Virus record (IMG/VR): IMGVR_UViG_3300032242_000723 | Location: 248,001-312,000 of that record | Direction: 5' to 3' (one strand) | DNA length: 64,000 bases | Shown here: in pieces, positions 1 through 64,000 of the stretch | Numbering within the stretch: position 1 is the first letter of the stretch | Layout of the letters: each line of letters starts with the position of its first letter | Position numbers and translations under genes: made by a program | The notes under the pieces: model-generated | The model's input: only the letters and a program-made list of their open reading frames with translations | The model's database searches: none | What the model was told of the DNA's origin: nothing

Positions 1-630
1 CTATATGAAAATCTAGTAAACGACGATTGTTATTACTCGTTTTATAATCCTGCACTACCCTTTAATACTGATACTACACTGCAAGAACAAATAGTTGAAT
101 GTTTACCTAATATACATAAGAACATAGATTATGTTGGTAAGCTTAGACTGAATTTCGATGATAATAGAACTAATCCAGTGGACGTTATACCAGAAGACAT
201 GCCACTATTCGATGATACGTACTTCTCTCTAGTTACTGAAACAATGTACTATGATTGTACTGTACCTAAATATAAACTCGGATATGATCTACCATTCTTG
301 AACTGTACATTCTTCTCTGAGAAGGTTTACAAGCCAATTATCATGATGCATCCTTTTCTATTGGTCGCTCGCCCACACTCTATTAGAATGCTCAAAGAAC
401 ATGGCTTCAAAACGTTTCATCCCTATATAGATGAGAGCTATGACAGTATAGAAGAAGATGGCGATAGAATGCAAGCTATCATCGCTGAAGTTAAGAGATT
501 ATCTAACCAAACTCCATTGGAATGGTTAATATGGTGTTCTAATGTTAAATCTATCGTAGAATATAATCAAAAATATCTCAAGGAAAACGTCAGTTACATT
601 GTGAATAAAGATTTGTCAGTATTCAAGTGA
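1..630 (+). CDS. Partial (5'-truncated) glycosyltransferase-like/modification protein
   Basis: Frame 1 is open from base 1. Motif FFSEKVYKP..HPF..GFKTFHPYIDESYD resembles the SEK-x-x-KP motif of phage GT-like proteins. Confidence 0.5.
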   Translation, partial: LYENLVNDDCYYSFYNPALPFNTDTTLQEQIVECLPNIHKNIDYVGKLRLNFDDNRTNPVDVIPEDMPLFDDTYFSLVTETMYYDCTVPKYKLGYDLPFLNCTFFSEKVYKPIIMMHPFLLVARPHSIRMLKEHGFKTFHPYIDESYDSIEEDGDRMQAIIAEVKRLSNQTPLEWLIWCSNVKSIVEYNQKYLKENVSYIVNKDLSVFK

Positions 631-668
631 TTCTAAATAGCTGTATGACTCTAAAGGAATTTTAACAG

Positions 669-2888
669 TTGGTAGATTTCAAGCTAACCTCTTTGGCTAA
701 CAAAAATACCAAGCCAAAAGAAAGACCAACTGTAGACATAACTGATTCTAGTCATCAATCAATGCTAGAAGCCATCTCTCCCTATGTTAAGCCTGCCGTT
801 CAGAAAAATCTAACACCGATTTATGTAGATTACAAGACACGCAAGTCATCGATGGTACTTGTCACCTGTCCACTTTGGAGTCCTTATATTCCCCCGTTAG
901 CAATAGCTAGACTGTCGGGTATAGCTAAAGCAGCAGGATACGAGACACATATCATGGATTTGAATGTGAAGGCTTATACTATTTTCCGTGATGATTGGAT
1001 CGTACACCAAAAGGTACCATTCACATTGTGGGACACATCATCAGCATGGCATTGGGCAGGCGGCATATATTATAATGATGTTCATCCTGTACTAGAACCT
1101 ATGCTCATGGAAGCAGTTGATCAGATCATTTCACTAAAGCCCTCAATAGTTAATTTCACTGTATACAGCAGTAGTGAAGAACCCACTAAGTGGATGTGTC
1201 AAGAGATCAAGCGTAGAGACCCTAATATACTAATCGCAGTAAATGGACCTAATGTACACAAAGCTTGGTATACTATCCAACCCTACTATGATTATGTTAT
1301 TGTCGGTGAAGCTGAGAAAAATCTATTGGTAATGCTTACTGAGATTGAAGAAGGTAAACTTCATACTGAACCAAGAGTATTAACACAGCCAGAGAACGAA
1401 CGTATCAATATTAATAATCTTCCTATGCCAGACTATGACTCAATCGATTTCTCATTGTATGAAATACCTAACGGCATTAATAGTGAAATTAGTAGGGGAT
1501 GTACTGCTAAATGTACCTTTTGTGATGAAACACACTTTGTACGTTATAGACAACGGCAAGCAATAGATTTGATTACAGAAATAGAGTGGCTCTATTATAA
1601 TAAAGGTACTGACGTAATATGGTTTATTGATAGTCTTATCAATGGTGACTTAAATGAACTAAGAGCGTTTGCGATAGCTTTACGAGAAAAAGACTTAAAG
1701 GTTAAGTTCACTGGATATGCCCGATGCGACGGTAGAATGAATCTAGAATATCTACAAGATTTAGCAGACGGCGGCTGTATCATGTTTAATTTTGGATGCG
1801 AAAGTGGAAGCCAAAAAGTACTTAACGATATGCACAAGGGTGTGACTATTGCCGAGATGGAGCAGAACTTCATCGACTGTAAGAAGGTTGGTATCTACTG
1901 TGCTACGAACTGGGTAGTTGGATTTCCTACTGAGAACTTTCAAGATTACTCTGACACGATGACATTCATGTGGCGTATGCGTAATATGAACATCAATAAT
2001 ATGGGATTGGGGATTGGCTTTAGCCCAGGGCTTGAAACTATAATAGCACAGAATCCACATAAGTACAACGTCTCATATCACAAATATCAATCGCATTGGA
2101 TTAGCAATGACTTTACCATTGGTGGCACACATGTTATGACTAGGGTAAAGAACATCCATATATGGCTAGATTTGTTTACAGGATGCACTGATATTGTGGT
2201 TGGATATCCAACCAGACCGTCACTGGCACGAGATCATTATAAGATTACATTGAATGACCCGTCAGTATGCAAAGAAATATACTATGAGAAGTTTGATTAT
2301 AACATCATTCCTCCCATTAATGATACGAACACATTTGCTAATCATCTTGTAAATGAGATGTGGCCGTTCTTTAGAAATTTATGGCGAGCACGGGGAGGAT
2401 ATACAGCAGAAATATTGTTTAATCCTGATATCGACTTGAAAGAGTTCGGCCACCAATTTGGTCCTGGCATGTATAATGCCGTATACAAGTTTACGATCAG
2501 TGACGATGGCATATGGGAAGCAGACTTTGATATTAAGTTTGATCAGATCGATAATCCATTAAATGACCCAACTATGCCAGGCTGGCGTCCAGGACCGTTT
2601 TATGCACAAGATCCCTCTCGTATGCAATCTAATACAGCTAAGCGAGCAAGAAAGTTAGCGAAGCCTACATGGGACATAGTGAATGGTAGATCAGATCAAG
2701 ATTTTACTGATTTGCTTAATGAAGAGAGTAAGTTAAATAACATTATAGATTTCTCGTTTGAACTAAAGTGGAAGGGTAACGGAGACTGGAGTAATGTAGA
2801 TGACTATCGTGTTGATACAACTACTAGTCAACCTAAAAATAAAGTCAAAACAACTACATTAATTAATTTTAATAGGAAGAATAAATGA
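669..2888 (+). CDS. Cobalamin-binding radical SAM protein (class B methyltransferase-like)
   Basis: CxxxCxxC motif (CTAKCTFC). N-terminal B12-binding-like domain (PPLAIARLSGIAKAAGYETHIMDLN ... VIVGEAE). FGCESGSQKVLNDMHKG and VVGFPTE motifs. TTG start after AAGGAA. Confidence 0.85.
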   Translation: MVDFKLTSLANKNTKPKERPTVDITDSSHQSMLEAISPYVKPAVQKNLTPIYVDYKTRKSSMVLVTCPLWSPYIPPLAIARLSGIAKAAGYETHIMDLNVKAYTIFRDDWIVHQKVPFTLWDTSSAWHWAGGIYYNDVHPVLEPMLMEAVDQIISLKPSIVNFTVYSSSEEPTKWMCQEIKRRDPNILIAVNGPNVHKAWYTIQPYYDYVIVGEAEKNLLVMLTEIEEGKLHTEPRVLTQPENERININNLPMPDYDSIDFSLYEIPNGINSEISRGCTAKCTFCDETHFVRYRQRQAIDLITEIEWLYYNKGTDVIWFIDSLINGDLNELRAFAIALREKDLKVKFTGYARCDGRMNLEYLQDLADGGCIMFNFGCESGSQKVLNDMHKGVTIAEMEQNFIDCKKVGIYCATNWVVGFPTENFQDYSDTMTFMWRMRNMNINNMGLGIGFSPGLETIIAQNPHKYNVSYHKYQSHWISNDFTIGGTHVMTRVKNIHIWLDLFTGCTDIVVGYPTRPSLARDHYKITLNDPSVCKEIYYEKFDYNIIPPINDTNTFANHLVNEMWPFFRNLWRARGGYTAEILFNPDIDLKEFGHQFGPGMYNAVYKFTISDDGIWEADFDIKFDQIDNPLNDPTMPGWRPGPFYAQDPSRMQSNTAKRARKLAKPTWDIVNGRSDQDFTDLLNEESKLNNIIDFSFELKWKGNGDWSNVDDYRVDTTTSQPKNKVKTTTLINFNRKNK

Positions 2889-3640
2889 GAAAGATAGCAT
2901 TAATAGCAGGATGCAGTCAGAGTGCTGGCTCTGAGATAGATGGTAACCAAGATAGTAGATACAATAGAGATCATTCTTTTGGTAATCTATTAGCTAATAA
3001 GTTAGGATATGAACCCGTTAATATTGCTGTAAGTGGGTCAACTAATGCAGGTATTGCACGTAGCATTCAACTATGGTTCAAAGAACATTATGATAGTACG
3101 ACTATGGAAGTATTTGTGATTGTAGGATGGACTGAGGGTAGTAGAATAGAAGTACCTTCAAGGCAGCTTGGACAAGACTATCATAGTTCTAACCCCGACT
3201 CAGACTGGTATGATACTACTGCTGGCAACTACTATAGACTAAACTTTAGTTGGGACGGTGACAATGATGAACAAAGATCAGTCGTTGCACCGCATAAACG
3301 GTACATGGTTGACAATCCTATCATAGTAGAAACTAACTCGATCAATCAAATACTGTTGATTCAATATTTCTTAAATTCGTTGAATATTGAATATGTTATG
3401 TCTCATACTATGCATCTATGTACCCAAAATGAATACTTATCCTATTATCTAGATTTAGTAGATCGTTCTCGATATTATGAGTTAGATGCCGATGATCAAA
3501 CATCATTCTATTGGAAATATAGAAATCTAGGATACACTAACGAAAAGGCCAAGTATTGGCACCATGGGGAAGAACCTCATAGGCTACACGCTGAAGCACT
3601 ATATACATTTATAAAGGAAAACAACAATGTCATTATCTAG
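2885..3640 (+). CDS. SGNH-hydrolase-like protein
   Basis: N-terminal AGCSQSAG block-I-like motif, NIAVSGSTN, and C-terminal HHGEEPH. Confidence 0.55.
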   Translation: MRKIALIAGCSQSAGSEIDGNQDSRYNRDHSFGNLLANKLGYEPVNIAVSGSTNAGIARSIQLWFKEHYDSTTMEVFVIVGWTEGSRIEVPSRQLGQDYHSSNPDSDWYDTTAGNYYRLNFSWDGDNDEQRSVVAPHKRYMVDNPIIVETNSINQILLIQYFLNSLNIEYVMSHTMHLCTQNEYLSYYLDLVDRSRYYELDADDQTSFYWKYRNLGYTNEKAKYWHHGEEPHRLHAEALYTFIKENNNVII

Positions 3641-4130
3641 TTTATTAGTATTACTATTAATTCCAGCATTTGCTATATTCGACAGATGGTCTGGTGGCGG
3701 TTTAGGGTGGAAGTCTACGTTTAAAGGCCGCCCATTATATTATGTTATGCTACTCATTCCATTCTTCTTTGTTATTAACTGGCAACTTGGAGTCATATTG
3801 ACTGGATGGTGTATCTGGCGAGAGCCTAAGTGGAAACTGTTTGGTGGATCATTAACTCCAAATACCGATAGAGAGATTGCTGGCACATTTGCCCGACATC
3901 TATTGATTCTCCCTGTTATACTAGTATGCTTAACATTCCCACTAGTAGCATGGTTAGGAACACTGATCACTCTAGTCGTATGGGCAGTACTCGCTACATA
4001 TCTAGCAAAAGAAAATGCTACTTATGCTAAGCATGGTGTTGATGTAAATGGTAGCATTGAGTTGGGACGCGGTGCACTGTTCGGTATCGCGATGTTCACG
4101 GTGTTGAACATCATTCAAATCGTAAATTAA
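3627..4130 (+). CDS. Multi-pass membrane protein, unknown function
   Basis: Five or more hydrophobic segments in 167 aa. Confidence 0.7.
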   Translation: MSLSSLLVLLLIPAFAIFDRWSGGGLGWKSTFKGRPLYYVMLLIPFFFVINWQLGVILTGWCIWREPKWKLFGGSLTPNTDREIAGTFARHLLILPVILVCLTFPLVAWLGTLITLVVWAVLATYLAKENATYAKHGVDVNGSIELGRGALFGIAMFTVLNIIQIVN

Positions 4131-4142
4131 AGGAAAACCAAA

Positions 4143-4247
4143 ATGTTTAAATATATTAAGAAGATGATCAAGTATATCAAGAGAGAACTTATGTACAGAA
4201 AGCGTATGAAAGAATTAAAAAAGCGGGACCCGTTTATCTATAAGTAA
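4143..4247 (+). CDS. 34-aa basic micropeptide MFKYIKKMIKYIKRELMYRKRMKELKKRDPFIYK
   Basis: Read manually: AAGGAA RBS, ATG at 4143, TAA at 4245-4247. Fills the gap before the carbamoyltransferase gene. Confidence 0.7.
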   Translation: MFKYIKKMIKYIKRELMYRKRMKELKKRDPFIYK

Positions 4248-4251
4248 TATC

Positions 4252-5727
4252 ATGAACTATATTGGAATAAGCTGTGGCTTTCACGATGCGGGACTAAGTG
4301 TAGTAGACGATGAAGGTAGGATATTGTTTGCTGGTCACAGTGAGCGATATAGTATGCAAAAGCATGACAAAGACCTATGTGCCGATATTATTCAAGATGC
4401 TCTTGGCTACGTGACAGATGACTATGAGTTGCACTACTATGAGAGGCCATTGCTCAAAGCTGTACGACAGTTCCAAGCAGGACAAGCATTAGGACCCTTT
4501 AGTGCTAAGTCAGTTATCGGCAAAGATAACATGACCATGCTAAGTGATAAGCCGGTCAAGACGCATGGACATCACCTAAGTCACGCGGCTGCTGGATTCC
4601 AAACAAGTCCATACAGTGATGCAACTGTAGTTGTTATTGATGCCATTGGTGAGCTTGACACTATCACTATATATGACGCATCATATGATAAGAGTGGCAA
4701 AGCAGTCTATAAGAAACTATGGAGCCGCATGTATCCTGACTCGATTGGTCTTTTTTATTCTGCGATGACAGCTAGAGTTGGCTTACGTCCACTAGATGAA
4801 GAATATATTCTAATGGGTATGGCCGCGTATGGGAATGCTGACAAATGCATAGACGAAATGGAAGAATCTATTGACTACGAGATGCTAGATTTCTACTATA
4901 ACTTTCATACCGGTGTCGATAGCGAATTCCTAAAGGGGGCAGATGATATGGACATTGCCGCGGCGGCACAGTCTGTTGTTGAAAGGTTAATCAATATGGT
5001 CATGAGTAAAGCCAGACAATATGGCAAGAGTAAGAATCTTGTATATGGAGGCGGCGTTGCATTAAACTGTTTAGCGAATAGAAATCTCGGAGAATATTTT
5101 AAGAATATTTGGATCATGCCTAACCCAGGTGACGCAGGTAACAGTGTAGGTGCAGCAGCATTAGGCTATGGTCGCAAGTTACAGTGGAATAATGCGTTTC
5201 TAGGATACGACATCAAAGGTGATTATCCAGTTGACAATATCATCGATAAGTTACATAATGATAAGATAGTAGGAGTGGCAAGTGGTAGAGCCGAGTTTGG
5301 CCCTAGAGCCTTAGGCAATCGTTCATTACTAGCAGACCCACGAGGACCAGACATTAAGGATAAGGTAAATGCAATCAAACGAAGACAACAGTTCAGACCA
5401 TTCGCACCCGTCATACTTGAAGAGCATCTTACTCAGTACTTTGACATGCCTATTAATTGGGATAGTAGCCGTTATATGCAAGTCATTGCTACTTGTAGGT
5501 ATCCTGACTTATTTCCCGCTATCGTTCATGCTGATGGGACTAGTCGTGTTCAAACAGTTCCAAAAGATAAATCAGGAATCAGACGACTCTTAGAACGTTG
5601 GTATGACGAGACCGGCTGCCCTATGCTACTTAACACATCGTTGAATATACGCGGTGAGCCAATGGTAAATAACCGTTCCGATGCAGATCGGTTTGAAAAA
5701 CTTTATAACGTTACTGTGTGCTCATAA
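4252..5727 (+). CDS. Carbamoyltransferase (NodU/CmcH/TobZ family)
   Basis: GISCGFHDAG, HHLSHAAAGF, GGVALNC, GDAGNSVGAA, EFGPRALGNRSLLADP, FRPFAP, LLNTSLN motifs. Confidence 0.92.
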   Translation: MNYIGISCGFHDAGLSVVDDEGRILFAGHSERYSMQKHDKDLCADIIQDALGYVTDDYELHYYERPLLKAVRQFQAGQALGPFSAKSVIGKDNMTMLSDKPVKTHGHHLSHAAAGFQTSPYSDATVVVIDAIGELDTITIYDASYDKSGKAVYKKLWSRMYPDSIGLFYSAMTARVGLRPLDEEYILMGMAAYGNADKCIDEMEESIDYEMLDFYYNFHTGVDSEFLKGADDMDIAAAAQSVVERLINMVMSKARQYGKSKNLVYGGGVALNCLANRNLGEYFKNIWIMPNPGDAGNSVGAAALGYGRKLQWNNAFLGYDIKGDYPVDNIIDKLHNDKIVGVASGRAEFGPRALGNRSLLADPRGPDIKDKVNAIKRRQQFRPFAPVILEEHLTQYFDMPINWDSSRYMQVIATCRYPDLFPAIVHADGTSRVQTVPKDKSGIRRLLERWYDETGCPMLLNTSLNIRGEPMVNNRSDADRFEKLYNVTVCS

Positions 5728-5734
5728 GTAGTAG

Positions 5735-8700
5735 ATGCTGAGAGATGTCTTTTATTACGGCGATAAGCCAAATGTACACCCACGAGAACAATACGCAGAA
5801 TCATTTGATGATGCTAGACAGAAGTCTACTACAGAACATTTTTGGATCATTAATGAGTTCTGCGATTATCGTGGATTTGATTGGGACTGGGACTTTGAGT
5901 TCCTTCCTGACGAAGACGTATGGGCAGAACAACATACTAACATATGGCCTAGCCAGCATCAAAAAGATAGTGGCACTTGGCTGTGTTCAAGTGAAGAATA
6001 CGATTTAAACCTATTTATATATCGTAATGATGTTACCCCGATTAAGCGTAAAAATATCAAGACATCTAACTGGGTTGAATTTGACCTAATTGATCAGACG
6101 AAGTTCGACTTCTCATGGCATCCGGACCCAACTGATCCTCCTTATATCTATAAATGGGGCAGCAAGTTTGCTCCGGCACAACTTAAGACATGCTTAGAAT
6201 ATCATGTTGAAGGTGCAACTAGAATAAAGTACATGACTAGTATCGTTGAACTATTACCGGATACAGATCGCTGGATCGAACATCAGGCTATCGACAAAAC
6301 TAAGTTTGATATGTCATGGCGTCCAGACCCAATGGATCCCCCTTTTATCTATATTTGGGGTAATAAGTATATAGAAGGTACATTAAGACCTACACTAGAA
6401 TATCGTGTACCCGATGCAATACATACGAAGTATATGCCTGATTTAATCTCAGTACTCCCTGAATATGATAGATGGGTAGAAGTACAGGCGGTAGATAAGA
6501 GCAAGTTTGACTTTAGTTGGCGACCAGATCCAAGAGAACCGGCATATATCTATACATGGGGTAATAAGTATATTGATGCTGAGTTTATACCTACGCTAGA
6601 ATATCATTGCGAAGGCGCAACAGAACGCAAGTATATGACAAATGATGTTGTTGTACTTCCTCAATATGATAGATGGGTAGAAGTACAGGCGGTAGATAAG
6701 AGCAAGTTTGACTTTAGTTGGCGACCAGATCCAAGAGAACCGGCATATATTTATGTTTGGGGTAATAAGTATATAGAAGGTACATTAATACCTACATTAG
6801 AGTATCATTGTCCCGATGCGACTAAAGTAAAGTATATGACAAACGATGTTGTTGTACTTCCTCAATGGGACAAATGGCAAATTCCTGACAATCTTGACAA
6901 GGCATCATTTGACTTTAGTTGGAGACCTGATCCACGTGAACCTGATTTTATTTACGAGTTTGCAACTCAATGGCAGAAGACAGGTGGACCGCGTTATATT
7001 GTAGAGAACGCAAAACAAAGAAAGTTTATAAATGATATACGAGCTACTATTTTGCCCACACACGCAAATTGGACTATTCCAGACAATATTGACATTAACA
7101 GTTTTGACTTTAGTTGGCATCCTGACGATACCGATCCTGCTTATATCTATGTATTTGGTACTCAATGGGCAACAAGTGGCGGACCAATTTACACTGTTGA
7201 CAATGCTACTAAAACAAAATATGTAGGAGTTCAGGTAGCGTCTGCTGTTGCATCTAAAACTAATTGGAAGTATAATTCAACTGTTGTAGATGAGAGTCAG
7301 TTTGATTTCTCGTGGCATCCAGATCCAAGAGAACCTGCATATATCTATGTATGGGGTAACAAATATGAAGACGGTAAATATAAATCTACAATAGAATATC
7401 ATGCCGAAGGTGCTACTGATGTCAAGTATATGACAAATGATGTCGCTTTGCTTCCTGATTGGGATAGATGGGTATTTCTTAAAGAGGTAGATAAGAACAA
7501 GTTTGACTTTAGTTGGCGACCAGACCCATTAGAACCCGCCTATATCTATACCTGGGGTAACAAGTATGAACCTGCTGAAATATCTCCGACGTTAGAATAT
7601 CATTGTCCTAACGCTACTGATGTAAAGTATATGGGCGATACAGCTCCTGTACTCCCTGAATGGGATAGATGGCAAATTCCTGATAACGTAGATAAATCTA
7701 AGTTCGACTTTACCTGGAGACCGGACCCAAGAGAGCCGCCCTTTATGTATGCGTTTGCTACTGTATGGAATGATAGGGGCGGCCCCATCTATGTTGCACC
7801 TACTTCAACTAAATTCAAATACATTGAAGATGTTAAAGCAGTATTGTTGTCGAGTACTGATAATTGGGAAATTTCTGAAGGAATAAATGTTTCTGACTTT
7901 GACTTCTCGTGGGTTCCGCACCCTCAGGCACCACCTTATATCTATCAGTTTGGTACATTAGGAGATCCTGACGACGGTCCAAGATATGTTTCTCCTGGTA
8001 ATAACGGCGAAATCGTTAAACTTAGAAGAGTAACAAAGAAGTTTGAAAAAGAACAGGTTGTCGCACAGTACTACATCGAAACAACGTTAGCTGATCTAGC
8101 CAGCAAATACCCTAGAAAATTATTTTGGGCTAAACAAAAAAATATTGATTATTCAACGTTCGACTTCACATGGCGACCTACGATTGAACAGGCAGAATAT
8201 GTACATGTATTTGGTTCGTCTGATTCAGATGCCACCCATACATATTTAGTTAACGGTATGCAATGGGCCAAAGGCAATCGTGAATTAAACTGGGTCAAAG
8301 ATGATAAGCTTGATGACAAGACACTGTTCAACATATTCAAGAAGTCTGATATGTTCTATGTTGACAAAGGTAATTTAGAAGCACAAGTAAGATTTGAAAA
8401 GCTTAGACTATTACACCCGCAGATACAAAAGACACGCTATCTAAACTCGTGGGTCGATACTATAAAGCGTTGTAATAATCGTGCAACGAGTGAATTGATA
8501 TGGGTACTCAACTCTGAGCTTGACTATACTGACTTTGACTTTGAATACTATCCTAATCCTTGGCAGATGAAGATGGTACATGTATTTGGTACACAGTGGT
8601 CACATTGGGGAACAACTTTCATGGTTAACAGAGAAACATTTGCCGAAGACACAAAGTATATTAATATCATTGAGCATCTATCTAACATTAACTTTGTAAA

Positions 8701-10069
8701 GAACATCAGAGCTACAGCAACTCAATGTGTATACGATACGATTATTATTGATCACGGTAATAAAGAACTTGATCGAGTCGTAGAACAAGTTACTAGCAAA
8801 ATATCTGGTAAGAACGTAACTGTTGTAAAGTATAACGAAAGTTATTTGCAAACCTTAAAGGATATTGTCGCACGACAGCAAGATAAAAAAGAACATTATC
8901 TGTGGCTATGTAGCAGTGTATGCGACTACTCATCGTTTGATTTCTCATATACTGTTGATCCATTTGCTAGAGATAATCTACATGTATTTGCTAGTGGTAG
9001 TCAGAAGTTTGGTGATACTTTCTTTATTGACGTAAATAAGGCCAAAGAGATTATTGATAAAATGTTGTCGTTAGAATATTATCATAAGGTCAACTATAAT
9101 AATGCACAAAAGGTCACCCGATTACCAGAGCCAATCATTGTTACGAATAATGATACATTAATTGACGCGGCGATGCATATTGAAGGTTTCCCTTATGCAA
9201 CAATCATCACAAGTGATAATAAAGATATCACTGTAATGCCAACAGAGCCTATGAATCTGTGGGCTCCGGAAACTAAGAACATCTTAGTTACATCTACTGG
9301 TGCAACTCGTATTGTTGTGCCTCGTGAAGTCAAAGATCATGTAAGCAAAGAACTATACGACTATCCGTATATTAAGAAAGCATCTAAGCTTGCTATCTCA
9401 TCGCCTATGGACATCGTGTATTTGAGCAACGGTGAGACAGGTGCGGAAGAGAACTGGGAACATCTGCAAAAGATCACAAAGGGATTAAAGAACCGTGTTG
9501 TTCGTGTTGATGGGGTCAATGGTCGTGTTCAAGCATATCATGCAGCATTGGAAGCGAGTGAGACACCTTGGGCATTCACTGTGTTTGCTAAGTTAAAGAT
9601 CAGTCCAAAGTTTGACTTCAACTGGCAACCAGATAGAATGCAAGCTGCAAAGCATTATATCTTCCACGCAAAGAATCCTGTCAACGGCTTGATTTACGGA
9701 CACCAGGCAATGATCGCATACAACAAGCGACTTACATTAGCTAACAAGGGTAACGGACTTGACTTCACTCTAGACGATGAACACGAAGTTGTGCCATTGT
9801 TGTCAGGTATCGCAAACTATAACACAGACGAGTTTTCCACTTGGCGTACATCTTTCCGTGAAGTGTTGAAGTTGAAGGCTGAAGATAGTGACATTGCTCG
9901 TACACGATTAGATGCGTGGCTTAACAAGGCAGAGGGTGACTTTGCTCAATATAGCATCAAGGGTGCGATTGACGCTGATGAATATTATGACGAGGTTGAT
10001 GGTGACTTTGATATGCTGAAGCTTAGTTACGAGTGGTCCTGGCTGAAAGAAAAGTTCGCTAACTCATAA
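5735..10069 (+). CDS. 1444-aa protein with about 15 FDFSW(R/H)PDP repeats and degenerate glycosyltransferase-like domains
   Basis: About 10 tandem ~67-aa units (FDFSWRPDPREPAYIYxWGNKY...PTLEYH..GAT..KYM) plus degenerate copies. C-terminal GT-A-like segment MDIVYLSNGE...VDGVNGRVQAYHAA...FTVFAK. Confidence 0.75.
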   Translation: MLRDVFYYGDKPNVHPREQYAESFDDARQKSTTEHFWIINEFCDYRGFDWDWDFEFLPDEDVWAEQHTNIWPSQHQKDSGTWLCSSEEYDLNLFIYRNDVTPIKRKNIKTSNWVEFDLIDQTKFDFSWHPDPTDPPYIYKWGSKFAPAQLKTCLEYHVEGATRIKYMTSIVELLPDTDRWIEHQAIDKTKFDMSWRPDPMDPPFIYIWGNKYIEGTLRPTLEYRVPDAIHTKYMPDLISVLPEYDRWVEVQAVDKSKFDFSWRPDPREPAYIYTWGNKYIDAEFIPTLEYHCEGATERKYMTNDVVVLPQYDRWVEVQAVDKSKFDFSWRPDPREPAYIYVWGNKYIEGTLIPTLEYHCPDATKVKYMTNDVVVLPQWDKWQIPDNLDKASFDFSWRPDPREPDFIYEFATQWQKTGGPRYIVENAKQRKFINDIRATILPTHANWTIPDNIDINSFDFSWHPDDTDPAYIYVFGTQWATSGGPIYTVDNATKTKYVGVQVASAVASKTNWKYNSTVVDESQFDFSWHPDPREPAYIYVWGNKYEDGKYKSTIEYHAEGATDVKYMTNDVALLPDWDRWVFLKEVDKNKFDFSWRPDPLEPAYIYTWGNKYEPAEISPTLEYHCPNATDVKYMGDTAPVLPEWDRWQIPDNVDKSKFDFTWRPDPREPPFMYAFATVWNDRGGPIYVAPTSTKFKYIEDVKAVLLSSTDNWEISEGINVSDFDFSWVPHPQAPPYIYQFGTLGDPDDGPRYVSPGNNGEIVKLRRVTKKFEKEQVVAQYYIETTLADLASKYPRKLFWAKQKNIDYSTFDFTWRPTIEQAEYVHVFGSSDSDATHTYLVNGMQWAKGNRELNWVKDDKLDDKTLFNIFKKSDMFYVDKGNLEAQVRFEKLRLLHPQIQKTRYLNSWVDTIKRCNNRATSELIWVLNSELDYTDFDFEYYPNPWQMKMVHVFGTQWSHWGTTFMVNRETFAEDTKYINIIEHLSNINFVKNIRATATQCVYDTIIIDHGNKELDRVVEQVTSKISGKNVTVVKYNESYLQTLKDIVARQQDKKEHYLWLCSSVCDYSSFDFSYTVDPFARDNLHVFASGSQKFGDTFFIDVNKAKEIIDKMLSLEYYHKVNYNNAQKVTRLPEPIIVTNNDTLIDAAMHIEGFPYATIITSDNKDITVMPTEPMNLWAPETKNILVTSTGATRIVVPREVKDHVSKELYDYPYIKKASKLAISSPMDIVYLSNGETGAEENWEHLQKITKGLKNRVVRVDGVNGRVQAYHAALEASETPWAFTVFAKLKISPKFDFNWQPDRMQAAKHYIFHAKNPVNGLIYGHQAMIAYNKRLTLANKGNGLDFTLDDEHEVVPLLSGIANYNTDEFSTWRTSFREVLKLKAEDSDIARTRLDAWLNKAEGDFAQYSIKGAIDADEYYDEVDGDFDMLKLSYEWSWLKEKFANS
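6462..6750 (+). repeat. 88-bp identical direct repeat with 201-bp period inside the repeat gene
   Basis: 6462-6549 is identical to 6663-6750. Confidence 0.9.
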
Positions 10070-10077
10070 GATTGTTG

Positions 10078-10106
10078 TTGACATATGTTTCCCGTTTCGC
10101 TATATT
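10078..10106 (+). promoter_or_regulatory. Sigma70-type early promoter
   Basis: TTGACA-17 bp-TATATT; ATG 5 nt downstream. Confidence 0.8.
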
Positions 10107-10111
10107 AAATC

Positions 10112-10360
10112 ATGGACAAACAAACGGAGATTGATAACATGAACTGTATCAACTGTAACAAGCCCGATGACGGCACCCTCACTAAGCCCTACGAAAAGGG
10201 TATCGATGTTGAGTCATATTTGGCAAGTCAAGGCCTAAACTTTTTTGTCTGCGAACAATGTTTAGATCACAACGAGTCTCAGCTTAAGCAGCTAGGATTT
10301 ACCGAAGAGTTGGAATTCTCGCAATATATGCGAGATAAATCAGCCAAGAGCTGGCGTTAG
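10112..10360 (+). CDS. Small protein with CxxC...CxxC putative Zn finger
   Basis: CINC and CEQC motifs. Confidence 0.6.
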   Translation: MDKQTEIDNMNCINCNKPDDGTLTKPYEKGIDVESYLASQGLNFFVCEQCLDHNESQLKQLGFTEELEFSQYMRDKSAKSWR

Positions 10361-10365
10361 GATAC

Positions 10366-10557
10366 GTGATGCAACGGTACGAGGCAGAACGGCTTCTAGA
10401 GTCTCTTGAGGGAATCATATACAATCGCATTGCGATATCGGAACATCCAAATGATCGGCCCCGCAATGACAGGCATCAAGCCGAGATGGAACTAGAACGA
10501 GAAGTTGCAATTAGTATCCTTGAATCTATTCCAAATGGTGAGCCGTGGGTAGAATAA
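10366..10557 (+). CDS. Small hypothetical early protein
   Basis: ORF packed in a small-gene cluster. Confidence 0.55.
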   Translation: MMQRYEAERLLESLEGIIYNRIAISEHPNDRPRNDRHQAEMELEREVAISILESIPNGEPWVE

Positions 10558-10730
10558 GTAACTGCCCTCGTTCTCCATGTGCTACTTCTTTCCCGTCATT
10601 AATTGATGGTAAGTGTCGTGCTTGTCGTACACGAAAGGACAAGCGGCTTTATCGCGAGCATATGGATGCCTTTCGGAAAAAGTGTGAAGAAAAAAGAGCC
10701 GCATCACGGTTTAAAACGGAGAACAAATAA
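10545..10730 (+). CDS. Small Cys-rich basic hypothetical protein
   Basis: CPRSPC...CRAC; overlaps its neighbours. Confidence 0.5.
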   Translation: MGRISNCPRSPCATSFPSLIDGKCRACRTRKDKRLYREHMDAFRKKCEEKRAASRFKTENK

Positions 10731-11053
10731 TGAGTATTGATAGCGATGAAGCAGAATATCAAAAGTATAAAGAAGAACTAAACAATCACATGTGGGATAT
10801 CAGGCAAAGAATTGATGCCTCTGAGATTGCTATGCGTAAGGTTCTGTGGGTTCTGGCTAACATCGCAGACAAGTATGATGCTAACGGTCTAGATGACGAT
10901 GCTCGCAAATATTGGGGCGTTGATAGTGTCAACACAAAAGATCCAAAAAAGATTGAACTTTACACAGGGCGCGGCGGTCAATGTCTATTGACTCTTCAAG
11001 ATTGCTTTGATGCCCGTGATGCATTAAACTATAACCCCCCAAAGGATAAATAA
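10730..11053 (+). CDS. Hypothetical protein
   Basis: Stop/start coupling with the upstream ORF. Confidence 0.65.
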   Translation: MSIDSDEAEYQKYKEELNNHMWDIRQRIDASEIAMRKVLWVLANIADKYDANGLDDDARKYWGVDSVNTKDPKKIELYTGRGGQCLLTLQDCFDARDALNYNPPKDK

Positions 11054-11054
11054 A

Positions 11055-11216
11055 ATGTTAAAAGTATTTAATATTATCGGAGCGAGCATCCTGCTTTTCG
11101 TAGGGGTTCATTATCTTTTCAGTAACGAAATGGTTGAAGGCTGGCACTATGGTATCATGACTTTAGTCGTCGCTGGACATTGGGTACTTGATAACATGCG
11201 AAATGGAAGAGACTGA
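11055..11216 (+). CDS. 53-aa two-TM membrane peptide
   Basis: Read manually: MLKVFNIIGASILLFVGVHYLFSNEMVEGWHYGIMTLVVAGHWVLDNMRNGRD, preceded by AAGGA. Confidence 0.6.
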   Translation: MLKVFNIIGASILLFVGVHYLFSNEMVEGWHYGIMTLVVAGHWVLDNMRNGRD

Positions 11217-11480
11217 GTGATGATTGATGTTCGCGATTTAAAGTGGGAAGTGCTAAAGCAAACTGAAAATGATATGCTGTGCCGCTGGAAAAAAGTGCAG
11301 GTTTCATACTATGATATGAAGTTTCATTTCAATGTTGACTGGTTCCATGATGATTATATCCCAAATCCAAAATATTTCGCTGAAGATATGCTACATGGAC
11401 AAGAGGCGGTGTTGAAAGAAATTGGATATCGGCTTGCTCATATCCAAAAACACGAAAAGAAACATCAAACCCTACAGTAG
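11217..11480 (+). CDS. Hypothetical protein
   Basis: ORF track; tight packing. Confidence 0.55.
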   Translation: MMIDVRDLKWEVLKQTENDMLCRWKKVQVSYYDMKFHFNVDWFHDDYIPNPKYFAEDMLHGQEAVLKEIGYRLAHIQKHEKKHQTLQ

Positions 11481-11491
11481 TTAACTATACG

Positions 11492-11623
11492 ATGAACGAA
11501 TATGCCAAACCTACTAGGTACGTACACGATGTACACTGCAATGCTGGTCGCGATAAACCTAAGTGGACTCCAGGAACTGGGTGTTCATGTTATCGTCTTA
11601 TGGACACTAGCCTAAAGAAATAA
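11492..11623 (+). CDS. 43-aa Cys/His peptide
   Basis: Read manually: MNEYAKPTRYVHDVHCNAGRDKPKWTPGTGCSCYRLMDTSLKK. Confidence 0.45.
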   Translation: MNEYAKPTRYVHDVHCNAGRDKPKWTPGTGCSCYRLMDTSLKK

Positions 11624-11635
11624 TCAAGGAAGAAC

Positions 11636-11664
11636 TTGACAAGCTATCCGAAAGTTAGTATATA
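11636..11664 (+). promoter_or_regulatory. Sigma70-type promoter
   Basis: TTGACA-17 bp-TATATA. Confidence 0.65.
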
Positions 11665-11698
11665 TACTATAGAGTGTAATCACAGAAAAGGAACTACC

Positions 11699-12196
11699 AT
11701 GAAGAACAAGCTAATCGCAGGCATCGCAATGTCTGCTGTACTAATCGGAGCCCTAACAGCAACTCCCGCACAATCTCGTGATAGGAATAGTTGGATCGCG
11801 CCTCTAGTTGGTGGCATGATCATCGGCAGCATTATGAACGATTCGGCAAGGTATCAAGAACAACAACGACAATACCAAGCTCAGCAACGATATCAGGCAC
11901 AACGGCAATATCAAGAACAACGGTATCAACGATATCAAGAACCACAACGTCCTTATGATTTGCCACTAACTAGGGTAAAGCCGAATCAAATTGATGCTCC
12001 TCTTTTCCCACCTTCTGACGGTCAATCTACTTATGGATCATCGACTGAAACTTATCTTCCTGTTACAATTTGCAGCAGAGAATGGAATGCTGACAAAACT
12101 CATGTAATGGAGCGTTGTTCAAAGCAGTATATGAACCAACGATATATTACATGTGACGGTAGCGACGATGAAAGCGGCATTTGTTGGCAACAATAA
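11699..12196 (+). CDS. Exported protein with signal peptide, Gly-zipper-like segment and Gln/Tyr/Arg-rich repeat
   Basis: Start corrected to ATG 11699 after AAGGAA. MKNKLIAGIAMSAVLIGALTATPAQS signal; WIAPLVGGMIIGSIM; QQRYQAQ repeats; four C-terminal Cys. Confidence 0.7.
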   Translation: MKNKLIAGIAMSAVLIGALTATPAQSRDRNSWIAPLVGGMIIGSIMNDSARYQEQQRQYQAQQRYQAQRQYQEQRYQRYQEPQRPYDLPLTRVKPNQIDAPLFPPSDGQSTYGSSTETYLPVTICSREWNADKTHVMERCSKQYMNQRYITCDGSDDESGICWQQ

Positions 12197-12198
12197 GA

Positions 12199-12229
12199 TT
12201 GACATGCACTGACAGACAGTGTATAAATA
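12199..12229 (+). promoter_or_regulatory. Dual promoter of tmRNA (sigma70 plus T4-type late TATAAATA)
   Basis: TTGACA 12199-12204, 17-bp spacer, TATAAATA 12222-12229. Confidence 0.75.
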
Positions 12230-12231
12230 AG

Positions 12232-12596
12232 ATTGAAACTGTTGATACAGGATCAAAGTTGGCGTAGACGCGGGTGCGAATCCCGCCGCCTCCACCATAG
12301 ATACACTAAAGGTGAGAACGGCTACCTCACGCACCAGAAATGGTATAGTAACGATAAAACGTGAAGAGATCCAGGATTGCATCTGGTTAGTGTGTCTATG
12401 ATGGGGGCGACTAGAATCGATACGCAATGGCGACGACGAGTAGGTTTCCGGTAAGTTACGACCGACAATTTGTACAAAAAACGTAAATGCTAACTTTATT
12501 GCTAGCAATGACAACGAGTTTGTAGCTATGGAAATGGCTGCTTAATCTGAGTTATTTGGAGCTTCGGGGATGTGCTCTATAACCTAAACATCCTCA
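12232..12596 (+). ncRNA. ssrA: Circularly permuted (two-piece) tmRNA
   Basis: T-arm GCGGG-UGCGAAU-CCCGC plus CGCCUCC-A-CCA ending at 12297 lies upstream of the 5' end GGGGGCG (12403), giving a 7-bp acceptor stem with G3-U70. Tag ORF 12489-12545 encodes ANFIASNDNEFVAMEMAA* after GUAAAU. The outer ends are approximate. Confidence 0.92.
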
Positions 12597-13367
12597 CTTA
12601 TCTGGGTACACCCAATATTTTGTACCATCTTTCCTAGATATCAGTTTTCTTCCTGTTACTGTTTGAGATTGTTTATCACGCCCTTTTCTGCCGTTAACAG
12701 CAGCGTTAGGGTTAGATAATCCTTTATTCCAGGCCGCTTTCCCTTTTTTAAATCCCGGAACCGCTGTTCCTTTTATCCAGGCAATCTTACCAGAACATAC
12801 CTTTGAACAAGTTTTTTGTTTTTGTGTATAGGTAGTAAAATCTTCGCAACACGCTGGGCATTGTTTAGTATGCAAGAGTTTGATTTTTTTTGTATTTCCT
12901 ACTTTCTTGGTAGTATTGTTTCGTTTCTTTTTTGTCACAGGACAATCAAGTGGAATAAATGACAGTAGCCCACTCTGCCTTAGTTCAACTTCTACTTTAC
13001 TATATCCTTTATTCCAGGCTGGTTTAGTTCTGTTTTTGGTATGTCCCTTACAACTTCCGCCCCTGGATAGTTTCTTTTGATTATAATATCTAACTGTTTT
13101 GTTCTGTATATTAGTGGTCCAATACAGTTCAGTGTCTTTGATCATATTAAGCCAGCGTTGTTCTGCATTACGCAAATCATCTAATTCACCATTAACATAT
13201 TCTAGTACTCTAAACTTAAAGGTATCTGGTCGTTTCTTGTGTGCCCGCAACATCATTGTGTTAGAACAAATATATGCATCTTCTATTAGTCCTTGATGTC
13301 CACCGACATAATAGAACTTTGCTTTGGTATCAAACCAAAGATACACGTAGCCAGTATAAATATTCAT
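12594..13367 (-). mobile_element. Free-standing GIY-YIG (Seg-like) homing endonuclease
   Basis: GYVY-x10-YYVGGH N-terminus, FKFRVLE..E..WL, YYN; repeated AWNKG/AWIKG DNA-binding-module motifs and a CPAC...CSKVC Zn ribbon. Confidence 0.8.
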
Positions 13368-13437
13368 GCTGATAGCTCCTTAATAGCATTAGAGTAGTTG
13401 GAGATTCCCGTCTCGCGAACTATATTAGTATTTATAC
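13368..13437 (-). promoter_or_regulatory. Conserved leader element, copy 1 (late promoter + hairpin + RBS)
   Basis: Minus strand: TATAAATA, TAGTT-CGC-GAGA-6nt-TCTC-C-AACTA, CTCTAATGCT, AAGGAG, CTATCAGC, ATG. 48 of 55 nt identical to 20045-20099. Confidence 0.85.
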
Positions 13438-13460
13438 ATACCTCATTGATAAATACTCGT

Positions 13461-16400
13461 ATGAATCTCAATGAACTCCATTCTTTCAAACTTGCAGATG
13501 CTATCAAGTTTCATACGGAACTTAATCCAAAACTTTGGAAAAATGACCAGTTAGATCCATTAGTTAGAAAGCAGTTATTGATTATTGCTGAGGACTTTGT
13601 TGAGGAGTTAGGAATACCTGATTTGGATATAGTTGATGTAACTATCTCAGGTTCTAACGCCGCATTTACCTGGACTAAACATAGCGATTTAGACCTTCAT
13701 ATCCTCGTAAATATGAGCGAGTTGCACCAAGACGCAATCTACCGCGAACTATTCAGAGCAAAGAAGACATTATATAATAGTAATCACGATATCACGGTGC
13801 ACGGCATCCCAGTTGAACTTTATGTTCAAGATTCAGCCGAACCTGTTGTATCGTTAGGTGAGTACAGTATCCTACATGATAAGTGGATCAAGGTCCCTGT
13901 TCGTAGAGCGGCCAAGTTAGATCAAAATGCTGCCAAAGCAAAGTTTGACCAACTTAAAGATTTGATTAGTGTTGCACTTAAGACTAAGCATAGCAAAAAG
14001 ATCAGTAAAGCCCTAGCATTAATCAAACGTTATCGCCAAGCTGGTCTTGACAAGGGCGGCGAGTTCAGTCCTGAGAACCTTGCCTTTAAGGCTGTTAGAT
14101 CGCAAGGTGCGATTGATGCACTATATGCAATGCGTGATAAGTTACACAGTGCAGAGTTAACGATTGAAGAAGGCTACGCTGGAGCCAAGATGAAGTTCTT
14201 GAAGCCAGGTGAATTGCGTGGATCGTACACGCCTGCTAAACTTACCGCATTAGGATTCAAGAAGTCACAGAACGGCTCATGGTTCATTCTACAATCTAAG
14301 TGGGAAGAGTTGCGTAAGACTGGTCAACTATATGAGACCGATGTTGTTGCAGAAAATCTCAGAAAAGAGTTTGAAGACTTTGATCCTGAAAACTTAGCTG
14401 AAGCACTTGACTCTACACCATATCCTTATGAAGAGATTTCGTCCACTCACCATAACTATATTGCTAGTAGAAGCCAATACATATTCACTACTGAAGATAA
14501 TCTGCCTTATGTAGCTATGATATTCAAATATCCAGGCAATAGAATCCGTATTGAGTTTAAGTCCACAAAGCAAACTCGTGATTTTCTTGGGTTCGAGGTG
14601 ACAGGTACAGGTGATGCCCGTAAGGTATTCGCTACTGTGATTGACATTGTGAAGAAGTATGTAGATAAGCATCATCCTGTTGAAATATCATTCTCAGCCA
14701 AAGAACCAAGCAGAGTCCGTTTATACGATGCGTTCTTGAAAAGACTGGATAGAGAGTTACCTGATTATGAAGGCAAATCGGGTCCAGGATACGAACCAGA
14801 TAATACATATTACCATCTCACTTTAAAAAATCAAAAGATAGACGAATCACTTGACTCACAACCATATCCTTATATTTCAACTATCGGCACAACAGGTGCA
14901 CATGAATATGCGTTCACTACGGATGACGATAACGAATATGAAGCCATAATCATTAATCAAAAATTTGGGATCCATGTATCTTTTTTTCTAAAACAAAAAC
15001 AACATAAAAATGGCCTAATCATAACCCGCACAGGTATAACGGGTACCGGCGATGCTCGTAGAGTGTTCGCTACTGTTATTGATATCGTGAAGAAATTCGC
15101 AGCAGCAGAGAAGCCTGAAGCCATAGTGTTTACTGCAAGTGAACCTAGCAGGATCCGTTTGTATGACGCATTCGTTAAAAGATTAGACAGAGAATTACCT
15201 GAGTATGCTGAGACTCGTAAAGAAAAAGGCATGGCAGAATGGTTCGTACTTCTACGCAAAACTAAGAAGATAGACGAAGCAACCGACCGTGACAGTGCGA
15301 TTAAGCAGATATTGAAGTTACAGAACACACAAGGTCGTTCACCAAGTGAGATAGAGGCATCAAAAGCTATCATCGCTAAAATGATGAAACGCTATAACAT
15401 TCATTCAAAAGAGTTGCTACCAGTTGAACGTAATCCATACCAAGATCGTATCAAACAAGCACGAGCCGAGCGTGATGTAGCAGGCGATATGCTAAAGGCA
15501 GAGTGGGATAGATTCAAAGGTGGGATCAAGGATAAGGTGTCTACTATCTTTAAAGAAGACTTAGACGAAGCACTTGATTCCCAACCATATCCATACGAGA
15601 TTGAAGAAGATAGCATAGCCTGGCAGATCAGCACCTTCACGACAAGTGACCGAAACCGTTATAAGGTTTGGGTAGTGAAATACAGTAATAAAGAAGTTTC
15701 GGTTGAATTCTCCTATCAAGGTAACGATGACATTGACACGAACTCAATGGAAATTGAAAACATAGGTGATGCCCGTAAGGTATTCGCTACTGTGATTGAG
15801 ATTGTAAAGAACTACGCTAAGAAGTATAAACCTAATAAGATTTCTTTTGACGCTGATCCAACTGAACCAAGCAGGATTCGTTTTTATAGTGCTCTTGTCA
15901 AGAGAGCAGACCGAATGTTGCCGGACTACGAAGATCAATCAATTGACTTCCTAGGTGACTTCAACCTTGTTAGAAAAGGTTATCAGTTTAACGAATCAAT
16001 AGTCTATCATGTGACCCCTACTAAAAATGTAAAGTCTATTATGCGTGACGGATTACGACCTCAAGTCGGCAACCGTTCGAGTAAGATTACAGGTGAAGAT
16101 AATGGTATCTTTGTCTTCAATAGCAAAAACGATGCAGAAGATGCTATAATGAACTGGCTCGGTGATGAGTTCGGTGAAGATGCTGAGTTAACCTTATTAG
16201 CAATCGATGCTGAAGGATTAGAACAGCATATGTCTACGGGTGCAGGATACGAAACAATCATGGATGTAGGGATCGAGCCTAGTCGTATTCGAGTAACTCA
16301 GGATATTCTTGAAGCATCTGGTTACATTCCAAGCAAGAAGGAAGCGAACGATCCTCGCTTCTCAACTGCGTTAACGGTAGATGTGAAACCTGATTCAATA

Positions 16401-16481
16401 CAAAAGAACGCTAAGGCATTTGGTTCAAAAACTTCACGAGCAGGTATTCCACCTCAAGCACGGACTGACGGCAAGATTTAA
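13461..16481 (+). CDS. 1006-aa polyvalent polyprotein: nucleotidyltransferase + 3 copies of an unknown domain + DUF2786-like + ADP-ribosyltransferase-like
   Basis: Start ATG 13461, 5 nt after TAAATA. SGSNA..SDLDLH Pol-beta NTase motif; three E(A/S)LDSxPYPY...GDARKVFATVI...EPSRIRLY units; KQILKLQ..SPSEIEASKAIIAKMMKRYNI; YHVT..NVKSIMRDGL.P. Confidence 0.8.
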   Translation: MNLNELHSFKLADAIKFHTELNPKLWKNDQLDPLVRKQLLIIAEDFVEELGIPDLDIVDVTISGSNAAFTWTKHSDLDLHILVNMSELHQDAIYRELFRAKKTLYNSNHDITVHGIPVELYVQDSAEPVVSLGEYSILHDKWIKVPVRRAAKLDQNAAKAKFDQLKDLISVALKTKHSKKISKALALIKRYRQAGLDKGGEFSPENLAFKAVRSQGAIDALYAMRDKLHSAELTIEEGYAGAKMKFLKPGELRGSYTPAKLTALGFKKSQNGSWFILQSKWEELRKTGQLYETDVVAENLRKEFEDFDPENLAEALDSTPYPYEEISSTHHNYIASRSQYIFTTEDNLPYVAMIFKYPGNRIRIEFKSTKQTRDFLGFEVTGTGDARKVFATVIDIVKKYVDKHHPVEISFSAKEPSRVRLYDAFLKRLDRELPDYEGKSGPGYEPDNTYYHLTLKNQKIDESLDSQPYPYISTIGTTGAHEYAFTTDDDNEYEAIIINQKFGIHVSFFLKQKQHKNGLIITRTGITGTGDARRVFATVIDIVKKFAAAEKPEAIVFTASEPSRIRLYDAFVKRLDRELPEYAETRKEKGMAEWFVLLRKTKKIDEATDRDSAIKQILKLQNTQGRSPSEIEASKAIIAKMMKRYNIHSKELLPVERNPYQDRIKQARAERDVAGDMLKAEWDRFKGGIKDKVSTIFKEDLDEALDSQPYPYEIEEDSIAWQISTFTTSDRNRYKVWVVKYSNKEVSVEFSYQGNDDIDTNSMEIENIGDARKVFATVIEIVKNYAKKYKPNKISFDADPTEPSRIRFYSALVKRADRMLPDYEDQSIDFLGDFNLVRKGYQFNESIVYHVTPTKNVKSIMRDGLRPQVGNRSSKITGEDNGIFVFNSKNDAEDAIMNWLGDEFGEDAELTLLAIDAEGLEQHMSTGAGYETIMDVGIEPSRIRVTQDILEASGYIPSKKEANDPRFSTALTVDVKPDSIQKNAKAFGSKTSRAGIPPQARTDGKI

Positions 16482-16517
16482 GTTGACACCCGACTCATAT
16501 TCATATACAGTATGAAC

Positions 16518-16778
16518 ATGAGTGACCGATTTAATACCGCAGAAGACGCCCGCAAATATGTGGATAACTTCCGTTATACCAATATTGACATCACTTTTAC
16601 ACAAGATACAACTCGGATCCTCAATAACGTTATCAAGTTGGTTACTGAACTCAGCCAGCTTGAGGTCGAGGCACGGCAGTCACGCAAAAATCGTAAGGTT
16701 GATGAGTGTAAGATACGGCTTGATCAAGCCATTGACAGACTAGAAAAGTTGATGATTATCGCTAAACTCATGAGTTAA
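16518..16778 (+). CDS. Hypothetical helical/coiled-coil protein
   Basis: Downstream of TTGACA(16483)-17 bp-TACAGT; alternative start at 16512. Confidence 0.65.
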   Translation: MSDRFNTAEDARKYVDNFRYTNIDITFTQDTTRILNNVIKLVTELSQLEVEARQSRKNRKVDECKIRLDQAIDRLEKLMIIAKLMS

Positions 16779-16796
16779 AAGGTTTACCCAAACTCT

Positions 16797-16825
16797 TTGA
16801 CACCATCATGTATATTGATTATATT
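16797..16825 (+). promoter_or_regulatory. Sigma70-type promoter
   Basis: TTGACA-17 bp-TATATT. Confidence 0.8.
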
Positions 16826-16875
16826 CACATCATAGAGACGCAAGAGGCGATCTCGTAAACATAAGGAACTATAAA

Positions 16876-18015
16876 ATGTCTCAAGTATCTACCGATCTAA
16901 CGGTTAACTCCGTACAGGCTCGCAAGGCCATTCTACAAGCATTCAAGGTCAAGCGACCCGTGTTTCTCTGGGGTCCCCCAGGTATCGGTAAATCGGAAGT
17001 TGTTTCCGATATCACTGATGAACTCGGCGGCTATATGGTCGATCTGCGTATGGCGCAGATGGAACCTACTGATATTCGCGGTATTCCTTACTTCAATAAG
17101 GAAAACGGCAAGATGGACTGGGCTGAGCCTGTCGATCTTCCAAGTGCTGAACTCGCTGCACAATATCCAATCGTCGTTCTCTTCCTCGATGAAATGAACT
17201 CGGCACCCCCTGCTGTTCAGGCAGCTGGTTATCAGTTGATCCTCAATCGTCGTGTTGGTAAGTACAAGCTTCCTGATAACGTGGTTATTGTCGCTGCTGG
17301 TAACCGCGATAGCGATAAGGGCGTTACATATCGTATGCCGATGCCGCTCGCAAATCGTTTCGTTCACATTGAAATGCGTCCTGACTTCGCATCTTGGCAA
17401 GCATGGGCTGTCAACAAGGGCATTCACCGTGACGTTGTTGGTTATCTCTCGTTCGCTAAGCAAGACTTGTATGACTTCAACGCTAAGTCGTCTTCTCGTG
17501 CATTTGCTACCCCGCGTTCGTGGTCCTTCGTTAGCGACATGATCGCCAATGAAAATGTCCCTTCGACTAGCGAAGATACGCTTGACAAGTTGGCAGGCGC
17601 ACTTGATCAAGATACTCTCTTGCATCTTGTCTCGGGTTCTGTTGGTGAAGGCCTTGCTACGAAGTTCATGGCACACCGCAAGTATGCAAGTCGTATGCCT
17701 AATCCTGCTGACATTCTGTCGGGTAAGGTCAAGGATCTTGACGTGAAGGAAATCTCTGCGATGTATTCGTTGACGATTTCTATGTGTTACGAGTTGCGTG
17801 ATGCAGTCACTAACAAGGTCGATCATAAGCAGTTTCATATCATGATTGATAACTTCCTCGAATATATGATGAAGAACTTTGAGACTGAGTTGGTTATCAT
17901 GGGTGCAAAGGTCGCTCTCAAGACCTACAAGCTTCCTATTAAGCATGAGGATTTGAAGACGTTTGATGCGTTCCACAAGCAGTTCGGTCGGCATATTGTG
18001 GAAGCAGGTAGCTAA
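16876..18015 (+). CDS. MoxR/CbbQ-like AAA+ ATPase
   Basis: Walker A GPPGIGKS, Walker B LFLDEMN, AAGN, PLANRF, TPRSW. Confidence 0.9.
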   Translation: MSQVSTDLTVNSVQARKAILQAFKVKRPVFLWGPPGIGKSEVVSDITDELGGYMVDLRMAQMEPTDIRGIPYFNKENGKMDWAEPVDLPSAELAAQYPIVVLFLDEMNSAPPAVQAAGYQLILNRRVGKYKLPDNVVIVAAGNRDSDKGVTYRMPMPLANRFVHIEMRPDFASWQAWAVNKGIHRDVVGYLSFAKQDLYDFNAKSSSRAFATPRSWSFVSDMIANENVPSTSEDTLDKLAGALDQDTLLHLVSGSVGEGLATKFMAHRKYASRMPNPADILSGKVKDLDVKEISAMYSLTISMCYELRDAVTNKVDHKQFHIMIDNFLEYMMKNFETELVIMGAKVALKTYKLPIKHEDLKTFDAFHKQFGRHIVEAGS

Positions 18016-18024
18016 GCTACCCGC

Positions 18025-18063
18025 TACAGGGGGAGGTTAGAGACGTCCTCCCCCTGTATTTTT
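18025..18063 (+). terminator. Rho-independent terminator
   Basis: 12-bp stem TACAGGGGGAGG/CCTCCCCCTGTA followed by T5. Confidence 0.85.
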
Positions 18064-18075
18064 GTATAAAATATC

Positions 18076-18104
18076 TTGACAAATTGTCTCATATGTATTA
18101 TATA
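18076..18104 (+). promoter_or_regulatory. Sigma70-type promoter
   Basis: TTGACA-17 bp-TATATA. Confidence 0.7.
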
Positions 18105-18133
18105 TTAAGACTTAATCAAGCAAAGGATATCTC

Positions 18134-19432
18134 ATGACCACACTCACTACGGCTAGTAAGCAAAGTAAGAAAAAGAAGTCTAGCGGCGAAAAATATGAAA
18201 ATCTCGTAGGACCAACTGATCCTAAAGTAGACTTTGCTGCACGAGATCGTTTGGTCTCTGCCCGTGTCGGGCTTTTGCTAAATCATTCTTTCTTCGGCAA
18301 CCTTGCAACTCGCATGAAGTTGATCAACGCTGATGAATGGTGCGGTACTGCTGCAACCGACGGACTAAACTTCTATTACAACTCACGCTTTATTATGATG
18401 CTCAGGACTAAGGAAGTTGAATTCCTAGTCGGTCACGAAGTCCTTCACATTGTTTATGATCATTTGGGTCGTCGCGGTAGCCGTGATCCTCAAATCTTTA
18501 ACATCGCAAACGACTATGCAGTCAACGCAGACTTGAAGAAGCACAAGGTCGGTGAGTTCATTACGACGGTACCTTGCTTGTATGATGCTAAGTATCTTGA
18601 CTGGGCTTCGGAAGTAATCTATGACGATTTGATGAAGAATGTTCAATACATCAACGTCCAGTCTTTGCTTGATCAAATGATTGACGATCACTTAGATGGT
18701 GAAGGCGATAGTGACGAAGACGGCGAGGGCGAAGGCAACGGTAACGGCAAGGGTCGTCCAAAGATGACCGAAGCCGAACGCGAGGCTATGCGTCAAGAAA
18801 TGAAGCAGGCTATCATCAGTGCTGCACAGTCTTCGGATGCAGGTTCTGTCCCGCTTGGTGTTCAACGTATGATCAAGGATCTCACTGATCCTGTTATGCC
18901 CTGGCGCGAATTGATCCAAACAAACTTGACTTCGGCTATCAAGAATGATTATAGCTGGATGCGTCCTTCGCGTCGTAGCTGGCATATGGATGCAGTGATG
19001 CCTGGTATGACTCCCGGTGAAGAGATTGACGTGACTGTCATGGTTGATATGTCAGGTTCTATCTCTAACAAGCAGGGGATGCAGTTCCTAAGTGAAGTTG
19101 CAGGTATGATGGACTCGTTTGATGGCTATCGTATTCGCATTGCTTGCTTTGATACTCAAGTGTATAACATGCAGGAGTTTACTTCTGAGAACATGGAAAA
19201 GATCGAGGAATATCAACTAGCAGGCGGCGGGGGAACCGATTTCGATTGCTTCTTCAACTATCTTAAGGAAAATGCTATCGAGCCTAATCGGTTGATCGTA
19301 TTCACAGATGGGTATCCGGCCGGAAGTTGGGGCGATCCAGAATACTGCGATACAACTTGGATCATTCATGGTGATCCCAATCCAAATCCCCCATTCGGAA
19401 CTTTTGCGATTTATGATGATCACATGAATTAA
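18134..19432 (+). CDS. Metallopeptidase-like (HExxH) + vWA domain protein (DUF2201-like)
   Basis: TAATDG, HEVLH, NIANDYAVN, MIDAS VDMSGS, GGGGTDF, VFTDG. Confidence 0.88.
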   Translation: MTTLTTASKQSKKKKSSGEKYENLVGPTDPKVDFAARDRLVSARVGLLLNHSFFGNLATRMKLINADEWCGTAATDGLNFYYNSRFIMMLRTKEVEFLVGHEVLHIVYDHLGRRGSRDPQIFNIANDYAVNADLKKHKVGEFITTVPCLYDAKYLDWASEVIYDDLMKNVQYINVQSLLDQMIDDHLDGEGDSDEDGEGEGNGNGKGRPKMTEAEREAMRQEMKQAIISAAQSSDAGSVPLGVQRMIKDLTDPVMPWRELIQTNLTSAIKNDYSWMRPSRRSWHMDAVMPGMTPGEEIDVTVMVDMSGSISNKQGMQFLSEVAGMMDSFDGYRIRIACFDTQVYNMQEFTSENMEKIEEYQLAGGGGTDFDCFFNYLKENAIEPNRLIVFTDGYPAGSWGDPEYCDTTWIIHGDPNPNPPFGTFAIYDDHMN

Positions 19433-20042
19433 TAATGCTTGTACTGGAGAAATCCTCGTATAACTGTACGAGGGTTTTTTCTGACTTTTTGTGTTTCTTA
19501 TAGTTTTCTTTATCGGTTATTAACCTAAGATTGGATATATCCGAGACTACGTTGATAGGTACATCATTTAAAAATCCATCAGTGACACTAAAAATATGAT
19601 CCACATGCCAATCTCTACTTCTTTTTCGTTCCGGATCAATATCATCTATATGTCTTGAATACTGAGTTTCTGCGTATTGATGGCATCGTCTTCCGTAGGT
19701 AGCACGATCCATACCATCAATAGTAAAATCTTTGTTTTCATAAATCTTGTTCCAATAGTCTGATCGTTTTTCGGAAAGGTCTTTCTTGATACAGGGTGCT
19801 TTAGAAACATTATCTACCCCATATTTCTCTATTGATTTTTCTTTGCGGACATCCTTCACGTAATCACATGAACTCGCATTAGGGAAACCATATCGTTCTA
19901 CGCATGTTTCCTGCATCCTCTTTAGGACCGCAGGACATCCTGCCGGTTTATGCGAACATACTGCTTTTCCTTTTTTGGTAAATCTTATTGCTTGGTCACC
20001 ACAACCATTTTCACATAGCGGTAAAGATTGATCTAAATACAT
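19362..20042 (-). mobile_element. HNH-type (putative homing) endonuclease with N-terminal CENGCG Zn motif and CxxRYG repeats
   Basis: Start corrected to ATG 20042 after AAGGAG. WHVDHIFSV..GF...ISDISNLRLI...N.KK is an HNH-like C-terminus; TCVERYG and SIEKYGVDN repeats. Confidence 0.7.
19450..19480 (+). terminator. Terminator after the vWA gene (lies inside the antisense HNH ORF)
   Basis: AAATCCTCGTA/TACGAGGGTTT stem followed by a T-run. Confidence 0.65.
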
Positions 20043-20044
20043 TT

Positions 20045-20113
20045 GCTGATAGCTCCTTGTAAGCATTAGAGTAGTTGGAGACGCCAATCTCGCGAACTAC
20101 ATCTTTATTTATC
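20045..20113 (-). promoter_or_regulatory. Conserved leader element, copy 2
   Basis: Minus strand: GATAAATA, same hairpin stems and AAGGAG as 13368-13437; only the loops differ. Confidence 0.85.
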
Positions 20114-20157
20114 CCAAACACGTTGCTATCACTACATATATAAGTTATAAAGAGATC

Positions 20158-20403
20158 ATGACACACACTATTGCCGATCTAAATCTAAATCATTGGTATA
20201 TTGACCGAGAGTTAGCATATTGTCCTGATCACTTTGTGGCTTCTAGGGTAGATTTAACTCCTGAAAGATATCTTTGGATTCAAGAAAAACTAGTTGGAAG
20301 ATTTGTGCGTGTTGCATCTCGGAATTCAGATAGATCCTTTGAAATGGTTCCTGCTTTTGAGGATCCGTCCGAGATGCTCTTCTACGAACTAGTCTGGGGC
20401 TAA
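20158..20403 (+). CDS. Small protein of a dispersed W..E(N/K)...FxLxW family
   Basis: RYLWIQEKL ... MLFYELVWG. Confidence 0.6.
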   Translation: MTHTIADLNLNHWYIDRELAYCPDHFVASRVDLTPERYLWIQEKLVGRFVRVASRNSDRSFEMVPAFEDPSEMLFYELVWG

Positions 20404-20465
20404 CAAATATTTAAATCATGTGTTTCCTTATTAAATAGTTTTGTCATATAATAAGGAGACACAAC

Positions 20466-21158
20466 ATGAGTTTTTTACGCCACGTCGGTAAGCACGGTGA
20501 TCGCCGGGTAGCGATTGTATATCGTGAAGTTCCAGGCGAGCCTCACATGTGTTTAGTAGTTTACACTGAGTTGTTAAATAGAAACATCCATGATCCAATG
20601 ATCCGCTGTATTGAAAGCGACATTGGTCAAAACAGTGAAAATCTTGCTGATGCATTGAATAGATCATACACAACTGACGGACAAATCATCCTTCAGAAGT
20701 TGCATTACGAAGGACAACTGAAGAAGGTTCAAACTGAACTTGTTGTCGTAACCCCTCAACCAGGTGCTAAAATCAAGTTGAGCGATCTTAATAAGATCCT
20801 TGATGAAATGAAGATGGGTGAAGATGCTACTCGCCGCTTAGCAGAAATGGATAAGCAAGCAGGAATGCAATCTCCCATGGAAGTTGCTAGAAGAATGCGA
20901 GGCGACCGCGATCCGACGCCATTCGTATCACCTACACCGGTAGCAGGTGGACCAGACGCATTGGGCGATACTCAACTTGCAGACTCGTTTGTTCAACAAG
21001 CCGAACGTATGCAACGTGAAGCAAATGGTCTTCTCGCAGAAGCTAAGCGTTTATTGAGCGAAGCTGCTGCACTTTCACCAACTGCCCCTATTGCCCCTGC
21101 TGTTTCAGAAGAGAAGAAGTCACGCGGTAGACCAAAGAAGACTACAGTAACAGCGTAA
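20466..21158 (+). CDS. Hypothetical protein with C-terminal coiled coil and AT-hook-like RGRPKK
   Basis: AAGGAG RBS; SRGRPKK near the C-terminus. Confidence 0.75.
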   Translation: MSFLRHVGKHGDRRVAIVYREVPGEPHMCLVVYTELLNRNIHDPMIRCIESDIGQNSENLADALNRSYTTDGQIILQKLHYEGQLKKVQTELVVVTPQPGAKIKLSDLNKILDEMKMGEDATRRLAEMDKQAGMQSPMEVARRMRGDRDPTPFVSPTPVAGGPDALGDTQLADSFVQQAERMQREANGLLAEAKRLLSEAAALSPTAPIAPAVSEEKKSRGRPKKTTVTA

Positions 21159-21171
21159 AGGTACCTAACTA

Positions 21172-21468
21172 ATGTCCCCTGAATTTTTACAAAAGTGGGA
21201 ACGGTTGATCGAGGGCGTTGAGAAAGAGAAGATTCCAGTAGAGTTTATCAAAAAACTAGTTCTAAAGCTGATCGGCAAAAAGCAAAAAACAATCAATGTT
21301 GAGCGAATGCTAGATCAGGGACTTGATCCAGAACAAGTTGAAGAAGTGATAAGCAGACAACTAATGGAGTTAGATAACGCAGTGATTGGTATTGAGTTTA
21401 TTCTTAATGTACAAACGATTGCTGATACTGTACAGCCCGAAACTAACAAACTATTGAGTAACCTATGA
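21172..21468 (+). CDS. Hypothetical protein
   Basis: ORF coupled to DHFR. Confidence 0.7.
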   Translation: MSPEFLQKWERLIEGVEKEKIPVEFIKKLVLKLIGKKQKTINVERMLDQGLDPEQVEEVISRQLMELDNAVIGIEFILNVQTIADTVQPETNKLLSNL

Positions 21469-21911
21469 AACTCATAATAGCATGTGACCCAAACGGGGGA
21501 ATAGGCTACGAAAACAAGTTACCCTGGACTCACATCCAGGGTGATTTGCCAAGATTCAAGCAACTCACTGCCGACTATCCAGTAATCATGGGACGCAACA
21601 CTTGGGACAGTCTCCCGAGAAAACCATTACCCAACCGCACCAACATCGTAGTTACATCAAGACCTTTTGATGAAGCACATTGCGTGGATCAGATTCTTGA
21701 TCATACCGACTTCTATTGGCTGATTGGCGGTGCCAATCTAATAGAACAATGCTGGCCATACATCAACGAGATTCACTTGACTAGAACACATGACCATTAT
21801 ACTTGCGATACTTTCATAGATTTGTTATACATTGAGAACAACTATGTTAAGACCCATTCAGAAGTATTAATGGACCATACATATGAGATTTGGAGAATAA
21901 AGAATGTATAA
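21465..21911 (+). CDS. frd: Dihydrofolate reductase
   Basis: GIGYENKLPW, DLPRFKQLT, VIMGRNTWDSL, PLPNRTNIVVTS, IGGA, DTF. Confidence 0.95.
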   Translation: MKLIIACDPNGGIGYENKLPWTHIQGDLPRFKQLTADYPVIMGRNTWDSLPRKPLPNRTNIVVTSRPFDEAHCVDQILDHTDFYWLIGGANLIEQCWPYINEIHLTRTHDHYTCDTFIDLLYIENNYVKTHSEVLMDHTYEIWRIKNV

Positions 21912-22413
21912 TTTAGAGATAGATGGTTGGATGATGGAGGTTGAACTCCAAGAGATTGAACGTTTAGCAGCAGAGGTTCCAGCCAACGGTCTTATCGTTG
22001 AAATTGGTTGTTTGTACGGCAGAAGTACATATGCTTGGGCAAAATCGTGTGATCCTAGTGTTAAGGTATTAGTGATTGACGCCTTTTACGGTAAAGATCA
22101 ACGTGCTAAATTTGATGCCAGTATGGCTGGAATCGAAAACATCGAAGTCATTGACGGAAAAGCTCCGGACAAAATGATTTATCCAGGATACATGATTGAT
22201 TTATTATTCATCGATGCAACACACTTTAATCCAAATGATTTGGAAATCATCGAGTATTTCCTTCCTTTTATGAAAAAGGGTGGAATATTATCAGGACATG
22301 ACTATTATGAAGCCTACCCTGATGTTATAGCTAATGTTAGAATGTTGGAGGAAAGATTTGATCAAAAAGTTACGAATGCACAAGGTACATCTATTTGGGC
22401 ATTTAGAGTTTAA
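21904..22413 (+). CDS. Class I SAM-dependent methyltransferase (Methyltransf_24-like)
   Basis: IVEIGCLYGRST, LLFIDATH, GGILSGHDY. Confidence 0.85.
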   Translation: MYNLEIDGWMMEVELQEIERLAAEVPANGLIVEIGCLYGRSTYAWAKSCDPSVKVLVIDAFYGKDQRAKFDASMAGIENIEVIDGKAPDKMIYPGYMIDLLFIDATHFNPNDLEIIEYFLPFMKKGGILSGHDYYEAYPDVIANVRMLEERFDQKVTNAQGTSIWAFRV

Positions 22414-22415
22414 AC

Positions 22416-23255
22416 ATGAACGAACACGTATATCTAGAACTATTAGAAGACATCCTCGAGAACGGTGAAGTAAGAGAAGACCGCACTGGTGTAGGCACAA
22501 TCAGTGTGTTTGGAAGACAGTTGCGATTTGATCTTGAAAAGGGCTTTCCTGCTGTAACGACTAAGAAGCTAGCATGGAAAGCATGTAAGTCTGAACTGAT
22601 TTGGTTCCTTGAAGGAAGCGGTGACGAGCGTAGACTTGCTAAGATTCTACACGGTACGAAGGATCCAGCTAATACTACAATCTGGTCGGGCAATGCTACT
22701 GCACCATACTGGGAACCTAAAGCCAAGTTTCCAGGTGATCTAGGCAGAGTATATGGGGTGCAATGGCGTAACTGGGGAGGCGTTGATCAGATCAAGAAAC
22801 TGATTGATGGTATCAGTAAAGACCCTTATAGTCGTAGACATATTGTCAGTGCGTGGAATGTAGATGAACTAGACGATATGGCACTGCCGCCTTGTCATGT
22901 GATGAGTCAGTTTAGTGTGAGCAACAACGGCCGTTTAAGTTGTCATATGTACCAAAGAAGTTGTGATGTTTTTTTGGGAATTCCCTTTAATATCGCAAGT
23001 TATGCTTTACTAACACATATGATTGCTCAAGTATGCGGCTTGCGTGTGGGTGAACTTGTTATCTCAACAGGAGACACTCATATCTACCTAAATCATCGTG
23101 ATCAAGTTGAAGAGCAACTTACCCGTAAACCTTATCCAGCACCGACTCTTTGGTTGAACCCAGATATTATCGAGATTGATCGGTTCAATATGGACGATAT
23201 TCAGTTGACAAACTATGAGAGCCATGCTAGTATCAAGGCTGAGATGGCAGTATGA
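22416..23255 (+). CDS. thyA: Thymidylate synthase ThyA
   Basis: DRTGVGT, MALPPCH, YQRSCDVFLGIPFNIASY, GDTHIY. Confidence 0.97.
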   Translation: MNEHVYLELLEDILENGEVREDRTGVGTISVFGRQLRFDLEKGFPAVTTKKLAWKACKSELIWFLEGSGDERRLAKILHGTKDPANTTIWSGNATAPYWEPKAKFPGDLGRVYGVQWRNWGGVDQIKKLIDGISKDPYSRRHIVSAWNVDELDDMALPPCHVMSQFSVSNNGRLSCHMYQRSCDVFLGIPFNIASYALLTHMIAQVCGLRVGELVISTGDTHIYLNHRDQVEEQLTRKPYPAPTLWLNPDIIEIDRFNMDDIQLTNYESHASIKAEMAV

Positions 23256-23494
23256 CGGACATCAAGTTCACCGCATTTGAGTTTCAAGTTGATTTAGATC
23301 AAGATGATCCTGATCTAGTGGCTGACTTATCAATAAATGAGTGGCAAAAGACTGATTCGGCAAAATGGCTATTAGAACATTCAAATATTGCTAAGCACCG
23401 CTGCAAAGACCCTGCTAGTATAAGTTTACATTACAAAATCGTCTCAACAATAACCCCTGAAAAATATACCTTTTGGAGCTTGACATACAAATGA
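23252..23494 (+). CDS. Small protein of the dispersed family
   Basis: KWLLEH ... YTFWSLTYK. Confidence 0.6.
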   Translation: MTDIKFTAFEFQVDLDQDDPDLVADLSINEWQKTDSAKWLLEHSNIAKHRCKDPASISLHYKIVSTITPEKYTFWSLTYK

Positions 23495-23793
23495 CACTAG
23501 ACAGAGATCAAATCATCAATAACATGTGCTTGACCTTTCGTCACGATTACGGAATCGTAATCACTGAAGAAGATAGAATGTATTCGTTGGCAGCAGGCAT
23601 GACCAAGCGAGAACGCGAAGCACTGTTTAATGACATGGCTCAAGTCTTTGACCATCACTTTGCTCATTTTGCTACTGGGTTGGAAGAATATCGTAAGATT
23701 AATGAGGGTGAGTTAATCACTATGCCAAAGAGCAAAGAACATGCAAAGTACATGATCTTGATTGCTGAACACTACTTGAAGTCTCACGAATGA
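23491..23793 (+). CDS. Hypothetical protein
   Basis: ATGA overlap start at 23491. Confidence 0.65.
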   Translation: MTLDRDQIINNMCLTFRHDYGIVITEEDRMYSLAAGMTKREREALFNDMAQVFDHHFAHFATGLEEYRKINEGELITMPKSKEHAKYMILIAEHYLKSHE

Positions 23794-24743
23794 GAATACT
23801 TGTCACTGGTGGAATGGGTTTCATCGGACATAATGTCGTAGCACAGTTAGAAATGTTAGGACATGATGTACTGACGGTTGATAACTATACCAACTATGGT
23901 ATCGTACCAAGTACTGAACTCACTCACCTAGTGAAAGAACGAGCCAAGAAGGTAGATTCAATGTGTCATCCATATGACATTGCGGATCTGATCGTCATGG
24001 ATAGGACATTCAACACTTTCAAGCCTGAGTTAGTGATTCACTTAGCCAGCTTTCCTAGACAGAAAGCAGTTGGTATTGATCCAGGAGCAGCATCTCGTAC
24101 AATGACAGAAGGATTGCTCAACCTATGCGAAGTATCGGCTAAGCATAATGTCAAGCGTTTTGTCTATATCAGCAGCAGTATGGTATATGGTAACTTTGCT
24201 GACGGTACGACAGAACATGCACAATGCGATCCAATCGGTCAATATGGAATCATGAAACTAGCAGGTGAAATGCTGGTTAAAGATTATGCCAAACGTGGAT
24301 GTTTTGACTACACCATCTTGCGTCCAAGTGCGGTCTACGGCCCACTTGATGTCAACGACAGAGTAGTAGCGAAGTTCATTCTAGCAGCGATGCAAGATCA
24401 ACCACTTGAGGTCAATGGTTCAGGTGAGTCACTTGACTTTACATATGTAGAAGATGCTGCTTCAGGTATCGTAGGAGCGTCTCTGAGCGACGTTGCAGCA
24501 AATCGCACATATAACATCACTCGTGGCAGGGGCGTCTCTCTGCTTGAAGCAGCGTCACTTGTCACGAAGATCGTTGGTAAAGGTACACTAAAGATTGCTG
24601 AGCGTGACAATACCTTCCCTAGCAGAGGTGCATTAGATATTAGTGCTGCTCACAGAGATTTCGGCTACAACCCAACTGTTAACATCTTAGAAGGTTTCCA
24701 AAGATACTATGACTATCTTAACAATACCGCACTTCGGTCTTAA
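23790..24743 (+). CDS. NAD-dependent nucleotide-sugar epimerase/dehydratase (extended SDR)
   Basis: GGMGFIG, SSSMVYG, YGIMK (YxxxK), RPSAVYGP, DFTYVED. Confidence 0.93.
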   Translation: MRILVTGGMGFIGHNVVAQLEMLGHDVLTVDNYTNYGIVPSTELTHLVKERAKKVDSMCHPYDIADLIVMDRTFNTFKPELVIHLASFPRQKAVGIDPGAASRTMTEGLLNLCEVSAKHNVKRFVYISSSMVYGNFADGTTEHAQCDPIGQYGIMKLAGEMLVKDYAKRGCFDYTILRPSAVYGPLDVNDRVVAKFILAAMQDQPLEVNGSGESLDFTYVEDAASGIVGASLSDVAANRTYNITRGRGVSLLEAASLVTKIVGKGTLKIAERDNTFPSRGALDISAAHRDFGYNPTVNILEGFQRYYDYLNNTALRS

Positions 24744-25779
24744 ACGACAGTACACTACTCTTAAGGATGAGTTATTACAGGCGACTGATAATGTCCTAAG
24801 CAAAGGTATCCTAATTGGCGGTGAATATACTCGCGAGTTTGAACAATGGCTGGCTAAGAAAACTTGGTGCAGATTTGCAACGGTAACCCACAGTGGTACT
24901 CAGGCTTTAGAGTTCATTGCTCAATATGTAAGCGATCAAGACTTCTTAAATGGTAACCCAGACAATCCCAAAATTATACTACCAAATCTATCCTATCCCG
25001 CAACATTGAATGCGTTCTTAAGTAACGGTTGGGAAGTGGAACTTGTGGATACAGACAGTCACGGTTGTATGTCGTTTGATACACTTGAAAGAACGGATGA
25101 CCAGACTTATTCTTGTTATGTAGGATTGTATGGAGTAGAAGCACCTACGTACTTCACTAACTGGACTATAGTAGACGGAGCACAACATTGGCTTCAAGCG
25201 GATGGCAATGTGGGTGCTGGGATGGCAATCAGTTTTGATCCTACCAAGAACCTAAACGCATCTGGAAACGGCGGTGCGGTAGTCACAAACGATGAAGGAC
25301 TATATAACTTTGTAAACAAAGCAAAGAACAACGGTAAGCCAGAGTATGATTATCGTGGTACAAACTCTAAGATGAGTGAGATTGATTGTGCCCATCTATT
25401 GGTGCGAACGAAGTACATCGAGGAGTGGCAAATACGAAGAAGATTCGTCAGTGACACTTATATTGAGAACTTTGCTGATATGCCATTTAGATGCCTTTCA
25501 AAAGGAATTATCGATCATGCTGATCAGAAGTTTGTAATTTACACTGAGAGACGAGATGAGCTACATGCATACTTAAACGAGCACGGCGTTGAATCTAAGA
25601 TTCACTATCCGTATACATTGAGTGATCTTCCCGTTGCTACTGGATTAGTCAAGCCAGACATGATGAGTGTTAGCATGATGCTTAGTCGCGGTGTGCTTAG
25701 TTTGCCCATTTACCCTGAACTCACTGATGATGAAATATACTACATTATAAAGCAAGTTAAAGATTTCTTTGCTAAATAA
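24709..25779 (+). CDS. DegT/DnrJ/EryC1/StrS PLP-dependent sugar aminotransferase
   Basis: SGTQAL, VDGAQ, SFDPTKNL (PLP Lys), GNGGAVVT, GTNSKMSE, LSLPIYPEL. Confidence 0.93.
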   Translation: MTILTIPHFGLKRQYTTLKDELLQATDNVLSKGILIGGEYTREFEQWLAKKTWCRFATVTHSGTQALEFIAQYVSDQDFLNGNPDNPKIILPNLSYPATLNAFLSNGWEVELVDTDSHGCMSFDTLERTDDQTYSCYVGLYGVEAPTYFTNWTIVDGAQHWLQADGNVGAGMAISFDPTKNLNASGNGGAVVTNDEGLYNFVNKAKNNGKPEYDYRGTNSKMSEIDCAHLLVRTKYIEEWQIRRRFVSDTYIENFADMPFRCLSKGIIDHADQKFVIYTERRDELHAYLNEHGVESKIHYPYTLSDLPVATGLVKPDMMSVSMMLSRGVLSLPIYPELTDDEIYYIIKQVKDFFAK

Positions 25780-25786
25780 TAGTATC

Positions 25787-26242
25787 ATGTGGCTATTAAC
25801 AATCTTCTCGACCTTCCTCGTTCACGCTATGCTTATGACAGGCGTAATACTCCTTGCATGTTCTATGTTCTTAGGAGCTATCACATTCTTTAGGACATAT
25901 AAGTTTCCTATGCAGATTCTTGGGTTTATCTTGCTTGGTGCAGGATTGTACTATGAGGGTGCATTGGCTCATATGGCATCACAGGAAAAGGCAGTTGCTG
26001 CTCTTGAGATAAAGCTGAAGACTGCTGAAGCAGAATCATTGCGATTGAATGGTATAATCATTACTCAAAAGCGTGATTATGACATATTAGTGCAGTCAAA
26101 GGGCGACACTATCATCAAATATATTCATGATAGGTCAACTGTCATTGATAGCAAATGTGTAATCACACCCGATGTCATCGACGCACTCAATCAGGCTGCA
26201 AGCCTCGACGCGACCACTGAACCCAAGAAAGATAAGCCATGA
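25787..26242 (+). CDS. Putative inner-membrane spanin (Rz-like)
   Basis: N-terminal TM helices followed by a coiled coil; directly upstream of a lipoprotein gene. Confidence 0.6.
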   Translation: MWLLTIFSTFLVHAMLMTGVILLACSMFLGAITFFRTYKFPMQILGFILLGAGLYYEGALAHMASQEKAVAALEIKLKTAEAESLRLNGIIITQKRDYDILVQSKGDTIIKYIHDRSTVIDSKCVITPDVIDALNQAASLDATTEPKKDKP

Positions 26243-26541
26243 AAAAACTTATAATCGTTGCCTGTTTGTTCCTCGCATCTTGTTCTCACATTGCGGTTCC
26301 TGTAACTGCTAAGTTCCCAGATGCACCAGTTGAACTTAGACAAGAATGTGAAACACTCACTAAACTAGCATCTACTGCCAAACTAAGCACGGTAATGATC
26401 GCCGTCACTGAAAACTATGTCAAATATGCAAAGTGTAAGCGTCAAAATCAAGCTTGGAATGAATGGTATGACGGACAAAAGAAGATATTTGACGAAGCTA
26501 CAGAGACACGCAAGTTCCCTTGGATTCATATCAAGAAGTAA
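26239..26541 (+). CDS. Putative outer-membrane lipoprotein spanin (Rz1-like)
   Basis: Signal with lipobox FLASC; Pro-rich segment; C...Y..C pattern. Confidence 0.7.
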   Translation: MKKLIIVACLFLASCSHIAVPVTAKFPDAPVELRQECETLTKLASTAKLSTVMIAVTENYVKYAKCKRQNQAWNEWYDGQKKIFDEATETRKFPWIHIKK

Positions 26542-26581
26542 CATTCTTTTGATAAATACAAGATAGCAACGGAAGATCAAT

Positions 26582-27139
26582 ATGAGTACCACACCACTAT
26601 ATAATCAACAAGTTATCAACATTGGTGCACAGCCAAATGATGGCGTGGGCGATCCGTTACGTGTAGCGTTTGAGAAAGTAAACAATAACTTCTCTAATCT
26701 ATTTGCTACCTTTGTTAACTCTACTATTGCTTATACATTTGGAAACACTGCTGGTCAGGTTATCTTTGAATATCCAGCAAACGCTTTCTCTGAGGGTCAG
26801 TTCTATATTCAATCAAGTGATACTGGAACACCAGACAGACAAAATATTCAACTTTTTGCACAGATTAATCCAGCACATGATACTATCAAGTTCAGTGGTT
26901 ATGGTTCTACCTTCTTTGGTAACTGTACTTCTCGCTATAATATGGATGTTGTTGGTGGCAATGTAAGAATATTGGCCAACCCATTGATTGACGATGATAT
27001 GACTCACTTTATCTCTTCGCAGATCATGTGGACAGGCCCAAATGTACCAGGTATGTATATCTCTCCCGATGGATATGCTAACTCATCTATCGCTACCGAA
27101 ACAGTGGTCAACATCACAACAGAGCAACCTGCACCATGA
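26582..27139 (+). CDS. Baseplate wedge-like structural protein (T4 gp9/gp10 N-terminal motif)
   Basis: INIGAQPNDGVGDPLRVAFEKVNNNF motif. Confidence 0.7.
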   Translation: MSTTPLYNQQVINIGAQPNDGVGDPLRVAFEKVNNNFSNLFATFVNSTIAYTFGNTAGQVIFEYPANAFSEGQFYIQSSDTGTPDRQNIQLFAQINPAHDTIKFSGYGSTFFGNCTSRYNMDVVGGNVRILANPLIDDDMTHFISSQIMWTGPNVPGMYISPDGYANSSIATETVVNITTEQPAP

Positions 27140-27555
27140 GAGCTTGGGAATTTCTAACAGAAGCACAACTTCATCCAGAAGAAGCATCGTTGCCTACAAA
27201 GCCAACCGACAAGTTACTTCCTGATCAGGCCGGCGCATTGCCCGCTACTTATATCATTCCTGAACTACCTAACCAAGATCCATATCTACAATATCGTTTC
27301 GGAGTAGCATTAGCAGGCGCTAAAGGTAGAAAACAACGAGAACAAGATGGTGTTTCTAGTATGGATCGCACGAGTGCATTCGGTGAAGCAGAGATCATTG
27401 TATCGTACGGTGATGATGTCGGACCATTTATTGACGATGCTCTTAAGCAAATGGGCATGAGTGGAAAGAAGATGGTAAGCACTCCTACGAGTATAGAAAC
27501 TTCTGATGTTACTAAAGTTAGCCCAATGAGACCGTTTAAAGGATATGCAAGATGA
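27136..27555 (+). CDS. Putative head/internal protein with capsid-targeting-like N-terminus
   Basis: MRAWEFLTE; paralog of the next gene (shared S..E...V.KVSP ending). Confidence 0.6.
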   Translation: MRAWEFLTEAQLHPEEASLPTKPTDKLLPDQAGALPATYIIPELPNQDPYLQYRFGVALAGAKGRKQREQDGVSSMDRTSAFGEAEIIVSYGDDVGPFIDDALKQMGMSGKKMVSTPTSIETSDVTKVSPMRPFKGYAR

Positions 27556-27932
27556 GAGCACATGAGTTTATTAGTGAAGGTACTGGTGTTCCACCTGAAT
27601 CCCATACTCACGCCCACAGCGGCGGTTATAAGTTTATGGATAACGGAACAGACAGAACTTACAACTTGAATCGCATCATGGCCGCAGCAGGGCAATCTGA
27701 CGGTAAATCAACGAAAGCAATAAAAGACTTCGATGATGAAAGTTTTGCTGGTAAACATAACATGGCTTATCCTTATACTGAGATTGAACACAACATGCTG
27801 AAGCAAGCATTCAATACTGTTTCTCCTAGCGATGTTCATCGTATTCCTGGCGACAAAAGTAGTGCTGAGCATCCATCTACACATAAAGTAAGTCCGGTTG
27901 CTAAACGACCTACTGATCACAGAAAAAAATAA
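27552..27932 (+). CDS. Putative head/internal protein with capsid-targeting-like N-terminus
   Basis: MRAHEFISE; tandem paralog of the previous gene. Confidence 0.6.
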   Translation: MRAHEFISEGTGVPPESHTHAHSGGYKFMDNGTDRTYNLNRIMAAAGQSDGKSTKAIKDFDDESFAGKHNMAYPYTEIEHNMLKQAFNTVSPSDVHRIPGDKSSAEHPSTHKVSPVAKRPTDHRKK

Positions 27933-27962
27933 TCACAAGCCTGTTGCTATATAAATATTATC

Positions 27963-28658
27963 ATGAGCAACATTGACATCAACCAAACACTAGACCTAAT
28001 CAAACTCAAGTTCTACAACGAATATCTGTACACCGCCCACCTGTACGATGAAGGCGACAGTCCATTTCATAAAGAACTAACAGCACAAGTCGTAAAGACT
28101 TATGTAGACCCACTCAATCTTCCAAAAGATGCACATATTCTTGATCTTGGATGCGGCCCTGGCTACTTCTTAGACGAGATGAAGGAACGCGAGTACACTA
28201 ACACTGTTGGTGTCACACTCAGTCCAGGTGATATCAAGATTTGTGAAGACAAGGGACATGTGATCAAGAAGTATGATCTATCATTTCTTCCACAGAAGGA
28301 TGGCTACTACGATGAGTCAGTAGACTTTATCTTCTTGCGTCATGCACTTGAGCATAGTCCGTATCCTATCTTCTCATTGATGGAATATAATCGTATCCTC
28401 AAGCAGGGATCAAAGATTTACATTGAAGTTCCAGCCCCAGACTGTGAACGACAACATGAATCTAACCTGAATCACTATTCTATCTTAGGTTCTAATCAGT
28501 TGGGAGCACTATTACAACGCTGTGGATTCAACATTGATGCGTTTAACAACTTAGAGTTTGATCTTCATATTCCAACCGAAGATGGTGAAACTAAGAAGGT
28601 TACTGAAAAGTATTATTGCATAGTTGCCACGAAGGCTAAACCACTAGATGTAAAGTAA
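27963..28658 (+). CDS. Class I SAM-dependent methyltransferase
   Basis: ILDLGCGPG, VDFIFLRHALEH, RILKQG. Confidence 0.9.
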   Translation: MSNIDINQTLDLIKLKFYNEYLYTAHLYDEGDSPFHKELTAQVVKTYVDPLNLPKDAHILDLGCGPGYFLDEMKEREYTNTVGVTLSPGDIKICEDKGHVIKKYDLSFLPQKDGYYDESVDFIFLRHALEHSPYPIFSLMEYNRILKQGSKIYIEVPAPDCERQHESNLNHYSILGSNQLGALLQRCGFNIDAFNNLEFDLHIPTEDGETKKVTEKYYCIVATKAKPLDVK

Positions 28659-28677
28659 GTTTTAAATATCGAGCATA

Positions 28678-28716
28678 AATACTCTCACAACAGATACTTG
28701 TGAGAGTATTTTTTTA
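28678..28716 (+). promoter_or_regulatory. Hairpin overlapping a late promoter (terminator-like)
   Basis: AAATACTCTCACA/TGTGAGAGTATTT inverted repeat plus T-run; its left arm contains the TAAATA box. Confidence 0.55.
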
Positions 28717-28727
28717 AGGAAAAACCT

Positions 28728-29096
28728 ATGAAACCTAGTGAGATTCTGCGTAGTCTAGCAGATATGATTGACGCAAGACAACAAGCAATCAAGCCTTTAG
28801 GAGCAAGCGGCGCATTGAATCCTAGATTGATGCCGCAAGTTATAGCAGAACCAGTAGATGTTGAGTTTGAGCCTGCGAATGGTCTTGCTCAACAACCTGA
28901 TGATGTGTTTGTTCCTCCATTGCAGTTGAAGATTGAACTTCTCAAGAAATCACAGGGTGTGGAAAACATCTATGATGATCCTGAAGAGGAAGAAGATGAA
29001 GCCCATCATTATGATGAGTTGGCTGCGATCAAGCGTAATGCAGGAATCGCCCCTATCGTGTTAGACGCATTAGACGACGACGAACCACTAGGATAA
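28728..29096 (+). CDS. Acidic virion-associated hypothetical protein
   Basis: MKPSEIL N-terminus; follows a late promoter; AAGGAA RBS. Confidence 0.6.
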   Translation: MKPSEILRSLADMIDARQQAIKPLGASGALNPRLMPQVIAEPVDVEFEPANGLAQQPDDVFVPPLQLKIELLKKSQGVENIYDDPEEEEDEAHHYDELAAIKRNAGIAPIVLDALDDDEPLG

Positions 29097-29102
29097 CAAA
29101 TT

Positions 29103-31664
29103 ATGGCCTTCATCCAAAATCTGTTTACAAGTAGAGACAATAGTGCCAACGCATCAACGTATGTAGGTCAGCAAGGCCGCATCTGGTGGGATCCGTTGAC
29201 CAACTCTATGTATTACAGTGATGGATCAACTCCAGGCGGTATACCAGTTGGAGCAGGTGGCAATCCATTCAATCAGGTTCTTAATACAAACAGCAATGTT
29301 ACCTTTAGTAGCGTTACTGTAACGGGAAACATCAATCTAGGTGCTTCATCAACTATTACAGGCAACCTTAATCTTTCAAACACCTCTGTTGCTAATCTTG
29401 GTAACTTTACGATCAGCGATCAAACACTAGCAGGTACAATCAACAATAGAACTATTAGAATCAGTCCGGTCGGCAACGCAGCCGTACAAGTATTAAACGG
29501 TATTCAGGTATATCAAGGAAACTTTAGCACAAGTCCATTGTTCAGCGTTACCAATAGTGGAGTTGTATCAACAATAGTTCCTAACGCAGTAAGTTATTTA
29601 GGTGCGTTTGAAATCGTAGGTAACCCTGCAGGCAATACAGTTCCTCCTCAGAACTATGGCGTGTTGCTACACACTACAGGTGTGCCGTCAGTTCCTGCTC
29701 GTATCTATAACGACGGTGTTGCAAACTACGCAGCGATTATTAATCGTAGATATAACGGCACAAGTGCTGCACCAACTGGCGTACTTGCTAATGAAATAAT
29801 GGGTCGTATTGGTGCTACTCCTTATCTCAATAACGCAACATGGACATCATTAAGTACTACACGTATTGACATGATTACAACTGAAATACAAACTACCGCT
29901 GCTCAAGGTAGCAAGATGGAGTTTTATACAGTAGCAAATGGCGATACTGTTCCTACTCTAACTATGGATTTAGACACTGATACTGGAATCACACTACACG
30001 CTAATGTACTTCCTGCCCACACTAATCAGTTTTCATTGGGCAACTCTACTTTTAAATGGAATGATTTGTGGCTTGGCCCAACAAGTCTGCACATGGAAGA
30101 TACTGTAACACATTTGAACACTGCATTGACTGTACAAAACGGTACATTGTTCATTGACGGTTCGCAGCGTATTCAAATCGGTAATATGCAAATGACGACT
30201 GATGGCATCAGTCTAGTAACTGCAAACACTGGTTCAAATGTTCAAATCGGAACTGCTGGTGACACTGGTTATATGCAACTCAATATGCCAGGTATCAAGT
30301 TTAGAGACAGCACGATTCAAACAACCGCCGCTGTTCCTCTAAGTTATATGGGTGCAGCAAACGGCGTAGCAACACTTGGTGCAGACAGCAAAGTTATACC
30401 ATCACAACTTCCAGCAGGAGCAGTGTTCTTTAAAGGCATATGGGATGCATCAACTAACACTCCAACCCTCGTAAATGGTACTGGAACTGCTGGTTGGGAA
30501 TATCAATGTTCTGTTGCAGGCACGGTAAACTTTGGCGCTGGCAATATCACATTTGCAGTGGGCGACTTTGTAATCTACAATGGTTCGTTGTGGCAAAAGA
30601 TCGCAGGTTCAGGTGCAGGCGTCACCAGCTTTAATACGAGAACAGGTGTAGTCACACTAACAAGTAGTGATGTTACTACTGCATTGTCTAACAGCAGCAT
30701 TGTAAACAGTAAACTAGTTAATCCAAATGTAACGATCACAACAGGTGCAGGCTTATCTGGCGGCGGAGTACTTGCATTGGGCGGAAGCCTCGCACTTGTT
30801 GCTAATGTCGGTAATGTTGTTGGTGGTACTGGCGTAAATGTTGCCGCTGCATCAGGAAACTACACGGTTAGCATCGGTCAACCAGTTGGAACTGCGAATA
30901 GCGTACAGTTCTATGCACTAACAACGACAACGACTGTTGCTGCAACTGGAAACATCACAGGCGGTAACTTAACAACGGGTGGCAAAGTTGTTGCAACCGG
31001 AAACATTGAAACAAGTGGTAACTTAGTTACACCAAACACTGTTATTAACAGTAGCATGACGAGTAACGGTAATGTTAACTTCACTGGTGCTAATGTCAGC
31101 TTAGGTGCAGTCGGTAATGTTCGTGTTACAGGCGGTACTAACGGTCAGTTCTTGACGACCAATGGTTCAGGCACACTAAGCTGGTCAAATGTTGCAGGCG
31201 CCAATGTTTCAGGAACAGTAGCGAATGCAACTTATGCAACAAGCGCAGGTATTGCCACTTCAGCAAATGCAGTGGCAGGTGCCAATGTTTCAGGAACAGT
31301 AGCGAATGCAACTTATGCAACAAGCGCAGGTATTGCCACTTCAGCAAATGCAGTGGCAGGTGCTAATGTTTCAGGAACAGTAACAACCGCAACCAACTTA
31401 TCGGCAGCTAGTAGTATTTTAGCAGGGTCGTTCTCATTGGCAGTCAATGTAGGTAAAAACAGTTTGACTACATTAACACAAACTATTTCCGGGCTAACAA
31501 CTAGTCATAAAGTTATCATTACACCTGCAACAGCAATGCCGGATAATAGTGCCGGTTTTGAAGCAGCATGGGCAAGTTCTTCTAATACACTTAGTCTACA
31601 GTTTTCAAATCCCGGCGGCGCAGTCAATGCTTCATTCAACATAAACTATTTTGCCTGGGTATAA
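29103..31664 (+). CDS. Tail fibre/virion appendage protein
   Basis: Mtd-N-like start (VGQQGRIWWD...SDGSTPGG); Gly/Thr/Asn/Ala-rich beta repeats; NGVATLGADSKV..SQLP; W.AS.N.P.L..G.G..G..Y module. Confidence 0.75.
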   Translation: MAFIQNLFTSRDNSANASTYVGQQGRIWWDPLTNSMYYSDGSTPGGIPVGAGGNPFNQVLNTNSNVTFSSVTVTGNINLGASSTITGNLNLSNTSVANLGNFTISDQTLAGTINNRTIRISPVGNAAVQVLNGIQVYQGNFSTSPLFSVTNSGVVSTIVPNAVSYLGAFEIVGNPAGNTVPPQNYGVLLHTTGVPSVPARIYNDGVANYAAIINRRYNGTSAAPTGVLANEIMGRIGATPYLNNATWTSLSTTRIDMITTEIQTTAAQGSKMEFYTVANGDTVPTLTMDLDTDTGITLHANVLPAHTNQFSLGNSTFKWNDLWLGPTSLHMEDTVTHLNTALTVQNGTLFIDGSQRIQIGNMQMTTDGISLVTANTGSNVQIGTAGDTGYMQLNMPGIKFRDSTIQTTAAVPLSYMGAANGVATLGADSKVIPSQLPAGAVFFKGIWDASTNTPTLVNGTGTAGWEYQCSVAGTVNFGAGNITFAVGDFVIYNGSLWQKIAGSGAGVTSFNTRTGVVTLTSSDVTTALSNSSIVNSKLVNPNVTITTGAGLSGGGVLALGGSLALVANVGNVVGGTGVNVAAASGNYTVSIGQPVGTANSVQFYALTTTTTVAATGNITGGNLTTGGKVVATGNIETSGNLVTPNTVINSSMTSNGNVNFTGANVSLGAVGNVRVTGGTNGQFLTTNGSGTLSWSNVAGANVSGTVANATYATSAGIATSANAVAGANVSGTVANATYATSAGIATSANAVAGANVSGTVTTATNLSAASSILAGSFSLAVNVGKNSLTTLTQTISGLTTSHKVIITPATAMPDNSAGFEAAWASSSNTLSLQFSNPGGAVNASFNINYFAWV
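31200..31382 (+). repeat. 81-bp (27-aa) tandem repeat, about 2.3 copies
   Basis: 31200-31280 is identical to 31281-31361, plus a partial third copy; encodes ANVSGTVANATYATSAGIATSANAVAG. Confidence 0.9.
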
Positions 31665-31665
31665 C

Positions 31666-31935
31666 ATGACAGACAATGCTGGTATCAATCTTGTTGTAAA
31701 GGGAAGTTGTAATCCCTTCGGTGGTTGCGGCGGCGGATGTTGCAAAGTTAGAGTGTACGAACCTGGAAATGTAAACTATCATTTAGAATGGTGCGAGTAT
31801 TTTGATGAACCTACTCGTAAATGTAAAATATACGAAACTAGACCCGAGGGGTGCAGAACATACCCAACTGTAAGGCACATCCAACACGATATATGGTTAA
31901 TACCAGGTTGTGGATATTACCTTGAAGAAGAATAA
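31666..31935 (+). CDS. YkgJ-like Cys-cluster (Zn/Fe-S chelating) protein
   Basis: C-x5-C-x3-CC ... C..F......C.IY..RP..CR.YP; ATG at 31666. Confidence 0.75.
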   Translation: MTDNAGINLVVKGSCNPFGGCGGGCCKVRVYEPGNVNYHLEWCEYFDEPTRKCKIYETRPEGCRTYPTVRHIQHDIWLIPGCGYYLEEE

Positions 31936-31943
31936 ATACTATC

Positions 31944-33491
31944 ATGAGTAACGCACCTTCACTAATCAAAGACCCATATAAGAAAACAGTATTTAAAAAT
32001 CAACAAGAACTAGACGATTTCGTTAAATGTTGTGACCCGGCAACAGGTTATCTATATTTCATGGATAACTTCTTTATGATTCAACACCCTACTCGTGGCA
32101 GTATGAACTATCACCCCTGGGCATTCCAAGAACGATTGATTGAAACATATCACAAATATCGTTTTTCTATCTCACTGATGCCAAGACAGTCTGGTAAATC
32201 AACAAGTGCAGCCGGATACTTGCTTTGGTATGCAATGTTCAATCCGGACTCAACGATATTAATCGCAGCACACAAATATACAGGTGCTCAGGAAATCATG
32301 CAGCGTATTCGTTATGCGTATGAAAACTGCCCAGATCATATCAAGGCTGGTGTCACAACCTATAACAAGGGTTCTATTGACTTTGAAAACGGTTCGCGTA
32401 TCGTATCTGCTACAACGACTGAGAACACTGGTCGTGGTATGTCAATCACCTTATTATATCTTGACGAGTTCGCATTCGTTAGACCTTCAATCGCTAAAGA
32501 GTTCTGGACAGCAATCACTCCTACTCTGTCAACAGGAGGTAAAGCCATTATCACATCAACACCAAACTCAGATGAAGATCAGTTCGCACTCATATGGAAA
32601 GGTGCTAACAAGACAGAAGACGAGTTCGGCAATACTACTGATATAGGCGTAAACGGATTTAGAGCATATAGAGCATACTGGAGAGAACAGCCGGGCCGCG
32701 ACGACAAATGGGCTGCTGAACTCCGTGCTCAACTCGGGGATGATCGCTTTCGCAGAGAGATGGATTGCGATTTTATCATCGCAGACGAGACGCTTATCAA
32801 TCCAAACACGTTACTACTGTTAGACGGCATCGAACCTGTTTCTCGTATGGGACAAATACGCTGGTACCAACAACCTGTCAAGGGAAATATATACGCAGTT
32901 GGTCTTGATCCTTCATTAGGTACAGGTGGCGATCCATCTGCGATACAGATATATGAAGCAAATACAACCACACAGATTGGTGAATGGAAGCATAATAAGA
33001 CTGACATTCCTAGCCAGATCAAGTTGATTGCTGAAGTTTGTAGGCACATAGAATCCATCACGAAAGAACCAAACAACATCTATTACTCTATTGAGAGCAA
33101 TGGTATCGGTGAAGCGGCTATCATATCATTAAACGAGTTCGGTGAATCAAACATCCCAGGAACCTTCTTGAGTGAGAGCGGCAAAAAGCGTAAGGGCTTT
33201 AACACAACAAACAAGGTCAAGATCGCCGCGTGTGCTAAGTTCAAAACATTGCTAGAATCAAAGAAAATGACAGTCAATAGCCGTCCATTGATCAGCGAAC
33301 TTAAAGCATTTGTCGCATCTGGTGGCAGTTATGCAGCCAAAATCGGTGACACGGATGATTTGGTAATGGCCTCACTATTAGCGGTTAGAATGATGACTCA
33401 ACTCGCAGAGTATCATGGTGACTTAGAATCTCAAATCAGAGATCATAGTGAGTTCATTGAGCCATTACCCTTCTTTGCGGTACTCGGATAA
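31944..33491 (+). CDS. terL: Terminase large subunit (T4 gp17-like)
   Basis: PRQSGKST Walker A, LLYLDEFAFV Walker B, ITSTPN, GLDPSLGTGGD and DDLVMA nuclease motifs. Confidence 0.95.
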   Translation: MSNAPSLIKDPYKKTVFKNQQELDDFVKCCDPATGYLYFMDNFFMIQHPTRGSMNYHPWAFQERLIETYHKYRFSISLMPRQSGKSTSAAGYLLWYAMFNPDSTILIAAHKYTGAQEIMQRIRYAYENCPDHIKAGVTTYNKGSIDFENGSRIVSATTTENTGRGMSITLLYLDEFAFVRPSIAKEFWTAITPTLSTGGKAIITSTPNSDEDQFALIWKGANKTEDEFGNTTDIGVNGFRAYRAYWREQPGRDDKWAAELRAQLGDDRFRREMDCDFIIADETLINPNTLLLLDGIEPVSRMGQIRWYQQPVKGNIYAVGLDPSLGTGGDPSAIQIYEANTTTQIGEWKHNKTDIPSQIKLIAEVCRHIESITKEPNNIYYSIESNGIGEAAIISLNEFGESNIPGTFLSESGKKRKGFNTTNKVKIAACAKFKTLLESKKMTVNSRPLISELKAFVASGGSYAAKIGDTDDLVMASLLAVRMMTQLAEYHGDLESQIRDHSEFIEPLPFFAVLG

Positions 33492-33530
33492 GATTGCACA
33501 GACTATTTCACATTTAGTATAAATAGTATC

Positions 33531-35522
33531 ATGGCACTAGAAAACAAATCATTCAATGTAAAACTTTATAAACTTTTGAAATCTAAAGGTTATGAACCAG
33601 TTCCTTTGGACTCAAAGAACAAAAGAGTTCAAGCATCACAAGAAGCTGATGTTATTGAGTTCACTTTCAAAAAAGAAGGTGAAGATTATGGCAAAGCTTG
33701 GGTAAGTATCGACGATGCTCAACGGGTCATAGTATATTACGACGATGAGCAAGAAAACAGTCCAAGCGAAGTAACTCCAGGTGTTGATTACGATGATACT
33801 TGGACAGGTTTCTTGACCCACTTAAAGAACTGGTCAATGCGTAAGCAACTTGATTTTGAATTAGCCAACAAAGACCGCTTAGGCGATGACATGAGACAAC
33901 GGGATTATCATAAGATGAAAGAAAAAGTATCAGAAGGCTATCACGCTATGGGCAGAGCAAAAAGTTATAATGACAATGTACCAGATGTAAAGATCGTCCT
34001 TCAACATAGCCGTAATATCGAAGAAGGTGAACAACGCTATCGTAACGTAGCGAAAATCTATCTTGAAAACTCAGACGGCGAGCGTATCCTTGCACCTACT
34101 AACAAGCCAGGCGTAGCACAGATTTATGCACGTCACTTAGCAGAAGGTGGACAACCTCATGATGAACGTTGGAATCACTTGAAGGGTCTTTGCGAAGAAT
34201 ATAACAAGATGGCTGGATTTGTCCGTGCTACCCGCAATGGTGAGTTCACTGAGTCCGCACAAAAACTCGTACAAGAAGGTATCAATCACTATAATAAGTT
34301 ACGTGAATCACTTAGCAAGATGCGTGGTTCGCGTGGCTACAACGCATACTTTGAATCATGGTCACCTCCTCTCATGGAAGATGAGAGTGATGACACGATC
34401 AATGAACTATTCGTCCAGGAAACAATGGATCCTCGTATCGAGTCGGTTATGCCAATCCTCTCACGCCTTCGCAAGAATGTAGTAGAGATGAATGAAGTTG
34501 GTATGCTTGAAAGCTGGGCTGACAATGTTATCAATGAGAAGCTGGAACTTGGCGAATATAACGATCATGAAATGGCTGACACAAAAACTGACATGAGAAA
34601 AACAGGTGATGAAGTCACATCAGAGCATGACGAAGCCTATGCAAAGTTAAAGAGAATGGCACCCGAACTCTATAACTTCATTCGTAACGAAGCTCCGATG
34701 CCGATTGATCCGATCCAAACATTACAATATCTTCGCCAATCAGGTGGAAATGCAGGACAACTATTACGTATGCTTAAGGATCACATCAAGCAAGATACCG
34801 AAAAGCAATACGACAAAAAGCATCCATCCTTAGCAGAAAGCATGAAGCGTTTCTTAGAGACACTCGTGAATGAAGGACTCAAAGATACAGGTTGGATGGA
34901 CAAGGACGAAGCCGAGGACGGCACGGTTCCTGCATTCATGCGTAAGAAGCAATATGACGACAAGATGAAGGACGCTACGGGCGGCCCTGCAGTTCGTACT
35001 GCAAAGAACAAGCCTGAAGACGAAATTGACGAAAACTTCATCAGCATGGACGCACAAGCCGTAGCAGAAGAAGATGATGCAGGTCAACTCAAAGGTGGCC
35101 CAATCGAAGCCTATGGTGTACATGGCGTGAAGTCTAAGCAATGGCGCAAGACATTTAAAAGTCAAGCTGCGTTTGAAAAATGGTTAGACAAAAATGAAGG
35201 CAACGTTGAAGTTTATGGCACTCGTGACCTAGATGAAAGCCTAGACGAATCTAGTTATCCTTGGTTAGATCATAATGATCGTCCTGCAAACAAAAGAGAC
35301 AAATCGCGTGATTCAGAAGAAGCATTGCGTAAAGAAGTCTCGCGTAAACAGGAAAAGAAGGTTGAAGAAGATTTAGATGCTAACCAAAAGCGTGTAGGTC
35401 AACTTGGTCCTACAGAAAAGGTCAAGAACAATAACATCGGTAAACTAGTAGGTGCCAACGAAAGCACTGAGTATGATGAAGAATTGGCAAGAATAATGGA
35501 TATTGCCCGTTTTAAAAGATAA
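33531..35522 (+). CDS. 663-aa modular head-associated protein
   Basis: Late, leaderless start. Acidic C-terminal half is broken by VNEG, IDEN, LDES-LDES, VEED and ANES sites. Confidence 0.55.
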   Translation: MALENKSFNVKLYKLLKSKGYEPVPLDSKNKRVQASQEADVIEFTFKKEGEDYGKAWVSIDDAQRVIVYYDDEQENSPSEVTPGVDYDDTWTGFLTHLKNWSMRKQLDFELANKDRLGDDMRQRDYHKMKEKVSEGYHAMGRAKSYNDNVPDVKIVLQHSRNIEEGEQRYRNVAKIYLENSDGERILAPTNKPGVAQIYARHLAEGGQPHDERWNHLKGLCEEYNKMAGFVRATRNGEFTESAQKLVQEGINHYNKLRESLSKMRGSRGYNAYFESWSPPLMEDESDDTINELFVQETMDPRIESVMPILSRLRKNVVEMNEVGMLESWADNVINEKLELGEYNDHEMADTKTDMRKTGDEVTSEHDEAYAKLKRMAPELYNFIRNEAPMPIDPIQTLQYLRQSGGNAGQLLRMLKDHIKQDTEKQYDKKHPSLAESMKRFLETLVNEGLKDTGWMDKDEAEDGTVPAFMRKKQYDDKMKDATGGPAVRTAKNKPEDEIDENFISMDAQAVAEEDDAGQLKGGPIEAYGVHGVKSKQWRKTFKSQAAFEKWLDKNEGNVEVYGTRDLDESLDESSYPWLDHNDRPANKRDKSRDSEEALRKEVSRKQEKKVEEDLDANQKRVGQLGPTEKVKNNNIGKLVGANESTEYDEELARIMDIARFKR

Positions 35523-35557
35523 CGCAATAAAGTATTATATTACTTACCCATTACTGG

Positions 35558-35684
35558 TATAAATATATTGACACAGTGTTTGATATCTTGTATATTGAAC
35601 ACTGTGTTAGTTGTCTCCGACAGCAAAACATAAATCTCACACTAAAGCTCAAAATAAAGCACATTTTAACAGGAGAAAAACAAA
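35558..35684 (+). promoter_or_regulatory. SSB gene leader: late and sigma70 promoters, 16-bp hairpin, A-rich unstructured tract
   Basis: TATAAATA at 35558; TTGACA 35568-17 bp-TATATT; inverted repeat ACACAGTGTT (35571)/AACACTGTGT (35598); CAGGAG RBS. Confidence 0.65.
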
Positions 35685-36683
35685 ATGGCAAGTTTAGCAG
35701 AAATCCGCGCTCGCATTGCAGCAGCAGAAAATAAGGGTCAAAACAAAGGCTCAAATACACAATCAGATAACGCAATCTATCCTCACTGGAATATCGATGA
35801 AGGCACTACTGCCACTGTTCGATTTCTTCCAGATGCTGATCCAAACAACACATTCTTTTGGATTGAACGTCAAGTAATCAAGCTCCCATTCAACGGCATT
35901 AAGGGCGACGCCGACAGCAAGCAAGTCACTATTCAGGTGCCATGCGTAGAGATGTATGGTGACAACTGTCCTATTCTAGCAGAAGTTCGCCCTTGGTATA
36001 AGGATGATTCGCTTAAGGATATGGCTAACAAGTATTGGAAGAAGCGTTCTTATATCTATCAGGGCTTTGTTCGGCAAAACCCAATTGGCGATGACAAGAC
36101 TCCAGCGAATCCTATTCGTCGCTTTGTCGTTACCTCGCAGATTCAAACGATCATCAAGGCATCACTTATGGATCCTGAGATGGAAGAGTTGCCAACTGAC
36201 TACACGAAAGGTCTTGACTTCAACGTCCGTAAGACTTCTGGTAAGGGAGGTTATGCAGAGTACACTACATCCAGTTGGGCACGTAAGGAAACTTCTTTGA
36301 CTGAGGCTGAAATGGCTGCTATTGAAGCACATGGTCTGTACAATCTTGCTGACTTCTTGCCAAAGAAGCCAAGTGAAGCAGAACTTCGCATCATCAAAGA
36401 GATGTTTGACGCTTCAGTTGACGGTCGTCCATATGACACCGATAAGTGGGGTGCATACTATCGTCCTTACGGTGTTGATGCACCAGCAGGTACTGCAACA
36501 GATAAACAAACGGCTACTGCTGAAACCAGAGCCCCTGTTACAGCTCCTACTACAGTCACTTACTCATCAGATCCAGATGATGTTCCGTTTGAAACAGATC
36601 AACCAATCGTGGTTCCTACTACAACTTCAAGCGACAAGGCACAGGACATTCTCGCAATGATCCGTGCAAGACAGCCTAAGTAA
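35685..36683 (+). CDS. Single-stranded DNA-binding protein (T4 gp32-like)
   Basis: VRFLP, PC.EMYG..CP, KYWKKRSY, G.DF..RKT...GY..Y..S.W, acidic C-terminal tail. Confidence 0.88.
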   Translation: MASLAEIRARIAAAENKGQNKGSNTQSDNAIYPHWNIDEGTTATVRFLPDADPNNTFFWIERQVIKLPFNGIKGDADSKQVTIQVPCVEMYGDNCPILAEVRPWYKDDSLKDMANKYWKKRSYIYQGFVRQNPIGDDKTPANPIRRFVVTSQIQTIIKASLMDPEMEELPTDYTKGLDFNVRKTSGKGGYAEYTTSSWARKETSLTEAEMAAIEAHGLYNLADFLPKKPSEAELRIIKEMFDASVDGRPYDTDKWGAYYRPYGVDAPAGTATDKQTATAETRAPVTAPTTVTYSSDPDDVPFETDQPIVVPTTTSSDKAQDILAMIRARQPK

Positions 36684-36696
36684 CTAGCCTAACAAA

Positions 36697-36720
36697 GTCG
36701 GGGGAGGAAACTTCCCCGAC
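36697..36720. other. GC-rich GAAA-tetraloop hairpin
   Basis: GTCGGGGGAG-GAAA-CTTCCCCGAC; no T-run on the + strand. Confidence 0.6.
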
Positions 36721-36736
36721 AGTTAAGGATATCACA

Positions 36737-36967
36737 ATGACAACATCAGATGAAAGATACCGTGCTATCAAGCAGGGAAAGAAACTTCTTGAGGAGCTTT
36801 GCGATCCAGGCAAGACTCCAAGAGTCCCAAGTATTGTTCGTGACCGGGCTAGAAGCATTCTAAGGCATTTTCCTAATGAGAATGACTTAGACGAGATTTC
36901 TACCAATAGTCCCGAACTACTTGAAAAAACATCATTTAATGATAAAGTAAAACACATAGCAAGATAG
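36737..36967 (+). CDS. Small conserved protein (BPSL0761-like)
   Basis: T.SDERYRAI...LLEEL.....PRVP..VR.RA..ILRHFP. Confidence 0.55.
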   Translation: MTTSDERYRAIKQGKKLLEELCDPGKTPRVPSIVRDRARSILRHFPNENDLDEISTNSPELLEKTSFNDKVKHIAR

Positions 36968-36976
36968 GAAATACAA

Positions 36977-38047
36977 TTGGCAAAACCGTTCGATGTATCA
37001 AAATTCCGTAAGGATATTACTAAGGCCATTGATGGCCTAAGTATCGGGTTTAACGACCCAACAGATTGGATTAGCACAGGCAACCATGCACTTAATTATC
37101 TCATTAGCGGTGACTTTAATAAAGGCGTACCTCTTGGTAAAGTTACTGTCTTTGCCGGAGAGTCTGGATCAGGCAAGTCATTCATTTGCTCAGGAAATCT
37201 AGTAAGACACGCTCAAGAGCAAGGCATTTATGTCGTACTCGTTGATAGCGAAAACGCACTTGACGAGGCATGGCTACACGCTCTTGGCGTTGACACTAGC
37301 GAAGACAAGCTACTAAAGCTTAATATGGCAATGATTGATGACGTTGCTAGGACTATTCATGAGTTCATGAAGGGTTATAAGACTATCCCAGACGGCCCTG
37401 AAAAGCCTAAGGTACTGTTTGTTATTGACAGTCTTGGTATGTTGCTCACTCCAACTGACGTAAATCAGTTTGAAGCAGGTGACATGAAGGGTGATATGGG
37501 TCGTAAGCCTAAGGCACTGACTGCACTTGTTCGCAACTGTGTAAACATGTTCGGTAATCATAATGTTGGATTGGTTGCTACTAATCACACTTATGCTTCA
37601 CAAGATATGTTTGACCCAGACGACAAGATTTCAGGTGGTCAAGGGTTCGTATACGCATCTAGTATCGTAGTTGCGATGAAGAAACTAAAGCTCAAAGAAG
37701 ACGAAGACGGCAATAAGATTTCGGAAGTCAAAGGTATTCGTTCTGCATGTAAGATTATGAAGACGCGATATGCAAAGCCTTTCGAATCAGTTCAAGTCAA
37801 GATTCCATATGAGACTGGCATGAGTCCCTATTCAGGTCTAGTTGACTTGATTGAAAAGGCTGGCATGCTTGCAAAGGAAGGCAACTCACTTGTTTACACT
37901 CGTCTCGATGGTACAATCATCAAGAAGTTTCGTAAAGGCTGGGAGCGTAATGACGATAGCTGTTTGGACACTGTTATGACAGAGTTTGAACAGAAGTCAG
38001 CCAAGATCGCTCCTATCATGGTCGAAGAAGAGGATTCAGCAGAATGA
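36977..38047 (+). CDS. uvsX: RecA-like recombinase (UvsX)
   Basis: AGESGSGKS, DSENAL, IDSLGML, TNHTY, SGGQG..YASS, KTRYAKPF. Confidence 0.93.
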   Translation: MAKPFDVSKFRKDITKAIDGLSIGFNDPTDWISTGNHALNYLISGDFNKGVPLGKVTVFAGESGSGKSFICSGNLVRHAQEQGIYVVLVDSENALDEAWLHALGVDTSEDKLLKLNMAMIDDVARTIHEFMKGYKTIPDGPEKPKVLFVIDSLGMLLTPTDVNQFEAGDMKGDMGRKPKALTALVRNCVNMFGNHNVGLVATNHTYASQDMFDPDDKISGGQGFVYASSIVVAMKKLKLKEDEDGNKISEVKGIRSACKIMKTRYAKPFESVQVKIPYETGMSPYSGLVDLIEKAGMLAKEGNSLVYTRLDGTIIKKFRKGWERNDDSCLDTVMTEFEQKSAKIAPIMVEEEDSAE

Positions 38048-38331
38048 GTCTAGCACTGGTTAATGAAATCTGGAAACTTCTCAAGGTTAGCATTGAAGCA
38101 GGTGACACTAGTGGTGCCGCAGAGATATTAGTCAACTATCTAGTTGAGGAAGACTACTCTCCGGCTGAAATTAAGCAGGCATTTCGTAATGATACAAACA
38201 TTAAGAAAGCACTAGACTACTATTTAGAAACGCCAGAAGATGGTCTTGTCGAAGTCAAGCATGATCCATATGAATATGAAGATGAAGACGAACTATACTT
38301 TGATGACGAAGACTTTGACGACACGTACTGA
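38044..38331 (+). CDS. Hypothetical protein with acidic tail
   Basis: Coupled between uvsX and the uvsY-like gene. Confidence 0.7.
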   Translation: MSLALVNEIWKLLKVSIEAGDTSGAAEILVNYLVEEDYSPAEIKQAFRNDTNIKKALDYYLETPEDGLVEVKHDPYEYEDEDELYFDDEDFDDTY

Positions 38332-38789
38332 TGGCGTGGTACAGTAGAGTCTCACAAGATTTAAGTGTACTCCCTGATTTTATCTCACACTATGAAGGTG
38401 AGATACAGTCAGCAAAGGGCGATGTCAAGGTATATGGCAATGTTGAAAAGAACATTGCTGCCCTTCCAGGAATTGCTGAGTATCGTTTCAATCAACTACA
38501 AGAGATTGAAGCGGTACTCAACTTTCTTAACATACAACTACGAAAGATTCGCAGGAAGCACTTTCAGAAATATTTAGAGAAATACAATCGTCAACTATCA
38601 AGCCGTGATGCCGAAAAATACGTAGACGGCGAAGATGAAGTGGTTGACTTTGAAGTTTTGATCAATGAAGTCGCACTGATACGAAATAAATTTTTAGGTG
38701 TCATGAAGGGACTAGATAGTAAGAACTTCATGTTAGGCCATATTGTCAGGCTTAGAACAGCTGGTATGGAAGATATTACAATCGGATGA
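38331..38789 (+). CDS. uvsY: Recombination mediator (UvsY-like)
   Basis: Helical protein with KYLEKYNRQLSSRDAEKYVDGE; position next to uvsX. Confidence 0.7.
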   Translation: MAWYSRVSQDLSVLPDFISHYEGEIQSAKGDVKVYGNVEKNIAALPGIAEYRFNQLQEIEAVLNFLNIQLRKIRRKHFQKYLEKYNRQLSSRDAEKYVDGEDEVVDFEVLINEVALIRNKFLGVMKGLDSKNFMLGHIVRLRTAGMEDITIG

Positions 38790-38796
38790 ACATATA

Positions 38797-39978
38797 ATGA
38801 ATAATGCTTATGTAGTCGGCTATGGAATGATTGATGCGTTGGGAAACAATCCAAAAGATTGCTTTCAACGAATGTTAGACGATAATGATTATTCTTCCGA
38901 CATTCCGTCAATGCTTGAAGAAAATCTCAAAGTTTATCGCGGATATCAAGTAGATGAATCCAAATTAATACTTCCAGAAGGTTGGAGCAATAAAGGTGTT
39001 AACTTATCTCAAAAACTTGCTATGCATTCTGCAATGCAAGCATTAGAAATGGCAAATCTTCCCTATAGTAGCAATGTTGCAGTTATTTACAGCACAACTT
39101 CGGTGATTGATGAAGCATTAGAAGAGTTTTTTCCCAAACTTATTGCGAACAAAAGAATTAACCCTCGCACGGTAATCAATCGTATTCCTGATATGACTGC
39201 CGATCATATTAGCAGCTATTGGAAATTTATGGGAGTAAGTGCTGCGGTACTTGGCTCTTGTGCAACAGGTATTCTATCGATTGATTATGCAATGCGTTTA
39301 TTAGACGAATATGACTATGTGGTATGCGGTAGTGGTGACGCAGGAACCTTTCGTATTGCAATGAAGAGTTTTTCTTCAGGCGGCGCATTAGGAAACAATA
39401 ATAAACCATTTGATGACGACCGTGAAGGATTTGTCATGGGATCAGGTGCAGGTGTATTGATTCTAGCATCGGCTAAAAGTGTTGAAAAGTATGGTTCAAA
39501 AGTTTATGCTACTTTGTATCCTGCAGGTTTGGCAAGTGATGCATATGATCAAACGTCTCCTGCCGCAGATGGACGAGGATCCCGCTTAGCATTATCCAAA
39601 GCAACAGCAAGCAATGTTACAATCGATGCAGTATCGGCACATGCTACTAGCACTCCTATAGGAGACATCATTGAATATACTTCGGTAACTGATTATTTCG
39701 GAAAGATACCTATCTATGCACCTAAATCTAAAATAGGCCATACCCTAGGTGGTTCTGGTATCGTTGAAACGATTTATGCCATTGAGTCAATGAATGCTGG
39801 CATAATACCTCATATACAAAACCTAAATAATGCATCGATGGATACATATAACTGTTTAGTACGTACTAACACGCTTTTTGAAGATAAGCCTACGTTACGC
39901 ACTCTTAATAACTCATTCGGTTTTGGTGGTAAATGTGCATCGCAAATTATTGAGGTAACAAGGCACGATTTCGGTTGA
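38797..39978 (+). CDS. fabF: Beta-ketoacyl-ACP synthase II (FabF-like)
   Basis: Start corrected to ATG 38797. Cys-His-His triad: GSCATG, SAHATSTPIGD, KSKIGHTLG; NNSFGFGG; GFVMGSGAG. Confidence 0.92.
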   Translation: MNNAYVVGYGMIDALGNNPKDCFQRMLDDNDYSSDIPSMLEENLKVYRGYQVDESKLILPEGWSNKGVNLSQKLAMHSAMQALEMANLPYSSNVAVIYSTTSVIDEALEEFFPKLIANKRINPRTVINRIPDMTADHISSYWKFMGVSAAVLGSCATGILSIDYAMRLLDEYDYVVCGSGDAGTFRIAMKSFSSGGALGNNNKPFDDDREGFVMGSGAGVLILASAKSVEKYGSKVYATLYPAGLASDAYDQTSPAADGRGSRLALSKATASNVTIDAVSAHATSTPIGDIIEYTSVTDYFGKIPIYAPKSKIGHTLGGSGIVETIYAIESMNAGIIPHIQNLNNASMDTYNCLVRTNTLFEDKPTLRTLNNSFGFGGKCASQIIEVTRHDFG

Positions 39979-40003
39979 CTTCGTTTGTTCGTTTTGATAG
40001 ATT
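39975..40003 (+). promoter_or_regulatory. Early promoter
   Basis: ACGATTTCGG-TTGACT-17 bp-TAGATT; upstream decamer shared with the promoter at 42745. Confidence 0.7.
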
Positions 40004-40040
40004 GAATCATAGACAGAAACACACAAACGGAGCTACTCAC

Positions 40041-40358
40041 ATGACTCAGTTCTCAAACGAAAATCTCAATGATTCTAACGGCTGGCTCTCTTACGGTCCA
40101 GAACGCAAGTTCGTTGCTAACTTCTCAAAGCGTGGTGGTGGTAAGGCTACCTTCATCAAGTTCTTGATCAAGAACTTCACTGTTGAAGAATATTTTGAGA
40201 TGCTTGAGACTAACAAGTCTCCACTTGGCATCGCTCAAACTAAGGGCTATGTTCTTCCTCACATCAAGAAGTGGCTCAAGGATCGGGGTTTGCCCCAGAC
40301 TTCAGCTGGCTTTGACACGATGATCCAGCAAAATATGGCTGCTCGATTGGCTGCATAA
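40041..40358 (+). CDS. Hypothetical early protein
   Basis: GGAG RBS; ATG at 40041. Confidence 0.7.
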   Translation: MTQFSNENLNDSNGWLSYGPERKFVANFSKRGGGKATFIKFLIKNFTVEEYFEMLETNKSPLGIAQTKGYVLPHIKKWLKDRGLPQTSAGFDTMIQQNMAARLAA

Positions 40359-40379
40359 TCCTAGATTAAGGGTCATACT

Positions 40380-40712
40380 ATGTCCGCATATGGCTATTAT
40401 AAAATCAAAATGAGGCAACGGCTATCAGAAGCACAAAATCATCGCTGCTGCTATTGTCATGTACGCTTTAGTGATGATCGTGCCTCCCCTTATTATGCAA
40501 CACTTGAACATGTTATTCCAATATCGCGCGGCGGAAGTAATAACTTAAAAAATCTTGTGGTAGCGTGTGAAGCATGTAATAACATTCGTGGTAGTAGATA
40601 TAAGGCTGAAGAGTTCGGCAACCTAATACAGCATGGTCGCCTGGGTCTTTTGATGAACAACATGCATTTCATTTTTGATAAAATCAAAGCAAACGAGGAA
40701 CTTGCCACATGA
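40380..40712 (+). CDS. HNH endonuclease
   Basis: CCYC, TLEHVIPISRGGSN..KNLVVACEACNN.RG. Confidence 0.9.
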   Translation: MSAYGYYKIKMRQRLSEAQNHRCCYCHVRFSDDRASPYYATLEHVIPISRGGSNNLKNLVVACEACNNIRGSRYKAEEFGNLIQHGRLGLLMNNMHFIFDKIKANEELAT

Positions 40713-40915
40713 CTACGCCTGAAACGATTGAACGCCTTGACAACATCATCGCTAAGTTGGACGAGTCTGACGGCATGTTCGTTTACGGTATGCTCAACAA
40801 GATTGAAGCACTTGAGCGTGAGGTTGCCAAGCTGAAAGAGGATATTGGTTACCTAGAGTTCGCACATGACGATGCAATGTATAACGAAGGTTGGAAATTC
40901 GGTGACGGTTACTAA
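40709..40915 (+). CDS. Small coiled-coil hypothetical protein
   Basis: ATGA overlap. Confidence 0.6.
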   Translation: MTTPETIERLDNIIAKLDESDGMFVYGMLNKIEALEREVAKLKEDIGYLEFAHDDAMYNEGWKFGDGY

Positions 40916-40916
40916 C

Positions 40917-41183
40917 ATGAAACTGAATATTTCTGCATTCAAGCCTTATGATAAGGACGAAGGATATCACTTCTGTTTTTACCATGAAGAATATCTAAAG
41001 ATTGGGGTTAATCATAACAACCCTAAAGACGGGGGTTATGTTTTGTATGTGATTGACAACGACGATTTTGTCATGAATAAGTTTTATGCATCATATGCAG
41101 ATGTCATGATTGACTTTATGTCACTGCTCAAGGTACCACATATACAGATTCGTTCATTGGAAGCACTTGGTTTAGAAGTTTAG
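40917..41183 (+). CDS. Hypothetical protein
   Basis: ATG at 40917, directly after the upstream stop. Confidence 0.55.
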   Translation: MKLNISAFKPYDKDEGYHFCFYHEEYLKIGVNHNNPKDGGYVLYVIDNDDFVMNKFYASYADVMIDFMSLLKVPHIQIRSLEALGLEV

Positions 41184-41185
41184 AC

Positions 41186-41214
41186 TTGACATCTATCCTC
41201 ATATAGTCTACATC
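41186..41214 (+). promoter_or_regulatory. Sigma70-type promoter
   Basis: TTGACA-17 bp-TACATC. Confidence 0.65.
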
Positions 41215-41243
41215 GATCTATAAACTGAAACAAGGAGCATACC

Positions 41244-42464
41244 ATGAACTACGATTTTCCGATTATCAATAACATCTCGGATGTGTTGCCAGCGATTGAA
41301 GGTCGTGACGAGTTCACGGTTGCTCAAAAGGACGGCTACACTGTCATCAACTATAATGTGATGTTTGAGGATACCTTTCCTCCCGTGAAAGTTACTGGAG
41401 GTTCTGCTAAGATGCGAGCCGAAAGGTCTCGTCATAACGTCCTGCGTCGTGAATGTCGCGGCATCATGTTTGACTCCGTGACTGGCGACATCATCCGTCG
41501 TCCTTTTCATAAGTTCTTTAATGTGAATGAAAGGGATGAAACTCAAGATAACACTATTGATATGTCTAAACCTCATGTTATCCTTGAGAAGCTGGACGGT
41601 AGCATGGTCGCTCCATTCTACGCGAATGATTTAATGCTATTTGGAACGAAGATGGGTGCTACTGATGTAGCGAAGCCTGTTGAAGCCTTTGTTAATGCAA
41701 ATCCAAAGTATATTGACTTTTCGCGAAACCAGATTGAAAATGGGTTTACTCCTATCTTTGAATGGTGCTCGCGTAAGCAGCGTATCGTTTTAGATTATCC
41801 TGAAGATCAGTTGATCTTGACTGGTCTCCGTCATCTTGAAACTGGTGAATATGTTTATTATGACGGTTTTGCTAGACTAGGAAAGGCTATGGATATCCCA
41901 GTTGTCCGTGCGTTTGACTCTCGTTCGGATATGAAGGAGTTCATTGAGTACACTCGTGATCTAGAAAACCTCGAGGGCTTTGTCGTTCGCTTTGACGATG
42001 GCCACATGCTAAAGTTAAAGTGTGAATGGTACCTTCAGATCCACCGTGCGAAGGAAGCGATTCTACAAGATCGTAACATCGTTGAGTTGATCCTTGACGA
42101 ACACTTGGATGATGTGAAGCCTCACCTGCTTCAGGAAGATCGTGATCGTATCAACAAGTTTGAGAATGATTTCAATCAAGCGATTATGAAAATATCAACT
42201 CACATCCTCGACAAGATAGTCAAAGATGTTCGTGGCTTGAAGATTTCTCGTAAGGACTTTGCTCTTGTCGTGTCTACTGTCGGTAACCAAAAAGGTGTCA
42301 ACTATATCGCTCCTATCATCTTTACTCTTTGGGATACTAATCCTATTGAGGTGAGTGATGTTGATGCACAGGTCCGCAAGATGGTACGCAAGTATCTGAA
42401 TAAGATTGCGAGGTACGAAGAGATTCGTGCTGCGTGGTTCCCTAATGTAATCTATAACATCTAA
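41244..42464 (+). CDS. rnlA: RNA ligase 1 (T4 RnlA-like)
   Basis: ECRG..FD, FHKFFN, EKLDGS (motif I), EGFVV (IV), LKLKCEWY (V). Confidence 0.88.
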   Translation: MNYDFPIINNISDVLPAIEGRDEFTVAQKDGYTVINYNVMFEDTFPPVKVTGGSAKMRAERSRHNVLRRECRGIMFDSVTGDIIRRPFHKFFNVNERDETQDNTIDMSKPHVILEKLDGSMVAPFYANDLMLFGTKMGATDVAKPVEAFVNANPKYIDFSRNQIENGFTPIFEWCSRKQRIVLDYPEDQLILTGLRHLETGEYVYYDGFARLGKAMDIPVVRAFDSRSDMKEFIEYTRDLENLEGFVVRFDDGHMLKLKCEWYLQIHRAKEAILQDRNIVELILDEHLDDVKPHLLQEDRDRINKFENDFNQAIMKISTHILDKIVKDVRGLKISRKDFALVVSTVGNQKGVNYIAPIIFTLWDTNPIEVSDVDAQVRKMVRKYLNKIARYEEIRAAWFPNVIYNI

Positions 42465-42486
42465 ACAACCTTAAAGGAAAAAGACA

Positions 42487-42732
42487 ATGGCTACCGCACT
42501 AGAAACTATTAAGTTCGCTGAAGGCAAACTCCTTGCTGCTAAGACATACTTCCCTGGCAGCAATGAGATTGCTCGTTTGGAGTTCATTGTTGAGGATCTG
42601 AGGTCCAAGTTGACCCCAGAAGAACTCATTCAGCATACCACTAAGGTGGTCAAGACCGAAGCCGATGTAGAGGCTGAGCGTATTGCTACTGTTAAGGCAA
42701 TGAACGAAAACCGAGATAAGCCTAGCATTTAG
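42487..42732 (+). CDS. Hypothetical protein
   Basis: AAGGAA RBS. Confidence 0.65.
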   Translation: MATALETIKFAEGKLLAAKTYFPGSNEIARLEFIVEDLRSKLTPEELIQHTTKVVKTEADVEAERIATVKAMNENRDKPSI

Positions 42733-42744
42733 GTACGATTTCGG

Positions 42745-42773
42745 TTGACATCATTTACCCGTTTTGCTATATT
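42745..42773 (+). promoter_or_regulatory. Early promoter
   Basis: ACGATTTCGG-TTGACA-TCATTTACCCGTTTTGC-TATATT. Confidence 0.8.
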
Positions 42774-42805
42774 GATCAAGTTGAAACATTTCAAAAGGAA
42801 TAAGC

Positions 42806-43813
42806 ATGCCTCGCGTTCTCGTTAAGTCTGGTGAATATCGCAACTATCCGGTGACCAATGCCGAGTTTGAACTTGTTAAGGGTTTTCAAGTCGGTGCAAA
42901 GGGTGGTTATCTAACTGTTAAGAACGGTGGGTTTTTCCCCATTGACATTGAAGATATCAAGATCAAGGTCGCAGGACTTGATAACTTTGAAATCGACGGC
43001 GAACCAGTTGTTGTTGAAACTAAGGTCACAGAGACCGACGAAGAGGCAATGAACCGTATTGCTACACGCTTTCAAATCCTAGATGAAATGTCAGCGGCTT
43101 GTATCAATGGCAATATTCGTGCGATGATCGTCTCGGGTCCTCCGGGTGTTGGTAAATCGTTCGGCGTTGAAACGCAACTTGAAAAGTCTGCGATGTTTGA
43201 CAAGATCGCAGGCAATCGTGTGCGTTATGAAGTTGTCAAGGGTGCAATGACTGCATTGGGTCTGTATGCCCAGCTTTACAAGTACAGCGACAAGAAGAAC
43301 ATCCTAGTGTTTGATGACTGTGATAGCGTGTTCATGGACGATCTTACCTTGAACATTCTAAAGGCTGCTCTTGATAGTGGCAAGCGTCGCAAGATTTGCT
43401 GGAATTCGGACTCGCGACTATTGCGTGAAGAAGGTATCCCGCACAGTTTCAACTTTGAAGGCTCTTGCATCTTCATCACGAACATCAAGTTTGACAACAT
43501 TAAGTCAAAGCGTCTTCAAGATCACCTCGAAGCATTGCAATCTCGTTGTCACTTCCTTGATCTCACGATTGATACAGCCCGCGATATGATGCTTCGTATC
43601 AAGCAAGTTGACCGTGATGCTAATGGCGGATTGTTCAACGACTATCATTTCCAAAACAATGAGGGCGAAACTGTCCTCGCATACATGGAAGATAACAAGG
43701 CTAAGTTGCGTGAGTTGTCTATTCGTATGGCACTCAAGATTGCTGATCTTGTCAAGATTTCCCCTACTAACTGGAAGAACCTCGCTCAAAGCACTTGTAT
43801 GAAGCGTTCGTAA
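42806..43813 (+). CDS. AAA+ ATPase, phage-type, function unknown
   Basis: SGPPGVGKS, LVFDDCD, FITN, LQSRC. Confidence 0.85.
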   Translation: MPRVLVKSGEYRNYPVTNAEFELVKGFQVGAKGGYLTVKNGGFFPIDIEDIKIKVAGLDNFEIDGEPVVVETKVTETDEEAMNRIATRFQILDEMSAACINGNIRAMIVSGPPGVGKSFGVETQLEKSAMFDKIAGNRVRYEVVKGAMTALGLYAQLYKYSDKKNILVFDDCDSVFMDDLTLNILKAALDSGKRRKICWNSDSRLLREEGIPHSFNFEGSCIFITNIKFDNIKSKRLQDHLEALQSRCHFLDLTIDTARDMMLRIKQVDRDANGGLFNDYHFQNNEGETVLAYMEDNKAKLRELSIRMALKIADLVKISPTNWKNLAQSTCMKRS

Positions 43814-43840
43814 AACTTCTAATCTATACCAGTTAACTTT

Positions 43841-43863
43841 GGGGGCTTCGGCCCCCTTTTTTT
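43841..43863 (+). terminator. Rho-independent terminator with UUCG loop
   Basis: GGGGGC-TTCG-GCCCCC-T7. Confidence 0.92.
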
Positions 43864-43908
43864 ACCAATATATTTGTATTAAAATATTGATGCTGCTATA
43901 GTACTAAG

Positions 43909-44940
43909 ATGAACAATAAAGAACATCTCCTTTACTTCTTTTTGCAAGGGACAATAAACCTTAGTCAATATGATTATAAGTTTATGTCTAACCTGCAAAC
44001 AATGATAAGCAATGATAGCAGAGTGACCTCTAACCAGGCAACATTGTTTGATAACCTTATCAGCAAATATCAAAAGCAGTTAGCTAAGGCTGGGTACGAT
44101 AAGCAAACGCTTAAGACATTACCTTGGAAAGCAACCATAGTCGAAAGCACGGCTGAACATACTAGTGCCAGAGTGTCATTGTTTGATAACGAACTTAAGA
44201 TCAGGGTACCGTTCAACAAATCCTTCATTGCTCATTTCAGAGAGAATGTAGTTGACAATCCTTTTACCTGGGACAAAGAGTCTAAGTACTATCGCGCCTA
44301 TTTTACGACAAACGCACTGAAGATCGCATCAAAGTCACTTCCTAAATATTTCCCCACAGTAACCTATCATGATGACCTCGTTGATATCGTGAATGAGTTA
44401 AAGAAATATGAGGCACCTGTATGGGATCCAATGTTGATCGACAACAACGGTCACTTAATGATCGCCGCTACAAATCCTATCGTGGATAATATCGTAAAGG
44501 ATATAAATCTTCAGTTAAATATGAAGACATTGCATACATTATCACGACATGGAATCAAAACTGATAATAAGATCACTGATACTGATCTTAAACTTAAGTT
44601 CGCAGCCGAGTATGTAACCGAAGTAGATTTGGACAACATGGAACAAGTGGCAGAATGGGTGAAGGAACTCGAATGTGATGGTGTGATATTAGGTAGAGGC
44701 ATCATATATGGTAAACCTTACGGACTAGGTGAGACGGCTACGATGAAAGAGATTATTACTACTAATCTAGCCAAACATGATGTGCCCTGTATTGCATCGC
44801 ACTCATCACAAGAAGGCGCGACTGTGGACCGTAACTATCTTTTAATGCAACTTACTAGCATGACAACTACGCCAGCATTTCCCAGCAATACTTCTAAGAT
44901 AATCATAGTGAAAAACTCCCGTCCCATAGAGGTCAAATGA
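43909..44940 (+). CDS. Hypothetical protein
   Basis: 343-aa ORF coupled to the helicase gene. Confidence 0.7.
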   Translation: MNNKEHLLYFFLQGTINLSQYDYKFMSNLQTMISNDSRVTSNQATLFDNLISKYQKQLAKAGYDKQTLKTLPWKATIVESTAEHTSARVSLFDNELKIRVPFNKSFIAHFRENVVDNPFTWDKESKYYRAYFTTNALKIASKSLPKYFPTVTYHDDLVDIVNELKKYEAPVWDPMLIDNNGHLMIAATNPIVDNIVKDINLQLNMKTLHTLSRHGIKTDNKITDTDLKLKFAAEYVTEVDLDNMEQVAEWVKELECDGVILGRGIIYGKPYGLGETATMKEIITTNLAKHDVPCIASHSSQEGATVDRNYLLMQLTSMTTTPAFPSNTSKIIIVKNSRPIEVK

Positions 44941-46385
44941 AACAAGCAAAAATAATAATCAAAGATGAAGTCAATGTAAAGATTGAGGGACTAGAACTCA
45001 ATATCCGCAAAGCGTTGACGAAAAAGTTTGAGTTTGAGAAGCCCGGTGCAAGATATCAGCCAGCAGTACGATTAGGTAGATGGAACGGTAAGGTCAGTTA
45101 TTTCTCATTAGGTGGTAGCACCTATATGAATCTACTAGACAAGATCATCCCTGTACTGATCGACTATGACTACGACATTGAGTTACAAGACCTTCGTGAA
45201 CCTAGCGAAGAGTTACAGTTTGAACGGGTGACAGAAGATACCTTTTCTGATATCAAATGGCCAAAAGGACATGAGCGTGAAGGGCAACCTGTTGTCTTGC
45301 GTGACTATCAGATAGAGATCGTAAACAACTTCCTAGAGAACCCTCAATCGCTTCAGGAAGTCGCTACAGGGGCGGGCAAGACTCTTATGACTGCTGCACT
45401 GTCTAAGAGTATAGAGCATCTAGGACGCTCTATAGTGATCGTTCCTAACACATCGTTGGTCGTTCAAACAGAAGCAGACTACATCAACTTAGGGCTTGAC
45501 GTGGGCGTATATTTCGGTGCCCGTAAAGAGTATGGAAAAACACATACGATCTGTACCTGGCAATCACTGAATATCTTATTGAAGAACACCGAAGAGGATA
45601 GCGAAGTAGTACCCAGTTTCTTTGAGGATGTCGTATGTGTTATCGTAGACGAGGTACATATGGCTAAGGCTGATGTTCTCAAGACGATGCTAACTGGTGT
45701 GCTATCTAATGTCCCTATTCGTTGGGGACTAACAGGTACGATCCCTAAAGCAGAGATGGATAAGACATCTATATTAGTATCATTGGGACCTGTTATAGGT
45801 AAGCTCTCAGCAAGCGAACTACAAGACAGAGGGGTATTAGCAACCTGTCATGTGAATATCATACAGTTGAAGGATAAGGTAGAGTTTATCAACTATCAAA
45901 GTGAACTCAAGCACCTATTAGAAAATGAATCTCGTCTTGATAAGATCGCAGAACTGATCGCGAATATTAACTTAACAGGTAATACTCTAGTATTAGTTGA
46001 CCGAGTGAATGCAGGTAAAGAACTTGCTAGTAGATTACCTAATGCAGTTTTTGTAAACGGCGGAACCAAACTTACAGAGAGAAAAGAAGAATATGACGAA
46101 GTTGCTACCAGCAATGATAAGGTTATCCTTGCCACCTATGGTGTGGCTGCTGTTGGTATTAACATCCCCCGTATTTTTAATTTGGTTCTCATTGAGCCCG
46201 GGAAAAGCTTTGTTCGTGTCATTCAATCGATTGGTCGTGGTATTAGAAAGGCCGAAGATAAAGACCATGTTCAAATCTGGGATATTACAAGCTCCTGTAA
46301 GTTCGCAAAGAGGCACCTAACACAACGGAAAGCATTCTATAAAGACGCAAACTACCCATTTACAATAGAGAAATTGGATTACTAA
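44937..46385 (+). CDS. uvsW: SF2 DNA helicase (UvsW-like)
   Basis: LRDYQ, ATGAGKT, IVDEVH, GLTGT, AVGINIPR, QSIGRGIR. Confidence 0.92.
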   Translation: MKQAKIIIKDEVNVKIEGLELNIRKALTKKFEFEKPGARYQPAVRLGRWNGKVSYFSLGGSTYMNLLDKIIPVLIDYDYDIELQDLREPSEELQFERVTEDTFSDIKWPKGHEREGQPVVLRDYQIEIVNNFLENPQSLQEVATGAGKTLMTAALSKSIEHLGRSIVIVPNTSLVVQTEADYINLGLDVGVYFGARKEYGKTHTICTWQSLNILLKNTEEDSEVVPSFFEDVVCVIVDEVHMAKADVLKTMLTGVLSNVPIRWGLTGTIPKAEMDKTSILVSLGPVIGKLSASELQDRGVLATCHVNIIQLKDKVEFINYQSELKHLLENESRLDKIAELIANINLTGNTLVLVDRVNAGKELASRLPNAVFVNGGTKLTERKEEYDEVATSNDKVILATYGVAAVGINIPRIFNLVLIEPGKSFVRVIQSIGRGIRKAEDKDHVQIWDITSSCKFAKRHLTQRKAFYKDANYPFTIEKLDY

Positions 46386-46424
46386 TATGTTGACATCAAA
46401 TACTATCTGTGCTATATTAGCAAC

Positions 46425-46928
46425 ATGAGAATACTTACATTAGACGAAAACGAGGCATTCAACCTCGAATACTTGCCAGAAGAAATTGATGATCTAAGAT
46501 TTGCGGTACTAGATAACTCAACACCTACTAATGTAGACTATCTGTATATCCCGTTAATCTTCCTAGAATCATTCAATGCTCCTGCACTCGTGCTCAAGAT
46601 CGGCAACAAAACGATCAAGATGCCAGTTGATTGGCAGATACTAATCGGTGAACAAGAACATGGTGATTTAGAAACTCTTCAGTTGTCCAGCTTGAATGAC
46701 AGGGGATTCAATGCGTTTCAGTTCAATCCATTGACATCTAAGGCACCGACATTCTTACCCATTGAGATATTAGATATCTATCCAGATGTGACATGGTATG
46801 CACCTAAGTTGCGTAATGGACAGTTCTTATGTGTACCAATAGACGATGGTCCCGAACCGCGTTGCGTATACTTTGTTAAAGAGATCAGCAGGAACTGCGA
46901 GATCGTAGATTATGGACAGGCGTTTTGA
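46425..46928 (+). CDS. Conserved hypothetical phage protein
   Basis: ATG 6 nt after TTGACA(46390)-17 bp-TATATT. Confidence 0.7.
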   Translation: MRILTLDENEAFNLEYLPEEIDDLRFAVLDNSTPTNVDYLYIPLIFLESFNAPALVLKIGNKTIKMPVDWQILIGEQEHGDLETLQLSSLNDRGFNAFQFNPLTSKAPTFLPIEILDIYPDVTWYAPKLRNGQFLCVPIDDGPEPRCVYFVKEISRNCEIVDYGQAF

Positions 46929-46939
46929 GGGAAATAACA

Positions 46940-47068
46940 ATGGTAAACTTAGAAGCAGTAACAAAGTTCCAAAAGAAGCATAAACAGTCGGATATCATGG
47001 GAGTGATTAGAACGATGTATCCAGACTTAGAGATCACTCTAGCAAAAAACAAAGGAAAACACAAATGA
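46940..47068 (+). CDS. 42-aa basic peptide
   Basis: Read manually: MVNLEAVTKFQKKHKQSDIMGVIRTMYPDLEITLAKNKGKHK after GAGGG. Confidence 0.45.
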   Translation: MVNLEAVTKFQKKHKQSDIMGVIRTMYPDLEITLAKNKGKHK

Positions 47069-47382
47069 ACTTTATCGACAAATGGTTTAGGAAGATGATG
47101 CGGAAAGTAGAGCAGGAAGACTGCACTATTGATGCACCAGAGTCCCGCCCATCATATTCAGGACTGAGAAGTGGTCAGGTTATGAACTTCACGATATACA
47201 AGGCTAGTGGTGGATTTGTTATTCAGTATAACAACGAAGATAACGATCATAATAACCATAAATCTTACCACGCAGTACCCACACCTAACAATCATGAACC
47301 TAAGTTATTGATCGTGAATAACGGTGAAGATTTGGGCAAGGCTATTGATCAACTTATCTTAGTAGAGGCATTAAAGGCGTAA
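47065..47382 (+). CDS. Hypothetical protein
   Basis: AAGGAA RBS. Confidence 0.65.
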   Translation: MNFIDKWFRKMMRKVEQEDCTIDAPESRPSYSGLRSGQVMNFTIYKASGGFVIQYNNEDNDHNNHKSYHAVPTPNNHEPKLLIVNNGEDLGKAIDQLILVEALKA

Positions 47383-47969
47383 TGGCTAAAGAAAAGGTAC
47401 AAGCTGACGAGAAGTTTGAGAACCAAGACTTTGACTTGTTCCAAGCCCTCATTGCTATTGACAAGAAAGACTATGGTTACTACGATAGACTGACTGTTGA
47501 ACAGCAGAAGAAGTTTGTACCTTTCATGATGTTACATTGGGTCAGTGCAGTGAATGGTGGTAAAGATATTCAATCTTACTATCTTCAAAGCACTGATTAT
47601 CATGCGAACAAGTATCTGTTCAATGAGAATGTGCAAAAGCATCCCAAGTTACAGTGGCTAATGCTATGTTCAGCAAGTCCAGGTGTGGGGAAACAGTTCC
47701 ATCAGTGGATACCTCATATCAAGGACAAAGTGGCAAAACTACGAGAAAAGCCAAAGAATAAAGAGATCAAAGAATACTACAAGAAGATTTATCCTAGAGC
47801 GAGTGACAGTGACCTTACCCTATTGAGTGAGAGATATGTTGACCAACATCGCAAAAAGATGTATCTTGCTAATAAGTTTCCTACCCTGAAGTTTGATGAG
47901 ATTGAGACATTAAGTGGCATTATTACAGACCAAGACATTGAAGACTACGAACAAGACTGGGGCAACTGA
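47382..47969 (+). CDS. Replication-module protein (possibly clamp-loader small subunit-like)
   Basis: FDLFQALIAID...FVPFMM pattern and location; weak resemblance only. Confidence 0.4.
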   Translation: MAKEKVQADEKFENQDFDLFQALIAIDKKDYGYYDRLTVEQQKKFVPFMMLHWVSAVNGGKDIQSYYLQSTDYHANKYLFNENVQKHPKLQWLMLCSASPGVGKQFHQWIPHIKDKVAKLREKPKNKEIKEYYKKIYPRASDSDLTLLSERYVDQHRKKMYLANKFPTLKFDEIETLSGIITDQDIEDYEQDWGN

Positions 47970-48645
47970 ACCTAAGTTCGGTTGCGAGTTCTGTAATAGA
48001 TCGTTTCAGCGTGAGACATCTATTGCTACTCACCTCTGCGAAAACAAGCGTAGGTGGCAAGACAAAGACCAAGCAGGAAATCGTATTGGCTTCCAAGCTT
48101 GGTTAGAGTTCTACAAAAAGAACACCGCGACTAAGAAGGCTCGGACTTATCTTGACTTCACAAAGAGTGCATATTACCTAGCGTTTGTGAAGTTCGGTCA
48201 TTATTGTGTCAATGTAAATGTGTTGAATGTCAGCCGCTATGCTGATTGGCTACTCAAAAACTCAGTCAGTATTGACAACTGGTGCAGCGATACGACCTAC
48301 ACTAAGTTTATCATTGATCATCTCAAAACAGAAGATCCATTTGACGCGATTGCTCGTAGTATTGAGACAGCTATCACACATGCAAAGAATGAAGGTATAC
48401 AGAGTCACGATTACTTGCGTTATGGCAATCGTAATAAACTCTGTCATGTGATTACCACTGGTAAGATCAGTCCTTGGATGCTTTATCATAGCACGAGTGG
48501 TATTGAGATGATTGAAAGCCTGGACGAGATACATCAAAAGATGATCATAGATTATATCAATCCAGAACAATGGGCGATCAAGTTTGTGCGTAACGCAGAT
48601 ATCATTCCGCAGATCAAAGAACTATTATCCGCTGCAGGGTACTGA
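47914..48645 (+). CDS. C2H2-type Zn-finger protein
   Basis: CEFC..SF.....IATHLC. Confidence 0.65.
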   Translation: MALLQTKTLKTTNKTGATEPKFGCEFCNRSFQRETSIATHLCENKRRWQDKDQAGNRIGFQAWLEFYKKNTATKKARTYLDFTKSAYYLAFVKFGHYCVNVNVLNVSRYADWLLKNSVSIDNWCSDTTYTKFIIDHLKTEDPFDAIARSIETAITHAKNEGIQSHDYLRYGNRNKLCHVITTGKISPWMLYHSTSGIEMIESLDEIHQKMIIDYINPEQWAIKFVRNADIIPQIKELLSAAGY

Positions 48646-48926
48646 TGGATTTCCCTCATCCTATATCCCATATGCCACCCAAAAAAGCCTGGTATGATTG
48701 TAAGCCTGGGTGGCATGAGGTCATTATACCTACTCCTTGGGATACAGAAAACAATGAACCAGGATGTTATAAAGTCATCCGATGGCTGTACGAGAATATA
48801 GCACAATGCGAAAGACATTGTATATGGGCTGGTAGTTTCTATCTATTTCAGGACCCCAGATCGGTTACCAGCATTAAGTGTAGATATGAAAGAGATTACT
48901 TATGGCTAAAGCTAACATGGGGATGA
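48645..48926 (+). CDS. Small protein of the dispersed family
   Basis: IRWLYENI ... YLWLKLTWG. Confidence 0.6.
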   Translation: MDFPHPISHMPPKKAWYDCKPGWHEVIIPTPWDTENNEPGCYKVIRWLYENIAQCERHCIWAGSFYLFQDPRSVTSIKCRYERDYLWLKLTWG

Positions 48927-49195
48927 CATCTTCTCCTACCATTGTATATGAAGAAATAGACAACACACCAAAGTTAAACATCGTTACTAAACAACTTTGG
49001 GTCGACGGTCAAGGTTGGGTTCCTACAAAGTTTTACAACATTCCTAACTTAGGTAGGATATCAAACATATCCCCACTTGAGCGATGGTGCATAGACAACT
49101 TAGGCGAACCTAATTATCTAGGCAGATGGTTTAAAGGGTCTCAAACGATCATTCTTGATGATAAATCCTACATGCTTTGGTTGCTGATGAAATGA
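48923..49195 (+). CDS. Small protein of the dispersed family
   Basis: ATGA overlap at 48923; ERWCIDNL ... YMLWLLMK. Confidence 0.6.
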   Translation: MTSSPTIVYEEIDNTPKLNIVTKQLWVDGQGWVPTKFYNIPNLGRISNISPLERWCIDNLGEPNYLGRWFKGSQTIILDDKSYMLWLLMK

Positions 49196-49283
49196 AATAT
49201 TTACCCATGATACACTTTTTGCACTTGCTTAATATCCTAAGCAGTGCTACTATACAAAATAGACAACATATGGAAAAGAATTA

Positions 49284-49835
49284 ATGGCACATGCAATCAT
49301 GATTGATATGGAAACGCTTGACACTGCTACGTCAACAGTTATCCTTACCATCGGCGCGGTATTGTTTGATCCAATGGGATCCGGTATTATCGAACAAATC
49401 GAACTTCGTCCTACTATGGATGAACAAACAGACGTATACAATCGTACAATCAGTGAAGACACTCTGCGTTGGTGGAGCGAACAAAGCCCTGACGCTATCA
49501 ACGAAGCAATGGGTGATCATGATCGTATCCCATATAAGGAATGTATGGAGAAACTTGCTAAGTTCTGCTGGAACAGAAAGGCTGTTTGGTCTAACGGTTC
49601 CGTCTTTGACATCATGATTGCAGAGTCGTCCTTCGCTGAACTTGACATCAAGACTCCTTGGCAGTTCTGGTCTATCCGCGATTGTCGTACTATATATGAA
49701 CTTGCAAATGTCAGCCTCAAAGACGGTGGACACGTGACCTCACACAAGGCAGTAGAAGATGCGGCTCATCAGGCTGCATGTGTTCAACGAGCATACAAGA
49801 AACTGTATGACGCAGGGTTTACGCACCTCAAATGA
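49284..49835 (+). CDS. DEDD 3'-5' exonuclease (RNase AS/DexA-like)
   Basis: MIDMETL, VWSNG..FD, RDCRT, HKAVEDA..QA. Confidence 0.85.
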   Translation: MAHAIMIDMETLDTATSTVILTIGAVLFDPMGSGIIEQIELRPTMDEQTDVYNRTISEDTLRWWSEQSPDAINEAMGDHDRIPYKECMEKLAKFCWNRKAVWSNGSVFDIMIAESSFAELDIKTPWQFWSIRDCRTIYELANVSLKDGGHVTSHKAVEDAAHQAACVQRAYKKLYDAGFTHLK

Positions 49836-50035
49836 CTAAGATTTATGAGTTTCCTCCTCAGCAACGGAAAACTGTTGAAACTTGGCTTACTGAGAACGTA
49901 AGCATAGAGGGGACTCGGTGGTGGACACATGGATTGAACGTGACTACTGAAGGACCATTGGTATATAAAGTTCACATTGATCTTACTGAAGAAGAAGAAT
50001 CTAAACTTACTTGGTTTATATTGGCAAATAAATGA
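49832..50035 (+). CDS. Small protein of the dispersed family
   Basis: ETWLTENV ... LTWFILANK. Confidence 0.55.
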   Translation: MTKIYEFPPQQRKTVETWLTENVSIEGTRWWTHGLNVTTEGPLVYKVHIDLTEEEESKLTWFILANK

Positions 50036-50613
50036 ACTTAGATGCAGATGTTGACATTGACGTAGGTGATCGGGATAAGGTTCTTAATCTTATCAAGCAT
50101 ATCCCTGCATCTATGCGTAACGTCACTCCTATCAGGAAGCATTCGTCTGGGGTTTATGTCACTGATATTCCCTATGATCCTGTTTATGATATGGCTACGA
50201 TTGATTATGCTGAAGCAGAACAACGCGGCTATTTCAAACTTGACTTGCTTAATGTTCATGTCTATAACTTGATCAAAGATGAAGAACATTTATTACGTAT
50301 GATGCAGGAACCAGATTGGTCTATGTTGAAAAAGCGTAGCATTGTTCTAGAGTTGATTCACCTCGGCAATCAGGCTGATTCTGTTAGTAGAATGCCAGAA
50401 CCAATCGACTCCATCCCTAGACTAGCAATGTTCCTAGCAGCGATCAGACCTGCAAAGAGACATCTGTTAGGTAAGTCTTGGAAAGAGATCAACGAAACTG
50501 TGTGGGATAAAGATCAAACTGGATACAGTTTCAAAAAGAGCCATGCTCTTGCCTATGCACAACTGGTAGTCGTCCACATGAACTTACTAAAAGAACAGGA
50601 AAACAAAGCATGA
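50032..50613 (+). CDS. DnaE (Pol III alpha, C-family) palm/fingers fragment
   Basis: DADVDID (cf. PDxDxD), KHSSGV (cf. HAxG), FKLDLL (cf. KxDxL), AAIRPA, YSFKKSHALAY (cf. FNKSH..AY). Confidence 0.8.
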   Translation: MNLDADVDIDVGDRDKVLNLIKHIPASMRNVTPIRKHSSGVYVTDIPYDPVYDMATIDYAEAEQRGYFKLDLLNVHVYNLIKDEEHLLRMMQEPDWSMLKKRSIVLELIHLGNQADSVSRMPEPIDSIPRLAMFLAAIRPAKRHLLGKSWKEINETVWDKDQTGYSFKKSHALAYAQLVVVHMNLLKEQENKA

Positions 50614-50825
50614 ATTGGATCAAGTGGCTCGGTACAACTGGGGTGATTGTAGCAACTATTCTTCGTGCATTAGGCTATCACGTTGAAGATATGGTGATCG
50701 GATTTCTAGGCACTGTGTTGTGGACATATGCAGCGTATAAAGATAAGGATATGGCACTGTTAACTTGTAACGTGTTTATCATAGCAGTATTGTCATATGG
50801 CATTTTAAAGGGATTTGGACACTAA
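50610..50825 (+). CDS. Three-TM small membrane protein
   Basis: Three hydrophobic helices in 71 aa. Confidence 0.65.
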   Translation: MNWIKWLGTTGVIVATILRALGYHVEDMVIGFLGTVLWTYAAYKDKDMALLTCNVFIIAVLSYGILKGFGH

Positions 50826-51349
50826 TGATTGGAAAAACAATGGAACTTAAACTACTCAAAGAAAACGATCCTAAACTACTTCAACCATCTACACCTTGGG
50901 ACTTTGATGTTGACGGTGATCCAACCGAACTCGTTAAGGAAATGGTGCGAGTACTAACTGAGAACGGCGGCGTTGGTCTTGCTGCGCCGCAATGCGGAAT
51001 CAATAAGACGATCTTTATCATGGGCAACTTCACGAAGATGGTAGTCTGTATCAATCCAAAGATCGTTTCTCTATCAGAGGGACGCACTACTGACACAGAA
51101 GGATGCTTGAGTTTCCCCGAACTTTGGCTAAAGGTTTCAAGAGCCGATAGTTGCTTTGTCAGTTATCAAAACACATCAGGTGAGTTGGTTGAAGATGAAC
51201 TTACAGGAATGATGGCTCGTGTTTATCTGCATGAGTTTGATCATCTATTGGGGATCACGTTTGATCAACGAGTTGGTGAAATGAAGTTGAAGATGGCTAA
51301 GGAAACAAGAGTTAAAGACTTGAAGAAGAAGTCTAGGGCATCCGCTTAA
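50825..51349 (+). CDS. def: Peptide deformylase
   Basis: GVGLAAPQ, EGCLS, HEFDHLLG; basic C-terminal helix. Confidence 0.96.
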   Translation: MIGKTMELKLLKENDPKLLQPSTPWDFDVDGDPTELVKEMVRVLTENGGVGLAAPQCGINKTIFIMGNFTKMVVCINPKIVSLSEGRTTDTEGCLSFPELWLKVSRADSCFVSYQNTSGELVEDELTGMMARVYLHEFDHLLGITFDQRVGEMKLKMAKETRVKDLKKKSRASA

Positions 51350-51713
51350 CAAGCGTAATACTCCTACGCTTAGCACGTTTCTTAGCAAAGTCTGTCATAC
51401 TAACAACAGGACCGTGTAAAATCTCTAGGCTCTTATTGTTGAATGTTCTAATATAGGGCTTGAAGATGGACCAATCATCTTTCAGGAAAAGGTTAATGGG
51501 AATCGTTCTATTTGATTCCCACCACCATATGTCTCCTAGTTCTAAAAACTTAGCCTTAAGATCGGCTGTTAATATTGACCCGTAATCGTACATGGTTGTT
51601 ACCATGTCGTCGCGATTCTGGATGATACCTACAAAGTCTTGTGAGGCATAGGAACAGACCGTGATAAACGGGTGATTATTACTCAGTTTGATGAAAAAAT
51701 CGTTTGCGTCCAT
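51333..51713 (-). CDS. Hypothetical protein (tail-to-tail overlap with def)
   Basis: 126-aa ORF with upstream TAAATA; fills an otherwise empty interval. Confidence 0.7.
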   Translation of the reverse strand: MDANDFFIKLSNNHPFITVCSYASQDFVGIIQNRDDMVTTMYDYGSILTADLKAKFLELGDIWWWESNRTIPINLFLKDDWSIFKPYIRTFNNKSLEILHGPVVSMTDFAKKRAKRRSITLVKRMP

Positions 51714-51797
51714 GATGTAACTGTATTTACACTAGGTTGCCCAAACTTAATATTTTAATATTATAAAGACTAAATACTATATCAAGGAGCAACATCA

Positions 51798-52559
51798 GTG
51801 TATTCCACTTCAGTTTATGTATATACACAACGACAAATAGTTGTTACCCTGTCAGGAAACTCACCGAGGAAGTATATGCCACAGTATGCAAAAACACTTA
51901 CACTGCACAAAGGTGTAGACAACCAGTTGCAGTTCCAGTTCTTGAATCAACAGCAAAAACCAGTTGACATCACGGGTAAGGAAATCACTTGTAGAATCAT
52001 CAACTATAACGGTGGTGCAATACTGTTGACTAAGGCACTAAATCTTCAGTTTGCATTAACTGGCATCGCGACTCTTGATTTGAATGCCGCTGATATCGAG
52101 AACATTTCTCCGCAACTATGCTACTATACACTTGAGATTCCAGTAGGGGCATTCAACTATCCTGTATTCGTTGATCAAAATGCAGGTGGGCGCGGCGATC
52201 TAAATATCATCAACTCTATTCTACCAGCATTTGTTCCATCGTCAAATGTAACGATTCCAACTGGACAAACTTTCCCTAATCTGGCACCCAATGTAACGAC
52301 CCCTCTTGTATACCATACTAGCGTAATCAATACTGAAGACAATCCTGTACTGACTATTCAGGCTAGATATGAAGAGTTCAATGGTAATGTAGTTATCGAA
52401 GGTTCCTGCCAACCAGATACTGATTGGTATCCTATTGAACTACATACTTACGATTCCATTACAGATACTTTGGGTTATGTAGTCAGAGGCTTTCATCCGT
52501 TCATTAGAATGGAATTCACCAGTAATGCAGGCGCGGTTACTAACATAATCTCCCGTTAA
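51798..52559 (+). CDS. Virion structural protein (BppU-N-like beta domain)
   Basis: LTLHKGVDNQLQFQFLN...KPVDITG motif; late promoter and AAGGAG RBS; GTG start. Confidence 0.55.
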   Translation: MYSTSVYVYTQRQIVVTLSGNSPRKYMPQYAKTLTLHKGVDNQLQFQFLNQQQKPVDITGKEITCRIINYNGGAILLTKALNLQFALTGIATLDLNAADIENISPQLCYYTLEIPVGAFNYPVFVDQNAGGRGDLNIINSILPAFVPSSNVTIPTGQTFPNLAPNVTTPLVYHTSVINTEDNPVLTIQARYEEFNGNVVIEGSCQPDTDWYPIELHTYDSITDTLGYVVRGFHPFIRMEFTSNAGAVTNIISR

Positions 52560-52606
52560 GTTACCAGAATACTTGATTAAACAACAGGATATGCTATACT
52601 GATATC

Positions 52607-53581
52607 ATGTTTGATATCCTAAATGTAATAACAGGAAAGAAAAAGCGTACACAAGGCGGCTGGTATAGCTTCAACGCACCTTGTTGTCATAATCGCGGAC
52701 ATAAAGTTGACAAGAGAATGCGTGGCGGTATCAAGCATGACGGTGACAACAACTGGTCGTACAACTGTTTCAACTGTAACTTCAAGTGCGGATTTGTATT
52801 AGGCAAGCAACTTAGTGCGAACACTAAGCAGTTGCTACGCTGGATGGGCGTAGAAGACAGTCAGATCACTAAGTGGAACCTAGAAAGTCTACAGCAAAAA
52901 GATTTGATTGAATATGTGACATCTAAGAAACAACGATCACATATTAGATTTGAAGAAGTTACATTACCTGATGCTGAAATGCTTGACAGTAACAATATAA
53001 AGCACAAATACTTTACTGACTATGTGAATAGCAGAGGATTTAAGACAACTGATTATCCTTTCATGGTCACTCCTGATGATGAGGGGCGAAACGCAAATCG
53101 TATTATCATTCCCTATACATATAAGAACAAGATCGTAGGACACACAAGTCGTTATCTTGACAATCGTATCCCCAAGTTCATCAAAGAACAACAGCCAGGA
53201 TATGTGTTTGGTTATGATTTTCAGAAGCCAAACTGGGAAGTATGTATCGTAGTCGAAGGCATATTTGATGCACTATCGTTAGATGCTATTGCACTGACAC
53301 ACGATACGATCAGCGACGAACAGGCTATCTTGATACGCTCACTCAATAGACGAGTCATCGTTGTTCCTGATATGGATAAGACAGGCTTAACGATATGCGA
53401 ACGAGCATTAGAGTTGGGCTTTCAAGTATCGATCCCAGATTGGGGACCTGATGTAAAGGATGTCAACGATGCTGTAGTTAAATATGGCAAGTTGGCGACA
53501 TTACTAAGTATACTACAAAACGCAACGAACAGTAAGATTAAGATAGAGATGAATAGGAAACGCATTGCTAAAAGAGTATAA
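52607..53581 (+). CDS. DNA primase (DnaG/gp61-like)
   Basis: Zn motif PCCH...CFNC; TOPRIM VVEGIFDA, VPDMD, KDVND. Confidence 0.9.
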   Translation: MFDILNVITGKKKRTQGGWYSFNAPCCHNRGHKVDKRMRGGIKHDGDNNWSYNCFNCNFKCGFVLGKQLSANTKQLLRWMGVEDSQITKWNLESLQQKDLIEYVTSKKQRSHIRFEEVTLPDAEMLDSNNIKHKYFTDYVNSRGFKTTDYPFMVTPDDEGRNANRIIIPYTYKNKIVGHTSRYLDNRIPKFIKEQQPGYVFGYDFQKPNWEVCIVVEGIFDALSLDAIALTHDTISDEQAILIRSLNRRVIVVPDMDKTGLTICERALELGFQVSIPDWGPDVKDVNDAVVKYGKLATLLSILQNATNSKIKIEMNRKRIAKRV

Positions 53582-54971
53582 TACAGACGTTCAAACATTA
53601 TTCTTGAGAATGATGGTAACTAATGCCGAGTTGTATACTCGCGTCATGAATATCATGAATGCTGAGAACTTTGATCGTAAGTTACGTCCAGTTGCGGAGT
53701 TCATGGTTGAGCACTCTACGAAGTATAGCATCATGCCTGATCCATTGCAGATCAAGGCAACAACTGGTGAAGATATTGAACCTATCCCTGAACTCACTGA
53801 GGGTCACTTTGATTGGTTCTTAGAAGAGTTTGAATCATTCACAAAGCGTCAAGAACTTGAAAGAGCGATCCTCAAAGCAGCAGACATGCTTGAGAAAGGT
53901 GAGTTTGACCCTGTTGAAAAACTGATCAAGGACGCGGTTCAGATCAGTCTACAGCGTGACATGGGTACAGATTACTTTGCGAATCCTACAAATCGTATCA
54001 ACAAGTATTTCAACGCAGGTGGACAGGTCAGCACTGGCTGGCCTCAGATGGATCGTCTATTGTATGGCGGATTTAGTCGCGGCGAGTTGAACATCTTTGC
54101 TGGTGGTTCTGGCTCTGGTAAGTCTCTTGTCATGATGAACATCGCACTCAACTGGTTACAACAAGGCATGAGCGGTGTCTATATCAGTCTTGAACTCTCA
54201 GAAGAGTTAACCTCATTGCGAACAGATGCGATGTTGACTAGCATGAGCACGAGAGACATTCGTAAGGACATTGAAACGACTGGATTAAAGGTCGTGATGA
54301 TGGGTAAGAAGTCTGGTAAGTATCGTGTTAAGGGCTTACCGGCACAAAGCACAGTGAACGACATTCGCAGCTATCTCAAAGAAGTTCAGATCCAAACTGG
54401 AATCAAAGTGGACTTCGTGATGATTGACTATCTTGATCTGGTGATGCCTGTATCAGTCAAGGTCAATCCTAACGATCAGTTTATCAAGGACAAGTATGTG
54501 TCTGAAGAACTACGTAACCTGGCAAAGGAACTTGGTGTTCTAATGGTAACTGCATCTCAGCTAAATCGTTCGGCTGTTGAAGAGATTGAGTTTGATCACA
54601 GTCACATTGCAGGTGGTATTTCAAAGATCAATACTGCTGACAATGTATTCGGTATCTTTACTTCACGATCAATGCGTGAGCGTGGCAAGTATCAGATTCA
54701 GTGTATGAAGTCTCGTTCATCTACTGGTGTTGGACAAAAGATTGACCTAGAGTATAATATTGAGACGATGCGTATTACAGATGAAGATCCAGAAGGTGAT
54801 AGTAAACCACAACCTAGTGCAAGTCAGATCATGAGTCAGATCAAGAATACTAGTACTGTGGGTACAATAAACGATGCTGTTCACAACACTATGGGAACAG
54901 ATGAAAAAAGAGTTGTTCCAGATGTACAGAGTGCAAAATTAAAGGCAATGCTTAACTCACTAAAGAAATAG
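53565..54971 (+). CDS. Replicative helicase (DnaB/gp41-like)
   Basis: AGGSGSGKS, SLELSEE, IDYLDL, ASQLNR, KSRSS; TTG start. Confidence 0.93.
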   Translation: MLKEYNTDVQTLFLRMMVTNAELYTRVMNIMNAENFDRKLRPVAEFMVEHSTKYSIMPDPLQIKATTGEDIEPIPELTEGHFDWFLEEFESFTKRQELERAILKAADMLEKGEFDPVEKLIKDAVQISLQRDMGTDYFANPTNRINKYFNAGGQVSTGWPQMDRLLYGGFSRGELNIFAGGSGSGKSLVMMNIALNWLQQGMSGVYISLELSEELTSLRTDAMLTSMSTRDIRKDIETTGLKVVMMGKKSGKYRVKGLPAQSTVNDIRSYLKEVQIQTGIKVDFVMIDYLDLVMPVSVKVNPNDQFIKDKYVSEELRNLAKELGVLMVTASQLNRSAVEEIEFDHSHIAGGISKINTADNVFGIFTSRSMRERGKYQIQCMKSRSSTGVGQKIDLEYNIETMRITDEDPEGDSKPQPSASQIMSQIKNTSTVGTINDAVHNTMGTDEKRVVPDVQSAKLKAMLNSLKK

Positions 54972-55017
54972 TTTTGACTTTTATGAATAAATACAATCAG
55001 TAGGATCTTTACACTCT

Positions 55018-55263
55018 ATGCAAAAGAAAACAAAAAGTCTCCTTGAGGAGTTGCAGTCGTACGGTGAGAATCGTGACATTAATCATGTCATTGAATCGCG
55101 GGCGTCCAACATCATCACAAGTGCTATCAACCTGATAGAACTGATGCAACGTAACTATTCTCCTGAGAAGGCTGAACTTCTAGAGAAGAAGTTGCTTAGT
55201 GCAATCAAAGGCAAAGATCAAGCAAGATTTTCTAAAAGTTTGAGGAAGAAAAATGAAGATTAA
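55018..55263 (+). CDS. Hypothetical late protein
   Basis: Follows AATAAATA. Confidence 0.65.
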   Translation: MQKKTKSLLEELQSYGENRDINHVIESRASNIITSAINLIELMQRNYSPEKAELLEKKLLSAIKGKDQARFSKSLRKKNED

Positions 55264-56275
55264 TGAGTTTGGTAATAAGCAGCAAGTTGAAGAGGGATTA
55301 GGCGACGGCCTACAAAGCATAGGCAATGCAGTCATCGGAAAAAATGCTACTTCTGCTATCAAAGGAATGTTCACTGGAAATCAAGAACAAGGTGTAGAAG
55401 ATGCCTTTGTAAGAAACTTTTTGACAAGTGTTACTCCTAGATTAAAACAAGCAATTTCTACTGGTTTAGTCTCTCTTCCAGCCGCCTCTGCCGCACCTGA
55501 CCTGACCAACAGAACGGCTGATGGAGCCCCACCTACGCCAGAACCAGCAGCAGCACCAAATACAACATCCTCTAATTCTAGAAAAGATGCAGCAGGAAAC
55601 GTACCATATGATGATTTAGCTGAAACTGCATATAGCAAATATGCTAAACTCAATGCGATCTTTGAAAGCATCATGTCTGAAGAAGAGGTAGTCGGTGGTT
55701 CTGAAAGTATTTCTCAATTTTTAGAGGACTGGTTTACTAAGTACATGCAAGGATACAACTGGCAATCAAGAAAACCTGTATTTGATGCAATATTTAAAGA
55801 AGTAGAATCAACATATAGCAAGACAGGCGGAAAAGAAGCACTTAAAAAACTAGCAAAGGCCGCTTTTGCAATCACAGGCGGAGCAACTCCTTCAAAGATC
55901 AATGCAACTCCTAATGATACGACGAAAAGTAATACAATACAGAATCAGCAGCCAACCCAAAATAATCAAGGCGTAGGGCAAGGTAGAGGGCAAGGCGCCG
56001 GTCAAAGTGTAGGTGGACAGGCACCAATGAGCGCATCATTCGTACAAGCACATTTGGATGCGTTGAAACAATCTGACCCTAAAGGGTATGCTGCTATTGT
56101 GAGCAAGATTATTAAAGAATATAAGAAAACATTTGCTGCAAGAAATTCTAAGAAGGCGGCGGCACCTACTCCTCCTCCAGTTCCAGCGGCAGCACCAGCG
56201 GCCGGCCCCGTCACTAAGACTGAACCGCCGGTTAAGATAGCAGAATCAAGACTTAGACGTTACCCAAAACTATAA
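55253..56275 (+). CDS. Putative head/internal protein with Ala/Pro/Gln-rich linkers
   Basis: MKINEF start; VEEG, IFES and IAES sites. Confidence 0.55.
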   Translation: MKINEFGNKQQVEEGLGDGLQSIGNAVIGKNATSAIKGMFTGNQEQGVEDAFVRNFLTSVTPRLKQAISTGLVSLPAASAAPDLTNRTADGAPPTPEPAAAPNTTSSNSRKDAAGNVPYDDLAETAYSKYAKLNAIFESIMSEEEVVGGSESISQFLEDWFTKYMQGYNWQSRKPVFDAIFKEVESTYSKTGGKEALKKLAKAAFAITGGATPSKINATPNDTTKSNTIQNQQPTQNNQGVGQGRGQGAGQSVGGQAPMSASFVQAHLDALKQSDPKGYAAIVSKIIKEYKKTFAARNSKKAAAPTPPPVPAAAPAAGPVTKTEPPVKIAESRLRRYPKL

Positions 56276-56300
56276 AACATATTGTCAAAACCGACTTTTT

Positions 56301-56357
56301 TTATTCCTAGCATAAATATATTCATGAGTCAATGAACTCACTTTTTTGAAGGAATAA
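56301..56357 (+). promoter_or_regulatory. Anti-SD/late promoter/RBS leader
   Basis: TTATTCCT (56301) pairs with AGGAATAA (56350); CATAAATA lies between them. Confidence 0.6.
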
Positions 56358-56361
56358 CAAA

Positions 56362-56775
56362 ATGACACAATTTACACGTACACATGGTGACTATCAACCA
56401 GTACAGAATATGGACTCACCAGCTTATACAGTTGGTGCGATCAACGCTGTTACTTCTGCTGCTACTGTTCAACCACAAGGTCCAAAGCTCGACTACTTCA
56501 CTATCACTGCTTCGGGTTCAACTGCTTTCAGCACAACTCAAGTAAACGTAATGATTCAAACTATCCAGCAAAAGGCAACTATCTACATCTACGAGTTCAC
56601 AACTGCTGGTCCTGATACTCTTGCAGTTGCTGTTTACCCAACTGGTGTATGGGCTCCTGTTGATGCGACTTACGGTGCAAACGCAAACGTTGTTGCAGCA
56701 ATCAATACAGCACTTACTGCTGCTTCAGTTGCTAATACTACTACTGGTACAGCTTCAGCTACCTTCACTAACTAA
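56362..56775 (+). CDS. Virion structural protein
   Basis: Thr/Ala-rich; late promoter; strong codon bias. Confidence 0.65.
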   Translation: MTQFTRTHGDYQPVQNMDSPAYTVGAINAVTSAATVQPQGPKLDYFTITASGSTAFSTTQVNVMIQTIQQKATIYIYEFTTAGPDTLAVAVYPTGVWAPVDATYGANANVVAAINTALTAASVANTTTGTASATFTN

Positions 56776-56796
56776 TCTTAGTTAGACATACTAACG

Positions 56797-56830
56797 AAAA
56801 CCCGAGAATTTAATTATTCTCGGGTTTTTT
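56797..56830. terminator. Bidirectional terminator
   Basis: AAAACCCGAGAAT/ATTCTCGGGTTTT followed by a T-run. Confidence 0.85.
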
Positions 56831-56847
56831 ATGTTCTAAATACTTGC

Positions 56848-57291
56848 ATGTCACACCGCATCTGCTGCTATACCTTATTCAATATCACTCATACTGGTGT
56901 GTTAAACAGGTCAAGGCCTAATGAAGATAATGTAAATGAATGGTTACGTAAACGCAATACACAATGTAACTTTGATACAGTACTACAAGCAATATCATTG
57001 CGGTCACAGCCCGAAGTTGTTAAGGTGCCGATAAGAATAGAAATGCAAGAAGCTGACTTTATAAAGTTTGGTTTTTTGTATAGTAAAGAAGACAAGATTA
57101 GTTACTATTGGAAGTTTGAGTTTGAAGTACAACATGCAAGTGTGTTTGAGAACGGAATCATTCCATTAGGAGCGTTATACAATGATTGCAACGGTATTCC
57201 AATGATACTATGCGAAGATCAACTTACTATGCTGTCCAACTTCTTAGATACATCATCTGAGTTAAAGAACATTCACTTTGAGGTAACATGA
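56848..57291 (+). CDS. Hypothetical late protein
   Basis: ATG 5 nt after TAAATA. Confidence 0.7.
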   Translation: MSHRICCYTLFNITHTGVLNRSRPNEDNVNEWLRKRNTQCNFDTVLQAISLRSQPEVVKVPIRIEMQEADFIKFGFLYSKEDKISYYWKFEFEVQHASVFENGIIPLGALYNDCNGIPMILCEDQLTMLSNFLDTSSELKNIHFEVT

Positions 57292-57776
57292 CGAACGCAA
57301 CTAAACTTGATCAGTTCTTTACCAGAGAGATTAACGCCGACCTGCGTGATGTATTGATCACTTGTGACAGGTTAGTCAAATATTCTTTGTTCGGTAAATA
57401 CACCATTGCCCCTACAAATGATGAATATTACAAAGTAACTATATCAGGATCCGAATCATCATATGAGTTTGCGTTGTTAAAGAACGCATTGACTTGGTGT
57501 GTATTCCGAAACTCTTCAAAACAACGTGAGGCCAGCAAGATTCAACTGCTTGACATGAAGTTATGTGGCATCGACGTTGACTTAGCTGTTCATAGACGCA
57601 AGCTAAAACTAGCAACAGATTCATTCACTAAAGACATCTATATCATCAAGGTACAAGAAGATACTATCAAGCGAAAGCAAATCGTCGCTGAAATCAATTC
57701 TTATATAAATAATTCAAGACAGATACAGGTTAAGAAGTTCACTGGCAAGAATAAGATGAATTTTAAATATCTGTGA
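57288..57776 (+). CDS. Hypothetical protein
   Basis: ATGA overlap; C-terminal coiled coil. Confidence 0.65.
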   Translation: MTNATKLDQFFTREINADLRDVLITCDRLVKYSLFGKYTIAPTNDEYYKVTISGSESSYEFALLKNALTWCVFRNSSKQREASKIQLLDMKLCGIDVDLAVHRRKLKLATDSFTKDIYIIKVQEDTIKRKQIVAEINSYINNSRQIQVKKFTGKNKMNFKYL

Positions 57777-57809
57777 TAAATACTACATCAACACGGAAGA
57801 GTAACACCT

Positions 57810-58508
57810 ATGAAACTAAATGATTTTGACAAGAAGAACGTCGCAGCTAAGGCTCTGAGAGAGTCATTCGCTATGAATTTTGATGTAACTAACCTAGATC
57901 GTCCTAAGACTCGGGCAATGCTCACTAAAGTCAATGGATTAATCAATGAATCAAAAAGATCACCTGACTTTCATAAGGCTCAGAACAATCCAACTTACAT
58001 GAAGTTAAAGTTTATGGAGCAAGTTCTAGCACAACATTTGCGTATCGCAAAGACTCCTCGCATCGTGTTTGAAAATGAAGAAGTAGAAAAGTCACAAGTC
58101 ATTCTTGCTGCACAAGATATGGTTGATTCTATTCAGAAGTATTACGAAGATGTAAACGACATGCTCGTTAAAGAACTTCCTGCTCTTGTTGATTCAATTC
58201 AATCAGAGATCGGTGCTAACGAGAGTCAAGCATACGAGCAACAAGCTGGCGAAACATTAACTGCACTCAACACCGCCCTTCAAGAAGCAAAGACCAAAAT
58301 GACAGCGGCATTAGGCGGGTTGACTGGTCAGGGTGGAATGGATGCATTCGGCGGACCTCCTGAAATGGGTGGCGAAGATGATTTGGGTGGCATGGGTTCC
58401 GAAGATGATTTGGGTGGCATGGATGACATGGGCGGCGAAGAGCTTCCTCCGATGCCTGAAGAAGAGCCTGATATGGGTTTAGGTAGCGTCGGTCGCGCAA
58501 AGAGATAA
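57810..58508 (+). CDS. Putative prohead core/scaffold-like protein
   Basis: MKLNDF start; helical body; acidic G/M/D/E tail with a GEDDLGGM duplication. Confidence 0.5.
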   Translation: MKLNDFDKKNVAAKALRESFAMNFDVTNLDRPKTRAMLTKVNGLINESKRSPDFHKAQNNPTYMKLKFMEQVLAQHLRIAKTPRIVFENEEVEKSQVILAAQDMVDSIQKYYEDVNDMLVKELPALVDSIQSEIGANESQAYEQQAGETLTALNTALQEAKTKMTAALGGLTGQGGMDAFGGPPEMGGEDDLGGMGSEDDLGGMDDMGGEELPPMPEEEPDMGLGSVGRAKR

Positions 58509-58510
58509 TA

Positions 58511-58843
58511 ATGCGTCTCTTTGAATTTGATCAGGAAAAAGCTCAGGTAACTCAGATCGTTGCTTTAATAAATCAGTTAAAGCAGGATATTGAGGATGGA
58601 GACATCGATCCTCAAGATTATACCGTTGACGAGCTACTTGACTATTTTCAAATGTATGACATCATATTAGATGTAAACGATCTATACAACATGATTAAAG
58701 TGCCTCCGCTTAAGGACCTTATCAAAAACATTCAAGGTGATAAGGTATTATTTGTTGGTCAAGGCGAAGAAGACGCCCTCGACGCACCAGAAGATGAGCA
58801 AGAAAAAGTCGTTGCTAAGATGGCTAAATCTGCAATGAAGTAA
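58511..58843 (+). CDS. Acidic putative head protein
   Basis: MRLFEF start. Confidence 0.55.
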   Translation: MRLFEFDQEKAQVTQIVALINQLKQDIEDGDIDPQDYTVDELLDYFQMYDIILDVNDLYNMIKVPPLKDLIKNIQGDKVLFVGQGEEDALDAPEDEQEKVVAKMAKSAMK

Positions 58844-58887
58844 CCATATCTGTTGACATATGATCGCTACTGTAGTAACATGCAACT

Positions 58888-59604
58888 ATGTCAATAACCA
58901 ATAAGTTTCCCTATAAAGAAATGAGTAAGGTATCCGTCGACGGTAAACGACGGTACCTCACTCCAGATGGGCTCAAAGTCCCTAGTGTAACGACTATCCT
59001 AGACTCGACTAAATCAGAAGAATCTAAGCAAGCTCTGCAAAACTGGCGTAATAGCATAGGACACAAAAAAGCTGCTGAAATCACAACTGAAGCAGCAGGC
59101 CGTGGCACTCGTATGCACAAGTGGATTGAAAACTACATCAAAGATGATGTCATCGGAGATCCAGGTAGCAATCCTTACAGTCAAACAAGTCACATGATGG
59201 CTAAGCAGATTATTGAAAAGGGTTTAGTGAACTGTGACGAGTATTGGGGCACAGAGGTTTCATTACATTTCCCTGAAGTCTATGCGGGTACGACTGATCT
59301 ATGTGGTGTTCATGCTGGCGCAGAAGCAATCATGGACCATAAACAATCAAACAAGCCAAAGAAGCGTGAGTGGATTGACGATTACTTTGTTCAAACTGCT
59401 GCATATGCTATTGCACATAATGAAGTGTTTAATACAAAGATACGCAAGGGCGTTATCTTTATGTGTGTCCCTCCTACTCAAGCAATAGATCACACTTGGT
59501 CAACTCCTCAATATTTAGAGTTCATCATTGAAGGTAATGAGTTTGACAAGTATGAAAACTTATGGTGGAAACGGTTAGAAGCCTACTATAGCAAACTCGT
59601 TTAA
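58888..59604 (+). CDS. PD-(D/E)xK exonuclease (Cas4/ExoV-like)
   Basis: PSVTTIL, GTRMH, YAGTTDL, DHKQS, QTAAYA; promoter TTGACA at 58853. Confidence 0.88.
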   Translation: MSITNKFPYKEMSKVSVDGKRRYLTPDGLKVPSVTTILDSTKSEESKQALQNWRNSIGHKKAAEITTEAAGRGTRMHKWIENYIKDDVIGDPGSNPYSQTSHMMAKQIIEKGLVNCDEYWGTEVSLHFPEVYAGTTDLCGVHAGAEAIMDHKQSNKPKKREWIDDYFVQTAAYAIAHNEVFNTKIRKGVIFMCVPPTQAIDHTWSTPQYLEFIIEGNEFDKYENLWWKRLEAYYSKLV

Positions 59605-59619
59605 GGGTTTCACAACATC

Positions 59620-59656
59620 AAGTGATAAATAACTGTAACAACAGGTAATATCACTT
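59620..59656 (+). promoter_or_regulatory. Inverted repeat enclosing late promoter and RBS
   Basis: AAGTGATA (59620)/TATCACTT (59649) abuts the ATG. Confidence 0.55.
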
Positions 59657-61888
59657 ATGGCAATTATCCAGATTTCAAAATTACAAGCCCGATCAGGTAA
59701 TCTAGTAGACCTACCTCAACTAGATGAAGCTGAGTTTGCCTGGGCATCAGATGACAAAAGACTGTTCATCGGTAAAACAACACCAAATGAAAACATCGAA
59801 GTTCTAACTGGCTATTCAAATATTAGCTTTAGTCAGATTACAGGTTCAGTTGGTAACCTTAATATTAATCCTGTAACACTCGCTGACGGGCAAGCACTAA
59901 TATATGACGGGACCAATTGGGTAAATCGTGGCGGCGATGTCGGAGGCTTAATCAATCTAGGCAATGTTGCTAATATAAAGATCACCGGTCAAGCTGGTAT
60001 TGGTTATGTGCTTCAGACAGACGGTCTAGGTAATCTATCTTGGACACCAAAAGGTGCGTTATATACCCCTATCGTCAACCTAACTAACAATACATCTGGC
60101 AATGTCATTACGATGAAGGTTGCCAACACAACGCCATATACTAACAAACAGTTAGTTACGATCAGCGGCGGCGTAATCGCAAATGCATCAGCTTCCGGCA
60201 ATATAAACGGAAAATCATTCTATGTTAAGTTGGCTACTGATTACGCATCAACTGGAAATGTAACTCTATATACTGATCTACTATTAACCACGACAGCTAA
60301 CGGTGCCGGACTGACATCATATACTGCTAACTCAGGTGTAGCGACTGCTAGTTTAGGTTCAGGTTCAGGTACAGCAACTGCTGGCGGAACTAATACTATG
60401 GTTCAGTTTAACAATACTACATTGTTAGATGGTAGTTCAGACTTCACCTGGGATTTTGGTGCAGCTAAAGTTCTTACTGTTGTCGGCAACGCCAACGTAA
60501 CCAATCTAAATGCAACTGGCGTGGGTACGGCTACTCGCTTTATTTCTAACATTGCTACTGGCACTACTCCTCTTCAAGTCGTTTCTACTACTCGTGTTGC
60601 AAATCTAAACGTTGCAAACGCTGGCTATTCAGATATCGCAGGTACAGTAACGACTAATGCTCAGCCAAATATCACTTCAGTTGGATCATTATCTTCACTC
60701 ACTGTAACTGGCAATGCAAATGTTGGTAATGTAGGTACTGCACAAGTTCTCGCAACTGCAAACGTCATCTCACCTCAACTGATCTCTAATATCACTACTG
60801 GAACTGCTCCGTTTGTTGTCACTTCAACTACCCAAGTGGCAAACCTAAATGTAGCAACTGCAGGCACTGTAACAACCAATGCTCAACCAAATATCACAAG
60901 TGTTGGTACTCTAACTGGATTGGGAGTCAATGGTACTATAACAGCAGTCAATATCACCGCAAATACAGGTGTATTCACTGGTAATGGCAATGGATTAAGT
61001 TCCATTGTTGGTGCAAATGTAACTGGAACTGTAACAAGTGCAACTAACGCATCTGCACTATTACAAAACACGTCAACAGCGACTACAGTTTACCCGACAT
61101 TTACTACTTCAAGTGCGAATGGTAACTCATCTGCGGTAATCAATACTTCTATTAGTGCGAATTTAAGTAATGCCTCAATTACAGCTACGACTTTTGTTGG
61201 TGCTTTATCTGGTGCTGCAACAACAGCGGGGACAGTAACCACTAACGCACAACCAAATATCACAAGTGTTGGTACTCTCAGTGCATTAACAGTAACTGCA
61301 AATGTCGCAACAGGCGGAATCAAGACTGACAACTATTATTACGCAAACGGTGTATCAATCAGCTTTGCAGGATCATATAGTAACTCTAATGTAGCTGCTT
61401 ATTTACCAACCTTTACAGGCACTGTGGGAGCAACTGCTCTTACTACAGGTGCAAACACTACAGTAGGCACGATTACTGGTAACTGGGGACTAAGCACTGG
61501 TTCTAAGCTAACTGCAACCTACGCTGACTTAGCAGAATATTATACAGCCGATGCTACATATCTACCGGGCACAGTTCTTGCATTCGGTGGTGATCAAGAA
61601 GTAACACTTGCATTAAATGAAACAAACAAAGTTGCAGGGGTGGTAACTACAAATCCAGCATTCGTGATGAATGAAACTTGCAAAGGTCCTGCTGTAGCGA
61701 TTGCTCTTCAAGGACGTGTACCATGCAAAGTTACAGGCACTATTCACAAGGGTGACATGATGGTCAGTGCAGGAAACGGTTATGCGAAAGCATCGGAATC
61801 ACCGGCAATCGGAACTGTTATCGGCAAATCATTAGAAAACTTCGACGGCATTGATGGTATCATTGAAGTCGCAATCGGCAAAACATAA
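59657..61888 (+). CDS. Tail fibre-like protein with C-terminal intramolecular chaperone-like domain
   Basis: Mtd-N-like start; three AGTVTTNAQPNITSVG(S/T)L repeats; ADLAEYY...GTVLAFGG...IALQGRVPCKV...GDMMVS C-terminus. Confidence 0.75.
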   Translation: MAIIQISKLQARSGNLVDLPQLDEAEFAWASDDKRLFIGKTTPNENIEVLTGYSNISFSQITGSVGNLNINPVTLADGQALIYDGTNWVNRGGDVGGLINLGNVANIKITGQAGIGYVLQTDGLGNLSWTPKGALYTPIVNLTNNTSGNVITMKVANTTPYTNKQLVTISGGVIANASASGNINGKSFYVKLATDYASTGNVTLYTDLLLTTTANGAGLTSYTANSGVATASLGSGSGTATAGGTNTMVQFNNTTLLDGSSDFTWDFGAAKVLTVVGNANVTNLNATGVGTATRFISNIATGTTPLQVVSTTRVANLNVANAGYSDIAGTVTTNAQPNITSVGSLSSLTVTGNANVGNVGTAQVLATANVISPQLISNITTGTAPFVVTSTTQVANLNVATAGTVTTNAQPNITSVGTLTGLGVNGTITAVNITANTGVFTGNGNGLSSIVGANVTGTVTSATNASALLQNTSTATTVYPTFTTSSANGNSSAVINTSISANLSNASITATTFVGALSGAATTAGTVTTNAQPNITSVGTLSALTVTANVATGGIKTDNYYYANGVSISFAGSYSNSNVAAYLPTFTGTVGATALTTGANTTVGTITGNWGLSTGSKLTATYADLAEYYTADATYLPGTVLAFGGDQEVTLALNETNKVAGVVTTNPAFVMNETCKGPAVAIALQGRVPCKVTGTIHKGDMMVSAGNGYAKASESPAIGTVIGKSLENFDGIDGIIEVAIGKT

Positions 61889-61899
61889 GGAATAATAAC

Positions 61900-62457
61900 A
61901 TGGCTTCATACGTTTATACAGCATCAGGTTCGGTAGCAGCATCTGCAAACATCGCAACTGATAAGGTCAGAATCGCTACCACATCTGGTCCGATTCACTT
62001 TACTACGAGTTTTCCAAACGTTGCAATAACTGGTACGATAACCTGTGCTACCAACAGCAAAACAGTAACTGGCGTAGGTACTTCATTTACCACTGAGTTA
62101 GCAATCGGTACTTGGTTAGGGAATACGACAGGAAGTAATGTTGGCATCGTCGCAGCAATCGCAAACAACACAAGCCTTACTTTAGTTGCAAATGCTGCGG
62201 TAGCAATCTCAGGCGCTGCTGCCAGATATAATCCATATGGCGTTCCATATACTGTTGCTACAACTAGCAGTGAAATCATTCCAGCTAGTACATTAGAAAA
62301 CAGCATCACAGTTGGTCAAGGCAACATTGTATCATATCTCAATGTGACTGGTGCAACTGCTGCACCGTTTAGCATCACTGAACTTGGTATGCCTCACCCA
62401 AATAGTGGTGCATCAGGCTTCCCATCTACACCAGCGAATGGCGGACCTAGCAGCTAA
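61900..62457 (+). CDS. Virion structural protein
   Basis: Ala/Thr/Gly-rich beta protein; AAGGAA RBS. Confidence 0.65.
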   Translation: MASYVYTASGSVAASANIATDKVRIATTSGPIHFTTSFPNVAITGTITCATNSKTVTGVGTSFTTELAIGTWLGNTTGSNVGIVAAIANNTSLTLVANAAVAISGAAARYNPYGVPYTVATTSSEIIPASTLENSITVGQGNIVSYLNVTGATAAPFSITELGMPHPNSGASGFPSTPANGGPSS

Positions 62458-62463
62458 AAAACG

Positions 62464-62557
62464 CTCCTGTTTGATAAATAGATTCATACGCTCTCGCTCG
62501 GAGAGTTTATGCAGTTTAACCCACTGCGTAGCAAGTAGACCTTGCACCAAACAGGAG
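62464..62557 (+). promoter_or_regulatory. Structured multi-hairpin 5' leader with RBS-sequestering stem
   Basis: CTCCTGTTTG/CAAACAGGAG 10-bp stem encloses GATAAATA and three hairpins. Confidence 0.7.
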
Positions 62558-62564
62558 AAAACAA

Positions 62565-63932
62565 ATGGGTCGTCCTCTAAAAATCGCAAAAGCACAAGCC
62601 GTGCTTACTATCACTGATACCAATACAAATGGTACTGTGACTGTCACACAAAATCTAACTACTGAACCAACCGTTGGCGTAGCTGAATGGATGAAGTTCA
62701 CTGTAGCAACTACAGTCGGTGGTCTAACCGCAGGTCAAACTTACTACATTCTTGCTATTACTGGTAATAACACATTCACTGTCTCATCAACACAAAAAAG
62801 CGTTCAACCACAAGTTAGCCCAACATTATCTACTACTACAGGTGGTTCTGTTAGTGCAACTGTTAACGCTGTTGACATGTACTTCAACAATCCAGATGGT
62901 GGCACTGGTTATCCAGCAACTAACGCAAATACTTATTCAGTAGTCGGTGGTAACACTGCACTTTATGGTAAGCAAGTTCTTTGTAACGTAGCATTCGGTG
63001 TCAATGGAACTGGTACTGTATTTGCTAATGCAAGTAGCAACATCGTAGTTGGTCTTGGTACTGACTTCGCGAATCTTGCAACTGGTACAATACTATTTTC
63101 AACTGGTACGGACGGCACCGTGACTCTTCTCGGTACAGGCACTGCAACTAAGGGCAATCTAACAGTTGCACTAGCTAACTCTGCTGCAAACGGTACTATC
63201 GGTACTTCAGGAAATGCACAGACACTATCAGTCAACACTCCGGTTGTATTTAACAGCACATTCGGTGGCAACATCACGTCTGGTACTACTTATTATGTTA
63301 AGGCTATCGCTAACGCAGCCGCATTCACTGTATCAACTACAGTTGGTGGTGCAACTTTAGCATTGAGTGCAAACGCTTCTGTAACTGGTAATGCGATTCA
63401 AAATCGTGTTGTTCTTGGTGCTGTATCTTCAAACGATGCTAGTGCAAATGCATTTGTTCAAGCACTTCCAGAAGCAGGCTATATTGTCCGTCAAAAGGGC
63501 AAGACAAAGTATCTCGTAACTGGCACAACAACGGCTATTACTGGTGCGGTTTATACTGCTAACGTCGCAAACACTGCGTTGACACCAAACACAATGTCAA
63601 TCATTGCAACTAACGCGGCATCTGGTACACAGTATATTTCAAGCGTGAATGATCATAGTTCACAACTATTCCCAGCAACTGTTGCTCCTGGTTCATTAGT
63701 AACTGGTACTGTATATACAATCTACAGTGCAGGTACTACCAACTGGACATCAGTTGGTGCAGCCGCAAACATCACTGGTGTCACATTCGCTGCTACTGGT
63801 ACTGCTTCTGGTACAGGTTTAGCAGTGTTGAGTACTGTTAACCCGGATGTTATTTCTTCATTCAACACAGCCGCTGTTGCGAATGCTGCAAATGGTCAGC
63901 CAAACCCAATCGTCACTATCAACAACGCATAA
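62565..63932 (+). CDS. Virion structural protein with two internal beta repeats
   Basis: MGRPLK start; two G..TYY.......FTVS.T modules; Thr/Ala/Gly-rich. Confidence 0.7.
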   Translation: MGRPLKIAKAQAVLTITDTNTNGTVTVTQNLTTEPTVGVAEWMKFTVATTVGGLTAGQTYYILAITGNNTFTVSSTQKSVQPQVSPTLSTTTGGSVSATVNAVDMYFNNPDGGTGYPATNANTYSVVGGNTALYGKQVLCNVAFGVNGTGTVFANASSNIVVGLGTDFANLATGTILFSTGTDGTVTLLGTGTATKGNLTVALANSAANGTIGTSGNAQTLSVNTPVVFNSTFGGNITSGTTYYVKAIANAAAFTVSTTVGGATLALSANASVTGNAIQNRVVLGAVSSNDASANAFVQALPEAGYIVRQKGKTKYLVTGTTTAITGAVYTANVANTALTPNTMSIIATNAASGTQYISSVNDHSSQLFPATVAPGSLVTGTVYTIYSAGTTNWTSVGAAANITGVTFAATGTASGTGLAVLSTVNPDVISSFNTAAVANAANGQPNPIVTINNA

Positions 63933-63943
63933 GGATTATTGGT

Positions 63944-64000
63944 ATGGTTCAGCCTTCTTCCATTAGACAAATCAAGCAGACTGAAACCGACGTTGCAGTC
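63944..64000 (+). CDS. Partial CDS (3'-truncated)
   Basis: AAGGA RBS; MVQPSSIRQIKQTETDVAV runs off the window. Confidence 0.6.
   Translation, partial: MVQPSSIRQIKQTETDVAV

What the first reader, a model, noticed from the sequence alone, without database searches (positions are those of the whole stretch)
5735..10069. 1444-aa protein built from an unrecognised ~67-aa Trp/Pro/Asp repeat, with GT-like domains lacking DxD
Seen: about 15 occurrences of FDF(S/T)W(R/H)PDP, of which about 10 are regular tandem units. The same core appears degenerate inside the terminal GT-A-like segments, where the position normally holding DxD reads FAK or NEF. Inference: the repeat may be a duplicated subdomain of a GT-A fold converted into a multivalent sugar-binding scaffold for the neighbouring enzymes.
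Basis: partly seen in the sequence, partly recalled or inferred. Interest (0 to 1): 0.7.

Follow-up and report, generated by a model that had tools for sequence, protein, structure and literature searches.

The report
Jumbo-phage giant glycosyltransferase-like repeat protein
A 1444-residue jumbo-phage protein is a chain of glycosyltransferase-fold (GT-A) modules, one half-module of which has been copied ten times in a row into a probably rigid rod; it belongs to a large, unnamed viral family that always sits beside sugar-modifying enzymes.

Summary
ORF 5735-10069 (+) is intact and encodes 1444 aa with ten tandem 65-67-aa units (aa 111-776) plus degenerate copies of the FDFxW core in the flanking segments.

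The window is part of a 333-kb jumbo phage. The protein reads N module, ten repeats, T1, T2, T3, a small beta domain and T4. AlphaFold models are confident (pLDDT 88-90). N, T2, T3 and T4 match only GT-A / nucleotide-diphospho-sugar-transferase folds. T4 is GT2-like.

Profile-profile alignment shows the repeat is the C-terminal half of the mini GT-A modules, starting at the strand that precedes the DXD position. No known domain or solved structure matches the repeat array.

Standalone relatives of T4 read DGD where T4 reads FAK, with an invariant Lys1286, so the DXD loss is genuine. T2 keeps E-x-D.

More than 1500 viral homologues carry from none to about 28 repeats. A carbamoyltransferase and NDP-sugar enzymes are always adjacent.

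Origin from a GT-A subdomain is supported. The proposed sugar-binding scaffold role, and catalysis itself, remain untested.

The parts
5735..10069 (+). Whole gene, 1444 aa: N module, ten repeats, T1, T2, T3, beta domain, T4
   Evidence: Open frame; single copy in the 333-kb genome; module map from HMMs
5735..6064 (+). N module (aa 1-110): minimal GT-A-like alpha/beta module, highly conserved (mean column identity 0.77)
6065..8062 (+). Ten tandem 65-67-aa repeats (aa 111-776): all-beta, about 4 short strands each; consensus W..iD...FDfsW.Pdp..ppyIYvfG.....Y...gA...KY
   Evidence: AlphaFold pLDDT 94-97 and pTM 0.76 for N plus four repeats. No Pfam, PHROG, PDB, AFDB or Atlas match to the array. 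R3/R4 are 85% aa and 86% nt identical; the others 22-69% aa
8063..8335 (+). T1 (aa 777-867): truncated module, the closest relative of the repeat
   Evidence: hhalign R vs T1 99.3%, E 2e-20; T1 vs T2 98.2%
8336..8725 (+). T2 (aa 868-997): mini GT-A / NDP-transferase-fold module of about 130 aa, with conserved E928-L-D930 (nt 8516-8524) at the DXD position
8726..9133 (+). T3 (aa 998-1133): mini GT-A-like module homologous to T2, with VCD at the DXD position; part of the universal core
9134..9397 (+). Small beta domain (aa 1134-1221), part of the universal core
   Evidence: Secondary structure; no similarity to the other modules; present in all short members
9398..10066 (+). T4 (aa 1222-1444): full-size GT2-like GT-A domain plus helical tail. 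DXD is replaced by F1284-A1285-K1286 (nt 9584-9592), with K1286 invariant. This is the most conserved part (0.81)
4252..5727 (+). NodU/CmcH-type carbamoyltransferase, 7-nt gap to the big gene; the invariable partner
   Evidence: Pfam Carbam_trans_N and _C; phrog_1601. Directly upstream in 5 of 5 phage loci and nearby in 2 of 3 short-form loci
669..2888 (+). B12-binding radical-SAM enzyme of the same gene island
   Evidence: Pfam; orthologues in L003, L006 and L007
1..630 (+). 3' part of a gene of about 390 aa (it starts upstream of the window) from an unannotated family present in 2 or more copies in every locus
   Evidence: blastp across loci. Atlas: viral-only clusters, with a weak GT10-like lead at 0.79
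2885..4130 (+). Two unannotated ORFs (251 and 167 aa) between the radical-SAM and carbamoyltransferase genes; the first is conserved in L003 and L006

Best explanation
This is the glycosyltransferase-type component of a sugar-modification gene island in jumbo phages. Shown: the protein is a concatenation of GT-A-fold modules. The universal core, T3 plus a beta domain plus T4, occurs alone in a related phage. T4 is a GT2-like GT-A domain descended from a DXD-bearing viral family. In T4 the motif has become x-(G/A)-K with an invariant Lys, while about 24 other invariant positions are retained. N, T1, T2 and T3 are truncated modules of 90-135 aa that keep the nucleotide-binding half. Only T2 keeps an E-x-D. 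The 67-aa repeat is a serial duplication of the second half of such a module: the strand before the DXD position, the FDFSWxP loop and two more strands. It is predicted with very high confidence, and the units appear to pack into a rigid all-beta rod. Copy number runs from none to about 28 in related phages and differs even between proteins in the same 90%-identity cluster. Inferred: T4 binds, and probably transfers, a modified sugar made by the neighbouring NDP-sugar enzymes and the carbamoyltransferase. It would do so without a metal, with Lys1286 and Lys1288 taking the place of the cation. Also inferred: the truncated modules and the rod are non-catalytic extensions that hold or space the enzyme on a repetitive target, such as a glycan chain or a virion or cell surface.
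Against: There is no biochemical evidence of any kind. T4 gives no Pfam GT hit even at E 10, and its relatives give only sub-threshold GT2 hits. The xED catalytic base could not be assigned. DXD loss is also the hallmark of pseudo-glycosyltransferases such as COSMC and the LH3 AC domain (PMC7185993, PMC6082870). The island holds other candidate transferases (the ~390-aa family), so this protein need not be the catalyst. The rigid-rod inference rests on pLDDT and pTM only, because no coordinates could be inspected. The acceptor is unknown.
Confidence: 0.55

Rival explanations
1. The protein is wholly non-catalytic, a pseudo-glycosyltransferase scaffold or lectin. Every module, T4 included, has lost catalysis. 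The protein binds sugars or nucleotide-sugars multivalently and organises the neighbouring enzymes.
For: DXD is lost in T4 while standalone relatives keep it. N, T1, T2 and T3 are too small (90-135 aa) for the 231-position GT-A core (PMC7185993). Precedents are COSMC and LH3-AC (PMC7185993, PMC6082870). Copy number is variable, as in arrays of binding modules.
Against: T4 is the most conserved part (0.81) and keeps about 24 positions invariant with DXD-bearing relatives at 25-27% identity. An invariant Lys sits exactly at the metal-ligand position, which suggests charge compensation rather than decay. The complex prediction with the carbamoyltransferase gave no answer.
Confidence: 0.22
2. The protein is a molecular ruler. 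The conserved N module and the C-terminal catalytic end are two functional sites held a fixed distance apart by the rod, so repeat number sets the length of a phage-made glycan. This would be analogous to the coiled-coil rulers of ABC-transporter-dependent O-antigen assembly.
For: Both ends are highly conserved (0.77 and 0.81) and flank a less conserved spacer (0.57-0.65) whose length varies. The rod is predicted to be rigid. Ruler concept: PMC11231755.
Against: The N module is a minimal module with no evident active site. Short forms have 0-3 repeats, which fits a ruler poorly. There is no evidence that a polymer is made.
Confidence: 0.1
3. The protein is a virion-associated fibre or decoration protein. 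The rod projects from the capsid or tail, and the GT-A-like end acts as a glycan-binding head.
For: It is a length-variable, rigid, acidic repeat protein with no TM segment. Repeat-number variation is typical of fibres.
Against: The gene lies in a metabolic island, not among the structural genes, which start about 19 kb downstream. No PHROG structural family matches, and there is no resemblance to known fibre folds.
Confidence: 0.08
4. The repeat array is itself the substrate, a folded carrier modified at each unit by the neighbouring radical-SAM, carbamoyl or glycosyl enzymes.
For: There are five to six radical-SAM/SPASM genes just upstream in this genome. A Ser/Thr is conserved in FDF[ST]W (75% S, 14% T).
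Against: SPASM enzymes are not conserved across loci. The conserved repeat positions are mostly aromatic, Pro or Gly, typical of a structural core. Short forms have 0-3 repeats but the same enzyme partners.
Confidence: 0.05

Closest known systems
Tandem GT-A glycosyltransferases with accessory pseudo-GT domains: human LH3/PLOD3 (GT, AC, LH), COLGALT1, Mimivirus R699
   Same: Several GT-A-fold domains lie in one chain, and some keep the fold but have lost the catalytic motifs. These are the top Foldseek matches to the tail. LH3's AC domain is described as a non-catalytic accessory element (PMC6082870).
   Different: Sequence identity is 7-11%. There is no hydroxylase domain. The modules here are much smaller (90-135 aa). 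No known member carries a tandem array of half-modules.
Bifunctional GT-A polymerases: E. coli K4 chondroitin polymerase, Pasteurella heparosan, hyaluronan and chondroitin synthases, LARGE1
   Same: They are soluble multi-GT-A chains that act with UDP-sugar supply genes. A UDP-glucose dehydrogenase is in the island. K4CP is the best PDB match, at E 5e-6.
   Different: Those enzymes have two full catalytic GT-A domains, each with DXD. Here there is only one full-size domain, and it lacks DXD.
GT2-family GT-A enzymes (SpsA, ExoO, WaaE, SunS/ThuS, hyaluronan synthase) and GT12 B4GALNT1
   Different: No Pfam GT2 hit. DXD is replaced by x-(G/A)-K.
Metal-independent, DxD-less GT-A enzymes (GT14, bacterial GT6) versus the pseudo-enzyme COSMC
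   Same: All have lost DxD within a GT-A fold (PMC7185993).
   Different: Which of the two outcomes applies to T4, active without a metal or inactive, is unknown.
An uncurated family of viral proteins of about 300 aa, including Ralstonia phage RsoM2USA gp348 and this phage's own paralogue at genome 231297-232244
   Same: They are homologous to T4 (25-27% identity, 24 invariant columns). The family has 1164 representatives at 50% clustering, and some are fused to GT-B domains.
   Different: They keep DGD, stand alone, and have no repeats.
Coiled-coil molecular rulers of O-antigen assembly (WbdD and WbbB type)
   Same: Functional sites are separated by a rigid spacer of variable length (PMC11231755).
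   Different: The spacer here is an all-beta repeat rod, not a coiled coil. There is no homology. This is an analogy only.

Membership tests
GT-A fold glycosyltransferase superfamily (common core of Taujale et al., PMC7185993) | Rossmann-like alpha/beta/alpha GT-A topology | tested here: met
GT-A fold glycosyltransferase superfamily | DxD metal- and donor-binding motif after beta4 | tested here: not met
   T4 reads F-A-K (family x-[GA]-K) where standalone relatives read D-G-D. N, T1, T3 and the repeats keep only the last Asp. T2 alone has E928-L-D930.
GT-A fold glycosyltransferase superfamily | xED catalytic base on helix alphaF, G-loop and C-His | tested here: inconclusive
   Invariant D1343, D1347 and E1376 are candidates. 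No residue-level structural superposition was available to assign them.
GT-A fold glycosyltransferase superfamily | Glycosyl transfer from an activated donor | not testable with these tools
   Needs biochemistry.
Pfam Glycos_transf_2 (PF00535) / CAZy GT2 | Sequence match above the curated threshold | tested here: not met
   No hit for T4 at E up to 10. Standalone relatives reach only 17-19 bits against a cut-off of 23.3. The genome's one true PF00535 gene is elsewhere, at 119966-120361.
Bifunctional tandem GT-A polymerases (K4CP, PmHS2, LARGE1) | Two complete catalytic GT-A domains, each with DXD | tested here: not met
   There is only one full-size GT-A domain (T4), and it lacks DXD. T2 and T3 are about 130 aa.
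Pseudo-glycosyltransferase accessory domains (LH3-AC, COSMC) | GT-A fold retained, catalytic motifs lost, no activity | tested here: inconclusive
   Fold retention and motif loss are shown for N, T1, T3 and the repeats. Absence of activity cannot be tested here.
Known repeat or carbohydrate-binding domains (Pfam, PHROGs, PDB, AFDB) | Significant sequence or structural match of the 67-aa unit or the array | tested here: not met
   Pfam's best is Agarase_CBM at 18.8 bits, below the 26.3 cut-off. PHROGs finds none. Foldseek PDB best E is 0.2. VIA wide finds nothing on residues 111-378. AFDB InlB and Internalin repeat hits have probability 0.07 or less. Atlas named clusters score 0.60 or less.

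The most novel reading that the evidence does not exclude
Half of a GT-A module, namely the strand before the DXD position, the DXD-site loop and a beta hairpin, has become an autonomous, stackable repeat. This would be a new kind of rigid beta-rod whose units retain the old donor- or sugar-contact loop (FDFSWxPDP) as a glycan- or metal-binding site. It would give jumbo phages a length-tunable (0 to about 28 units) lectin track or ruler that controls how far, or for how long, the attached DXD-less transferase acts on a polymeric target.
Probability: 0.3. Interest if true: 0.78.

Novelty: new variant of a known kind. Interest (0 to 1): 0.6.

Why it matters
The family is large: more than 1540 clusters at 90% identity within the searched length range alone. 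It appears confined to jumbo phages and is invisible to Pfam and PHROGs, so thousands of the longest genes in environmental jumbo-phage genomes are currently labelled 'hypothetical'. Assigning them to a GT-A-derived architecture, inside a conserved island of NDP-sugar, radical-SAM and carbamoyl enzymes, points to an unexplored phage glycan pathway. That pathway could act in virion glycosylation, host-surface remodelling or a secreted polymer. The repeat is also a clean, datable example of a sub-domain of an enzyme fold turning into a structural repeat, with intermediates of 0, 1, 3, 10 and 22-28 copies still present in related phages. The DGD-to-xGK switch offers a simple test of metal-independent catalysis against pseudo-enzyme evolution.

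Tried and rejected
- Pfam and PHROGs on the whole protein and on six pieces gave nothing above threshold.
- phmmer and a profile search against PDB sequences gave nothing.
- tblastn against GenBank phages found only RsoM2USA gp348, for T4. Megablast of 20 kb found nothing.
- A homologue search with T4 alone returned mostly C-terminal fragments of the same giant protein from short contigs. These helped the alignment but not annotation.
- Atlas feature searches found only unnamed viral clusters for T4 and noise for the repeats.
- The complex prediction of the carbamoyltransferase with T3-T4 returned 'no answer' and is not used as evidence either way.
- Cellular homologues: three MAG loci looked cellular. 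Both MAGs carry terminases 63-75% identical to this phage's. In the Haliscomenobacter MAG these lie on the same two contigs as the homologues; for the Legionellales locus the contig was not mapped. I therefore treat them as mis-binned phage DNA, firmly for the Haliscomenobacter contigs.
- I first read those short homologues as 'tail-only'. HMM mapping showed they are N, 1-3 repeats, T3, beta domain and T4, or T3, beta domain and T4.
- The argument that this is the only GT in the island was dropped, because the ~390-aa partner family has a weak GT10-like lead.
- DNA binding was considered and set aside: the protein is strongly acidic, with a net charge of about -55.
- Literature searches found no description of this family.
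Full report

Yes. The frame 5735-10069 (+) is open and encodes 1444 aa. A pattern scan finds 14 FDF-type motifs, and the first ten are spaced 65-67 aa apart. An HMM built from those ten units recovers each at i-E 4e-24 to 1e-38. It also detects degenerate copies at aa 798-841, 923-977, 1057-1094 and 1292-1313. The units fall into two subtypes, WGNKY...PTLEYH and F[AG]TQW...GGPxY. Only R3 and R4 are a recent duplicate (85% aa, 86% nt). The others are 22-69% identical, so most of the array is old. The repeat occurs in no other gene of the genome.

**2. Where does it sit?**

The window is bases 248001-312000 of a 333-kb IMG/VR virus record. It carries a terminase, tail proteins, SSB, helicases and an RNA ligase. 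The terminase is 48-49% identical to those of the jumbo myoviruses PA5oct and Phosso.

The gene closes a metabolic island:
- Upstream of the window there are five to six radical-SAM/SPASM enzymes, a UDP-glucose dehydrogenase and a methyltransferase.
- Inside the window there are a B12-radical-SAM enzyme and, 7 nt before the big gene, a NodU/CmcH-type carbamoyltransferase.

In four other phage loci the carbamoyltransferase is again immediately upstream. It is accompanied by B12-radical-SAM, UDP-glucose dehydrogenase, epimerase/dehydratase, DegT aminotransferase, sugar C-methyltransferase or sulfotransferase genes. An unannotated family of about 390 aa is present in two or more copies in every locus. 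Its only lead is a weak GT10-like feature score.

**3. What is the protein made of?**

No Pfam, PHROG or PDB sequence match exists for any part. AlphaFold2 with family alignments gave confident models:
- The tail (aa 777-1444) has pLDDT 87.9 and pTM 0.74.
- The N terminus plus four repeats (aa 1-378) has pLDDT 90.1 and pTM 0.76, with the repeats at 94-97.

The tail matches multi-GT-A enzymes: K4 chondroitin polymerase, LH3, Mimivirus R699, heparosan synthase, ArnC and COLGALT1. It also matches LH3, B3GLCT, ExoO, WaaE and PgaC among Swiss-Prot models, and viral multi-GT proteins.

For the N-terminal model, all 50 best matches in a Foldseek-independent search are GT-A or NDP-transferase proteins aligned to residues 1-107. 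Nothing aligns to the repeats. Foldseek PDB, AFDB clusters, Atlas structures and Atlas features likewise give nothing significant for the array.

**4. Where did the repeat come from?**

Profile-profile comparison answers this. The 67-aa unit aligns over its full length to T1 (99%, E 2e-20), T2 positions 56-113 of 131 (98.7%), N positions 37-107 (97.7%) and T3 (94%). With T4 it shares only the 20-column FDFxWxPD...YIF stretch. T2 and T3 are homologous throughout (98.4%). T1 is a truncated T2, and N resembles T1.

The unit therefore equals the second half of a mini GT-A module:
- the Trp-bearing strand that precedes the DXD position;
- an Asp that aligns with D930 of T2's E-L-D;
- the FDFSWxP loop;
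- two more strands.

Each unit is all-beta with about four short strands. The high pTM argues that the units pack in a fixed geometry rather than as beads on a string. That last point is an inference, because coordinates could not be inspected.

**5. What happened to the DXD motif?**

Two distant standalone relatives of T4 are this phage's own paralogue at genome 231297-232244 and RsoM2USA gp348. They read LIDGDN and VVDGDN exactly where T4 reads TVFAKL, and the family consensus is x-(G/A)-K-L-K. K1286 is invariant, and the substitution is also present in the short family members.

Despite 25-27% identity, 24 columns are invariant between T4 and the DGD-bearing relatives. T4 is also the most conserved part of the protein (0.81, against 0.57-0.65 for the repeats).

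The standalone family is large, with 1164 representatives. It gives only sub-threshold GT2 hits, and some members are fused to GT-B glycosyltransferase domains.

T2 keeps E928-x-D930. N, T1, T3 and the repeats keep only the last Asp.

Loss of DxD has two known outcomes in GT-A enzymes: metal-independent activity (GT14, bacterial GT6) or a pseudo-enzyme scaffold (COSMC). LH3's AC domain is another non-catalytic GT-fold module (PMC7185993, PMC6082870).

**6. How big is the family, and how is it built?**

More than 1540 clusters at 90% identity match within the searched length range. All are unnamed, and many lie on contigs of 300-530 kb. The 120 best share an N module of about 108 aa, then 10-28 repeats (mode 20-24), then a tail of about 690 aa. 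The window's protein has the fewest repeats among them. Complete proteins within one 90% cluster have 22 or 24 repeats.

Three loci in MAGs looked cellular at first. Both MAGs carry terminases 63-75% identical to this phage's. In the Haliscomenobacter MAG these lie on the same two contigs as the homologues. These contigs are therefore mis-binned relatives of this phage. Their proteins are as follows:
- T3, beta domain and T4 (423 aa);
- N, one repeat, T3, beta domain and T4 (607 aa);
- N, three repeats, T3, beta domain and T4 (741 aa).

BFVD holds members of 804 and 1076 aa. So T3, the beta domain and T4 form the universal core, and the array is an extension that ranges from none to about 28 units. 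The carbamoyltransferase accompanies the short forms too.

**7. How does it most likely work?**

Shown: the fold, the modular homology, the DXD replacement, the conservation pattern, the synteny and the copy-number variation.

Inferred: T4 binds and probably transfers a modified sugar made by the island's enzymes, without a metal, with Lys1286 and Lys1288 in place of the cation. The truncated modules and the rod would be non-catalytic extensions that bind or space the enzyme on a repetitive target. I give this 0.55.

The rivals are:
- a molecular ruler (0.10);
- a virion fibre (0.08);
- a modified carrier protein (0.05).

The protein has no TM segment and is strongly acidic, which argues against DNA binding. 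The complex prediction with the carbamoyltransferase gave no answer.

**8. Comparison and novelty**

The protein works like, and folds like, multi-domain GT-A proteins with accessory pseudo-GT modules. It fails membership tests for Pfam GT2, for the canonical DxD criterion and for the two-active-site polymerases.

I found no precedent in any library searched for a tandem array of half GT-A modules, and no literature description. I class it as a new variant of a known kind. The repeat itself is a possibly new structural repeat type.

Noticed in passing
L005 (genome 228001-248000): ORFs at 4727-6127, 8461-9747, 9744-10976, 11538-12857 and 12842-13825: There are five to six radical-SAM genes in a row just upstream of the window. 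Three of them have the SPASM domain at the N terminus, before the radical-SAM core, which is an unusual order. Their substrate is unknown.
   Followed up: partly
window 1-630 (gene starts at genome about 247449); L005:13771-14940 and 15685-16854; also L003, L004, L006, L007, L011, L013: An unannotated family of about 390 aa is present in two or more copies next to every member of the big-protein family. It appears only in viral Atlas clusters, is sometimes fused to epimerase or methyltransferase domains, and has a weak GT10 (fucosyltransferase)-like lead.
   Followed up: partly
L005:3297-4244 (genome 231297-232244): This is a standalone 315-aa paralogue of the T4 domain that keeps the DGD motif. 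It represents a family of 1164 clusters (at 50% identity) with no curated model.
   Followed up: yes
window 13398-16481 (+): A 1027-aa protein with three DUF6934 stretches and several unknown-function PHROG matches.
   Followed up: no
window 16876-18015 (+), and the equivalent genes in L003, L006 and L007: A MoxR-like AAA ATPase. In related phages it is followed by a DUF2201 (VWA-like) gene, and the pair is conserved downstream of the island.
   Followed up: no
window 18134-19432 (+): A 432-aa HNH endonuclease (phrog_1314, E 8e-110).
   Followed up: no
Haliscomenobacter MAG contig (G001:C1) at 5249-5992 and 7238-8041: The terminase large subunit of this related phage is in two pieces (query residues 274-513 and 7-275) about 1.2 kb apart. 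This may be an intron, an intein or a homing-endonuclease insertion. The contig is phage DNA binned into a bacterial MAG.
   Followed up: no
L004:18611-19492 and L007:18824-19711; L007:23833-24183: Related jumbo phages encode a porin-family protein (Porin_4) a few kb downstream of the big gene. One also encodes a ribosomal protein L7/L12 homologue.
   Followed up: no
L003:16468-16842, 17853-18326 and 18326-18940: In a 531-kb relative the gene is followed by S-adenosylmethionine decarboxylase, Asp/Arg hydroxylase-like and sulfotransferase genes. This suggests the island's chemistry varies between phages.
   Followed up: no

Follow-up and report, generated by a model that had tools for sequence, protein, structure and literature searches.

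A conserved structured leader module preceding homing endonuclease genes of uncultured phages, and its possible role in sense/antisense RNA control

A repeated stretch of 55 nucleotides, which precedes two unrelated genes in a phage contig, was found to belong to a large and apparently undescribed family of structured modules, which are located in front of homing endonuclease-like genes in uncultured, mostly freshwater, phages of the T4-terminase type. At least 140 distinct copies were detected in viral contigs of IMG/VR, both stems of the first hairpin covaried when stem positions were left free in the scans, and nearly all of the 119 complete downstream ORFs resembled homing endonucleases from several unrelated families. 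The module may perhaps work as a pair of sense and antisense RNAs which limits production of the nuclease, although this reading is tentative, since it is inferred from sequence alone.

The two copies and their genes

The window, i.e., the whole stretch of 64,000 nucleotides which was analysed, is part of the 333-kb contig IMGVR_UViG_3300032242_000723; the loci L004, L010 and L241 (loci recovered in the searches are given here with L numbers) are identical to it. The terminase large subunit is 48% identical to those of the jumbo phages PA5oct and Phosso, and is more distantly related to those of T4-like phages. On the minus strand, positions 13368–13422 (copy A) and 20045–20099 (copy B) are 48/55 identical, with four of the seven differences in a 6-nt segment and three in a 3-nt segment. 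A 38-nt pattern spanning the block matched only these two places with up to 3 mismatches, against 0 in 100 shuffles, and a repeat search listed them as one two-copy family. A covariance model, run with filters off, detected only these two in the window, with 88 and 85 bits, the next hit being at 12.8 bits. Thus, the observation of the earlier note, a shared leader in front of two unrelated ORFs, was confirmed.

Each copy lies between an ATAAATA on the minus strand (13429–13435 and 20106–20112, respectively) and the ATG (13365–13367 and 20040–20042) of an ORF, namely ORF A (12594–13367, 257 aa) and ORF B (19362–20042, 226 aa). These are the only ORFs of 150 aa or more on the minus strand of the window, and the only nuclease-like ORFs which were detected there by tblastn with 119 relatives. 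The ORFs are unrelated (BLASTP E value 0.37), and neither gave a significant match with Pfam; searches with PHROGs and of PDB sequences did not classify them either.

ORF A was identified by a search for homologues, an AF2 model and Foldseek. It has 1,556 relatives in the representative library, and in an alignment of 60 of these the residues Y9, G22, R46, E69 and N96 are invariant or nearly so. Some homologues matched Pfam GIY-YIG, SegE_GIY-YIG, NUMOD3 and the I-TevI DNA-binding domain. The AF2 model has a mean pLDDT of 84 (about 97 over residues 1–100, the N-terminal domain), and its best PDB match is the catalytic domain of I-TevI (1mk0, probability 1.00, TM 0.58 on the target). ORF A is therefore a GIY-YIG homing endonuclease, with NUMOD3-like repeats in the C-terminal part, and the label in the earlier note was confirmed. 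The label "HNH-type" for ORF B was not confirmed, since it rests on a motif seen by eye (H-x-D-H...N...N) and on weak matches to DUF7487, phrog_3339 ("homing endonuclease") and phrog_5104. No Pfam HNH hit was obtained at E values up to 10, a profile search of the PDB gave nothing, and the AF2 model, built from an alignment of three sequences, was too poor to be searched (pLDDT 47). The last ~23 aa of ORF B are antisense to the 3' end of the neighbouring gene and are absent from homologues; the ORF is nuclease-like.

In copy A, hairpin 1 (13395–13423) consists of an outer stem of 6 bp, a CGC/C internal loop, an inner stem of 4 bp and a 6-nt loop, CGGGAA; it is followed (13368–13394) by a CUCUA linker, a weak hairpin 2, which carries the Shine-Dalgarno sequence AAGGAG (13376–13381), and a conserved CAGC (13368–13371). 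In copy B, hairpin 1 (20072–20100) has the loop TTGGCG, followed (20045–20071) by the CUCUA linker, hairpin 2 with AAGGAG (20053–20058) and CAGC (20045–20048). The hairpins drawn in the earlier note are those predicted by ViennaRNA, but the folds are no more stable than those of shuffled sequences (z +0.2 and +0.4); thus, the evidence for structure is comparative and not thermodynamic.

A family of modules preceding nuclease genes

Scans of IMG/VR with exact patterns returned more than 200 loci, whereas an exact scan of 185,579 bacterial and archaeal genomes returned none. After removal of duplicates at least 140 distinct copies remained, and more divergent ones were added by the covariance model. 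The 333-kb contig alone contains at least 8 copies (L004, two in L009, L010, L011, two in L015, and L103). No match was found by megablast of both loci and blastn of the module against 50,697 phage records, and a literature search for the motif strings returned only chance hits in lists of aptamers. A scan of positions 13300–13500 against Rfam 15 at E values up to 10 gave only snoRNA noise, and the whole window at the gathering score gave only tmRNA_permuted, skipping-rope and freshwater-2, all of them elsewhere.

The common plan, from 5' to 3' on the nuclease strand, is NTAAATA, 3–5 nt, G, an outer stem arm of 5 nt, C(G/A)C, an inner stem of 4 bp with a 6- or 7-nt loop, one C (rarely U), the other outer stem arm, C, UCUA, a weak hairpin with the Shine-Dalgarno sequence in its loop and 3' arm, CAGC, 0–3 nt, ATG, 0–2 nt and TATTTAN.

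Of the 140 distinct copies, 119 have a complete downstream ORF (median 211 aa). PHROGs assigned 63 of these to phrog_314 and 39 to phrog_655 (both "homing endonuclease") and many others to HNH families; Pfam detected NUMOD3 in 39, HNH_3 in 9, HNH in 7, DUF7487 in 4, and GIY-YIG or SegE in 6. Clustering of the N-terminal 95 residues yielded two GIY-YIG-like groups (47 and 28 members), one HNH group (30 members) and several small groups, and the module occurs before GIY-YIG (two subfamilies), HNH_3, HNH, DUF7487/TnsA-like and NUMOD3-only ORFs. No clear non-nuclease gene was found. A less biased sample was obtained with 80 loci (668 kb), which were retrieved through the unrelated neighbouring VWA/metallopeptidase protein. 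Here the model had hits at 13 places, 6 of them distinct, all on the strand opposite to that gene and all preceding nuclease-like ORFs; 13 of the 17 nuclease-like regions in these loci carried the module. An equal occurrence before non-mobile genes, which had been named beforehand as a refuting condition, was therefore not observed.

Near-identical leaders precede unrelated ORFs; for example, copy A and the copy at position 6038 of L003 differ only in the loop. The intergenic site between the VWA gene and an 81-aa gene is empty in L224 (stop and start 1 nt apart) and L270 (37 nt apart), contains an ORF-B-type nuclease in the window and in L295, and contains a GIY-YIG nuclease with the same module in L228–230. 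The empty-site relatives are only about 75% identical in protein, and the insertion boundaries were therefore not resolved to the nucleotide. Of 97 nucleases with two scorable neighbours, 62 are inverted relative to both. No conserved element follows the ORFs (no enriched 8-mer in 118 ORF tails); only the 5' module is shared.

The interpretation of the earlier note was partly supported. A portable nucleic acid module, which accompanies interchangeable and unrelated nuclease ORFs and is essentially restricted to such genes, is in agreement with the data, and "expression cassette" is right in outline, since a promoter-like element, a leader and a Shine-Dalgarno sequence are all present. The suggestion of a guide scaffold or the cis end of a mobile-element family was not supported. 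Apart from the general picture of a structured RNA next to nuclease ORFs, nothing speaks for a guide or scaffold RNA of the HEARO or omega-RNA kind, or for a transposon end, and this appears very unlikely: no Rfam family matched, HEARO included, the nucleases are GIY-YIG or HNH homing types with NUMOD3 DNA-binding modules, the structured part comprises about 57 nt with a loop of 4–7 nt as the only variable segment, no element ends were found, and no recombinase or RuvC-type nuclease is involved.

The portability could also suggest a module at the DNA level, i.e., a recombination handle for swapping of nuclease ORFs, comparable to PeSL cassettes (PMC2839356, PMC4122927) or to structured single-strand sites such as attC, where the hairpin would form in DNA. 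The near-identical leaders and the alternative occupants of one intergenic site are consistent with this. However, no recombinase accompanies the module, no matching element is present at the 3' side, homing requires no cis site, and shuffling driven by homology would preserve sequence rather than produce compensatory changes in stems; in addition, the Shine-Dalgarno sequence and the promoter geometry point to expression. This explanation is considered unlikely, although shuffling through the module as an evolutionary process is compatible with any of the functions discussed here.

Structure, strand preference and promoter-like elements

Since the stem sequences were fixed in the first three scans, the invariance found there is uninformative. 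In two further scans one stem was left as N, and the free stem was complementary far above chance. For the inner stem, where the scan covered the larger subfamily with 7-nt loops and not that with 6-nt loops, 43 of 48 distinct cores had 4 of 4 pairs, in 10 different sequence combinations; for the outer stem, 16 of 21 distinct arm combinations had 5 of 5 pairs, where about 0.7% would be expected by chance. In a MAFFT alignment of 134 sequences, 11 of 14 pairs showed double changes, and the covariation score was 0.41, compared to 0.13 in shuffles (0 of 500 reached it) and 0.07 or less in slid controls. This set had been filtered for pairing, and thus the percentage paired is by construction, but not the diversity of pair types. 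Hairpin 2 is weak (-1 to -5 kcal/mol), but also exchanges GC, AU and UA pairs.

Three features had not been recognized in the earlier note: the conserved module extends beyond the ATG, the non-Watson-Crick pattern favours the strand opposite to the nuclease gene, and the loop differences are bracketed by a covarying C..A/U..G pair. With respect to the first, TATTTAN follows the start codon in about 82% of copies and occurs in all three reading frames (22, 14 and 66 copies). Within one protein family (65–66% identity), ORF B of the window, L295 and L158 begin with MYLDQS, MTIYNQ and MIFI, which are the three frames over the same TATTTA. The distance to CAGC is 5±1 nt in 103 of 110 copies, wherever the ATG lies in between. 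Read on the other strand this is NTAAATA-N5-G, the geometry of the sense element (TAAATA-N5-G in 80 of 130 copies). A conserved antisense mini-ORF (MLIAP) was ruled out, because the frame is not kept in other copies.

A T4-type late promoter is a TATAAATA-like element about 6 nt upstream of the start site, which is found before late (virion, packaging) genes. In the window, ATAAATA is present 5 nt before the ATG of the terminase large subunit gene (31944), of a virion protein gene (33531), of the 1006-aa gene next to copy A (13461) and of others, i.e., in the position of a T4-type late promoter with the A of the ATG as start site, and the same element and spacing occur on both sides of the module. 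The predicted start sites of the nuclease mRNAs are 13423 for copy A and 20100 (G) for copy B. The predicted antisense promoters on the plus strand are ATAAATA at 13356–13362 (TATTTAT in codons 2–4 of the nuclease gene), with the start at 13368, and CTAAATA at 20033–20039 (TATTTAG after the ATG), with the start at 20045. In both copies the conserved block is exactly the stretch between the two predicted start sites, 13368 to 13423 and 20045 to 20100. About 9 copies have TACTTAT, which would spoil the antisense element.

The element inside the ORF could perhaps serve as an outward-facing promoter, which re-starts late transcription of a neighbouring phage gene after the inverted insertion cut it off from its operon; the structured RNA would then merely be the new 5' leader of that gene. 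Most insertions are inverted, the flanking genes of empty sites are 1–37 nt apart and probably co-transcribed, and the 81-aa gene at 20158 has no ATAAATA of its own. This explanation is rather improbable, since TATTTA is kept equally often when the upstream neighbour is co-oriented (27 of 31) as when it is opposite (61 of 76), the gene next to copy A has its own ATAAATA at 13449, and the covarying hairpins are not explained.

In 87 distinct model-aligned copies, the non-Watson-Crick cells in the 13 modelled pairs were A.C in 23 and G.U in 2 cases on the nuclease strand. The middle base of the C(G/A)C bulge and the lone C form a pair, with GC 71, AC 13, AU 3 and GU 0. The loop-closing positions were C..A in 61, U..G in 13 and Watson-Crick in only 3 copies; in the set of 140 copies the corresponding numbers were 96, 28 and 5. 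Since A.C on one strand is G.U on the other, the better-formed structure would by the usual criterion be on the strand opposite to the nuclease gene, i.e., the plus strand of the window, which also folded more stably in 127 of 134 copies (mean -15.8 against -11.9 kcal/mol). However, the copies are phylogenetically related and the counts are not independent, and strands rich in G and U fold better for compositional reasons alone. The 28 copies with U.G on the nuclease strand have C.A on the other, so that neither strand is clean; the near-total avoidance of Watson-Crick pairs at this position suggests that a wobble geometry, or an open loop, is itself wanted. A G.T versus A.C asymmetry would also arise in a single-stranded DNA hairpin.

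A sense-only 5' leader, which is less favoured but not excluded, would also be conceivable, if A+.C pairs are tolerated: the late mRNA would begin with a hairpin that protects it, or that binds a conserved phage or host protein at the CGC/C internal loop and the CUCUA tail, hairpin 2 would tune access to the Shine-Dalgarno sequence, and TATTTAT would be an A/U-rich translation enhancer or pair with AUAAAUA in read-through transcripts, as in T4 gene e and I-TevI (PMC3014915). The location between promoter and ATG, the Shine-Dalgarno sequence in hairpin 2 and the invariance of the internal-loop nucleotides and CUCUA are consistent with this, and a long-range AUAAAUA:UAUUUAU helix is predicted in longer transcripts. 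On the other hand, mismatches are almost all A.C on this strand, and there is no covariation between the first base of the promoter element and the last base of TATTTAN; the base before TAAATA is A in most copies on both strands, with C or G as minority forms. In addition, read-through transcripts should be rare with 62 of 97 nucleases opposite to both neighbours, TATTTA is anchored to CAGC and not to the ATG, and in 30 of 130 copies the promoter spacing would start the mRNA inside the outer stem. Two other readings were ruled out: a CsrA-type site (GGA in two loops), because loop 1 often lacks GGA, and a pseudoknot between loop 1 (CUGG) and (U/C)CAG before the ATG, because CAGC is invariant while the loop varies.

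A possible antisense control and comparison with known systems

The 55-nt repeat would thus be the core of a portable control module of roughly 90 bp at the 5' end of free-standing homing endonuclease genes, with two late-promoter-like NTAAATA elements facing each other. In this view, transcription towards the nuclease gene would give an mRNA which starts at the foot of hairpin 1 and carries the Shine-Dalgarno sequence in the weak second hairpin, and transcription from the opposite element would give an RNA of 70–85 nt, complementary to the whole 5' leader, Shine-Dalgarno sequence included (predicted at 13368–13440 and 20045–20113, plus strand). This RNA would fold into the mirror hairpins and end in the U-rich complement of the sense promoter (for copy B, CAUCUUUAUUUAU); however, the U-rich tail is dictated by the sense promoter, and a simple terminator scan did not call it. 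The antisense RNA is proposed to pair with the leader, starting at the variable loops, and so to limit translation or stability of the nuclease mRNA in proportion to genome copy number. Pairing at the loops would explain why the differences between the two copies in the window are confined to the loops of the two hairpins.

The analysis demonstrated the family, its covariation, its restriction to nuclease genes, the frame-independent TATTTAN, the geometry of the promoter-like elements and the strand asymmetry; that both elements fire, that the antisense RNA exists, that it covers the ribosome-binding site in the cell and that it represses are inferences, as both promoters and both start sites are predicted, without transcript data, from a heptamer and its spacing. 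This explanation is preferred, but it is regarded as somewhat less likely than not. A more far-reaching version, which appears doubtful, would be a dedicated and horizontally shuffled "governor" cassette, adopted by at least four unrelated nuclease families across many phages, whose variable loops, bracketed by an obligatory wobble (U.G/C.A) pair, act as kissing-loop specificity determinants, so that the many copies in one genome are regulated separately, in parallel to plasmid incompatibility groups.

Free-standing homing endonucleases are the commonest selfish genes of large phages, and what keeps them from harming their carrier has been worked out in only a few T4 cases, each with its own gene-specific hairpin. 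A single conserved module, supported by covariation and shared by unrelated nuclease families in well over a hundred distinct loci, implies a common and transferable solution to this problem, and provides a sequence signature for finding such genes in metagenomes, including very divergent ones which are missed by Pfam; the family is also a ready candidate for Rfam. Leader or antisense control of an enzyme of a selfish element is known as such; this family, its restriction to homing endonucleases of several classes and its symmetric design with two promoter-like elements appear to be undescribed. Should the antisense reading be right, it would be a phage counterpart of the IS10 paradigm, and a compact natural bidirectional late-promoter and RNA-control part.

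In IS10/Tn10, RNA-OUT limits the transposase by pairing with RNA-IN; hok/sok and CopA-type systems are related examples of antisense control. On the antisense reading, the module would share with IS10 convergent promoter-like elements, which fit in sequence and spacing and whose predicted transcripts would overlap at their 5' ends, a short predicted antisense RNA, dominated by an imperfect stem-loop and complementary to the ribosome-binding region of the mRNA of a selfish-element enzyme, and the logic of self-restraint dependent on copy number. It differs in that the promoter-like elements are T4-late-type heptamers and not sigma-70, that the genes are homing endonucleases of several families, and that the predicted overlap is the whole 56-nt leader and stops just short of the AUG. 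T4-type phages restrict expression of homing endonucleases by late promoters and RNA structure (PMC3014915), and the proposed control fits their known need to keep these enzymes late and low. In T4 the homing endonuclease genes of I-TevI, mobE and segB and the lysozyme gene e are controlled by a late promoter plus a hairpin that sequesters the ribosome-binding site; the module resembles this in the late-promoter-like element immediately upstream, in the predicted RNA structure around the translation start, and in the restriction of a nuclease to late and low expression which would result. In T4, however, the hairpins are gene-specific and act on read-through early transcripts, whereas here one conserved module serves many unrelated nucleases, most of which are inverted relative to their neighbours, and the pairing that would sequester the start shows no covariation. 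PeSL cassettes of T4-like phages (PMC2839356, PMC4122927) are also short conserved modules of promoter and stem-loop, associated with variable, shuffled ORFs and probably a point of genetic exchange; they combine an early promoter with a terminator stem-loop and flank ORFanage genes of any kind, while the present module had no sigma-70-like site beyond chance, carries late-type elements, lies only at the 5' side and is specific to nucleases. Finally, an antisense RNA overlapping a homing endonuclease gene is reported in the T4-like cyanophage S-PM2 (CfrI, as summarised in PMC2984593); CfrI comprises about 225 nt, links the endonuclease gene to psbA, has no resemblance to the module in sequence or structure, and is not a portable family.

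Insertion sites and arrays of nuclease cassettes

On the plus strand of the window, positions 16876-19432 hold a gene for a MoxR-like AAA ATPase, followed by a gene for a DUF2201 metallopeptidase/VWA protein; this pair is conserved at 70-78% identity in at least 237 IMG/VR loci. The intergenic site between the VWA gene and the 81-aa gene occurs in three states in related phages: it is empty in loci L224 (3117-3136) and L270 (3948-3985), occupied by an ORF-B-type nuclease in locus L295 (5221-5927), or occupied by a GIY-YIG nuclease in locus L228 (5254-6024). Both occupied states are inverted and carry the module, whereas other relatives hold 200-1200 nt of unrelated small ORFs at this site. A 12-kb contig (L185, 5700-11051, minus strand) carries five tandem nuclease cassettes, each with its own copy of the module; these copies have different inner stems (GAGA, GAAG, GATG) and loops.

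The 3' end of nuclease B and other reading frames

Nuclease B has a C-terminal extension of about 23 aa (window 19362-19432), which is absent from its homologues in L295 and in a further locus, L158. The extension is encoded antisense to the conserved 3' end of the neighboring gene; thus, the stop codon seems to have been lost or displaced. Just after the stop of the VWA/metallopeptidase gene, at 19446-19481 on the plus strand, lies a strong terminator-like hairpin (16 pairs followed by a T run), which falls inside the conserved C-terminal coding region of nuclease B on the other strand (EKTLxQLYEDF).

Repeats were found in two large plus-strand ORFs. A 1444-aa ORF (5735-10069) contains about ten tandem repeats of 201 nt (67 aa) with a conserved FDFSWxPDP...YIY..WG motif. 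The 1006-aa ORF next to copy A (13461-16481) has three internal repeats (DUF6934, phrog_16075/6387) and an N-terminal phrog_36119 domain.

Late-type elements and structured RNAs

Several late-type genes on the plus strand have ATAAATA exactly 5 nt before the ATG, namely (with the stretch from ATAAATA through the ATG in brackets) the 1006-aa ORF (13449-13463), a 231-aa ORF (27951-27965), the gene for the terminase large subunit (31932-31946) and that for a virion protein (33519-33533). As far as can be inferred from sequence alone, this implies leaderless late mRNAs, in contrast to the predicted 56-nt leader of the nuclease genes, which bears a Shine-Dalgarno sequence.

Comparison with Rfam families showed a permuted (two-piece) tmRNA at 12235-12545 on the plus strand, with a score of 100 bits, and nested within it a match to skipping-rope RNA at 12302-12394, although ARAGORN reported no tmRNA or tRNA anywhere in the window. 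An ATAAATA lies at 12223, and nuclease gene A is inserted between this RNA gene and the 1006-aa late gene. A further match, to the freshwater-2 RNA motif (56.7 bits), was obtained at 62490-62567 on the plus strand, directly downstream of an ATAAATA at 62474 and upstream of a 455-aa ORF for which there was no PHROG match.

What the first reader, a model, noticed from the sequence alone, without database searches (positions are those of the whole stretch)
13450..13463. Systematic leaderless genes: ATG sits 4-6 nt after the promoter box
Seen: TAA(A/G)TA followed by exactly 5 nt and then ATG, with no SD, at 4252, 13461, 27963, 31944 (terminase), 33531 and 56848, and by 4 nt at 5735. Sigma70 -10 boxes lie 5-6 nt before ATG at 10112, 16518, 43909, 46425, 52607 (primase) and 58888. 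This spacing puts the ATG at about +1. Established: leaderless mRNAs are common in alphaproteobacteria and are initiated by 70S ribosomes. Inference: the phage uses leaderless initiation as a second translational tier, possibly resistant to host shut-off.
Basis: partly seen in the sequence, partly recalled or inferred. Interest (0 to 1): 0.65.

Follow-up and report, generated by a model that had tools for sequence, protein, structure and literature searches.

The report
Start codons fused to phage promoters
In this uncultured 333-kb freshwater jumbo phage and its many environmental relatives, about one gene in nine, including the terminase and several virion genes, has its ATG exactly where transcription should begin, so these mRNAs probably have no leader and no ribosome-binding site. 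This is a known mode of expression, but it has not been described for T4-type late promoters.

Summary
All 13 sites read as the finder wrote them.

- **Late box.** Across the 333-kb genome, TAAATA followed by 5 nt and a gene-opening ATG occurs 24 times, against 2.6 expected (P about 1e-15). No one-base variant of the box is enriched.
- **Sigma70-like promoters.** These show a second peak, with a gene-opening ATG 5-6 nt after the -10 box (9 against 0.8 expected).
- **Geometry.** The two spacings match the textbook positions: the T4 late box spans -13 to -6 and the sigma70 -10 box spans -12 to -7. Both place the A of ATG at +1.
- **Supporting features.** The genome encodes a gp55-like late sigma factor. 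Late-box genes are packaging, virion and lysis genes. Sigma70-box genes are replication and nucleotide-metabolism genes.
- **Conservation.** For the eight sites with enough relatives, dozens of environmental contigs (45-90% protein identity) keep the box and spacing while the spacer letters vary. PA5oct, Phosso, GAP32 and T4 show no comparable excess.
- **Doubtful sites.** Site 4252 is rejected: its "box" is the end of a conserved upstream small ORF. Site 10112 is ambiguous and 5735 is uncertain.

No RNA data exist, so the transcription start sites are inferred. An alphaproteobacterial host and resistance to host shut-off are unsupported. I file this as a new variant of a known kind.

The parts
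13448..13463 (+). Flagged site: late box GATAAATA (13448-13455), 5-nt spacer, ATG 13461. It lies in a 93-nt divergent intergenic region.
   Evidence: Two distinct relatives at 47-51% aa identity keep TAAATA + 4 nt + ATG. No SD.
13461..16481 (+). 1006-aa gene served by that box (DUF6934 repeats, phrog_36119).
   Evidence: Relatives align from residue 1.
27950..27965 (+). TATAAATA + 5 nt + ATG 27963 (231-aa methyltransferase-like gene).
   Evidence: Orthologues carry TAAATA or TAAGTA, either leaderless or with a ~25-nt leader containing AGGA.
31931..31946 (+). AATAAATA + 5 nt + ATG 31944 (terminase large subunit, 31944-33491).
   Evidence: In 30 distinct relatives the conservation peak is exactly TAAATA at -11 to -6 and the spacer varies.
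33518..33533 (+). TATAAATA + 5 nt + ATG 33531 (663-aa virion structural protein, 33531-35522).
   Evidence: Kept in most of 33 distinct relatives; a few distant ones have a 17-20-nt leader instead.
56796..56850 (+). Intrinsic terminator (stem 56796-56829), then TCTAAATA (56835-56842), 5 nt, ATG 56848 (147-aa gene).
   Evidence: Terminator. Box at 4-5 nt in 49 of 53 distinct relatives, each also preceded by a hairpin and T-run.
46390..46427 (+). Sigma70-type promoter: TTGACA (46390-46395), 17 nt, TG-n-TATATT (-10 at 46413-46418), 6 nt, ATG 46425 (167 aa, phrog_11279).
   Evidence: 56 of 58 distinct relatives keep the -10 box at 5-6 nt, 55 keep a -35 box and 52 keep the TG extension. The PHROG profile aligns from residue 1.
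43841..43911 (+). Terminator (43841-43856), weak -35 TTGTAT (43874-43879), TG-n-TATAGT (-10 at 43897-43902), 6 nt, ATG 43909 (343 aa).
   Evidence: 24 of 25 distinct relatives keep a -10 box at 5-6 nt.
52573..52609 (+). TTGATT, 16 nt, TG-n-TATACT (-10 at 52595-52600), 6 nt, ATG 52607 (Toprim primase-like, 324 aa).
   Evidence: 6 of 6 distinct relatives keep TG and the -10 box at 6 nt.
58853..58890 (+). TTGACA, 17 nt, TAACAT (58876-58881), 6 nt, ATG 58888 (exonuclease, 238 aa).
   Evidence: 38 of 57 distinct relatives have a -10 box at 5-8 nt, most at 6 nt.
16483..16520 (+). TTGACA, 17 nt, TACAGT (16506-16511), 6 nt, ATG 16518 (86 aa). Plausible, but no comparative data.
   Evidence: No relatives among the fetched loci.
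10078..10141 (+). Ambiguous site: early promoter, then ATG 10112 at 5 nt, then GGAG and an in-frame ATG at 10139.
   Evidence: This is the phage's repeated early promoter-leader cassette with ATA changed to ATG. The SD-led downstream start is at least as likely.
5723..5737 (+). Uncertain site: CATAAGTA + 4 nt + ATG 5735 (1444 aa). The TAA is the stop codon of the upstream gene.
   Evidence: TAAGTA + 5-6 nt + ATG is kept in 4 relatives, but TAAGTA is not enriched genome-wide. Stop-start coupling is an alternative.
4164..4254 (+). Rejected site: 27-aa ORF 4164-4247, whose last codons form the TAAGTA 'box' 5 nt before ATG 4252 (carbamoyltransferase).
   Evidence: Relatives keep the peptide end but not the box, and the ATG lies 0-5 nt from the stop or overlaps it.

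Best explanation
The window belongs to an uncultured T4-related jumbo phage. In roughly 40 of about 366 genes, the start codon sits at the transcription start point of the gene's own promoter.

There are two promoter classes. Early genes use host-type sigma70 promoters (TTGACA, 17 bp, often TG-n-TAnnnT) with 6 nt between the -10 box and the ATG. Late genes use a T4-type late box ((A/C)TAAATA, read by a phage gp55-like sigma factor, with no -35 box) with 5 nt between the box and the ATG. Under the standard geometry of each promoter type, both spacings put the A of ATG at +1.

RNA polymerase would therefore produce an mRNA that begins with AUG or within a base of it. That mRNA has no Shine-Dalgarno sequence and would be translated by the leaderless route, in which a ribosome binds the 5'-terminal AUG. 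Downstream genes in the same units, and most other genes, use ordinary SD-led initiation.

Shown here: the motifs, the spacings, their statistics, their conservation, the sigma factor gene and the gene classes. Inferred: the actual 5' ends and the mode of ribosome binding.
For: 1. **Enrichment and specificity.** 24 gene-opening ATGs lie 5 nt after TAAATA against 2.6 expected. No one-base variant of the box is enriched. ATG is enriched but GTG and TTG are not. Sigma70-like promoters show two modes, at 5-6 nt and at 26-39 nt.
2. **Geometry.** T4 late boxes span -13 to -6 (PMC2988020). Conservation profiles anchored on the ATG put TAAATA at -11 to -6. For the sigma70 class they put TTGAC at -35 to -31, TG at -15/-14 and TAnAAT at -12 to -7.
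3. **The boxes behave as promoters.** TAAATA is 6 times denser outside coding cores and is the most intergenic-biased of all A4T2 hexamers. A gp55-like sigma factor is encoded. Late-box genes are terminase, virion proteins, tail tube and endolysin. Sigma70-box genes are primase, exonuclease, dNMP kinase and a DNA-polymerase-like gene.
4. **No room for a leader.** Strong terminators lie within about 20 nt (stem end to ATG 56848) and 53 nt upstream of ATG 43909. Two divergent genes share a 40-nt intergenic region that holds only two back-to-back boxes.
5. **Conservation.** Box and spacing are kept in 30-58 distinct relatives per gene at 45-90% aa identity, with variable spacers and protein alignments starting at residue 1. 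SD-led control genes keep AGGAG instead.
6. **Predictions of leaderless biology are met.** No SD. A pyrimidine at -1 in 33 of 42 candidates against 59 of 121 SD-led genes (p 0.001). A less structured first 30 nt (MFE -0.75 against -1.71 kcal/mol, p 3e-4).
7. **Clade-wide excess.** The pattern exceeds its reversed control in five related environmental genomes (13-29 against 3-11) but shows no comparable excess in PA5oct, Phosso, GAP32 or T4.
Against: - No transcriptome or 5'-end data exist for this phage, so every TSS is inferred from consensus geometry.
- Spacings of 4 and 6 nt also occur. They require start-site flexibility or a 1-nt leader.
- Several late-box ATGs lie only a few nt after an upstream stop codon (31944, 5735). 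Read-through transcripts with coupled re-initiation could contribute there.
- A gp45 clamp homologue was not found with the T4 query, and gp33 was not tested. The late machinery may therefore differ from T4's.
- The host's ability to translate leaderless mRNA is unknown.
- The gene set and the SD calls come from a crude home-made gene finder.
Confidence: 0.8

Rival explanations
1. The ATGs are internal cistron starts on longer polycistronic mRNAs. TAAATA and the A/T-rich context would then serve translation (an SD-independent, S1-type or stop-start re-initiation signal) rather than transcription.
For: Some boxes overlap the stop codon of the upstream gene (31944, 5735). Site 4252 is explained this way. 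Many genes lie in tight same-strand arrays.
Against: - The enrichment is specific to the exact hexamer, not to AT-richness.
- The sigma70 class keeps a -35 box at 17 bp and a TG extension, which only RNA polymerase reads.
- The same box sits 20-60 nt upstream of SD-led late genes.
- Cases directly after terminators or in divergent 40-93-nt intergenic regions cannot be coupled.
- In relatives the terminase box is kept wherever the upstream stop codon lies.
Confidence: 0.08
2. The promoters are real, but the adjacent ATGs are not the start codons. Translation would begin at a downstream SD-led codon, so the mRNAs have ordinary leaders that happen to start with AUG.
For: This is probably true for 10112 and for genome position 145873. 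Both are copies of the standard early leader, with an in-frame GGAG- or GGA-led ATG 24-27 nt downstream.
Against: Most candidates have no SD-led alternative within 80 codons. Homologues align from residue 1 and the first residues are conserved. PHROG profiles match from position 1-4. The upstream in-frame stretch is short.
Confidence: 0.04
3. One reading: leaderless initiation is a dedicated second translational tier that lets phage messages escape a phage-imposed shut-off of SD-dependent host translation, in an alphaproteobacterial host.
For: Leaderless mRNAs would be immune to any attack on SD or anti-SD pairing. T4 RegB cuts GGAG in early messages (my own knowledge). Two of the nearest cultured relatives infect Sinorhizobium and Agrobacterium.
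Against: - About 263 of 366 phage genes still have an SD of 4 nt or more, including essential ones such as ssb-like and UvsX, so a general anti-SD shut-off would hurt the phage itself.
- Leaderless genes occur in both temporal classes.
- No RegB, MazF/PemK, IF3, bS21 or S1 homologue was found.
- No evidence points to an alphaproteobacterial host.
- Orthologues switch freely between leaderless and leadered forms, which suggests near-neutral interchange.
Confidence: 0.08

Closest known systems
[quoted passage not shown]
   Same: A -10 element lies a few bp before the start codon. There is no RBS, and the mRNA starts at or next to AUG. The TGnTA extended -10 box seen upstream of leaderless mRNAs in Bradyrhizobium is also prominent here (52 of 56 relatives of gene 46425).
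   Different: Here it is a virus feature covering about 11-12% of genes. It uses a strong -35 box plus a -10 box in the early class, and a second, phage-specific sigma class. The host is unknown.
Thermus phage phiYS40, with leaderless middle and late genes (Sevostyanova et al. 2007, cited through PMC4842269 ref. 64; details from my own knowledge)
   Same: A large lytic phage whose own promoters abut start codons, with extended -10 type promoters.
   Different: phiYS40 uses host sigma-A-type promoters in a host phylum where leaderless genes are the norm, and most of its middle and late genes are leaderless. Here a minority of genes is leaderless, and the late class uses a gp55-type box.
T4 late promoters (TATAAATA at -13 to -6; gp55, gp33, gp45; PMC2988020), and the predicted ATAAATA late motif of jumbo phages CBB and GAP32 (PMC5259590)
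   Same: The same core box, no -35 element, a gp55-like sigma gene present, and virion, lysis and packaging genes downstream.
   Different: In T4, GAP32, PA5oct and Phosso the box-N5-ATG pattern shows no comparable excess over its reversed control, and their late genes have SD-bearing leaders. Here the box is fused to the ATG. Positions -13/-12 are not conserved. No gp45 was found with the T4 query.
Lambda cI mRNA from PRM (my own knowledge)
   Same: The classic phage leaderless mRNA, starting with AUG and translated without an SD.
   Different: That is a single regulatory gene in a temperate phage. This is a genome-wide, clade-conserved arrangement covering structural and replication genes.

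Membership tests
Leaderless (promoter-adjacent start codon) genes | The primary transcript 5' end coincides with the start codon (0 to a few nt of 5' UTR). | not testable with these tools
   No RNA run holds this DNA. The phage is uncultured.
Leaderless (promoter-adjacent start codon) genes | The -10-type promoter element ends 5-7 nt before the start codon, more often than chance. | tested here: met
   24 against 2.6 (late box, 5 nt). 9 against 0.76 per spacing, about 1.5 for the two spacings (sigma70 box, 5-6 nt).. Anchored conservation profiles.
Leaderless (promoter-adjacent start codon) genes | No Shine-Dalgarno sequence before the start codon. | tested here: met
   40 of 42 candidates have no SD of 4 nt or more within 20 nt upstream. 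263 of 366 genes overall have one at some candidate start.
Leaderless (promoter-adjacent start codon) genes | An AUG start codon and a weakly structured 5' end. | tested here: met
   ATG is enriched and GTG/TTG are not. MFE of the first 30 nt is -0.75 against -1.71 (SD-led) and -2.53 (internal). Pyrimidine at -1 in 79% against 49%.
Leaderless (promoter-adjacent start codon) genes | The adjacent ATG is the true start codon. | tested here: met
   Homologues align from residue 1 with conserved N-termini for 13461, 31944, 33531, 43909, 46425, 52607, 56848 and 58888. Not met for 4252 as a leaderless site. Inconclusive for 10112.
T4-type (gp55-dependent) late promoter | A TATAAATA-like box about one helical turn upstream of +1, with no -35 element. 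| tested here: met
   (A/C)TAAATA at -12 to -6 relative to the ATG, with no conservation further upstream. The first two T4 positions are not conserved.
T4-type (gp55-dependent) late promoter | The phage encodes a gp55-family sigma factor. | tested here: met
   ORF at genome ~192.5 kb: T4 gp55 E 2e-5; phrog_12791 E 6e-72; phrog_234 E 9e-21.
T4-type (gp55-dependent) late promoter | gp45 sliding-clamp activator and gp33 co-activator. | tested here: inconclusive
   The T4 gp45 query found nothing, but no positive control was run. gp33 was not tested. CBB, a relative, is also reported to lack detectable gp33 and gp45 (PMC5259590).
T4-type (gp55-dependent) late promoter | Precedes late-function genes. 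| tested here: met
   Terminase, five virion structural proteins, tail tube and endolysin carry the box.
Sigma70-type early promoter | A TTGACA-like -35 box, 16-18 bp, a TAnnnT -10 box, optional TG extension. | tested here: met
   Nearest cultured relatives are split between Sinorhizobium/Agrobacterium and Pseudomonas at about 48-50% identity. MAG bins with related contigs are Bacteroidota, Actinobacteria, Methylophilaceae and others. Source runs are freshwater or aquatic metagenomes.

The most novel reading that the evidence does not exclude
A large, abundant clade of freshwater T4-related jumbo phages (at least 600 related stretches in IMG/VR) has fused its gp55-type late promoters and sigma70 early promoters directly to start codons. 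Key genes such as the terminase, virion proteins and a 6605-aa giant protein would then be expressed only as leaderless mRNAs. This would be the first case of leaderless expression driven by a T4-type late sigma factor. It implies either an unrecognised Gram-negative freshwater host lineage that translates leaderless mRNA very well, or a phage factor that promotes 70S initiation.
Probability: 0.3. Interest if true: 0.7.

Novelty: new variant of a known kind. Interest (0 to 1): 0.55.

Why it matters
- **Annotation.** Gene callers that expect an RBS will mis-start these genes. For example, the longest ORF at 13461 begins 63 nt too early.
- **Prediction without culture.** The exact match between the two spacings and the two promoter geometries is a sequence-only way to predict transcription start sites in uncultured phages.
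- **A new case for gp55-type promoters.** It shows that a T4-type late promoter can be used without any leader, which T4 and its cultured jumbo relatives do not show to any comparable extent.
- **A clue to the host.** The trait is clade-specific and interchanges with short SD-bearing leaders in orthologues. It therefore offers a natural series for studying how leaderless and SD-led initiation replace one another. It may also hint at the translation habits of the unknown host.

Tried and rejected
- **RNA evidence.** The run search found only DNA metagenomes, so I did not use read laying.
- **Cultured relatives.** Terminase starts in PA5oct, Phosso and GAP32 show no box-5-ATG. The pattern shows no comparable excess over its reversed control there or in T4. 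The trait is therefore not general to T4-like or jumbo phages.
- **TAAGTA as a second box.** It is not enriched genome-wide. Site 4252 is explained by upstream coding sequence. TAAGTA does swap with TAAATA at orthologous positions of gene 27963 and is kept before 5735 in relatives, so I leave it as a possible weak variant.
- **The spacing-3 peak of TAAATA-ATG.** It has 25 cases, but it is not leaderless. It comes from two repeated cassette sequences of homing-endonuclease-like paralogues.
- **Phage factors that might favour leaderless translation or attack SD pairing.** bS21, S1, RegB, PemK/MazF and IF3_C were not found. The RegB search had no positive control.
- **gp45.** The T4 query found nothing (no positive control).
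- **Host assignment from mis-binned MAG contigs.** The results are inconsistent.
- **Literature.** No paper in the held library contains both 'leaderless' and 'TATAAATA'. The phiYS40 paper itself is not held.
Full report
**What the window is.** The 64-kb window is bases 248,001-312,000 of a single 333,115-bp virus record with 41% G+C, estimated 92% complete. It encodes a T4-type terminase, a UvsX/RecA-like protein, a Toprim primase-like protein and many virion proteins. Its nearest cultured relatives are Sinorhizobium phage Phosso, Agrobacterium phage Atu_ph07 and the Pseudomonas PA5oct group, at only about 48-50% terminase identity, followed by the GAP32/CBB group. The DNA is found only in freshwater and aquatic metagenome runs, and none is on record as RNA.

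**Checking the observation.** Every one of the 13 sites reads as the finder wrote it. I then tested chance on the whole genome.
- TAAATA occurs 289 times on both strands. An ATG follows at spacing 5 in 31 cases and at spacing 3 in 25, against a background of about 6.
- The spacing-3 peak is unrelated. It comes from two repeated sequences of homing-endonuclease-like gene cassettes.
- Counting only ATGs that open an ORF of at least 50 aa, spacing 5 has 24 cases against 2.56 (Poisson 9e-16) and spacing 4 has 7 (P 0.016).
- None of the 18 one-base variants of the hexamer is enriched, TAAGTA included. GTG and TTG are not enriched either.
- For sigma70-like promoters (176 sites with at most 2 mismatches in total), gene-opening ATGs fall in two modes. 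One is at 5-6 nt after the -10 box (9 against 0.76 per spacing, about 1.5 for the two spacings, P 3e-5). The other is a broad mode at 26-39 nt. This second mode is the phage's standard early leader, which ends in GGAG and an ATG.
- With a crude gene set of 366 ORFs, 42 genes (11-12%) have a promoter-adjacent ATG: 29 with TAAATA, 3 with TAAGTA and 10 of sigma70 type. Forty of the 42 have no SD. By contrast, 263 genes have an SD of at least 4 nt at some candidate start.

**What the boxes are.**
- TAAATA is 6 times denser outside coding cores. It is the most intergenic-biased of all hexamers of the same composition, and it is twice as frequent on the gene's own strand near 5' ends.
- The genome encodes a gp55-family late sigma factor (T4 gp55 E 2e-5; phrog_12791 E 6e-72).
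- Relatives such as CBB and GAP32 were already predicted to use ATAAATA as a late promoter (PMC5259590).
- Genes behind a TAAATA-adjacent ATG are the terminase, five virion structural proteins (one of 6605 aa), a tail tube protein, an endolysin, a homing endonuclease and a few enzymes. Genes behind a sigma70-adjacent ATG are a primase-like protein, an exonuclease, a dNMP kinase and a DNA-polymerase-like protein.
- This split by function is what early and late promoters predict.

**Geometry.** The T4 late box occupies -13 to -6 (PMC2988020), leaving 5 nt before +1. A sigma70 -10 hexamer occupies -12 to -7 by the textbook convention, leaving 6 nt. The two classes here have modal spacings of 5 and 6 nt respectively. 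I anchored profiles on the ATG across distinct relatives. They place TAAATA at -11 to -6. For gene 46425 they place TTGAC at -35 to -31, TG at -15/-14 and TAnAAT at -12 to -7. The A of ATG therefore sits at +1 in both systems. Consistent with the usual preference for a pyrimidine at -1 and a purine at +1, the base before the ATG is C or T in 33 of 42 candidates, against 59 of 121 SD-led genes (p 0.001).

**Comparative evidence.** For the homologues of each gene I extracted the sequence upstream of the aligned first codon.
- *Terminase (31944).* 30 distinct upstream sequences at 73-90% aa identity have a consensus of TAAATA, 5 variable nt, then ATG. Nothing further upstream is conserved, and this holds wherever the upstream stop codon lies.
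- *Virion protein 33531.* The same arrangement holds in most of 33 distinct sequences. A few distant ones carry TAAATA plus a 17-20-nt leader instead.
- *Gene 56848.* 49 of 53 keep the box at 4-5 nt, always just after a hairpin and T-run whose stem letters covary.
- *Gene 13461 (the flagged site).* Both distinct relatives keep the box at 4 nt.
- *Sigma70 class.* Gene 46425 keeps the arrangement in 56 of 58 relatives, 43909 in 24 of 25, 52607 in 6 of 6 and 58888 in 38 of 57.
- *Controls.* SD-led genes (35685 and the TTG-started UvsX at 36977) keep AGGAG at the usual distance.
- *Whole genomes.* The pattern TAAATA-N5-ATG against its reversed control gives 31 v 6 in this genome. Five related environmental genomes give 29 v 11, 28 v 9, 23 v 7, 13 v 7 and 13 v 3. 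PA5oct gives 15 v 12, Phosso 3 v 2, GAP32 5 v 8 and T4 10 v 5.
- The trait thus belongs to this environmental clade, not to T4-like phages in general.
- Orthologues sometimes switch between the leaderless form and a short SD-bearing leader.

**No room for leaders.** ATG 56848 lies 19 nt after a 14-bp terminator stem, and ATG 43909 lies 53 nt after a GC-rich terminator. ATG 13461 lies in a 93-nt divergent region. Genome genes 68820(-) and 68861(+) are separated by 40 nt that hold only two back-to-back boxes, each 4 nt from its ATG. The first 30 nt of the candidate mRNAs are predicted to be less structured than those of SD-led genes (-0.75 against -1.71 kcal/mol, p 3e-4) and than internal segments of the same genes (-2.53, p 3e-7). 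This is a known requirement of leaderless translation (PMC8459731, seen in the list).

**Sites that fail.**
- *4252.* The TAAGTA is the codons tat-aag-taa that end a 27-aa ORF (4164-4247). Relatives conserve that ORF's C-terminus, but they have other stop contexts and no box. This start is stop-start coupled.
- *10112.* This is one of about 20 copies of the standard early promoter-leader, with ATA changed to ATG at +1. A GGAG-led in-frame ATG follows 27 nt later, and either or both may be used.
- *5735.* TAAGTA overlaps the upstream stop codon. It is kept in four relatives, yet TAAGTA is not enriched genome-wide. I leave it open.

**The interpretation beyond leaderlessness.** Nothing ties the phage to an alphaproteobacterial host. 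Most phage genes, including essential ones, keep SD sequences, and leaderless genes occur in both temporal classes. I found no homologue of RegB, PemK/MazF, IF3, bS21 or S1. A dedicated shut-off-resistant tier is therefore speculation. A simpler reading is that the first cistron of some transcription units has lost its leader in a lineage whose host translates such messages well enough.

**Comparison with what is known.** Promoter-adjacent start codons are well described in Deinococcus-Thermus (PMC12340547). They are also described in Bradyrhizobium, with a TGnTA extended -10 box that resembles leaderless phage promoters of phiYS40 (PMC4842269). From my own knowledge, lambda cI and many actinobacterial genes are further examples. 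The held library has no paper that combines 'leaderless' with the T4 late box. I therefore file this as a new variant of a known kind: leaderless expression from a gp55-type late promoter and from sigma70 promoters in parallel, conserved across a large uncultured jumbo-phage clade.

**Limits.** The transcription start sites are inferred. The gene set comes from a simple codon-bias ORF picker. The host is unknown. The protein database searches, structure prediction and read laying were not needed and were not used.

Noticed in passing
window 4164-4247 (+): A 27-aa small ORF with TAAATA 10 nt upstream. Its C-terminus (RDPFIYK) is conserved in relatives, just before the carbamoyltransferase gene. 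Probably a real small gene that long-ORF lists miss.
   Followed up: partly
window 12594-13367 (-) and 19362-20087 (-), plus about 10 further genome copies: Homing-endonuclease-like paralogues share a conserved 5' cassette. It consists of a late box, an ATG-TAG two-codon mini-ORF 3 nt later, a conserved ttcgcgag stretch, then AAGGAGC and an ATG about 45 nt downstream. This cassette causes the spacing-3 peak of TAAATA-ATG.
   Followed up: partly
genome-wide (e.g. window 10078-10141 and 42740-42810; genome 88985, 90441, 113317 ...): About 20 near-identical copies of a ~60-nt early promoter plus leader cassette: TTGACA, 17 nt, TATATT, then a C/A-rich leader ending in GGAG and ATG. They sit in front of unrelated genes.
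   Followed up: partly
genome G000:C1:68820 (-) / 68861 (+), and 126404 (-) / 126474 (+): Divergent gene pairs with only 40 and 69 nt between their ATGs. The first gap holds two back-to-back late boxes, each 4 nt from its ATG. The second pairs a sigma70-type promoter with a late-type promoter.
   Followed up: partly
genome G000:C1:206023-225840 (+): A single 6605-aa ORF (N-terminus matches phrog_10938, virion structural protein) preceded by GATAAGTA + 5 nt + ATG.
   Followed up: partly
window 6364-6780 (+), inside gene 5735-10069: Three copies of the same 15-nt string at a 201-nt period. This suggests 67-aa tandem repeats in the 1444-aa protein, which has no Pfam or PHROG match.
   Followed up: no
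window 13461-16481 (+): The 1006-aa protein carries three DUF6934 stretches plus phrog_36119 at its N-terminus. Function unknown.
   Followed up: no
loci L227-L232 (genome contigs): Contigs of this phage clade are binned into MAGs labelled Chitinophaga, Haliscomenobacter (a 183-kb contig), Aquiluna, Methylophilaceae, Gammaproteobacteria and even Methanobacteriota. These are probably binning artefacts and are useless as host calls.
   Followed up: no
window 36977 (+): The UvsX/RecA-like gene starts with TTG behind a conserved AGGAG in this phage and in most relatives. A few relatives use ATG.
   Followed up: no
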